From Atractiella rhizophila (Eukaryota): a stretch of 39,884 bases of DNA. Position numbers and translations under genes: made by a program. Within the stretch, counting starts at the first letter, position 1. The number at the start of each line of letters is the position of its first letter. Under the pieces are notes generated by a model. That model did not search any database, had not been told where the DNA came from, and was given only the letters and a program-made list of their open reading frames with translations. Of this stretch, positions 1 to 39,884 are shown piece after piece. The DNA lies in contig MU271474.1 in assembly GCA_021432655.1 (NCBI GenBank), positions 18,018 to 57,901 on the forward strand, read 5' to 3'.

Positions 1-602
1 GCTGATTGAGTGTTTTTTTGCCTTCCAGTAAGGTTGACCCTGTCGTCGAACGGATCTTCGTCCTTCATCAACCTGAAGTTGCCAACGAGTTCTGCGTGCA
101 GCCAACACACGTTCTGTATGCGACGTCCTTCCTCACCAGGGCCACAACACTTTGAGCCTAGCACTCTCTCCGTGTCGACTGCGAAGAAATCTGGTCGATT
201 GAGAGAGGAGACTTTCTGGTCGCTGACACGGTGAACGTTTATAGAAACGCAAGTTTGAAGCATTGCATACTTTGTTGAAGAGTTTCACCTGTAGAATTCT
301 ACGTCAATGCTGACTGTCGAGGAAAGCAGTTATATCGTTGCGAACTTACAATCGGATCGTACACCTCGTTCGCTTTGTGGCACGTTTTGTCCAGAGTTTC
401 CATACATTTCGTCAACTCAGCTGAGGGTATGGATTGATTGTCGTATCCATGGAAAAATCGCTGGAGAAAGGCGCTCTTCGTCGCTTGAAAAATTCGGCCT
501 TGACTTTCGGACGCAAGTCTTTTCCTCACATGGGATACCTCACTGTTCACGGGTGGGTGGCTTTGCTCTTTAGCGCTGGAAGTGGTTGGATCGGGCGTCA
601 TG
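1..602 (-). CDS. Possible 5' part of a multi-exon gene running off the left edge; weak resemblance to the N-terminal region of fungal-type protein kinases
   Basis: Minus-strand ORF 299-781 plus a further minus frame over ~1-234 reading ...NRPDFFAVD...WLHAELVGNFR... that stays open to the window edge. Exon structure not resolved and family call is only an impression. Confidence 0.25.
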
Positions 603-857
603 AAATATAGCAGGGAGTCGGAGTTGTTTTCAGTTGGTGACTGTAACTCAGCACTGACTCTGGCTTGCACCAGATCGAGGTAATCTTGTTTGGATTGGGA
701 CAAACAATGTGTCGGAGATGCATCGGAGCGGAAGCGATTGGACGATGACCTCATCGCTCGCCCAGTTGAAATTGGACGCATTCATGCCCAAACGACCACA
801 AATTTCCATCTCGCCACCATCCACCATTTCTGCCCTGAACCACCGGTAGCGTTGGAG

Positions 858-3386
858 ATGGCTAAGGCTATCCCCCCAGCTTATCTCTCCCAGATCCTCT
901 CCAACGACCATCCCTTCCTCGTCCTCGACTTGCGCGCGCCGACCCAGTTCTACTCCCCGACGTCGCCCCATGTCTCCCCGTATTCGTATAACCTCCCACT
1001 CCCAACCACACTCCTCAAGAGGAAGAGCTTTCCTCTGAAAAAGGTATTGGAAGAGTTGCCGATCGAAGTCGTCGAAATGGCAGCTGGAGCAGCCGCTGAT
1101 CGGATGGATGTCGATGGAGCGCAGAAGGGATGGAGGGGTGTGTTGGTCTTAGATGAGAGAGGAGATAGAGCCATCTGTCAGGGACTCTTGGAGAAGTTTA
1201 CCGCTCAGGGTGAGTGGGGAGTGAGCGAGGGGTATTGGGGACGAGACATGTTCTGGGTCGAAGGAGGATGGATGGCTGTCCAACTATTGATCGGCAAGAC
1301 GGGAGTAGTGCCGAGTTGGATCTCGTACGGAGCGACACAGAGCAACGATACCATCATAGAAGAGGATGAGGAGGAAGTCACACCTCCTCTTTCGATGTCT
1401 TACTCAAATTTGAGACAACTTCCAGTCTCCCGTTTCTCCTCCGCCACTCCCTCTCCGTCGCATCAGACGACCGATCCAGCCCAGATCCCCCTCCCAGCTT
1501 CGTCCGCAAATACACCATCGTCTCCTTTCCCCGCACCTATCCCTCACCACCTCGACCTTCCTCCACTCCCATCATCTCCACTAGTTTCTGCAGGTCCACA
1601 AATGTCGACGCCGTCCTCTATAGCTGCCCGAAGGGTGACTACTGCTGGTGGACTGGGAGGCCGTACTGCATCGCCAACGCCATCTCTAGGAAGCATCAAG
1701 ACCAAGCGGTCCGTATCATCGAGCTCGCTTCGACTTAACTTGGGAATGTCGAATGGATTTGGTGGATCAAGCACCATGAGTTCGACATCTTCCGGTTCGA
1801 TGAAGAGCACAAATGTGGGAAAGGCGGCATTTTTCGACAACATTCGACAAGACAATGAAGTATATCATTTCTCTCCACCCGTAAGCGATACATTGATCTG
1901 GTTCACAGCATCTTTCTCTCCAAACGATCCTCTCCAACCTCCAACCACTACATCTTCGTACTCCGCCGCCCCATCTACTCCCGTACCTCCCCTCTTCCCT
2001 CCGCACACTCCTCTCCTTGTCTCCCATCCAACGAATGGAGCACGTCGCCCGCGAATTCTACTCCATCGAGCGTTCGGAGCAAGAGCGGTTGCGCAGCGTG
2101 ATGGAGATGCACACGCGGGAAAGCGGGGGAAGTGCGTTAGGGAAAGTGGCTCCGCCAATCCCAGACGGGCCAGTGTATGGGGATGGCATCGTAGGGATCG
2201 CCCCAACCGTAGCGGGAGGCAGCGCGTCGTCGTCGATGGAGAAGGAAAAAGATTGGGAGCGATACAAGCGGTTTGGCATATCCGCTGGCGTCGAATTGGG
2301 AGAGAGAAACCGGTATAAGAATATTTGGCCTTACGAGCACTCGAGGGTCAAGTTGGCGAGGCCAGAAGGGATGAATCCTAACCACTGGTGCGATTACATC
2401 AATGCATCTCACGTACGAATACCGGGATCCGCGAACGATTACATCGCTACACAGGGACCGCTGCCTGTTACGTTTGAGGACTTTTGGTCAATGATTTGGC
2501 AAGAGCATGTCGGAGTCATTGTTATGCTCACATTATGTTCTGAGGGAGGAAGGGAAAAGTGTGGGCGATATTTCGTAGAAGGGCGGTATGGGCAATACAG
2601 TATCGAGGCTGTTGGGGGCGCCAAGGAGCGAGGGAGCGAGAAAGAAGAAAACAGGTTGAGCGGTTACTTTGGGTTCAATGTTGCCGATGAGAAGAAGGAA
2701 AGCACAATAGTGAAAGAGCTGACACTGACAAAGGCGGGAGAGCGAGGGGAGAGACGCGTCAGACACCTGCAGTATACTGATTGGCCAGATTTCGATGTAC
2801 CCCCGAATCCGAAGAATATCGTCGAGCTAGTCAAGGTTCGCTTCCTCTTTGCTCCTGCCTTCTCCCGCTGATGGAGGAATAGGTGGTGAACAAGTTACAA
2901 CAAGACTACGCTTCAGACATCGCGCCGTCAAAGCCCGGACCCATCTTAGTGCATTGTGCAGCTGGAGTAGGACGTACGGGCAGCTTCATCGTGATCGATT
3001 CCATTCTGTCTTCTCTACGCATACAACGGCACTCCTCCCTCTCTCCCCTGTCGGCTAACCCCATTGATGTCAATTCCACCTCTCCCATCAGCCGGAACAA
3101 TACCAACCTCGCCTCTCTGTCCCGGTCCATCTCACTTGGGAAACGGCATCTCCCTCCGTCCCTTGCAGCTCCGTTGACGGATACTTCCCGCAGCTTTGGG
3201 GTAGCAGACGAGAAGCCACTTGCCATCGTGGATAGGGTTGAATATCTACGCGAGCAACGAATGAGCATGGTTGCGAACTTAAGGCAGTATGCGAGCGTTT
3301 ATGAGGCTGTGCTGGAAGGAGTGATTGAGGAGGCGGAGGGAGAAATATCAAAAGGAGCTAGACTTTCGAAGTCGGTAGCATTATAA
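858..3386 (+). CDS. Classical protein tyrosine phosphatase with N-terminal rhodanese-like domain (fungal Ptp2/Ptp3/Pyp1-like MAPK phosphatase); exons 858-1859, 1909-2835, 2883-3386
   Basis: Rhodanese-like LVLDLR...LPLPTTLLKR and VEGGW; FFDNIRQ motif; pTyr loop RNRYKNIWPYEHSRV, DYINAS, YIATQGP, WPD loop (YTDWPDF), active site HCAAGVGRTG, QRMSMV. GT-AG introns 1860-1908 and 2836-2882, both phase 0, join the three ORFs. Confidence 0.93.
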
Positions 3387-3805
3387 CCCAGCCAGGGTGT
3401 AATTCTTGAGGGTCTCTTTTAACATTTGCTTTTCTGTTAGACCTTATCTGCCTGTTGGTTTCACCTTCAATAGTCAAGAGTTTCTCGTATATAGTATTAT
3501 CTACGTGCACATTTATTGTATATTGGCTAATAGTGACATCTTGCTCAAGTCCATTGTCGCTCTCCACGTTAGATCTCACTGATTCGACCGAATTGACTCT
3601 CTGCCCTCCCCGTTTGATCACTAGTTACTATCGTCTGTGCGAAATCAAAAAAGACCCTGAAGAATGGCTTCGATCAATCGTCACCACTCTTCCACCTTCC
3701 TGATTATGAGTCAGCTTCGCTATACTGAGAAGGATGTAGGAAGCAGAAAGGAGAGGCGTGGGTGCATGAAGCAGGAGGGTTCAAAGCAGCACGACCAATA
3801 GGACT

Positions 3806-5303
3806 CTATATAACTGTCGCTAGTGACAGATTTGGCAGAGCCTGCGTTAATTACTGTCAGAGATCAACAGAAGAGAGTGAGGCGAACAAACCATTTCCAA
3901 TACAGCAAGTTTTGAGCTAGCTTCGTTGAGGAGCAGGGCAGTATCCATTTGTTCTATGAGCTCTTCGGGCATCATCAGCAGAGTCTCTTCGTCATCCGAA
4001 ACGGTATCTGCCGCTTTCTTTCCACTTGCGACCATGTTGTAGTATGCTGCGCTGGTGAAGTGAATCTTCAATAACTCAATATGAGGCGGTGGGGTTCCGT
4101 CGAACTTCACAGGTATGCCATGGAGCCTATCAGTGGCCGAGGAGAAGGAGAAAAATCGAAGCTCCTAAATGGATGTCAATCGAGTTCGGACTTGAAGCGG
4201 TCAGGAAAAACTTGCCGGGGTGATAGAAATAACAAAGGAATCGAACAAACTGTGATGCAGTCCGCAGAGTAGCATTCCATTGTCGAGTGAATTTATCCTC
4301 CGCTTCAGCTCTAGTTTGGGCTCAGACGGTGTACGGAGCTCTGGGTCTTGAAGTTTGACGTCGTTGGTGAGTCGTGCAAACTACAAGCAAGTCAGCTCAA
4401 TATTTCCAAGGGGAAATTGCACAGACCAGACTCCATTTGCTGATAGGGATTACATGGGTGTGGTGAACTGCCGCAGACAACTTGGGATTATAGGTTGCCC
4501 CCATCCCCTTCGGATGTTCATGTTGACACATGACGCACCCACCGTCTCGTACGATGAACCGTCCTTTGGCGCTTTTGTCCTTTTTTGGCACCTTAATCCA
4601 GCGATGTAATGAACTCTCATCACGTACGCGTAGCTCCTTGATCTTGACTGTACCCTGCTCGCTTGCAGGAGTTCGGGGTGTGCCAGAGCCTGACGCAGTT
4701 TGAGAACGATTAAAGCGATCCGACATGTCGCGCAAAGCAACGAGGGTAACGTCTCCAGTCGTGGAAATCGTCAAGCCTACAACCTTCTAGAAATAAAGAT
4801 CCTCACTGTGTTCATTTACAACAACGTAGTCTCCATCTAGGTCTGTTCCGTATTCCACAATCTTGCTACACTCTATTTTCTCCCTCAACAACACCGACTG
4901 CCTAACTGCCAGCTCCGGCGGTTCAAAGAAGACAGAAAGATGTTCGAGCCACGTCAAGGCGCTCTCCAGGGAGATCTTTCGGCAACCTGAAGTTCATCAG
5001 CAAAATTGTTATCTGATGATTGATGAGGGACCTACTCAGTAGAACGATTTCGCGGCCAGCCTTGTTCACACCATGAATTCTTACCGTCAAACTGTCGCCA
5101 GAGGCAGAGGGTGTAAGCTCGCCGCCTTCCTGGACATCATCCATGTCTTCATCCATAGGTGCAGCCATGAGAGACATTGGGCTTTGTTCGCTGGAGCTAG
5201 AAGATGCTGGCTCCGGTTGTGTGTTGGACTCGTCCCTTATGAAAGTTGCCGTTGCCTTACTGATGCTTTGCCTTGGTAGGGTGTGATAGAATCTGGATTC
5301 CAC
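3806..5303 (-). CDS. Multi-exon HNH endonuclease-domain protein (fungal HNH_2 type)
   Basis: Spliced minus-strand reading gives RDGGCVMC...HTHVIP-(intron)-...RINSLDNGMLLCGLHHSLFDSFVISI-(intron)-...PPPHIELLKIHFTSAAYYNMVASG, the typical fungal HNH_2 pattern. Last exon ends at TAG 3806-3808. Start codon uncertain. Confidence 0.8.
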
Positions 5304-5401
5304 AATCGTTCACGATGGTGGAAGACGATCAGCAATGCAAAACACTATGTAGGAGGAGACAAACCTGGATTCCCCAATTGTTCACGATGGTGGAAGACGA
5401 T
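5293..5401. repeat. Imperfect ~37-bp direct repeat (CTGGATTCC.CAAT.GTTCACGATGGTGGAAGACGAT) upstream of the HNH gene
   Basis: Two copies at about 5293-5329 and 5365-5401. Confidence 0.75.
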
Positions 5402-5501
5402 GGGGAATCTAGTGAACGAAGAGGAAGTATATACGAGCGGACGGCGTTGGCTAAGTGCGGGAAGATATGAGATGTGAGACATAACTAGAACAAAGTGAAG
5501 A

Positions 5502-5724
5502 TGTTGGAGATCCGTGGATGCCACTTGTTTGTTTTATTTGCATTGCGTTCCGGATGCCGTGCCAAACATGTGCACTTCACCGCTAGTCCGGACTTATAAG
5601 TATGCTTGATGTGTTTTCTTTCCTTTTCTTTTTCCCCAATCACATATTCGTTTATACCATTTGCACTCACTAATAAGTGATTGGGGATTGTTAGTGCAAA
5701 GTGGTAGAAAGTACATTTCTCACT
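5502..5724 (+). mobile_element. 5' LTR (223 bp) of a truncated LTR retrotransposon, probably Copia
   Basis: Starts TGTTGGAG, ends TTCTCACT, and I see only one mismatch to 7374-7596. Directly followed by a primer-binding site TGGTAGCGAGAG and an ATG-initiated short ORF (5768-5974) that may be the gag N-terminus. Confidence 0.85.
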
Positions 5725-5736
5725 TGGTAGCGAGAG
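5725..5736 (+). promoter_or_regulatory. Primer-binding site TGGTAGCGAGAG (complementary to a tRNA 3' end ...CUCUCGCUACCA, probably initiator Met)
   Basis: Begins TGG (complement of CCA) immediately after the LTR. The same sequence occurs on the minus strand at 29857-29868 between another LTR and a gag relic. Confidence 0.8.
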
Positions 5737-5969
5737 GTGATCGATCCGCTAAAACGGCAATACGGAAATGGCTACGGAAGGAAGTACCACACCCACGGGG
5801 GCCACCTCTGGAAGACAGGATCCTTTCGGCACAAGGGTTTCCACCCCAGGAACTGAGGACGCACCTCCACTCTTCGGTTCAACGTTCACAGTGCCCTACT
5901 CCGTTTCCTCATCGGCAAAAGTCGCTTCAGAGATCACTATGCCCACAGCCTCAGTGCAAACTATCGTCA

Positions 5970-6485
5970 CTTGACGTCCTCAGAACGGGCTAAGGCAGTT
6001 GATACTGGTACATTGCTCCAGTTTTTCTCCACCTCATGATTCACGTCATCTAACTGACTCATCTACAGAATTCGAACTGGTCCTGAAGGTTCTTTGGACC
6101 GACCCTTCCATCCAATCCGCCTGGTTCTACCACCGATGGCTCCTCGGTTTCGCAGAGGAAGCAGGCGCCGTGTCATTCCTTCCTGTTTTAAAAAGGGAGG
6201 TGAAGAACGTGGAGGAGCTGTATGAGTTCGAGCCTGATACTCGCTGTGCGTCCCGCTCCCATTACTTTCAATGCAGTCTGAAGAGACGACGCAGGGTGCA
6301 TGGACGCCCTCGTTCGATGTCGCCTCAAACTAGCAGATTTGCAGGGTTTGAATACTCAAGATGAGGAGGGAGTGAAGAGGGAGTGTGGAGAGCTGCTGAC
6401 CAGGTTGCAGGAGATTGATAAAGATCGTAAAGGCAGATATGCCGATTTGGCAAAGTCTTCTCTGTTGTCCGCTTCTGCGTCTTAG
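5970..6485 (+). pseudogene. BET4: 3' fragment of Rab geranylgeranyltransferase (type II) alpha subunit; exons ~5970-6007, 6069-6245, 6295-6485
   Basis: PPTA-type repeat EFELVLKVLWTDPSIQSAWFYHRWLL, then EELYEFEPDTRWCMDAL and C-terminal LQEIDKDRKGRYADL. Introns 6008-6068 and 6246-6294 splice in frame. No N-terminal repeats upstream, where the LTR relic sits. Confidence 0.8.
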
Positions 6486-7074
6486 GCTGATGCCGGCGTG
6501 ATGAAATGATGTGAATTTAATCGAAATCATGTAACGCTACTGTAATCTACGGTGTTGCTCTCGACGCTGATATCCGACGTATGTGCTTCTACAAAGGTGC
6601 AAAATCCCTTTTCACTAGTTTGCTATTCGCTCCTCGGGAATATTTTCTTGTGTATGAGGGCAAAAGCATCATGGAAAGTAAGTTGCTGGACCACGCTCAG
6701 TGGCGATGACCCATTTTTGCTAAGTTGACGCTGGTGCGAACGATGATAGCAAGATAACGCTCGATGAATAACCAGATGCATTTTGATCAGTTATCACTTT
6801 TCAGAACGTCCAGGCATGAGGTAACTGGTCTATTGTCGCAGTCTGCAATAGTACAGTGTCCGATCCAATTCGCGCTATTATGCGTAACAGCCCCTTATGG
6901 AACCGGCTCTCTTCACTCTTCTTTTACACGACATTTATTAGCAGTGCGCTAATCCAAGCTTCTAAGACACAAAGGGAGACGCAGAGGCAGGAGAGGTGGA
7001 GTCAGGTCTTTTCTCGCTGTTTCAAACAGAGTTACGCCAGACTACACATATAGGTGTACACAAAGGCAGACTTT

Positions 7075-7950
7075 GATCACAGAGAGTGAAAGAAACTGTT
7101 GCTTGGAAGTAGAGAGGAAGGTAGTCGAAGTGGTGGCGAAACATCGAAACCGTCACGTGCATCTTGGAAGAAATGAGAATATTAGTATTCGAAGTTCAAC
7201 CAGGGCAAGTGTACCCACCGTTTTCCACCTCAACCGTACAATCTGTTTCAAATGATGCCTACGCGCCGCCTTCAATGTCTGCTATCAGATAGGAATAAAG
7301 CGAAAATGCGTACAAGCGAGCAATCTAGCTAGAAACTCCAACACCATCTCTTCAGGGACGGCATGTTCATCGCTGTTGGAGATCCGTGGATGCCACTTGT
7401 TTGTTTTATTTGCATTGCGTTCCGGATGCCGTGCCAAACATGTGCACTTCACCGCTAGTCCGGACTTATAAGTATGCTTGATGTGTTTTCTTTCCTTTTC
7501 TTTTTCCCCAATCACATATTCGTTTATACCATTTGCACTCACTAATAAGTGATTGGGGATTGTTAGTGCAAAGTGGTAGAAAGCACATTTCTCACTATCG
7601 CCATTCACCTCAATGATGTATGTATGTTCCCTTTTTTCCTTCAAAAAGCATCTTCTGACGGATAACTAAAATGGGGTGAGGGGACTTACAACAAACCTCC
7701 ACTGGGTCATTCTGGGGGAAGCTTCCATATCGATAGTTTGAGAGTTCTCGTGCAATGGAGAGATGGTAGTGAAGTAGCTCTCGGCTTGAAGGATGAGAGG
7801 GGGGATGTATTCACTTTATATAAGCTGGCTGCCTGCATAATTTTGTTCCCCTGCACGATCTGTGACAAAAGAGAGCTCATTACTATGACCACGTAACTCC
7901 GCACGATCTGTAGCAACTTCAGTAGGATAATTGAATCGAACTTGTCCATC
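7075..7950 (-). CDS. Putative multi-exon gene of unknown function carrying an in-frame solo LTR
   Basis: Minus-strand frame ...HTYIIEVNGD|EHAVPEEMVLEFLARLLA is continuous once the LTR and one TSD copy are removed. Intron-like GT...AG segments flank it. No recognisable domain and boundaries are approximate. Confidence 0.35.
7374..7596 (+). mobile_element. Solo LTR (223 bp) with 5-bp target-site duplication ATCGC
   Basis: ATCGC at 7369-7373 and 7597-7601. Body nearly identical to 5502-5724. No PBS or PPT next to it. Confidence 0.9.
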
Positions 7951-8557
7951 GCAAAGACTTCTCACTGTTTACTGTTTTTACTGAAGACAGCGGCAAAAGC
8001 AAGGTCCATCACGCACGAGGGACACGATTCCCGCACGAGCCGAACGAGGGCTTCTATTGGTTTCTTTGCTCCATGATTCCAAGTACACCATTTTCCGTAG
8101 CTCTAAGGCTCTTCAGACGCTTCAAGCCCTTGTCCGTCCAGCACTGAGCCTAGCACAAAGCCTTGCCGTGAATCTTTCAGAGGTCACTCAGAGAACAGAA
8201 CTTGACCGGCGGTCGGGGCACAATATTCAAGGCTCACACTTGCGAACACGATCCAATATCCGTGTTGTGGGAATGACCCATACCAGCCAGAACCTTAGAT
8301 AGGGCGGGAGATAGAGACGTGTGCAAGTGTCAACTGGAACGGGAGAAACCCATGGCTCCTCTGCACTGGCGGGGGACTTGTGTTACTTCAATTAAACAAA
8401 AACGCACGTTTGCCGGCGTACGGGCACAGCATGTCGCCAATTCCACCCACTACAGACCCCACTTCATCGTTTAACCCGAGCTTCCATTTGACAGCTTTAC
8501 AGCACCTATCCTTGGCACTCCACCTCTCACTGCACTCGTGAGATGTTGACGTTGAAT

Positions 8558-9483
8558 TAGGGATGGCTATCGGAGTCGAATCGTACCAGCTACGCCGGGT
8601 CCGATGGCCAGTCATGTATCGATCGAAGACAAAAATGGACCACGACTTACGATTCGATACGAGTACGGCTCCCAAGGCGTATCGAATCGCCAGCGTGTGG
8701 ATTTTACGACTACGATACGATACACGATTCCATGCGCACGTTTTTGGGGGAACGGCACGAATAGTAAGGTGTTCACATCACTCTCAGCTGCATGTGCTTA
8801 CAGTCTTCAGCCCCATGGCTGCTGTCCGCCGCCAGCATATAAATCCTCACTATCTTCTCCCCGTTGACGTCGCGCCACCATGGCAACACTGGACATTCTC
8901 GGGCTAGGAAAAAGGTCAAGGACTTCAGTGGATATTGCGAAGAGGAACAACGAGGATGGGACTGCACTTAGCCAGTCCAAGAAGCGAAAGGATGAGGAGT
9001 CTGAGTGGGTCTTCTCTCCTTACGATGGACGCTTGTTGATTGACATTGCACACAGACACCAAAAGATAGCGGAGTTCGAAGCCATGCAAGAAGTCGATCA
9101 TTACATGAAGCAGCCACAACTCCCTGCTTCAGTCATATCTTCGAATTGCACAAGGTTCAATCGACTGCCTCGCTGCCTGCATGTTCTCGGATGGCAAGAG
9201 ACATACTCTCCATCCCTGGTTTGTCCTCTGCCTCTCCTCTGCTATGCTTAGATTTGATAACTTCGAAGGGTGCGCTGTTGGTGTGGAACAGGTATTTTCA
9301 GGTGGAAGGGACACAATCAGCATCTGAAGACATCGTTTAAAGCCCTCCACTATTCGTCTGCTGATCATTACGAAGGCTAAGCTTAGGTTAGATCGAACAA
9401 GAAAGAGGATGGAGCTGTTGAGGAAGCTGGAAGAAGCTGAAAAGATGCACGAGATGCAGGTTCTGGCCGAAGCACAGAGCTGA
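8558..9483 (+). mobile_element. Internally deleted hAT transposon relic: left terminus plus degenerate C-terminal dimerisation domain
   Basis: TAGGGATGGC at 8558 resembles hAT TIRs and is followed by CGAT/ATCG-rich subterminal repeats. Spliced reading gives SRMARDILSIPG-CAVGVEQVFSGGRDTISI*RHRLKPSTIR (hAT dimerisation motif) with in-frame TGA at 9325-9327. Confidence 0.8.
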
Positions 9484-9520
9484 ATTTTGTCTTTACCATA
9501 ACCATCTTGTATTTCATTTC

Positions 9521-12500
9521 TTGACCGTCTGTCCATGGCTTCTCCACGATTACAAGGTCTTGGAAAAACCAATTGGGATCCGTGGAGCTTGGAGATCTAG
9601 GGGACAGGCTGTTGGAAAAGGGAACCTTAAGATCATATTTTTCCTCGAGGACGGGAAGACGAGCAAAGGAATTATTCGAAACGTTTACTACGCTCCTGGA
9701 CTCGGCGTCAATCTCATCTCCTCAAAAGTTCTCATGCAAAATGGAGTAGTCTTCGGAAACGATACGGAACGAGTTTATCTACACACTTCGAATGGAGAAA
9801 GGTTCGGGATCGCCCATATTGGTGATACCCTAATCACACTCCAGGCGAGTTATCTACCTGCATCAGCACCCCTCTCCAACGAACACACAACCGTTCCTCA
9901 TACGTCTTTTATCGCAGTGCCTCTTCGTATATGGCATCAACGTCTAGCACACCCCAGCAACGAACGACTGCGACTAGCGATTAAAAATGAAATTGTGTCT
10001 CCCTCACATGTACAGGATAGCTGCAATGCATCCCTTTTAGACTTGACATGTGCAAGAGGGAAAGCTACGTACGGAAGGAGTAAGGGACCTGCGAAGATTA
10101 GAGACCATAGACCGGGGAGGACGTTGGGATACGATACATGGGGTCCATCGACAGTTGCGAGTATACAAGGATTCCGATACGTTTTTGGCGTCGTCGATGA
10201 GGCGTCCAGGTATATGATTGTAGGAGGAATGAAGCTCAAATCCGAGGCACCATCAATCTTGGACGGGGTCAGAGCAGCTATCAAAAGGGACCTTGACGTA
10301 GACGTCCGTAAGATACACCACGACCAAGCCATGGAATTCATGTCGCTTGCAATGAAAAATTGGTGTGACAAACATCAAATTTCAAACATGAAGACCATGC
10401 TGTATGCACACGATCAGGGCGGAATGTGGGAGCGACAATGGTATACTCCTTTCAACATGGTTCGATGTCTCCTCCTCGACTCCGGACTCCCTTTGTACCT
10501 TTGGTATGAGGCGTTGAAAGTTGCCGTCCATATGAAGAACATTATGCCTACGAAAGCGAACGAAAGAAATCAATCACCCTACGAAAAGTTTCATGGAAGA
10601 AAGCCTGATATGACGCACATCAGGGTATTTGGTTGTCTCGCTGCAGTTACCATCATGCCTGAGCAAAGGGATTCGAAGCTATTACCCCGAGCAAAGCTGA
10701 TGTATTTCGTTGGATATGTCCCTGACGGTTACGGATGGCAATTCTGGGATCCCGCAAGGCGGACAATAGTAGAAGGCAAATCAGCTGGATTCTTCGAAAA
10801 TAAGTTCTACTCAGAAAGAGGCTATCAAGAAACAGAGAGAATACGGAACCTGGAGCCTGACGATTTCTTTGACATGCTGATACCACGGAGCGATAAGGAA
10901 GAGGGAGAGAAAGGGCGGATAGAGGGAGAGCTGGGTGGACAACGTATAAACACAACCGAGATGGAAGTGGACGATGTTCAAACATCAAGTCCTGTGGTAC
11001 CTGATACACCGGAATCTCCTACACTGTCAAGAAAGCACTTAGACAAAACTCAAGTGGCAGTAGAACAAGGGGGAGAACCAGCTACCACCGATACGTTAGA
11101 ACCTCCAGAAGGGGACCCCTCGTTTGTCCAAGATCGAGTTGCGGAAATCGAAGCATCCATACGGAAGGCGAGGGCCCACGAAGAAGAAATTGCGAGATTC
11201 TCCCCTCAACGACAACAACGGCTGGGGAGAGGAATACGTCGTGCAGGGCAGAATAGGTGGGATTACAAGAAACTTCACGAGCGAGGTCTATACTACGCTC
11301 AAGTGTACGGAAATGATGAAGTCGTCGCACCTGCAAGGGAACTGGCGGCGGAAGTGAAACGAAACCCATCAGTCTACAAGGTTACGCTTGAGGACGATAC
11401 GGACAATTATGAAGACCACGAAGTCTACTGGACAGGCAGCATCGATGAACCAACGTTCAAACAAGCGATCGCTGGACCTGACCGCGATAAGTGGTTAGCT
11501 GCGATGGTGGTGGAGATGGCAGCGCTCGAAGAGCGAGGTCTATACTACGCTCAAGTGTACGGAAATGATGAAGTCGTCGCACCTGCAAGGGAACTGGCGG
11601 CGGAAGTGAAACGAAACCCATCAGTCTACAAGGTTACGCTTGAGGACGATACGGACAATTATGAAGACCACGAAGTCTACTGGACAGGCAGCATCGATGA
11701 ACCAACGTTCAAACAAGCAATCGCTGGACCTGACCGCGATAAGTGGTTAGCTGCGATGGTGGCGGAGATGGCAGCGCTCGAGCTAATGGGGACGTGGAAA
11801 GGTGGATTAAAGGAGTTGCCTGAGGGGAGAAAGGCTTTAGGAGTTAAATGGGTGCTTACGGTAAAGCGTGATCCGAGAGGGGAGGTGATAAAGTACAAAG
11901 CACGCCTTGTGGTACGAGGGGATCAGCAAAAGGCAGGCCTGGACTACACGGAGACTTGGGCACCAACCGTGCGGACTGCATCTGTCAGAGCAGTACTGTC
12001 CATCTCAGCCCAAAAAGGGTGGGTCCGGCGACAATTCGACGTCAGCAACGCTTTCCTGAATGGCGATCTCGAAGAACAAGTATTCGTTAAACAGCCACCC
12101 GGTTTCATCGACGAGGAACGCCCGAAAGGCGTTTACGAATTAGGGAAGGCGCTCTATGGGTTGTGTCAGGCAGGGCGACAATGGTGGAAGAAGATTCATG
12201 GAGTACTTACTCAGTTGGGTTTCGTACGGTCTACCGCGGACGAAGGCGTGTATATTCTGCATAAGGACGGCAACACCCTCATCCTCTGTCTCCACGTTGA
12301 TGATGGATTAGTCGTTGGAAACTCACATGCCCTTATGGACTCCATCTTTCAAAAACTAGGCGAATTCTTCTCCTTAAGGGCTGGAACAGCATCCGTGTTC
12401 TTGGGAATCCAGATCGAGGCAGAAGATGGATCCAGTATGGTCAAGATACACCAAGGAGGCTACGCTAGGAAAATAGTGCAGCGATACCTGGGGAACAACG

Positions 12501-13057
12501 TATCGCCAGTTCAGATGCCATGCGACTCCAACAAACGACTGTCCCCCGAAATGTCACCCAAATCTGCTGAAGAACGAGAAAGCATGCAACATATACCTTA
12601 CCGAGAGGCCGTTGGAGCACTCATCTACCTTACGACATGCACTCGCCCTGATATCGCTTACGCCGTCTGCGAGGTTGCGCGTTACTGCGATAACCCGGGA
12701 CTAGACCACTGGCATGCAGTCAAACGTATCTTTCGCTATGTCTCTGGCAGTCTAGATCACGGATTAGTATACGACGGATACATCTTCCCGCAACCATCAC
12801 TGGATGCGTTCGTCGATGCGGACCATGCAGCGGACCCTACGACGCGACGCTCTGTCTCTGGCGTACTCTTCCGGAATGCTGGTGCGGCGATCTCATGGAT
12901 ATCAAAACGACAGCTAAGCGTGGCTGTCTCCTCGGCGGAAGCCGAGTACATCGCCATGTCCATTGCCACTCGGGAGGCGGTATGGCTGCGCAGGCTGTTC
13001 TCCGACCTGGGATTTCCGCAAGTGCAGCCGATACTGATACGGGGCGATAATCAGGGA
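9521..13057 (+). mobile_element. Ty1/Copia pol fragment (protease C-terminal part, GAG-pre-integrase, integrase, RT, partial RNase H); no gag or LTR
   Basis: NVYYAPGLGVNLIS, WHQRLAH, DTWGP/VDEASR/DQAMEF/MWER integrase motifs, KYKARLVVRG, DVSNAFLNG, ALYGLCQAGRQW, HVDD, TRPDIAYAV, DADHA, SSAEAEY, GDNQ. Integrase precedes RT, as in Copia. Confidence 0.96.
11279..11782 (+). repeat. 252-bp in-frame tandem duplication inside Copia pol
   Basis: GAGCGAGGTCTATACTAC... starts at 11279 and again at 11531. The 84-aa block ERGLYYAQ...EMAAL is repeated. Confidence 0.95.
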
Positions 13058-14129
13058 AAGATCGAGTTGCGGAAATCGAAGCATCCATACGGAAGGCGAG
13101 GGCCCACGAAGAAGAAATTGCGAGATTCTCCCCTCAACGACAACAACGGCTGGGGAGAGGAATACGTCGCGCAGGGCAGAATAGGTGGGATTACAAGAAA
13201 CTTCATGAGCGAGGTCTATACTACGCTCAAGTGTACGGAAATGATGAAGTCGTCGCACCTGCAAGGGAACTGGCGGCAGAAGTGAAACGAAACCCATCAG
13301 TCTACAAGGTTACGCTTGAGGACGATACGAACAATTATGAAGACCACGAAGTCTATTGGACAGGCAGCATCGATGAACCAACGTTCAAACAAGCAATCGC
13401 TGGACCTGACCGCGATAAGTGGTTAGCTGCGATGGTGGCAGAGATGGCGGCGCTCGAGTTAATGGGGACGTGGAAAGGTGGATTGAAGGAGTTGCCTGAG
13501 GGGAGAAAGGCTTTAGGAGTTAAATGGGTGCTTACGGTAAAGCGTGACCCGAGAGGGGAGGTGATAAAGTACAAAGCACGCCTGGTGGTACGAGGGGATC
13601 AGTAAAAGGCAGGCCTGGACTACACGGAGACTTGGGCACCAACCGTGCGGACTGCATCTGTCAGAGCAGTACCATCTCAGCCCAAAAAGGGTGGGTCCGG
13701 CAACAATTCGACGTCAGCAACGCTTTCCTGAATGGCGATCTCGAAGAACAAGTATTCGTTAAACAGCCACCCGGTTTCATCGACGAGGAACGCCCGAAAG
13801 GCGTCTACGAATTAGGGAAGGCGCTCTATGGGTTGTGCCAGGCAGGGCGACAATGGTGGAAGAAGATCCATGGAGTACTTACCCAGTTGGGTTTCGTACG
13901 GTCTACCGCGGACGAAGGCGTGTATATTCTGCATGAGGACGGCAACACCCTCATCCTCTGCCTCCACGTTGATGATGGATTAGTCGTTGGAAACTCACAT
14001 GCCCTTATGGACTCCATCTTTCAAAAACTGGGCGAATTCTTCTCCTTAAGGGCTGGAACAGCATCCGTGTTCTTGGGAATCCAGATTGAGGCAGAAGATG
14101 GATCCAGTATGGTCAAGATACACCAAGGA
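13058..14129 (+). mobile_element. Second, degenerate copy of the same Copia pol segment (matches 11130-12457 without the 252-bp duplication)
   Basis: Begins AAGATCGAGTTGCGG as at 11130. Has a CAA>TAA stop at 13603-13605 and a 4-bp deletion near 13671. Identity ends at 14129. Confidence 0.95.
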
Positions 14130-15321
14130 TAGCTACATGCAAGTTCACCACGGCATTGGAAATTCCGGTACAGCATTAAAACCACACTATGCCAGCATTT
14201 GCCTTCTCCCTTCACGACATGGGCGAACCTCGCATGTTTAAGGGACTCGGAGTTCACGTTGGGGCTCAGCGCAACTTTGCAAAGCAAGCTGTGCCGTCAA
14301 GTAGGTGCTAAAGAGACTAGATGATGCATTCTAGGCTAACGGGGCTGGAAGCTTTGGTTGTCTGGATGGAGATGCTGTTAGTCGTCGCCTGCGTTCGAAC
14401 GTGGAAACTTAATCCTCGTTAACTCAGAACCGTCAGCCGCACCTCCAACAAAAGGCGGTTTGGATGTCAGTTATTGTTTAGTCAATCGTTCCCAAGCTAC
14501 GTGTCGACCTCAAACCAGTTGCAATGTTTCTTTTCAGTGGCGCTGCAACGGCCTGGCACTTGAGTAAACAACATCGTGATACCATAACATGGCAGCCCTG
14601 TTCCTAGTGCAGTTGGGAGTGACATGCAACACAAAGGAAGCATTGAAGTTGAACAAAGAGGCGAGTTGCTGAGGAGGCGCATGACAGTGACGCTATCTGC
14701 GTGCCTTGCAAGTGTACAATGAGTGCTCCGTCTCGACGAACATATGCAATCGTTTATCATTTAATGCATTTATGGAGTAAAATAACACAAAGGGGCAATG
14801 AAGAAGTGGTTAGTATAATCGGACACTGGTGTACACATGAGTAAAAGCTCGTGGATCAAAAGGCAGACAAGGACCTGGAAGTTACTCAGGGTGACCGAGG
14901 TGAAGGGACAAGGCGATTGTCCTAGTCGGAGGTTGGTGATTCATAGATGCTCGTGTCGTTAAGTCTTGCAAGAGAGCGGGGGTACTCCACTTAAGGAGAG
15001 CTTTGCCCGTTCGGTTAGTGAGGTTGAAGCGAAATCAGTACCAAAGTGGCGTTTGCCTGGTTTTCCTCCCAGTCTCATGGCATACTAGCTATACAGAACT
15101 TGTCCCATCCAATGGCCGAAGAATTGAAGTTTGGATCGATGCTTCTAAATCGGCCTGGCAAGACGGTAAGATTGAGTAAAGAAAAAAGACGGGGTGGCTA
15201 CAATGGAAAGACCCTTGTGTGCAATTTTGGTCACCAAAAAAGTGCTCCGAGACGTCTAAGTGCACACCAAACTGTTAAAAGATTGTTTTTGCATTGATAA
15301 CTCTGTCAAGCGAAAATAGGT

Positions 15322-15580
15322 CTAACAGCATAATCTTCTTGAATTTGTGCCGACTCTTCGCAAAATCGAAAGCGCAGAGCCAGACAGCCGTACTGCGTCT
15401 ACACCTGAAATATCCGAAGCATTGATTCGAGCTACTACTAGGGCCATCTGTCGTGGGTCAAGATGTGAGATAGGATCACGCCAGAAGGATTTAACGAATC
15501 CCAGAAAAATACCGTAGATAATCTCAGATGGCGTATCGCGACTCGCGAGGAATGGTAAAATGAAGCCCACTGGGTCAGAA
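15322..15580 (-). mobile_element. Degenerate fragment of a basidiomycete transposase-like protein (CACTA/EnSpm-related)
   Basis: RDTPSEIIYGIFLGFVKSFWRD...ARINASDISG resembles the DTPVEILHxxLLGxVKYxWRD motif of fungal transposon-derived proteins. Confidence 0.5.
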
Positions 15581-16776
15581 GAATGAATTGTGATGGAAGT
15601 GGTGGGTCTGCCCTGGGGCATAAACCCTCTCTCCCGGAGTGTAAAAGCACATGAGCCTCTGCCTCACTCTTCTTCAACAAACGGTTCTGGCTCTCCTCTC
15701 TCACCTTCGCATCGAGTTCTCTGGCCGCAAGGGCCATATTCGACAGACTGGCCAACCGTGTCTGGCCCTCGTCACCCACCCTCTCTTCCTCTTCAGAAAT
15801 CAAGGAGCGGATGCAAATCCACATCTTCTCCCGACCGTTCGCGACATCAACTAACCTAACACCCTTCGCCTCCCGGGCTCCCACGTCCCTCTACTCCACA
15901 CATACCTTCTTGCTCCCCTCCGCGTAAACGTGCTGTACTCCATCCCGTACAACCCCATAGACCGGTAGCTTGGATTCAACACCACACCTACTTCCCAACC
16001 ACATCAATGAGAATGCAGCCGCCAGAGCCACTCCTCCTGCAAAGGCTTTTCTGCGCAAATGGGAGGCAGAATAGGGAGAGAGCGTTGGTTGCCATGATGT
16101 TGGAGAGATGGGCTTCAGCTGGAGAAGTCGAGGGCTTGATAAGTCCCAAATGGATGTCATTCGAAAAGTACATGTTAGGTCCCTGTTAGACGACCAGCTT
16201 GGCTCGCAGGAACTGGCCCAAGGATTATCGTTAGCCTGAACGAATGGTTATGCTACCATGCGGGCGTGATGCTCTTGACCAGCTCTTTCAATCTTTCACA
16301 GTGTTCGGTGGAGAAAAGTACCATTGTAGACTTCCCAACTGACGACGATGACCTCTCCATCCTCCTTTCCTTAATCCGGAAGCCAGATGAGTCCTCACCT
16401 CACCCTCTTCTCCAGTCCCTGAGCTCGATCTCCCTCACTCCATACATCTTTTCCGGCGCTCTCCAAACACCGACAATAGGCACCTTTGGATTCGTACCCT
16501 GCCTCCCGTCCGCCTTCACTTTGAGTACTCTCGCATGAGTGATCCATGCCAAGCCTTCCCTACACCCAAGCAGCACTGCCCCTCCCCTCTTTCCAACAAT
16601 CTCTCCCAGTAACGTGTTTCTCACCTTCCTCGAAGGCGGACAGGGAGGCATCGATTGTTCCACCGCACAGAAACATGGTTGGACCGAACGCTTTGCTCAG
16701 AATCCCAGGTTGGGAATCGGAACCGCGAGACTTGCCAGAGACGGAGACGGCGATCTCGATGAGAGGATTGAAGTCT

Positions 16777-16836
16777 CTACTACTATTCCTTTGCAACGGA
16801 ACTGTTCCGTCAGTCAAACTTGGGTTAGGGTTAGGG
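16777..16836 (-). repeat. Terminus of repeat family B (hairpin plus TAGTAG end on minus strand) with adjacent TTAGGG units
   Basis: CTACTACTATTCCT...ACGGAACTGTTCCGTCAGTCAAA is shared with 25680-25745. Confidence 0.75.
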
Positions 16837-17262
16837 ATGAAGGTGTGACCAACATCAACAGGAGAGGGCAGAACCATCAGAGTCCAACAAAGTCAAACTC
16901 CAAAGCAAACCAAAGACGAAACACTCACAGTGTAGCTTCTCCCTTCTTGATATGTTCACTTCCAACAGTAAATAACTAGGAGCAAGAGGGGGAGGAGCGA
17001 TAGTGGGGTGTGAGATGAGGGGTTTCACCAGAAGACAAGACTGGCTAGATCCTGTTTCGCTAAGGCTTCTTCAGTTCTGGTGATGGTGAGGGCTCTTTGG
17101 GAGGTGCTCTGGGTGGTTTATAAGTGAAGGAATAGGGATTACCCATCGCATCATGCAGAGTTGTTATCTGAGCTTCAGTGTACGCTGAGGTTCTTTCTTG
17201 TGTTTTCTTTATTCATTGCAATGTTGAGTCCTTATGTGTAAGGAGATAGGGTGGAATCTGGT

Positions 17263-18232
17263 CTACTAACAGTACTTTGGGGTTCAACCCCACCTCTTTC
17301 AGGAATGAGACCCAGGCTGAATCCTTGCCTCCTGGCTGCCCAGGGTACCACCCTACCTCAGTCAGGAACAAGATCCTGGCTACATACATCCTTGCCTCTT
17401 AGGCACCCAGGGTACAACGACCCTGACGCCGTTGGGAACAGGATCCTGCCTACATCCTTGCCTCCTCGCTGCCCAGCACGTGTAGAGGTGAAGATGGGAC
17501 TGAGAACCAATATTTCATGAAACTCAGCCAGGCAACTGCTTAAGAGTGATTATGAGCATGGACAGATTGATACCCTGCTAAACGTAGTGCAGGCATTGGA
17601 TGTAACTGTGAGCAATCGAGGGCCGCATTGTGTAGAATCAATTTGGTGTATACATGAACTTGAAAGTATGATCAAGATCAAGATAATGGAGCCCTTGAAA
17701 ATAGTAATACAATTAAAATAAAACATGTCAAGAATGATTTAAAAAATGTGACCAATTAAAGAGCTTGTTTTGAATCATTATGGTCAAATATGAGGATAAA
17801 CAGATGATCAATAATGGTTTTAGTGCCAATGAACATGATCATTGCTGAAACATTTTACAGGGCGACAGGTGCATGTTACGTTATTCTAAACCCTTTGTCA
17901 CTCTTACATCTACTAGTAATTGTAACCTGTGAGCGAGATTGTAAAACATGCAATGATGAGGGTTATTTGAAGGAACATTGTTTCAGGTGAAGCATATGGA
18001 GCTAGAGCACCTCTGTGGGAGTGATATATTATTTATATGGAAATTGCATGTATATATGAACTTTGTCGCCACATCCTCATTAGCCACCTTTGGTGATCAG
18101 CTAGAGATTAGAATGTTTGGAGCAAAATTGCACTTTCCACAGCCTCTACACCTGTGTCGATAACCTATCGACTGGTGACGTTTTGAGTGAAATTGCACTT
18201 TCCACACCCCCTCGACACCTGTGTCGATAGGT
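17263..18232. mobile_element. Non-coding repeat family A, internally deleted copy
   Basis: Starts CTACTAACAGTACTTT as at 27723. Has ~63-bp tandem units, then an AT-rich core aligning by eye with 28476-29110, then ~67-bp units containing GTCGATAACCTATCGAC. Confidence 0.85.
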
Positions 18233-21200
18233 AGACACTCTGAATGCACGCCTGTTCTCGCCTGTCTCTCACCATCAGTGTGCTGATCTGCACATTGTAG
18301 CAAGGACAAACACACCTCACCTCCGTGCAGTCTATGGGGAGGTCCATACCCTCCAATCCCCTGTCTGCACTCTTGAACTCCTCCTTCCATGATCCCCACG
18401 AGCCTCCTCAAATATACAACCTCTGCTCTTCATCCTTAGCTAAACTATAAACGCAAATATGCCACACGCAAGGAACAAACAAACTGTAAGCCGTAAAATA
18501 CGCATAGGATAGGTGTGAATTAGACGCAGGTTGGGGAGGCATGAAATCCCATATACTTGTTTGCGAAAGCGAGCCTGTCGCTCTTAAATGTCGACGGGCG
18601 ATTTCCCTTCTAGCGCGCCAACGCCTTCCCGACTGCCTGTGTGAAGATTCCTACCAAGTCAGCTCTTCACAACACCGCCATTATTCTGGAGACGAGGGAG
18701 GGAGACGAACCCCCAGTGGCGACGTTCAAGCCAGCTTTCATCCACTGATACGTGCTATGCTTTGGACGGCCACGAGAGCGGTTCGACCAACCCTCTTCTT
18801 ATAGGGAAACGTTCTATCCAGCCAGTTCTGTCATACAAGATATTTCATGGCAGAGGGAATAGAATGCACTTTTTAATATTTGTGGGCGCATCCAGCACAG
18901 ACATGGTAGGTCAGTCGTCGGAGAGGAGTAGGCGAGGGGGGGGGGTCGTACAGTTGTCTCGCAGCTTGTAGAACTGTTGGAGAGTTTTGTCCTGCCATCC
19001 AATGCAGTTAGCACCCGAACAGGTGCCACAGAAGGAAGAGGAAAACTCACGAAAAGCGGGGTAACGAAGAACGTTTGATGGAAGGGCATAGGTCATACCT
19101 TCCCGCCTTGCAGTTCTAAGAGTCTCTCACCCGGCTTAAGCGCGATACCTCAATCTTCTTGAGGCATGTGACTTTTGGTCAAACTATGTTCATTTTCTTA
19201 AGCAAGTGGACGAGAGATGAGATCGATGAGAGTGGAGAGGTGGCGACGTGTCAGCAACGACTATGCTGGCAGTTTCGTGACGCTGAAATCCGCGATCTTC
19301 CCATCCGCGGACGTTGGAACCACAGACTCCTTTGCGCGGATCCTGCATCCATCCTTTGATGAGGTGCAAGTTGGACACAGGAAGAAAAGGAAGACAGACT
19401 GGCCTCTGGTGAGATCTTGCGCATCAGGAACGCGATGCGTCGCGAATTTGACCTGTGTGCACTTGTCTAGTACCACCCCCAGATGATGCCATGGTCACAG
19501 GGCGCCTTGTGAAAGCGAAAGTGAATGAGTTTTTTGGATCCGAAACGGACCACCACTGGCAGCTCTTTTCGTCTCCTCCGCCTCGCAAGCAGTCACTAGT
19601 CCGCCGTCTCTGAACGTCCTCCATCGTCTCTCGATCTCCGAGTCCGCCGCCCTTCCCTCTTTCTCCCTCTGAGCCACCCGATTCTTTCATGCAGTCTCAC
19701 GCCTCACATCCTCACCTCTTTGCGTCTCGCTGGTCTCCTTCGCTGATTGCTGGTTCTGATGTCACTCTCCTGTTCCAGCCTCCGCCATCATCCCCTCCGA
19801 CTTCTCTCTCCTCCACTGTACTCTTCCATCGCAGCTATCCCCCACCGTCCTCTTTGCTGATGGACCCTTCCTAGACTACGGGCGATGGAGTTGGTACGAA
19901 CTGAAATACTTGGACAGTTGGTGACGGAGCAGGCTCGACACGGTGTGGAGGAGAGATGGCCGCGAGGTGCGGGCAAGTGATGAATGGACAAGTACAATCA
20001 GCGCAAAGAAAAAAGGAGGGAATGAGATGCACTGCCAACAGAGTTTGCATAATGGAAGGTGAAGTGTGACAGAGATGGAAGGGGCAGAGTGGTACGAGAG
20101 AAGAGGTGACAGTCTCGTTCCCTCTCCCTCTTTTGCATTTCCGTTTACTGACATGGGTATTAGGTTCCTCCCCCGTCACCTGCCGGCCATTGCCCCTCTC
20201 CCCCATGCAACCCCGTCCCGCCTCAGCACTGCTCGTCCCTTCCAGCGTCCTGACTTACCTTCACTGCAGGGCTACGAAGCGAGAGGGCAGTTATAGGGAT
20301 GCAGTAAGTGCCGTCCTGCACCAGTCTCAATACAACCATCCGACCTATCCCACTTTCCCATAATCCTCGCCACCCCTCTCGCCTCTCTCGCTCCAGCATC
20401 CCTCTCTCCCCACACCTGCCCCTGCCGACATCCATCATCCTTTGCTCCTCCAGCAGCCTTTCTGTCCTCCGAAACGTACGCCAGGCCGAGTTTGAGGTCG
20501 GATCGCCAAAGTAGAGGAGGGAGTGAGACAGCAGGTCCGGATCCTCTCACTGCCTCTCAAGCAGAAGGGACAAGAAAGGTTGGGAATGGCCATGGGAGTA
20601 GGGTTCCGTTCGACATCACGCGTCACGAGCACTTAGGGTCCGTGATGATGAACGAACGTCGACACGAAAGAACACGACGAGCCCATACTGATCAAGTTTC
20701 AGGAATTTCAGGCATCTCAAGTAATCGGAAAAATTGGAGCCATATAGTAGAGGATAATAGCATCGAGCGATTGTTATGCCTGAGCTGGAGAGGCTGAAAG
20801 GCGAGATCCAGTGTCGTCTCTTCCAGAGGTGAGTATTTGCTTGTTTTGTGCAAGAAAAACGCAGGAATATGAGCGATAAGCCCGATCAGGCACGATCGCT
20901 GTCGCTAAACTGCTTATCAATAAATTGACAAGGAGGTCTTGCAGTTTGATGCTTTTGAGTGACATTACTGCAAGAGGGTGGACGTACGTTGAAGCGTTCC
21001 AAGAAGACCTCATTCCACTGCCCTGTCCATGAGCTTCCATATGACTTCAGAGACAGATGCAGGTGCCGTTTACCATACCAATGAACCGACCAGCACGAGC
21101 ACCTCAATTGGGCAACTTGCGACCATATCCAAAGTATAAGGTCCAACTGCTGATTCATTGTATGGAACCCGCCTAGGGACAAAGCTGATACAGTAAATTA

Positions 21201-21312
21201 GATTGCAACCAGCCCACGCGCTTTCTGCTTTGTTCAAGTTTATAACACAATAAAAGTCCCCGTTATTCAACATTGCTTCCGCAATCGTAATCCAATCTCT
21301 TGTTTCGCCAAT

Positions 21313-24300
21313 ATGTCTACGAATCATGTCAAAGTGTTCAAAGTTCCTGAAAATGTCAAGGAAGCGAATCCGCTGGGCCTACGGATTCCCTGCATCGACA
21401 ATGGCGGCGTTGCCACTTTCTCAGCTCCGTACATGCTCGAACCCATCATGCGTCAAACCGCACATCTTCTCAACGTACCAGACGGCGAAGAGCTTCGACC
21501 ATGCGACGTCTTTGATCTCATTTGTGGAACTTCTACTGGCGGATGGATCGCACTTATGCTCGGGAGGCTGGGAATGACTGTTCGTCAATGCATTGCGGCA
21601 TATGAAGAGATCGTGCAAAACGGATTTCTAGAAGAGGATTCAATCTCCAGCAGCAAGTACGTGTACTCTCCGAAGAGGCTGGAAGAGACTTTGATCTCCG
21701 TCATCCAGCGACACACGCCCCCTCTCGAAGGCCCTGCGGAGACACTTCCTATGAAGGACCCTTCTGTGAAGGAAAGATGTAGGACGTTTGTCCTCTCTAC
21801 CTATGAGGCCACTGTTATCGTTTCCACGCAGATGCGCACCTACGATATCTCTGCTCCTGCCGCTCTATCCGCTTGTCCATACTTCGTCTGGCAAGCCGCA
21901 AGAGCTACCTCAGCCTGTCCTCCCTTCTTTCCTACTATGAGCGAGGATTCTACCGGCTACATCCAGCTGGGAGACAACAACCCTGCAGCAGTAGCCTTCG
22001 ACGAGGCTTTGCGAATTTGGGGACGCAGCAGCGAGATTGCCTGTCTTGTGTCTCTTGGTCCGGGCGTTGCACGGACTGTGAAGCTGGGCCACACTCGGGA
22101 TGATATCGAACATGCGTTGAAAGCGATAATCGCGGATTGCTCAAAGGTTTCGAATGCAGTGAAGGTGAAGATGCAAGATGGTGGGACGGGTCATTGCTAT
22201 CATCGATTCTCGGTTGATACATTCATAGAATTCAAATGGGGGGACTGGGAGCGAAAGGACGACATTGTAGGCTGCGCCAAGGCTTACATGGAAGCAATGA
22301 ATCATGAAGTGGCTGCCGCGGCTAGGTCGCTAGTGCAAGGTATTCTCCGTTACTGTGTATTGGTGCATGCTGATTTGCCCTTGTTCAGGCTATAAGGAAC
22401 GCATTGCTGTCCACAGGAAGCTTCCGCTACCTGATCCGGGAGCTTGTTACGGAAGAGGTGACGAAGTTACGGAGGCGCTCAACTGCATCCTCACTGACCG
22501 GAAGCATCTTGCAATAATCGGTGGCGCTGGCAACGGGAAGTCCACTGTAGCTCTACAAGTCCTGCATGCCAAGCAAGTCAAAGATGCTTTCACAACCACA
22601 GTGGAAGGTACGAGGCAAGATCTTCGGTTCTGGGCTCGATGCGATGCTTTCACTACATTTTCATCCCTCTCTACGAGCCTTTGCAGGGAGGTCTTCGGAA
22701 TAGCTCCTCTACCTGGCGAAAGTGACCTTGCTGCTATCGCACGATATTTTAGCGGCCATAAATGTCTCCTTGTGTTGGACAATTTTGAGACCCCTGCTGA
22801 GTCCGACAAGGAAAACCTGCAGCCATTCTTTCAAGCTCTTCTTTCTGCCAACGATCGGTTGGGTTCCATTCTGATTGTGGCGCACCGAGGACATCAAATC
22901 TACCGCGTGAACATCGCAGGAGGGAAGTTTCAAAAGTTGGTGATCCACGGCCTCAGCTACCCTGCTGCACTGGAATTCTTCAGGGAGGCGTACACCGGAG
23001 AGGAAGATTGCACAGAAGAGCTATTGAAGACTGTTTTCACCACATTGGATTATCACGCCTTGTCCATCAAGCTATTCGTTCTTCGTGCCAACGCAGAATC
23101 ACCAAAGACGGTCTCGATCTTGTTGCAGGAGTGGGAGGCTGTGAAGATAGGTGTGCTGTGGGACGAAGACAGTGACGAGACCCAAACTCTTGCAAAGTCG
23201 ATATCTTTTTCACTCAATTCACCTCGTCTTAAAATGCGCGAGGATATGTGCATGTTTATTCTTGCTCTCTTATCCTGGACCCCTCAAGGCCTTCTGGACA
23301 GTGACATTCTGGCTGTTGCCAGCAAGGCTAGTCTTCCTGCTCTGGAGCGACCTTATGTGATCATTAATGCGATTTTGTCCGTCGGACTTGCCGAGAATGC
23401 ATACGATACCCTGGCAGACTCAACACGATTTCGTATGCTGGCACCTATTCGTGAACACATTAATCACTCGGTAGTGCACTCTCTTCCTCCTTTCAGCAAT
23501 GCCGTTGCTTCATCCCTCCAGCCCATAACGGACGGTCTCATCGATATAGCTCGGGAAAATGTTCGACGGTATAAAGGTGACGGTCAACGGATAGAGTTGT
23601 TGACTTTCCGCAACAATTATCCAAACCTTGAATATGTTCTTCTAGCTGCTTTGGAACATCTGCAAGACCCGAGAATTACGGTCCATTTTCTAGTGGAAAT
23701 CTGGCAGTTTCTGTACCAGCAGTCCCTCCTCTCAATCAAATTACTCCAGCAGGCTCAGTCCATCGCGAAATCTATAAGTTCTCCGCTGGAATGTACAGCT
23801 ATATTGACCAAGGCTCTGGGGCTCGCATTCAGACATCAGGGGACTCTAGAACAAGCCTTGACACAATTTGAGGAGGCAAAGCTGCTCTATGTGACAATGG
23901 AAGATCGGCAGGGGCAAGCCCACTGCATTCGGAGCATGGGGGAGATCGAGCAGCATCGCGGGCGGATGGAGGAAGCGCTGAAACGAGTCGAGGAGGCGAA
24001 GGAGCTGTATCTGAAGGTGGAAGATCAGCATGGGCAAGCCCACTGCATTTACAGCATGGGGCAGATCGAGCAGCATCGCGGGTGGATGGAGGAAGTGCTG
24101 AAACGATTCGAGGAGGCAAAGGAGCTGTATCTGAAGGTGGAAGATCAGCTGGGGCAAGCTCACTGCATTTACAGCATAGGGGAGATCGAGCAGTATCGCC
24201 GGCAGATGGAGGAAGCACAGAAACGATTCGAGGAGGCGAAGGAGCTGTATCTGAAGGTGGAATATCAGCCAGGGCAAGCTCACTGCATTTACAGCATGGG

Positions 24301-25414
24301 GAAGATCGAGCAGCATCACGGGCGGATGGTGGAAGCGCTGAAACGATTCGAGGAGGCGAAGGAGCTGCATCTGAAGGTGGAAGATCAGCTGGGGCAAGCT
24401 CACTGCATTCGGAGCATGGGGGAGATAGCGCAGCGTAGCGCCTGGATGGAGGAAGCGCTGAAACGATTCGAGGAGGCGAAGGAGCTGTATCTGAAGGTGG
24501 AATATCAGCCAGGGCAAGCTGACTGCATTTACAGCATGGGGGAGATCGAGCAGCATCGCGGGCGGATGGAGGAAGCGCTGAAACGATTCGAGAAGGCGAA
24601 GGAGCTCTACCTGAGGGTTGAAGATCAGCTGGGGCAAGCTGACTGCATTCGAAGCATGGGGGAGATTGAGCAGCATAGGGGGCAGATGGAGGAAGCGCTT
24701 AAACAATTCGAGGAGGCAAAGGAGCTGTATCTGAAGGAGGAAGATCAGCTGGGGCAAGCCCACTGCATTCGGAGCATGGGGGAGATTGAGCAGCATCGTG
24801 GGCGAACGGAGGAAGCGCTGAAACGATTCGAGGAGGCAAAAGAGCTGTATGTGACAATGGAAGATCGGCAGGGGCAAGCCCACTGCATTCGGAGCATGGG
24901 GGAGATCGAGCAGCATTGCGGGCAGATGGAGGAAGCGCTGAAACTAGTCGAGAAGGCGAAGGAGCTGTATCTAAAGGTGGAAGATCAGCAGGGGCAAGCT
25001 CACTGCATTCGGAACATGGGGAAGATCGAGCAGTGTCGCGGGCGTATGGAGGAAGCGCTGAAACGATTCGAGGAGGCGAAGGAGCTCTACCTGAGGGTGG
25101 AAGATGTTGGCGGTCAACTCAACTGTCTTACAGGCATGAGTTCCGTTTACACTCAAGACAAGCAGGGGATATCCAAGGCGATCAAGCTTCGCGAGGAAGC
25201 AGTCAATTTGAGTGGGACCGTCGGTGGCTACTACGAAGCTGTCAGCAGAAAGAACCTGGCCGAACTCCTCTTCCAATCGTCCCAGTTCCTCCGTGCGACG
25301 CAGGAAACCAATCTCGCCCGTCAGATTTACGCAGATTGCTCTGCCAGCTCCGATGTTGATGGTTGTGACACTCTGCTGCGGACAATTCAGCTCATTGAGA
25401 GTTTTCCTGGTTAA
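21313..25414 (+). CDS. NLR-like protein: patatin-like phospholipase, STAND (NB-ARC-like) NTPase and TPR array; exons 21313-22339 and 22389-25414, 1350 aa
   Basis: Patatin motifs CIDNGGV, FDLICGTSTGG, ARATSACP, NNP. Walker A GGAGNGKST, Walker B LLVLDNFE. Ten 40-aa TPR-like repeats. A 49-nt GT-AG intron (22340-22388, phase 1) fuses the two ORFs with no internal stop. Confidence 0.92.
23870..25105 (+). repeat. Array of ten 120-bp near-identical coding repeats (TPR) plus a partial eleventh
   Basis: GAGGAGGC(A/G)AAGGAGCTGTAT...GGGCAAGC(C/T)CACTGCATT recurs at exactly 120-nt spacing. Confidence 0.97.
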
Positions 25415-25646
25415 GACGTGTCATCCAAATAGTTTTGGTACTTTCCTTTCCCTTCACCTTGTGCAAGCAGACCTCCTGGTGCAGGATGTAACATTCTGCC
25501 TGAGCAACGCTGTCATCGTTATAAAATCGATGTTTCATTATGACCTGAAATGTAGACACAATCCTCCTGATACTCGGAAGGTTACATGCCTTTACGCGAA
25601 GTTGTGGTGGTTGCGCGCAAATAAGATTATGTTCTCATCTATCCAA

Positions 25647-25745
25647 CTACTAACAGTACTTTAGGGTTCAACCCTGCCTCTACTACTATTCCTTCATGAC
25701 GGAACTACTATTCCTTCGCGACGGAACTGTTCCGTCAGTCAAATT
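25647..25745 (-). repeat. Stacked repeat termini: 35-bp family A end followed by a partly duplicated family B end
   Basis: 25647-25681 is identical to 27723-27757. It is followed by ACTACTATTCCTTC..GACGGA twice and the palindrome GACGGAAC-T-GTTCCGTC at 25720-25736. Confidence 0.85.
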
Positions 25746-26089
25746 TGGCTGGGGAACGGAGTTAGGGTCAGGGCCATGGTGAGTCCCGTCAGCCCAGTCG
25801 CGAGGCTCTCACTAACGGAACTAACCTGACGGGACGGAACGCACCGTTGAGTCCCGTCAGCTCGGACGCGACGGCCAAATTGTCTCGCGAGGTTGGGATC
25901 AGCCCCGACATGAACTCGCTCAACATGCGAGGTTCATCGCGAGGGCGCCAAGTTCACTACCAGTCGCGAAGTGGGCACTTCGGGTCACTGGCTGGCTGTG
26001 ACGTGTGAAGTGCCTTCTAGTTGAAAGGTCAAGTTTGGTTCAGCGATGGGTTCAACCTGCGAAAGGCTGCTGTAGTTGAGAGGGAGCAG

Positions 26090-26540
26090 GCTCGCAAGAA
26101 AGCAGATGCGCGAGAGAGTAAACTCGTGAGACTGCAAACGTGAGAGAGCACACTCGCGAGACAGCAAGCTAGCGAGACAGTAAACCAGTGAGAATGCCAA
26201 CTTGTGAGACAGCAAACTAGCAAGAATGCAAACTAGCGAGACAACAAACGCGAAAGAGCAAACTAGCGAGACAGCAAACATGCGAGACGGCCAACGCGCG
26301 AGACAGCAAAACCTGCGAGACGGCCAACTAGCCAGAATGTGAGCTCGCGAGAATACAAACTCTGTGAGAGAGCAAACTGGCGAGATGGCCAACTAGCGAG
26401 AATGCCAACTTGCAAGCATGCCAACTCGCCAGCATGCAAACTCGCGAGACTGCAAACGTGAGAGAGCAAACTAGCGAGACTGCAAATTTGTGAGACTGCA
26501 AACTCGTGCAACTCCAAACTCGTGAGAGACCAAACGCGTG
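26090..26540. repeat. Degenerate minisatellite of (GC)GAGA(C/G)AGCAAACT-like short units
   Basis: Many imperfect short units such as GCGAGACAGCAAACTA and GCGAGAATGCCAACT. Confidence 0.85.
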
Positions 26541-26719
26541 ACGTGAATCCAAATGCAAGTTTGCAGCAGTCCTGGTTTCACAAATGCCAACAGGACTTTG
26601 GCAGAGCGGGACCGTCTTCGCTTCAGCACTTATGGTTTTGCTGAAGTAAGCACGAGCTTGTGAGAGTGAGACTGGCTTTGCATCTGCGCTGCCAGTTTTG
26701 CTGCAGTGAACAGGAGTTT

Positions 26720-27722
26720 ACCAGAGCGAGCCAGGCTTTGCAGGAGCGAAGTGACTTCGTCCAAGCAAGTCTGGCTGCACCCCAGCGAACTGCACTTCTC
26801 TTGAGCAAGCCAAGGTGCACTGGAGCGAGCCAGGCTTCGCAGGAGCAAACTGCACTTCGCCGGAGCGAGCCAGACTTCGCTGAAGCGAACTGGTTTCGCC
26901 GAAGCAAGCCTGACTTTGCTGCAGCGAACTGCACTTCACCCGAGTGAGTCTGCCTTCGAAGGAGCGAGCCTGGGCTTGCTGGAGCGAACTGACTTCGTCC
27001 TAGCGAGCCTGCCTTCGCTGGAGCGAGCCAGACTTCGCAGGAGCGAACTGACTTCGTCCTAGTGAGCCTGCCTTCGCTGGAGCGAGTCAGACTTCGCAGG
27101 AGCGAACTGTGCTTCGCTGGAGCGAGTCAGGCTTCGCAGGAGCGAACTTACTTCATCCTAGCGAGCCTGCCTTCGCTGGAGCGAACTTACTTCATCCTAG
27201 TGAGCCTGCCTTCGCTGGAGCGAACAGCACTTCGCTGGAGCGAACTTACTTCATCCTAGCGAGCCTGGCTTCGCTAGAGCGAACAGCACTTCGCTGGAGC
27301 GAGTCAGACTTCGCAGGAGCGAACTGTGCTTCGCTGAAGCGAGTCAGGCTTCACAGGAACGAACTTACTTCATCCTAGCGAGCCTGCCTTCGCTGGAGCG
27401 AGCCAGACTTTGCTGAAGCGAACTGGCTTCGCCCAAGCAAGTTTGACTTTGCTCCAGCGAACTGCACTTCGCTCGAGCGAGCCAGGCTTCGCTGGAGCGA
27501 ACTTACTTCATCCTAGCGAGCCTGCCTTTGCTGGAGCGAACAGCACTTCGCTGGAGCGAGCCAGACTTTGCAGGAGTGAACGGACTTCGTCCTAGCGAGC
27601 CTGACTTCGCTAGAGCGAACAGCACTTCGCTGGAGTGAGCCAGACTTCGCAGGAGCGAACTGACTTCGTCCTAGCGAGCCAGACTTCGTTAGAGCGAACT
27701 GACTTCATCCTAGCGAGCCTGC
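26720..27722. repeat. Minisatellite of ~20-bp units built on CTTCGC-TGGA-GCGA(A/G)C
   Basis: Dozens of variants (GACTTCGCAGGAGCGAAC, GCCTTCGCTGGAGCGAGC, ACTTCATCCTAGCGAGCC), many with an internal TTCGC/GCGAA inverted repeat. Confidence 0.92.
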
Positions 27723-29260
27723 CTACTAACAGTACTTTAGGGTTCAACCCTGCCTCTTTCAGGAATGAAATCCAGGCTGAATCCTTGCCTCCTGGGCACC
27801 TAGGGTACAACCCTGCCTCTGTCAGGAACAGGATCCTGGCTGGATCCTTGCCTCCTGGCTGCCTAGGGTACAACTCTACCTCTATCAAGAACAAGATCCT
27901 GGCTACATCCTTGCCTCTTAGGCACCCAGGGTACGACCCTGATGCTATCAGGAACAGGATCCCACCTACATCCTTGCCTCCTCGCCGCCTAGGGTACAAC
28001 CCTGTGTGTCTTACAGACAGGATCCTGGCTATATCCTTGCCTCCTAGGCACCCAAGGTGCGACCCTGCCCCAATAAAAACAGCATCACTACAAAACTGTT
28101 GTCTCTTAGTCGACCAGGGTAGAACCCTGCCATAGATAGGAATAACAATCCAGTCAAAATGTCATGTACATATAAACACTCGCAGGCACAGGCAATGTCC
28201 TCTCTAAGACATCTTAAAACACATATATTGAAATCCTTGCTTCATTGGAGAGCTTTGGTTCATACTTGGCATATATGTCCAATGAAACAAAGTACATTCA
28301 AAGTTGCAAAATAAATTTATAGCAGTGTAGAAATCTGTTCTCTGTACGTTATTAACGATAAGTGCAATTTTCGCAAAACTGCACCAGATCGATAGGTTAT
28401 TGACACCAGGTATAGAGGGGTCTCAGGGGTGCAATTTTGTTGAAAGTGGTCCATGTCGATAGGTTATCGACACCTCGTGTAGAGGGGTCTGAGAACCAAA
28501 GTTTCATGAAACGTGGCCAGGCAGCCGCTAAAGATTGGCTACAAACATGGATAGATTGATACCCTGCTGAAAGTAGTGCATGCATTGGATGTATACTTTC
28601 GCAAGCGAGGGGCTGAATTGTGTAGAATCAATTTGGGGTATATACAAACTTGAATGTATGAAAAATGATCAAGATGATGCAGCCGTTTAATGGTAATACC
28701 ATTAAAATGAAAACATGTTAAGAATGATTGAACAAATGTGAGATATTAAAGAGCTTGTTTTGAATCATTATGGTCAAACATGACGATAAACAGATGATCA
28801 ATAATGGTTTTAGTGCTAATGAACAAGATCATTGCTGAAACTTTCAGGAAGACAGGCGCATGTTACACTATTCTGAACGCCTTGTAATTTTTACATCTGT
28901 TAGTAATTGTAACATAAGTGTGCGCGAGATTGTAAAACGTGTAATGATGAGGGTGGTTTGCAGGAGCATTTTTTCAGGTGAAGCATATGGAGCTATAGCA
29001 CCTCTGTGGGAGTGATATATCATTCATATGGAAATTGCATGTATATATGAACTTTGTCGCCACGTCCTCATTAGCCACCTTTGGTGATGAGCAAGAGATT
29101 AGAATGTTTGGAGCAAAATTGCGCTGTCCACACCCCCTCTACACCAGTGTCGATAACCTATCGACTGGGGACGTTTTGAGCGAAATTGCACTTTCTACAC
29201 CCCCTCTACACCAGTGTCGATAACCTATTGACTGGGGACGTTTTCAACAAAATTGCCCTC
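27723..29260. mobile_element. Non-coding repeat family A, longer copy: terminal hairpin, 63-bp tandem array, AT-rich core flanked by inverted 67-bp modules
   Basis: 63-bp units start at 27738, 27801, 27864, 27927, 27990 and 28053. Inverted modules lie at ~28360-28490 and ~29112-29257. Homologous to 17263-18232. Confidence 0.85.
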
Positions 29261-29262
29261 CA

Positions 29263-29807
29263 ATGACATCTTGCATGGTCAACTCTTCTTTAGTTGCCAT
29301 CAAAGTCCCGGCTAAGCTCCCCCAATCCTCCACGAGGTTGAAAATGAGAACGTCCGTTATATCGGTATCTTCTAGTTTAAGCCCGATTGATTTGAGATTA
29401 GAAGCACTGGAGGAAACTTCTTAAATGTAAGCTTCAACCAGTTTTGTGGAATCATGCTTGGCGTTGTAGAACCGACGTTTCAGCATGATTCTGTTTGCTC
29501 GGCTGTTCTTCTCATATTTCTCCTTCAAAGCCTTCCATGCAGCCCCTCCAGTTGTGCAATCTCGGATGTAATTGTATTGGGACGGATCAACACTCAATCC
29601 GATGATGGTGAGTCCCAATTCATTACTTTCTTTCCAAGTCCTCAGTTTCTTATCCTCTGGCAAAGGCTCCTCCACCACTCCACTCGCTTCATCCTAGCAA
29701 CTCCCTCTCTTCAGGACCAAAGTAACAGCAAATTTCCAGTCGTTGTAGTTGCTCTCCGTAAGCTTGGGCACCAACTGAATTAGCGTGTTGAGATTTGAGG
29801 TGGACAT
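29263..29807 (-). pseudogene. Degenerate Copia gag (Retrotran_gag_2-like)
   Basis: MSTSNLNTLIQLVPKLTESNYNDWKFAV..., IGLSVDPSQYNYIRDCTTGGAAWKALKEKY, LKSIGLKLEDTDITDVLIFNL. Has a frameshift and stops, and is truncated at the family A repeat. Confidence 0.85.
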
Positions 29808-29855
29808 TGCGAAGTGGGCTTGGCTGCAGGTGTGGGTGCTTGAAGATAGAACACT

Positions 29856-30033
29856 GCTCTCGCTACCAATTGATGAAATTACAAGTTCATAGTATTACAA
29901 TAAAGAATCTAGTGCTTTTATACCTTTACAGTAGGTGGCAAACATTGGTAAGCATGGAAGTCCAGAAGGTTCAAGAAGAACAGCCACAGAACAGGTGGCA
30001 ATGAATGACGCTCAACGCGCCAAAATCCTGACA
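29856..30033 (-). mobile_element. Probable 5' LTR (29871-30033, TGTCA...CATCA) and PBS (29856-29868) of the minus-strand Copia relic
   Basis: Minus strand reads ...TTTCATCA-AT-TGGTAGCGAGAGC, about 50 nt upstream of the gag ATG. The outer LTR boundary is inferred from TGTCA only. Confidence 0.65.
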
Positions 30034-30659
30034 ATAGCTTGATAAGCGGCCCTACACTTCAGTGTGGCTAGCAAAAGCTGGTTCCTGTCTCTCGTTTAAG
30101 CTCTCATTTATTGATTGAGCCTCTTAGTTCTCGCTCTAGTCGAGCTAAGGGAACTCGCTTTTTGCAGTAGAGTCTCACACTAGCTGGCGACCTCCGGAAG
30201 GCGATGGTCGACCCCCGCTTCTGCGACTTGGTTTCTTCGTGGCTTGCGGGACAGTCCCCTCCTACTTATTCGATGGCTTCACTCACAGCTCAAATGGTCA
30301 ATTGAGACAGGCAATGCTTGCTCGTGACATCTGATTCTGAATCATCCACTCTTCGAACCATCGGGAAAGCTGCAGGAATGCGTACCACAGAAGATGACCC
30401 TCCTTCACTCCTTGAGAAGTGCTCTTCATTGCCATGTCGCTGCTGAGACTTCATGAGATTCACTTGAAGAATTTCGTTTGCATTCCAGGGTGCCGAATCT
30501 GCGGTGCATTGATGTTCCGACAACGACAGTCTTGTCGTCTTAGCTGCTGTTCATTCTGAAGCATCGTGTCGTAAGCGATGAGATCGTAGCGGTCAGAGGG
30601 TCGGGGAAGGTGCTCCTCCAAGTCTTGTCGCTTCGGCCATTTCCTCCTTTGCCACGGAT

Positions 30660-31790
30660 CAAAAGAGCGAAGTGATGCAGAGAACATGGCCCAATAAGCA
30701 ATGAAGGATGTTCTTTCTCAAGATCTGCTCGTAAATTTACCATTGTAGAAGGTGAATCCGTAAACAGAGAAGAAACAGCATCCCAACTAACTCCAGCTCT
30801 AACAATTGATTCATTAACAAACTGTTGCAGACAGGAAGTAGTATGATGGATATCACTGAGATCTTGGAGCTCAAGGATAATAGGATCATCCCCTTTACCA
30901 TTGCAAGCAATAGGTAAATGGATCTGGGGAGGATGGTGTAGTGGGCTAAGCACCAGTCCGGGCCAGCCCAAACGACGGTTTTTATGTGGCTGTGGGTTCG
31001 AATCCCACCCTCCCCACCCTGCTTGACCCACCAAGCAACCGCCCTGGCTTGACCTGGGACACTGACACTGACGTCAGTAGCTGAGGGTGAAAACCCCTCC
31101 GGACACTGTCGGTACCACTGTGGACGCACAGTACAGGGGCGTGGTGCTGTAATGGTGCCAAGCCTCCCCTTGTTTCTCGGTGAACGCGTTTCCAATGTGC
31201 ATGAGATCCGCAGCCTTCACACAAGGAGATAGGATACCATTTAGCCGAAGCTTAGAGGCATGGCGATCACATGTGAGGTTTTAGTGGGTATTGTTCATAG
31301 AATGGAGCCCCACACTGTTCCTTTGCCGATCATGGCGGGTTCGTGCGTAAAAAGCATTTCCTCATCATAAAAAAAAAAAAACAATAGGTAAATGGATCTC
31401 TTCTGCTGATCTTCCCATCCGTCAAGACCAAGACTGTTGTTGTCGGCTGTCTTTAGAATCTCTATGTTTGTCTTTTGAATGTCAGCATAGAGCTCTGTTA
31501 ACAGATCTGTTCTGAATGCTGTTTCTTCAAGCATGCTATAGTTTGGTTGAATACCGTTCACCCATCGGTGAAAGAATGTTATTAACAAGTGAAAATGATG
31601 CTGAAGTGTCTATCATTGCAAGGAGCAATCTCTTGTCATGCATCCAGGCAACAGATTTTGGAAAGGGGTCAATGACAAGAAGGCTGCCCCAAACAGAAGG
31701 AGTGCCTTTTGCTTTTTTAGAAAGTGAACGGGGTGACTTTGATTGAGATCCTTTGAAGACAATTGCTGTGCAGAATCTGGCAAAGATAGA
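30660..31790 (-). mobile_element. hAT-superfamily (DUF659-like) transposase relic interrupted by a SINE
   Basis: SLGLDGWEDQQKRSIYLL (first catalytic Asp), FTDSPSTM (second Asp) and PCSLHHFALL (CxxH). Reading is continuous across the removed SINE apart from a frameshift. Confidence 0.8.
30926..31381 (+). mobile_element. tRNA-derived SINE, 456 bp, with poly(A) tail and 18-bp TSD
   Basis: TSD CAATAGGTAAATGGATCT at 30908-30925 and 31382-31399. A box TGGTGTAGTGG, B box GGTTCGAATCC, acceptor stem GGGGAGG/CCTCCCC, T stem GTGGG/CCCAC. A13 at 31369-31381. Confidence 0.93.
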
Positions 31791-32849
31791 AAGACAAATG
31801 GACACTGGAGAGAGGATGGAGTTAGGAACAGGTCACAGTATCTTCGTCAACACGACAAATATCTATGGGTGCTAGACACGCCTGACTGTTCGTCCTCTAC
31901 TCGAACTTCCTGATTGATGATTTGATACAATGATGTCATTGGCTGGTCTTCACGGTGTATTGGATGAAGAAGGCGATGATGATGGAGGGGCACATCTGGA
32001 TGGTGCGGTGGATCATGTTGCGCAGAATGATCTTGAACAGCTTTTTCAACGAAACAAAGAATACAGTCAGCAAGTTCAAGTGTAAAGAGAAGGAGCATAC
32101 ACATACTGTATCCTTTGAGGATAAGAGGTCCAAAGATGGTGCTACTTTAACGCGTTTAGTCAGCTTCCCTGATGCCCTGATGGAGAAATGGAAGAAAGAC
32201 AGCTCGCCTTTTGAGATGGGATTAAGGAAGTAATAAAGTGCAGCAGAACATTCGAGAGAACCAAAGCCAAGCCTTAAACACCTACAGCGATAAATCAGCA
32301 TCCCTTTTTTCTTTCCTTCCTCTGAGGAAGGGGGGGAAAAGTTAGACTAACCTCCCAGAACTGTGTCCATTTCTATTCCTTAGGCCATGTCTTTGTGTTC
32401 TTTACGCTCAGTCTCTCAATCACCACAATCTTCTCTTCGTAGGCCAAGAACTTTGTGCCCCGTACACCAACTACATCCACATCAAACGGATCAAATCGAT
32501 GTGTGTTTGAAGGGAGAGAAATTAGGGGAGATGGAAAAGAGAGTGAGACAAACGAGGGAGAGACGGGCATGACAAACATCAAGGGGAAAGAGCGAGGGCA
32601 TAGAAGACATCCACAGAGGAGGACGATGATTTGGTTTGTACTTTGTCATTCGTAAAAGCGATCAGCTTCATGTTCCCTTTCGCTGAGGAAGAGAGGCGGC
32701 AATACAGTGATGAAATGTATCGGAATGGACGTGTCTCAGTCCGAATGAAAGCAGTGAACCTGCTCACAAAGAAGGCATCCAGATCCTTCCTTCAATATAG
32801 GAGGACAATACACTTAAAATATTATTCATGATTCCTGTATAATAAAGAA

Positions 32850-34100
32850 TGAGTTCAATGGAACATGTAGAATAATCGAAGAGGAAGAGGAAGAAAAAGG
32901 CAGCACCGAACATGCAATACCACAATGCGGTCCTCAATGGCAGTTGTCTCCTCCTTCAAAAAATCGAACGAGTGCCTAAGATCGTCTTGGCTGTGTTCTG
33001 CTTGACCCCTCTCAGGAATCATATCAATGGATAAAGGCAGCACAGAGCACCAAAACGTAGTGACTCTCCTTTCGTGACCGCTTTTGCAATGCCCTATGCA
33101 CACAAATCACAACCACACTTGACTATTTAATGATGCGCTATACCTTGCTATTCCAGACATTGAATTGCCCCAAGCCCTGATCCATGGTTCGAGAAGCGGT
33201 TGTAGGAAAACCGGACGTGCACAGAAACTGACACCAGGGCTTTATGGACCGGACCAGTATTGAAATGGGTGTATGTGACACGCTCCAAAACCTGCAAGAA
33301 TGTCAGCTAGTGACCTGGGACAGGAAGAAAGCACGAAGCGGACCTTTGCGCATCTTGAATTGGCACATCAACTTGTGCTTATAGCAGTATATTGATCAAT
33401 GTGTGCTGAAAGTAATGTTAGATCTGCAGCTGCATAAAGAGGAAGGAGAAATGATAATTACAAAGGCAAACTGCAGACCGCAGGCGAGCCGGAAAGAGCC
33501 TTGTAACGTATGAGTCGAAGATGTTTCGTGAGGCGGAGAATTTCTCGCACAGGATGAAAGGCGTTTCTGATTTCTTTCTCTCCTGTGTTGTAAGGTCCAC
33601 CTATGCGCTCTGGAGATAGCTATATTGAGCGCTTTGGCAGTAAAGCAACATTCAGGCCTGATAAGATAGAAATGCTTCCAATCCGGAGGAGAGCATGGAC
33701 AAAGTCATGATGGAACTAGGAAAGAAGCGATCTCTGAAGGCGGATGAGTGTCGCTGTTCTCCATCTTTACAGCAATGTCCATCACAAAAGTAACAGGCTA
33801 TTACAGTGAGGAACGTCAACCTGCCAAGTGAGGCAGACTTACAGCATTGTTTCTCGTTCTTAACGTAAACACCTTCTTCTACCAATCCACAATTTTTATC
33901 CCCCCCAACTTCGTCATTTCCTTCACCCCCCTTGCCCGCCCCATCCATCCATCGTACCTTCTCCTTTTCTAGTACCCTCGCATCCACTTCAACTTGAACT
34001 ACCCACCATCCTTCAACTTTAATCGTGACCGCCGTGTCGTTCCTGTTAGGACGTGAAATGCCCAGAATCAGCCTACTCATGTCCCCGTATCTAGCAAACA
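32850..34100 (-). other. Possible intron-rich gene or gene relic of unknown function
   Basis: Several minus-strand intron-like segments (e.g. GTCCGC...GCTGACATTCTTGCAG near 33291-33343) between short open frames. No domain recognised. Confidence 0.25.
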
Positions 34101-34987
34101 TCAGCATCTCGATGAAATGTGACTGTCTCTTCAATGACGTACCTTCGAATCCCTGAACGGCTCTCATCACACAGATACCGAGCCCACTTCATCCTGGGCA
34201 GTTTTCTTTCAACAAATCTGATATTCACACTCTCCACTCCTCGAGCTCTCCCATACCTGCAATACCTTCAAACTGTTGGGCATCTTCCCACCCCTGTATA
34301 GGGAACAGTCTTACACGTCTATCAACAGCCCAGTGGAGTGTTTTGTGGGCTACAACACTGAAGTCCTGAATGAGGCAAGACCGGTGGGAAAGGCAGAACG
34401 ATTGCAACATTGGACCCGTCTGATCGACATCAAAAAGATCAGATCAAGAGCGGCCCCTACCTCAAATTAAGAGCGTCGCTTCCATCATGGCAACAACAAC
34501 AGGAGGTTATATCTTACACGATCAAGCCCCCAAAGGAAGGACAGTTTGTGTCTGCTCTGACTGCGTCGATCCATCAGACCCTCATTGAGGTCTCCCTCAA
34601 ATGCGAAAAACAGAATATGAGCATCGACGCCGAGATGAGAAACGTAAGCAAGATGAAATAGATCATCGTGGACGCAATAATCGAGATAGAGAAGATCTAG
34701 GTACGGGCAGTACATTCGTAGATTCCCGATCTAAACAATTGGCTCTTAGATACACTACTGTTCGAAAGTCATTTTCCTGGTCAAAAGGATTGGAAGACTT
34801 CGAAAAATGTTGACGTTCTTTCTGCTCGCAGACATGCCAAAAGTGTCTCTCCAATGAGAGCAGGTTCACGACGTCGTTCACCATCTCCTCAGAAAGGAGG
34901 GCAAGATCCCGAGAACGGTACACTTTCATATGTTCATCAATGTTATGCTAATAACATATCATAGTATTTCAGAATCAGAAAAACGGA

Positions 34988-37809
34988 ATGGAATCCCGGA
35001 TCATTTTCCACATCTACCTCGCTTTCATGGGTTGGCTGACGCTTTGTGCAGGCATTAGCCGCAGAAGCACCTCAATCGTGGCCAAAGTCGGGAAGATATT
35101 GATTACACTTGCCCTTGTATTAGGTTTCCTTAGTGGAATTTGACTGTTAGACGATATTTCTCCTGCCCGCGCCACACGTGACGCCGATATTTCACATCTA
35201 CGCGAGGACGCATCCGAGTTTCTGTCTTACTTTCCAACGGATTCTCGATCCATCTACAAATGCCTAGGAATTGAACCTTCATTCGAGTGCAGATTGTGCT
35301 GTCCCAAATACAACGCAGGATATTTGTAATCGCAAAGAGACTCGGGAGAACCGTTGTTCAAGAAAGACAGGAGAACCATCAAGGGGACTGCACATTTGAA
35401 GATCCCTCGAGCTCTCTACTCAACACAATCTTTCACATCTTGGGTTCAATATTTCCTATCCCGTGCTGACGTTGAGGATATGTTGGAAGAACCCTTTCGA
35501 CCGCGCAGACAGGATGGAAGGCATCGTGACATTTATGATGCTCCAGTATGGCGAAACCTCAAAGATGCGAATGGGCGACTGTTTACCTACAAAAAGGAGA
35601 ACTTAGTTTTTTCATTTTTCAGCGACTGGTACAATCCTTTCACGATGAGAATCGCTGGAAAACAGCGTTCAACCGGTATTTTTATCTTCTTTTGCTTAAA
35701 TTTACTGATCAATGCTCGATATCGTCCTGAGAACCTATTCGTTGCTGGGTTAACGCCTGGAGGGAAAGAGCCTACAGTTACTATGATCAATAACATTCTT
35801 GAACCTATTGTGCAAGATCTAGAAATTTTGCAAGAAGGCAGAGTATTTCATATGCCCACCAATGCCACACTATGGCTCGTGTTCTGTGTTTTGCTTCTTG
35901 TGCTCATTGGGGACATCCCTGCTTTGCGGAAAGTTGCTGCGTTTGCTTCTCACAGTGCCAGCCTTTGTTGCTCCTTGTGCAAGCTACACGAAAGACATTG
36001 ACAGGTTGGACATCGAGAGATGGGAGCCACAGACGAAGGAAGAACACCTTGTCGGAGCGGATCTCTGGCACAAAGCACAAACTCACAAGCAAAGAGAAGC
36101 AACTTTTAGAAAGTACGGGGTGCGGTACTCAGTTTTGAATCTTCTCCGATATCGAGACCCTGTTCGTCACACAGTCCTTGGAGTGATGCGTAATGTCTGT
36201 GAGGGCTTGCTGCAGAATCATTTTCGAAGGCAATGGGGCATCAACGCTATAATGAAGCAGAAGGGCTCAAATGCTGGTGCCAACACTGAACTGCCGCCAC
36301 CACTGGGATCCGATGAGGATGATGATATTTCATTGGACGATGATGACCTGGACATGACAGCTGAAGTAGCTGCTCTGGAAGAAGAACGAGAGGAAGCTGC
36401 ACTTGCAAATGCTGGTCCACCTGTTGACCTTGCTGCTGAAAGGTCCAGGTACCAGCACACTGTCGATGCTAATTATGACGTTCCAGAAGGTGCCGGATCA
36501 GGGAGACGGCATCTACGCCAGAAATCTGCAGCTCCTGCGAATGCCCCAAACCCTCCGAGTGCATCACATTTATTGGATAGCAACTCAGATTTTGATGCAG
36601 AAGCGGAGGAGAACTATTCTCCTTCAGAAGAAGAGTCTACTGCCTGGAGGGATTCAACCCGGAAACAAATGAGGCCCCGGGCATCTGAGTCCAAGGTTTC
36701 TTGCATCTTCCAACGAGCCGAATTTTCGCGTCTCCGAGAATCTATGGACGAAGTCCAAGTCCCTTCTTGGGTGGAACGCTTGCCTTCTGATCTCGGCTAT
36801 GCCAGTACTGGAAGACTCAAAGCAGACGCCTGGTTTAATCTCTATACAATATTTTTACTGTTAACATTAGGCACCTTATGGCTGCAAGATTCTTCAAATG
36901 AGAGAAACACAGCTCTGTTCGACAACTTTGCAAATCTCGTCACGGCAGCTAATATTGCCGGCGCATATTCCGTAACGGTTATCGAGGCAGACCAGTATCT
37001 TAGAGCCTACAAAGCTTTTCGCCAAGGCCTCAAAGCTCTTTTCCCACACTCAAAAGCTGTGCCTAACCACCACTTTGCTATGCATATAGCTGAACTTCTC
37101 CAATATTGGGGCCCCCTGATGTATGTTTCAGAGTGGCCGGGAGAGCGCGTTATTGGCACTTTGGAAAGTCACTGAACAATGGGAAACTTGGTAAGACAAG
37201 CTTCTAACAACCTGTTCAAAGCACTCAACATGCTTCAGACAATATCGATATCACAAGTTTACGTCAATATTGTCGAAAGGCACGGTTGCTTGCTTGGATG
37301 AAGAGCAACAAAGATAAGCTTGGAGATTCAGCTGCTTCATCCTTCTGCTTCTAGAACAGCCAATGAACGTCTTGATAGATCGCGGTCCAAGTGATCTACA
37401 GCTCACGAAAGACTTATCATCCCTTGCGACTAAAGACGAATTCACCAAATGTGGGAAGGAAGCAAAACCTTTAGCTGACACAAACTACCTTGCTCTTTTG
37501 CATTTACTTGCTGTCACTCGACCAGCGGGAGCCTACAATTTTATGAGCACTTCCAAATCCTCCGCCTCCAAAAAGAGCGCCTACGACCGATTCCTACACC
37601 CTGAGTGCGATATATTTCTCGATTCGAGAGGAAAACCCGTCAATTCAGTACCTACAACAAGCACAAGGGCAACAGTGGCACCATCTTTTTCGATGAAACG
37701 GGACAGGAGAGGTGGGGACAGATTTCTTCTATTTTTCAACACTTCTGGGAGGACCACTGAGAGTGTGGGCGTCACTATACACTTCTCGGAGCTTCGCAAT
37801 TATTTCTGA
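34988..37809 (+). mobile_element. CACTA/EnSpm (Tnp2-like) transposase pseudogene
   Basis: PTDSRS...CCPK, DIYDAPVW, FSDWYNPF, CLNL...RYRPENLFVAGLTPG, GDIPALRK, CSLCKL, RYSVL...VMRN, GRLKADAW, PNHH, WPGERVIG. Several frameshifts. Confidence 0.9.
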
Positions 37810-37814
37810 GGATG

Positions 37815-38275
37815 AAAGACCTTTTGGATACTCTGATTCTGATTTCGCTGCCAGCCACGATTGAAGGTCTATTACGGGAATGCTCTTTACACGCGCTGGA
37901 AGAGCGGTAATTTGGAAGAGCAAGAAACAATCTCTAGTGTCATTAACAGAGGCCGAATACGTTGCATTATCGTCAGCCACAAGAGAAGCATCGTGGATCG
38001 GGAATCTCTTCAAGGATCTTCAAATCCCTCTCGCTTCTCCCATCACTATCTATGGTGACAACCTTAGTTCCCATCAACTTGCCAACAACCACATCTTCAG
38101 GCAACGAACCAAACATATTGATGTCCCATTCCACTATACATGTGAATGTGTCTCTAATCGAAAAATCGAACTTCAATACATGGATACGAAGGACCTTCCA
38201 GCAGATATCCTTACAAAGGGAGTAAGCAAGATGAAGTTGGAAGGAGCAATGAGTAAAATTTGGGATGATGAGTGA
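37815..38275 (+). mobile_element. Copia RNase H 3' fragment
   Basis: GYSDSDFA, WKSKKQ, EAEYVA, YGDNLS, RTKHID, ADILTK. In-frame TGA at 37862-37864. Confidence 0.92.
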
Positions 38276-38299
38276 GTGAAAGATGCATGAAATATGAAT

Positions 38300-38634
38300 G
38301 CGAGGGGGAGTTTGATGGACATTTGCGCATTCCCATTTCTCACTTCCTACGTCATGTTGGTCTTGTGACTTTTCTTTTTCCCTTTTTTCTCCTTCTATTG
38401 CTTGATAATTGGCTCAATGAACAGCAACGGGCTACAGTGATATTTTCTCACAAATATGCAAGATCCCTGTGTCAGAGTTTGGCACCGTTTTAAGCTGCAT
38501 TCGTGCCACTGTCATTTGTGGCTCTAGTTTTCTCTCCCCTTTGCCGTTTCTCTCTTTTTGCCGAGTTCCTTAAGGTATAAAAAGTCCATTATAACTTCAT
38601 TGTAATTCATTCCTTTCGACCCTTGGAATCAACA
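38300..38634 (+). mobile_element. Polypurine tract (38300-38310) and probable 3' LTR (38311-38634)
   Basis: GCGAGGGGGAG follows the pol stop, then T(T)TGAT... ending ATCAACA as an imperfect terminal inverted repeat. TATAAAA near 38576. Confidence 0.6.
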
Positions 38635-38987
38635 CCCTGCAGTGCAAGTCCCATTGCATTTGTAGCTCACATTTGCAGGTGAAGTTATTTCTCTTAAGTA
38701 CAAATGAAATGTATTCTAATCGCTTTTGTGGCTCGCATTTGTAGTGCTTACAGATCCGTATCTCATCAATATCCCCCGCAGATCACCAAACCAGATCTTG
38801 TTTAGAATAATGTCGTTGTGGTCGTAGAGCTCAGAAGAAATAAGTTAGAAAGCGGAAAGAAGCTGTGGGAAGTGAAGAAGCCGAAATGGTGACGAACTTC
38901 GAGCTCCAAAAAAGGCAAGCACCGCTTCCAGACAAGGAAGGTGTTGCCGCATTTTGTGTGAGCGTGAGCTCAATCGACCACAATACA

Positions 38988-39884
38988 ATGTCGAATCAGA
39001 TCGAAACCTACAGGTTGTTTTTTCAACTGGTTCAGCCCGATCCGCAGACAAATCGTATCGTCGGCACAGCGAGCTCTGTCACAATTTCTTCCGGTCAGTT
39101 GGTCGAAGACTTGGAGAAGGAGATTCGTGCCAACATTCGCGAAAGGCACCCTGCAATGTGCAGTCTGGACGATTTCGTATTGTGGGCGCTTCAACCAATG
39201 TTGCCCAGCAAGGAGCAAGCCTTTCTGAAGACGATCAAGTTCCCCTCCGAAAGATTGAAACAACTCGACCCTACTTTTCCGCTATCGGATTATTGGGAAA
39301 AACCCCCCGCAAATAGACACCTACATGTTGTGGTTGAGTTAGGTTTGCCTTCTCAAGAACGTCCACCCTCTCGTAAGGATTCCTTGGTGATCCTTCTTCC
39401 ATCTGATCTGTTTGGTAGCCTGGCATCATCACGGTAGTCTGGATCAGTATCAATCCCGCGCACGTATCAAAGCATTGACTAAAGGATCATTCTCTCCCCA
39501 CTCGCTTCTCGAACAAAATCACATCTTCCAGGTCGCTGTCCCTCCCACCAGGCCTCCCAACTACCAAGAGGATCCTAACCTCGCAACCCTCCGCCAAGCC
39601 AAGGCCACTTTGGCCCAACAGTTCCAGCTTCCTCCAGACCCTGACGCTGCTACACTCGCAATCGGAACGTCGCTTCAAAATGATTTTTTTGGCGGTACTG
39701 TCAAGAAAGGCCGAAGAGCAACAAAGGCCGAGCTAAGCCATTATCATCATGTTTCCGCCGTCGAGGTACCTATGGAGCGATTTCTGGATAACAAACAGGC
39801 TTATTTCAACTGGACCTACCTGATGCCTGTCGCGAGCGAGCTTTCTCGCCAGAGATACGGACTGATCAAAGTGTCCGAATTCGT
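38988..39884 (+). CDS. Crinkler (CRN)-like protein with N-terminal ubiquitin-like domain; continues beyond window
   Basis: YRLFFQLV...VTISSGQLVEDLEKEI...FVLWAL...LDPTFPLSDYWEKPPANRHLHVVV matches the CRN N-terminal pattern (LxLW, LxP..LS..F/W, HVxV). A downstream frame from ~39490 is open to the edge. Confidence 0.8.

Follow-up and report, generated by a model that had tools for sequence, protein, structure and literature searches.

In Podospora, RIP has been proposed as the mutagen that supplies fungal NLR sensors with new variants. The window analysed here (the whole stretch of 39,884 nucleotides from Atractiella rhizophila) holds a TPR array in which an earlier note saw a shuffled, CpG-linked variable code. 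According to that note, CpG deamination may supply new variants that recombination then shuffles, so that the array would be a built-in specificity generator. The gene family to which the array belongs is a case from the basidiomycetes, and its CpG signature can be measured and is concentrated in the repeats of the sensor.

The gene and its family

The gene occupies positions 21313-25414 of the forward strand and consists of two open reading frames that, joined by an inferred intron, give a stop-free reading frame of 1,350 amino acids. Exon 1 (21313..22339, +) encodes a patatin-like N-terminal domain, as judged from the match to PF01734 (E=2.8e-12) and from alignments to CapV and iPLA2-beta. 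The predicted GT-AG intron of 49 nt (22340..22388, +) unites both parts into a single open frame, and the intact paralogues have a similar-sized gap between the two gene parts. The non-repeat part of exon 2 (22389..23866, +) appears to comprise a STAND NTPase and a helical linker. Its Walker A (GGAGNGKST, 22520-22546) and Walker B (LLVLDNFE) motifs are both readable, and the profile matches in Pfam, to NACHT (E=2.6e-5), AAA_16 and nSTAND6, are weak and all under the curated cut-offs. The TPR array itself (23867..25105, +), with ten 40-codon units and a partial eleventh, was delimited by TRF (period 120, 10.4 copies, 86% matches), by the Pfam profile TPR_12 (E=2.8e-55) and by a structure model, and it is followed by degenerate C-terminal capping helices and the stop codon (25106..25414, +), as read from the translation and the model. 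A single inferred reading frame therefore holds an N-terminal effector domain, a central STAND NTPase and C-terminal repeats, which is the make-up of a fungal NLR, and the array is, on its sequence, the sensor part of an NLR of known type, that with HIC repeats.

The patatin-like domain contains GTSTG, in the form of the GXSXG nucleophile motif. The DGG motif with the catalytic Asp is present in none of the 28 readable family copies (two further copies are unreadable), and the YVDGG of CapV aligns to YIQLG here, with a gap of 2-3 residues. Since DGG is absent from all readable copies, the domain is probably not an ordinary phospholipase. Its structure prediction reached a pLDDT of 39 and was left out of the analysis.

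The surroundings of the gene are rich in transposons, among them a copia element and a Transposase_21 element. Contigs from two DNA runs of one sample cover the non-repeat part of the gene; most of the long pieces show no differences and one piece differs by 3 letters. The sequence of the array is that of the assembly alone, and it carries no indels and no stops.

The 5' part of the gene has at least 43 matches, itself included, on at least 30 contigs of the same genome (40 of 109 candidates scored), whereas patatin NLRs usually number one or two per species according to the accessible text of PMC4986451. The closest database proteins (33 matches among 8000 candidates scored) are from Atractiella rhizophila and at best 38-46% identical, so that no allele of the array from another isolate is among them. 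Atractiella belongs to the Pucciniomycotina. The assembly includes haplotype-like duplicates, for instance C133 and C483 at 97-98%, and some family members may therefore be alleles; for C79 and C300 allelism could not be established.

From the window and 20 other loci we assembled a set of 231 in-frame units, of which 204 are distinct; units with N or a frameshift were excluded. Several of the paralogous arrays bear indels typical of assembly error. The later tests were run on 17 arrays, after leaving out the near-duplicates L034, L040 and L048 as well as L031. No identical unit is common to the window array and any of the 20 other arrays. We also considered, and rejected, that the sister locus L031 (on contig C759) and the window gene had undergone intergenic exchange: L031 resembles L032 at 98% in its 5' part, matches positions 25420-27903 of the window at 100% in its 3' flank, and has at the junction an indel-rich blend of unit and cap that adjoins an assembly gap, all of which points to a probable chimeric consensus. 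L031 was left out of the residue-variability tests, the synonymous ratios, the column test, the codon models and the subfamily comparison, and was retained in the unit set and in the TpCpG context counts.

The repeat units and their exchange

The array described in the earlier note is present: its ten full units of 120 nt start at 23867 instead of 23870, and the partial eleventh ends at 25105. The codon readings of the note likewise hold. Codon 22 follows the order R,Y,Y,Y,R,Y,R,R,R,R and is CGG or TAC, with CGA in unit 7; codon 33 is CGG, TGG or CAG; codon 31 is CGC, CAC or TGC and additionally AGC, AGG or CGT; codon 19 encodes H or D, and codon 15 encodes Q, H, L or P. That the variation is focused on a few codons is not seen in the window array alone, where the 37 amino-acid alleles over 40 codons do not cluster above a uniform distribution (variance/mean 0.91, P=0.67), but in 15 other arrays of the family the variation falls on the same positions (Spearman 0.56, p=2e-4). 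The six CGN-rich codons (14, 22, 30, 31, 33 and 40) form the most variable group, with a mean heterozygosity of 0.47 versus 0.19 for the remaining 34; where they do not encode Arg, they mostly read CAN, TGN or TAN.

The units differ at 4-22 positions per 120 nt, which lies in the range of about 80-100% repeat identity given for HIC repeats in the accessible part of PMC12222747, a paper that also covers the WD40 alleles (HNWD) and the need for long reads. The unequal exchange attributed to such fungal NLR sensor arrays has left several signs. Units 1 and 9 agree at YVTMEDRQ and have a 69-nt tract in common (23888..23956 identical to 24848-24916, +), the longest identical in-register run, which is a likely conversion or unequal-exchange tract; the YVTM tag occurs in 2 of the 231 family units, both in the window array. 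Units 4 and 6, which have YQP in common, contain a 61-nt tract (24220..24280 identical to 24460-24520, +) and differ at 4 of 120 bases. In the tract test the pair 1/6 gave p<2e-4, and the pair 1/9 gave p=0.017, which is lost over 45 comparisons. Among the informative site pairs of the window array 85 of 276 are incompatible, recurrent CpG change being another possible cause of such incompatibility, and its rise with distance is not significant in this array (p=0.075). Elsewhere in the family, units 2 and 3 of L032 are identical to units 7 and 8 and form a duplicated block, and the colinear contigs C222 and C352 (96.5% identity over 12 kb) have 15 versus 19 unit slots with identical units shifted, in a pair of unproven allelism and assembly accuracy that has probable assembly indels on both sides. 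The units exchange sequence and evolve in concert, as is characteristic of HIC repeats.

CpG transitions in the array

In the window array C>T/G>A alleles are found at 13 of 18 consensus CpG bases versus 12 of 53 other C/G bases (p=3e-4), and when only synonymous changes are considered at 5 of 5 versus 6 of 26 (p=0.003). The ratio of synonymous transitions at CpG to those at other sites is 8.6x in the window array (11/34 vs 7/185) and 4.7x over the 17 family arrays (147/369 vs 283/3367). The same ratio amounts to 1.8x in ordinary haplotype-like pairs (26/413 vs 39/1090, the sum of three totals), to 2.5x in the non-repeat parts of the NLRs (36/274 vs 47/906) and to 7.0x in the Transposase_21 element (7/45 vs 5/225), these controls being small and the open reading frames of the ordinary genes chosen mechanically. 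When each alignment column counts as one replicate, the mean is 0.79 at 6 CpG sites versus 0.43 at 36 others (p=0.001), a signal that is carried by only these 6 synonymous CpG columns in arrays of common ancestry. C>T/G>A mutation at the CpG sites of the array is several times as fast as at those elsewhere in the gene. Compared with the background, as the earlier note had proposed, the rate lies above that of ordinary genes and of the gene's own non-repeat part, and it is no higher than that of a transposon in the same genome.

Simulated recombination does not explain this excess: in arrays with conversion and a CpG multiplier of 1.8 or 3, no run attained a ratio of at least 8 (6 settings with 60 runs each). 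A purpose-built codon model, with a coarse grid and with the recombining units treated as a tree, gave a CpG multiplier of about 9 in the window array (18 lnL units better than a multiplier of 1) and of about 6 for 175 family units, versus 1.5-2.5 for the non-repeat parts and about 2 in the non-repeat part of the subfamily to which the window array belongs. The multiplier of the array was above that of its own non-repeat part in 2 of 3 subfamilies; in the subfamily L038/L037/L043 the best value of 3 overlaps with the 2-2.5 of the non-repeat part, and there is no clear array excess. The synonymous CpG sites alone favour a multiplier of 8-16 in the window array, and the multiplier is therefore not merely absorbing selection.

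The excess over ordinary genes and over the gene's own non-repeat part speaks for CpG deamination as a source of variants, whereas the composition of the variable code limits its share. Only 10 of the 37 amino-acid variants are one CpG transition away from another observed codon (positions 14, 30, 31, 33, 34, 37 and 40), and the remaining 27, including those at positions 15, 19, 22 and 26, are not direct CpG transitions. The Arg/Tyr toggle, listed in the earlier note as part of the CpG-linked code, is no such transition: CGG and TAC differ at three bases, and TAC is no deamination product of CGG. Neither are H/D, Q/H/L/P, E/Q/K and D/Y CpG changes. Across the family codon 22 reads CGC in 67, CAC in 48, CGG in 23 and TAC in 18 of 204 units, and in view of these counts TAC most likely arose via CGC>CAC>TAC, in which case it would be older than, or imported beside, the CGG of the subfamily.

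The genome encodes a Dnmt5-like protein with a C5-methylase and an SNF2 part that matches PDB 7R76 with E=3e-136, an entry deposited as 'Rad8' that represents Cryptococcus Dnmt5. In the accessible text of PMC7862722, Rad8 is grouped with DNMT5, and DNMT1 plus DNMT5 are tied to CG methylation in basidiomycetes. The GC content at fourfold sites (GC4) is 0.58-0.79 in the arrays versus 0.43-0.50 in the non-repeat parts, with the arrays higher in 11 of 11 genes, and it falls with array divergence (rho -0.70 over 17 arrays that are not independent). The high GC4, highest in the homogeneous arrays, hints at GC-biased conversion between units, by which CpG may be restored.

Origin of the variable code

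We consider it probable that the array undergoes the CpG decay typical of repeats, that unequal exchange shuffles the resulting changes and that residues at the surface tolerate them, as a by-product and with no separate device behind it. The array would be handled as repetitive DNA and be CG-methylated, in line with the presence of the Dnmt5-like enzyme; deamination of 5mC would be the mutagen, and GC-biased conversion may replenish the sites. At core residues purifying selection clears the CpG changes: the Ala codons 4 and 37 change to the silent GCA and almost never to GTG (GCA 92, GCG 79 and GTG 2 at codon 4; GCA 88, GCG 74 and GTG 2 at codon 37 in the family units). At the surface Arg codons 14, 22, 30, 31, 33 and 40 they are tolerated, and these codons therefore alternate between R, H, Q, C, W and Y. 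The outcome may alter the binding groove and selection could draw on it, while the variation as such looks like a by-product of repeat methylation.

The adaptive alternative is that selection keeps CpG-containing Arg codons ligand-facing, that methylation mutates them and recombination shuffles the products, and that diversifying selection spreads the variants. This we consider unlikely, although part of the structural evidence agrees with it. The model of the array (pLDDT 89.6) is a regular two-helix solenoid, with helix A at residues 14-30, a loop at 31-33 and helix B at 34-40 plus 1-10, and its Foldseek matches are the TPRs of TSK/BRU1, LGN and OGT. With the register taken from the TPR consensus, unit residues 19, 22, 23, 26, 29 and 30 presumably are TPR positions 2, 5, 6, 9, 12 and 13. 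The latter form the ligand-contacting set according to the accessible text of PMC1261162. In this register variability is higher at the predicted groove positions than elsewhere in the unit, for the family (0.38 vs 0.21, p=0.0095) and, less clearly, for the window array (0.36 vs 0.21, p=0.06), and residues 15, 19, 22, 26 and 30 lie on one face of helix A in the window array (p=0.046). A family-wide clustering of variable helix-A residues on one face is, however, not significant (p=0.29), and of the CGN-rich codons 31 and 33 lie in the loop and 40, like the variable residue 10, on helix B, outside the groove. Moreover, the variation at the groove codons 15, 19 and 26 does not involve CpG. Mapped on the solenoid, the variable residues may thus lean to the predicted TPR groove face, without a helix-face preference that holds for the family. 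Arg is encoded by CGN in 29 of 31 array codons versus 32 of 45 in the non-repeat part, as expected if selection preserved CpG, but these counts descend from a single ancestral unit. The elevated GC4 of the arrays in all 11 genes and its drop with divergence would likewise fit a conversion that reloads CpG.

The per-codon analysis of selection weighs against the adaptive alternative. For the window array piN/piS amounts to about 1.0 over the groove sites, 1.5 over the loop and 0.33 over all other positions, and a CpG-blind codon model placed codons 22, 30 and 40 at omega>1 (dlnL 12.8, 175 units). Once CpG mutability is modelled this apparent positive selection is lost: allowing omega>1 gains 0.0 for the 175 units and no more than 0.2 for the window array, and the site means do not exceed 0.75 in the family and 1.1 (codon 15) in the window array. 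Positive selection at specific codons, a further hallmark of HIC repeats, is hence absent under the CpG-aware codon model, in a comparison of paralogous units on a tree instead of alleles, which limits the power of the test. The built-in specificity generator is not borne out, as this model leaves no diversifying selection, and the removal of omega>1 by the CpG term suggests that the hypervariability of the array is explained by CpG hotspots plus relaxed constraint. In general, a dN/dS analysis that is blind to context can call CpG hotspots positively selected, which bears on the published scans of HIC repeats.

It is quite unlikely that nothing is specific to the array and that the pattern is an ordinary CpG bias of the whole genome, inflated by assembly errors, the small number of sites and old shared polymorphisms. 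Indeed, a CpG excess was found nearly everywhere tested (1.6-2.7x in haplotype-like pairs, 2-3.3x in patatin+NBD), one subfamily has no clear array excess, and there are the error-type indels in several paralogous arrays. Yet in a contrast at similar divergence the array reaches 6.1x versus 2.0x for the NBD, the excess outlasts the conversion simulation and is kept in singleton-only counts (CpG 16/59 vs CpH 51/551), and the window array is free of indels and stops. Finally, a RIP-like, homology-dependent TpCpG mutator of Pucciniomycotina in place of passive 5mC deamination is very unlikely and was rejected on the synonymous-site and control-pair counts: the nearest named relatives are Atractiella rhizophila proteins, repeats of Pucciniomycotina show TpCpG hypermutation (accessible text of PMC3318451) and over all sites of 18 arrays there is a weak TpCpG bias (TCG 65/98 vs other NCG 63/122, p=0.04), but at synonymous sites of the 18 arrays there is none (TCG 23/31 vs other NCG 15/21, p=1.0), which makes the pattern unlike that of PMC3318451, haplotype-like pairs and NLR flanks show no TCG preference, and CpA and CpT are not above CpC in the arrays.

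Beyond CpG decay as a by-product, a more far-reaching view, which we hold to be doubtful, is that in functional NLR genes CG methylation is limited to the array and works there as a local mutator, converting surface Arg to H, Q, C, W or Y while GC-biased conversion restores CpG, and would so yield self-renewing sensor diversity in a lineage without canonical RIP. If true, part of the 'positive selection' on HIC repeats reported elsewhere would be context-dependent mutation.

The architecture of the gene and the shuffling of its units are ordinary and already known. A scheme of hypermutation plus shuffling, as put forward in the earlier note, has been published for Podospora with RIP as the mutagen; the accessible text of PMC4986451 describes concave-face positive selection, repeat-number polymorphism and RIP as possible hypermutator for the HIC TPR repeats, and that of PMC13449251 an excess of C>T/G>A, termed 'methylation- or RIP-induced', in HIC NLRs and TPR exchange between genes. 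As far as these texts go, the array resembles the HIC TPR NLRs of Podospora anserina (Pa_2_10340 and PaPnt1; PMC4986451, PMC13449251) and the WD40 repeats of HNWD (PMC12222747) in its near-identical tandem sensor repeats, and its family has in common with the Podospora HIC NLRs the exchange of units and a C>T/G>A excess proposed as source of variants, and may also share the differences in repeat number. What is new is the CpG mutational signature, which reaches the level of a transposon, is focused in the sensor repeats and also explains the apparent positive selection. The excess has a CpG context here and a RIP-like one in Podospora, and neither PMC4986451 nor PMC13449251 uses the term 'CpG' in its main text. 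In the present family the excess peaks inside the array, whereas PMC13449251, by its accessible text, determined it after most of the sensor domain had been taken out. Positive selection is reported for Podospora HIC repeats and was not retained here after context correction; the variable positions are concave-face there, and here they may lean to the predicted groove (family p=0.0095, window p=0.06). Literature on CpG-linked variation in fungal NLR repeats or on this gene family was not found in a search of incomplete coverage.

The excess of C>T at CpG in repeated DNA is also reminiscent of the CpG/TpCpG hypermutation of basidiomycete transposons in the accessible part of PMC3318451. Unlike those transposons, the array is a coding sensor sequence under purifying selection and shows no synonymous TpCpG preference. 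No ligand or linked SEC-9-like partner was identified for the window gene. Its domain order of patatin, STAND NTPase and TPR is that of the allorecognition NLRs PLP-1 of Neurospora crassa and het-z of P. anserina; the patatin domain of PLP-1 is essential for cell death (PMC10197012, accessible text), whereas the one described here is without the DGG catalytic motif. The units also differ slightly in length, with 40 amino acids here versus 42 in the HIC TPR repeats of Podospora, as given in the accessible literature.

Patatin domain and second TPR array

The DGG catalytic motif is absent from the patatin domain of the window NLR (21313-22339), it was found in none of the 28 readable family copies (28/28 without the motif), and the oxyanion motif of the domain reads DNGG. 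The domain is a probable pseudo-phospholipase effector. A second TPR array follows the NLR at a distance of about 250 bases in two fetched loci that carry family copies, L032 (6487-8003) and L031 (7358-8994). This array is of the same 40-aa type as that in the NLR and far more diverged; no NOD was matched between the NLR and the second array at either locus.

Possible alleles and a probably misassembled copy

Window 1-5263, a tyrosine phosphatase region, forms a 97% identical block with positions 6124-11392 of contig C397 in the searched assembly, G000. The NLR on C397 shares only 72% identity with the window NLR, and it starts 1 kb after the shared block, versus 16 kb in the window. The C397 gene may represent an allele that has diverged strongly. 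At 22959 and 23012 the window has A where contigs from both sequencing runs, X1 and X2, have G, and the window's A was found at these positions in no contig of either run; the mismatches reflect either errors in the assembly or a second, closely similar allele.

The NLR copy in L031 (3797-6645; G000 contig C759) is 98% like contig C98 in its 5' part, but its final 2.5 kb, which runs up to an assembly gap, matches window 25420-27903 at 100% identity. Where the two parts meet, the sequence resembles a blended consensus. The composite is probably a misassembly and possibly a real recombinant.

Transposons, repeats and other genes

A Copia-type retrotransposon (8550-14130; 1,287-aa ORF with RVT_2 and rve) holds internal duplications of 251, 400 and 927 bases (97-99% identity), and is probably young because its CpG observed/expected ratio is about 1.0. 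The Transposase_21 (CACTA-like) element at 33826-37991, 96% identical to contig C982, served as transposon control in the CpG comparison and has a strong CpG transition excess. A multi-copy non-coding element (25700-29250 and 17260-18230) contains tandem units of 16, 20/39/59, 63 and 67 nt, and a portion of the element is found again at 17488-18229 (86%). An ORF at 38844-39437 has a Crinkler N-terminal domain (PF20147, E=1.5e-7). Outside the window, a Dnmt5-like gene with a C5 methylase and an SNF2 domain is present at L052 250-5860 (G000 contig C133), and contig C483 carries a 98% identical copy.

Follow-up and report, generated by a model that had tools for sequence, protein, structure and literature searches.

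The fungal tRNA-derived SINEs (SINE2) described so far include Mg-SINE of Magnaporthe (472 bp), SINE2-1_BG of Blumeria and AfuSINE2 of Aspergillus fumigatus (PMC5063351, PMC3747384). All three have ascomycete hosts, and a table of 2013 gives two fungal SINEs with an identified partner, both from ascomycetes (PMC3747384). SINEs have also been reported by automated counts from rust fungi (under 0.2%; PMC12210899) and from two of five Boletales genomes (PMC5689174), so that the class is not new to fungi, basidiomycetes included. Stringent SINE/LINE pairs with a 3' stem-loop are known from maize (ZmSINE2/LINE1-1_ZM) and Chlamydomonas (SINEX-3_CR/L1-1_CR) (PMC3472496, PMC3747384), and other SINEs have middle bodies derived from LINEs (RTE, Vingi; PMC5786205). 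The rust fungi harbour Helenus, a group of tRNA-bearing TRIMs with LTRs, PBS, PPT and 5-bp target-site duplications (TSDs) (PMC10886601).

Here we describe a 456-nt element at positions 30926-31381 of a window of 39,884 nt (the whole stretch of DNA analysed, from contig MU271474.1), which is flanked on both sides by exact 18-nt duplications. Its host, Atractiella rhizophila, is a root endophyte of the Pucciniomycotina. The element is a SINE2, with a tRNA head carrying Pol III boxes, a short non-coding sequence, and interspersed copies with variable TSDs and an A tail. Likened by description only, it resembles Mg-SINE, SINE2-1_BG and AfuSINE2 in its tRNA head with boxes, unrelated body, size, TSDs, low copy number and apparently LINE-related tail, but its host is a basidiomycete; the partners of the ascomycete SINEs are MgL and Tad1-type LINEs, whereas the likely partner here is a poly(A) APE-RT-CCHC clade apart from the abundant LINE groups of the host. 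With the maize and Chlamydomonas pairs it appears to have in common a 3' end that is shared with LINEs, structured and followed by poly(A), and compensatory stem changes, but the fold is here a predicted multi-stem structure of ~93 nt found in two distant LINE lineages. Like the SINEs with RTE or Vingi bodies it is a composite of head, body and apparently LINE-derived tail; unlike theirs, its middle body had no match to the 5' regions of five partner-clade LINEs. Helenus is likewise a short non-autonomous retroelement of Pucciniomycotina with a tRNA-derived Pol III promoter, but the SINE lacks LTRs, PBS, PPT and 5-bp TSDs, has an A tail at its end and is flanked by TSDs of 8-18 nt.

The window also contains a Copia-type pol ORF in which DNA of the RT region is duplicated internally (9422-14132), a patatin, NACHT and TPR-repeat gene of the fungal NLR type with 120-nt tandem repeats (21202-25414), and an ORF with a Crinkler N-terminal domain above the cut-off (38844-39437). 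A MITE-like element of ~900 nt with terminal inverted arms of ~45 nt and 67-nt subterminal repeats (28360-29290) is partially repeated 11 kb upstream (17488-18229).

Structure and insertion site of the element

The element and its surroundings comprise the following features (window positions, strand).

30285-30925, minus: decayed hAT-type transposase fragment, downstream of the insert in transposase direction, with the DUF659 region and a ~1.25-kb deletion at 30653
30908-30925, plus: left TSD, 18 nt, exact repeat; single at the empty site in 7/7 hAT paralogs
30926-31016, plus: head derived from tRNA-Leu, with intact acceptor, D and T stems and a degenerate anticodon arm
30934-30944, plus: Pol III A box, read from the sequence
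30979-30983, plus: T5 run inside the head, possible Pol III terminator; allele in 4/7 heads
30995-31005, plus: Pol III B box, within a T arm that is the same in host tRNA-Leu genes
31017-31236, plus: middle body, without match to the 5' regions of five partner-clade LINEs or to Rfam
31237-31265, plus: motif A, also present where the ORF ends in LINEs of the APE-RT-CCHC clade
31273-31365, plus: module B, a predicted RNA fold of several stems with a closing helix of 6 bp, shared with LINE 3' regions
31369-31381, plus: A13 tail
31382-31399, plus: right TSD, 18 nt, exact repeat
31382-31791, minus: decayed hAT-type transposase fragment, upstream of the insert in transposase direction

A preliminary description of this DNA had read a complete tRNA-derived SINE with A and B boxes, perfect acceptor, D and T stems, a body of ~360 nt, an A13 tail and an 18-bp TSD splitting the codons RSIYLL, and in all these points the present analysis agrees with it. 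The A box was assigned with the Pol III box consensus, both boxes lie within the head, the three stems pair perfectly over 7, 4 and 5 bp, respectively, and the body measures 352 nt (31017-31368). The 18-mer occurs only twice in the window, as the two TSDs, and the repeat is not extendable; RSIYLL is encoded on both sides of the insert (minus strand), and the paralogs are in frame across the site. At 456 nt the element lies within the 100-600 nt usual for a SINE2, and it is non-coding in that no forward-strand ORF of at least 100 aa overlaps it, while the reverse-strand frames continue into hAT DNA. No terminal repeats were seen, and the whole element and the head fold no better than shuffled sequences (z 0.18 and -0.97). 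A search of the window against Rfam gave no family for the SINE body or module, the only matches being sub-threshold ones of the tRNA clan.

The flanks of the SINE are part of a multi-copy hAT-type element, and the piece in the window (30285-31791) is 90-95% identical to the three paralogs compared. In all seven paralogous hAT copies examined the 18-mer is present once and the insert is absent, and the 18-nt repeat is therefore a true TSD. An insertion into a hAT transposase had been claimed; the flanks are indeed of hAT type, but of the transposase only a decayed fragment is left, which contains stops and, besides the internal stretch missing at 30653, has lost 1 nt immediately past the TSD. 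DUF659, which we take to be a marker of hAT transposases, scored above the cut-off in one paralog (E 3e-12) and below it in the window (E 0.002), and two paralog pieces searched against Pfam for a BED finger and a C-terminal dimerisation domain gave no match. The SINE lies antisense to the hAT fragment. Because it differs from the majority sequence of its family by 0.9% and the hAT piece is decayed, the SINE probably arrived after the decay; an effect on the host is not expected of an insert in a decayed fragment, and the copy is probably a neutral passenger. An empty-site joint in sequencing run X1 carries paralog letters, so that insertion polymorphism was not demonstrated.

The SINE family and its head

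The assembly searched comprises 51.5 Mb in 1998 contigs. A search with the element gave 20 matches (17/17 candidates), which excludes a single-copy sequence. Five insertions have TSDs of their own and A-rich tails (C295, 18 nt; C1140, 13 nt; C697, 8 nt; C29, 12 nt; C84, 13 nt); the copy on C84 is interrupted and partly inverted, that on C1422 ends at the contig end, and that on C1103 is a chimera. Seven young near-full or partial copies (C84 left aside) differ from the majority sequence by 0.9-4.4%, the window copy standing at the lower limit; for the two pieces on C84 the distances are 1.7% and 0%. Relics that lack the head stand at 11% (C120 and C1327, which are one site) and at 22-23% (C603), C-to-T and G-to-A changes making up about half or more of these differences. 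No pair of independent copies is identical. The family is small and old, with recent insertions; the young tRNA-derived SINE family proposed earlier is supported, as a multi-copy one, by the five bounded, A-tailed insertions and by the low divergence of the window copy. Searches of the text of openly available papers listed none on this family or on SINEs of Atractiella; the family is possibly undescribed.

RTE-dependent SINEs have a T stretch ~10 nt upstream of the TSD, a TSD starting with T or A, and a microsatellite tail (PMC13295347). At the five insertion sites a run of three T within 16 nt upstream was found once, three of the five TSDs start with C, and the tails are A runs, features that do not fit an RTE-dependent SINE. 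Neither an L1-type nor an RTE-type target signature was seen at these sites; a G precedes the TSD at four of the five, too few for a claim.

Three loci have a structure of their own. The SINE copy at G000:C84:32323-33796 (L009, L156) is broken by a solo-LTR-like insert of ~489 nt with TG/CA ends and a short duplication; the 3' part of the copy, which bears the A tail and TSD, lies inverted ~540 nt away. At G000:C1103:4079-4531 (L004), the core and left flank are those of C1140 and the tail and right flank are identical to those of C697; this is an assembly mis-join or a recombinant of two SINE copies. Finally, G000:C5:157148-157395 and C3:3013-3260 (L017-L020) consist of SINE nt 1-50, 112 nt like window 29871-29982, and SINE nt 144-232, with a 2-kb copy of window 31791-33832 near the site on C5; these structures look like a scrambled derivative of the window locus.

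The parent tRNA, whose identification had been suggested as a check, was sought by alignment and by a T-arm pattern. ARAGORN returned the head as tRNA-??? with a non-canonical anticodon arm. The host tRNA set held 37 distinct sequences from 50 loci (63 of 1911 candidates were scored, and several isotypes are missing), and the best four alignments of the head among these 37 were all to tRNA-Leu. The 17-nt T arm, with at most one mismatch, matched the genome 24 times, in the eight SINE heads found genome-wide and in 16 tRNA-Leu genes (reversed control, 0); ARAGORN named 11 of the latter, and the other five are the same sequences as named Leu genes. On both comparisons the head is derived from tRNA-Leu, in a register slipped by one base with the perfect stems kept. 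At the tRNA loci L065, L069, L073, L074 and L081 of G000, the ARAGORN anticodon looks shifted by an unusual intron position, Ala- or Val-like bodies being called Ser, for example.

Among 47 host tRNA genes, the longest T run downstream is a T5 in 22 and shorter in only three. Transcription of the window copy may therefore end early at its T5, a candidate terminator; as the allele is present in four of seven heads, it was copied and is no absolute stop. Contigs from sequencing runs cannot give the start, end, strand or level of a transcript and are taken as hints only: run X5 (assembled contigs, run type unspecified) has a contig over 30939-31124 at a depth of 294 versus 5.5 on hAT DNA, X4 (soil RNA) has one contig on the SINE tail and one on hAT DNA, and X3 has one low-depth contig.

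The tail and its LINE counterparts

A match of the 3' end to LINE ends had also been suggested as a check. With the last 115 nt of the SINE, blastn found no LINE in the host genome, all 11 matches being SINE copies. The host has at least four groups of LINEs; among the ends of four groups read, two are CAA or CAT arrays, one is C-rich, and only that of the C3 family is poly(A). Fungal non-LTR clades were reportedly surveyed by Novikova in 2009. The C3 LINE (G000:C3:37283-41330) encodes APE, RT and a CCHC-like motif in one long frame broken by a frameshift and a stop; it is the sole long copy, with three shorter relatives, and no intact copy of its clade was found in the host. A truncated C3-family copy of 170 nt, with a TSD of 10 nt, starts at motif A. 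Five contigs binned with bacteria, and evidently contaminants of eukaryotic origin, group with the C3 LINE in a tree of 19 rows (support 100/99); the LINEs with RNase H are separate from this clade (100/100). The ESM Atlas gave no named family for the C-terminus of the clade.

Motif A stands at the end of the ORF in the C3 LINE and in four of the five contigs, and in the same four it is followed in the 3' UTR by the core of module B, once with a compensatory change in helix 2; the fifth contig has neither module core nor poly(A). The order of the SINE tail (motif A, module B, poly(A)) is thus that of the C3 clade, while direct sequence similarity between SINE and LINE is weak. With a matrix for motif A built from these four unrelated LINE contigs alone, the SINE site at 31243 ranked first of 79,698 window positions, and none of 76 contexts of RNase H LINEs attained its score; the pattern for motif A had been drawn up with knowledge of the SINE and missed two of seven LINE loci. 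The C3 LINE end has the same fold topology as the SINE module (z -4.5). Over the 283 kb of 40 RT/LINE loci of the host, a model built from LINEs only gave a single match, of 13.2 bits (E 0.25-0.88), which lies at the C3 LINE's 3' end; an unrelated flank scored 13.5. The covariance model matched three of the five contigs weakly (12-17 bits), near the noise of three other matches. The C3 end fails the module matrices. Pairwise tests of the SINE tail against 11 LINE ends were not above controls; the SINE and the C3 end were equalled by 5 of 300 shuffles at best (controls, 5/300 and 0/300). Two motifs were found in the order of the partner clade, but no host LINE of high identity, by blastn or pairwise. 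Local alignment with low gap costs was rejected, as it did not discriminate a partner LINE.

Taken on these sequence features, the clade of the C3 LINE, with poly(A) and a single APE-RT-CCHC ORF, is the likely partner of the SINE. Because the SINE tail has diverged from C3 in sequence, its donor was probably another member of the clade and not the C3 family itself.

Some further observations concern LINEs. LINE-encoding contigs occur inside bacterial MAGs (L334-L337, L347 and others), apparently through contamination with eukaryotic DNA. Three C3-family copies of different lengths on G000:C3, C128 and C708 (L177, L180, L179) have a common 3' flank, owing to a target-site preference within a repeat or to segmental duplication. 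The fourth host LINE group (G000:C140, C270, C547; L157, L158, L160) has a long branch and short, C-rich, telomere-like ends.

Scanning metagenomes with a pattern of 23 bases taken from the tail gave at least 120 loci, and 81 contexts were taken from 80 of them; none had a tRNA within 500 nt upstream of the pattern. At L236, the one locus tested, the frame upstream is the last part of a LINE protein of the APE-RT-RNase H type, whose named relatives are from Lactarius, Russula, Suillus and Trametes, and the 40 upstream frames examined mostly resemble this protein. In these RNase H LINEs module B does not lie at the terminus but overlaps the final codons of ORF2. Further paired stretches are kept between module B and poly(A) (L199-L278), and the whole 3' UTR may be one larger fold. 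No match to the module was found in viral contigs, and Rfam gave no family for it in 10 LINE loci. A pattern used on the host genome was discarded, as it lacked one base, did not recover the SINE copies and gave three unrelated matches.

In a five-helix structure of 30 hand-picked modules out of 65 distinct ones, 27 cells showed two-sided changes versus 13.1 in shuffles (0/500), mostly in helix 4, a count that is inflated by related rows and in which helices 1 and 2 were fixed by the search pattern. For the SINE module alone, helices 1, 2, 4 and 5 are predicted (z -2.0); the 133-nt SINE tail folds no better than shuffles (z -0.66 and 0.27).

By its sequence, module B stands nearer to the LINEs with RNase H than to the C3 clade, matching the former at 67-80% in 15 of the 81 contexts. 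Matrices trained on bases outside the pattern, with block boundaries set after SINE and LINEs had both been seen, scored the SINE at 41.4 versus a null maximum of 15.1 (20,000 draws), and a covariance model from LINE rows only gave seven SINE copies 32-48 bits (the oldest two, 10-11). These values favour a tail taken from, and a SINE moved by, a poly(A) LINE with RNase H (APE-RT-RNase H, zf-RVT) of the Agaricomycetes kind that is now lost or unassembled. We regard this origin as unlikely: two protein queries found no such clade in the host (the best match was the C3 LINE, at 26%), motif A is absent from all 76 contexts, and poly(A) follows 127-258 nt after the motif start (55 of 81 contexts) whereas the SINE ends 3 nt after module B. 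Moreover, the closeness is inflated by contexts picked with a SINE-derived pattern, and an nhmmer profile of the tail only did not find the SINE.

Mode of transposition and significance

Hallmarks of LINE-mediated target-primed reverse transcription had been noted in the preliminary description, and are present as TSDs of 8-18 nt with A tails at five sites and as the empty site in the hAT paralogs. We are nearly certain that the element is a SINE moved in this way. That a tRNA-Leu-headed SINE was moved by a LINE of the poly(A), single-ORF APE-RT-CCHC clade is, as a whole statement, the account that we consider probable. The SINE/LINE pathway is an established one (PMC3747384). Following it, Pol III would transcribe a source copy from the A and B boxes through the body and the A tail, and a C3-clade LINE protein would bind the 3' ~130 nt (motif A, the folded module B and the A tail), nick the target and then copy the SINE RNA. 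Staggered nicks would yield the TSDs of 8-18 nt, and the window copy would have landed antisense in an already decaying hAT fragment.

The motifs of the tail might instead be relics, and the SINE might have been moved through relaxed recognition of its A tail by any active LINE of the host, such as the abundant CAA- and CAT-ending groups. These groups are far more numerous in the assembly, no intact copy of the partner clade was found there, and a short CAT-like run closes the window copy and some of the others; yet all SINE tails are A-rich and never CAA or CAT arrays, the LINEs ending in such arrays have no match to the module, and module B is intact in the young copies and folds as predicted. 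Recognition of this relaxed kind seems to us rather improbable. That the element is no SINE, being a chance-copied tRNA pseudogene, a host Pol III ncRNA gene or a tRNA-bearing mini LTR element of the Helenus type, would suit the perfect head stems one base out of the tRNA-Leu register and the low copy number, but is very hard to reconcile with several independent insertions with A tails and a LINE-type tail, and with the lack of terminal repeats where Helenus has LTRs and 5-bp TSDs (PMC10886601).

The novel lead is the shared LINE module, not the class of SINE. Segments of similar appearance are presumably present in animal RTE-related SINEs, and this likeness lowers the odds that the module is undescribed. 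Its letters were not found in the open literature, where text matches were titles and abstracts on other topics, nor in one supplement of PMC5786205. We tentatively put forward, with the balance of probability somewhat against it, that an undescribed structured RNA module in the 3' region of at least two distant LINE lineages (RT ~26% identical) serves as the template-choice signal of their RTs, overlapping the last ORF2 codons in one of them, and that the SINE is a natural test substrate of 456 nt, from a basidiomycete and paired with a LINE clade outside Tad.

A curated basidiomycete SINE family with empty sites and a candidate partner clade is a clean added example. Should distant LINE lineages have module B in common as a recognition signal, it would bear on how LINE proteins choose the RNA that they copy, and on the question of whether a single SINE is able to change partners through structure.
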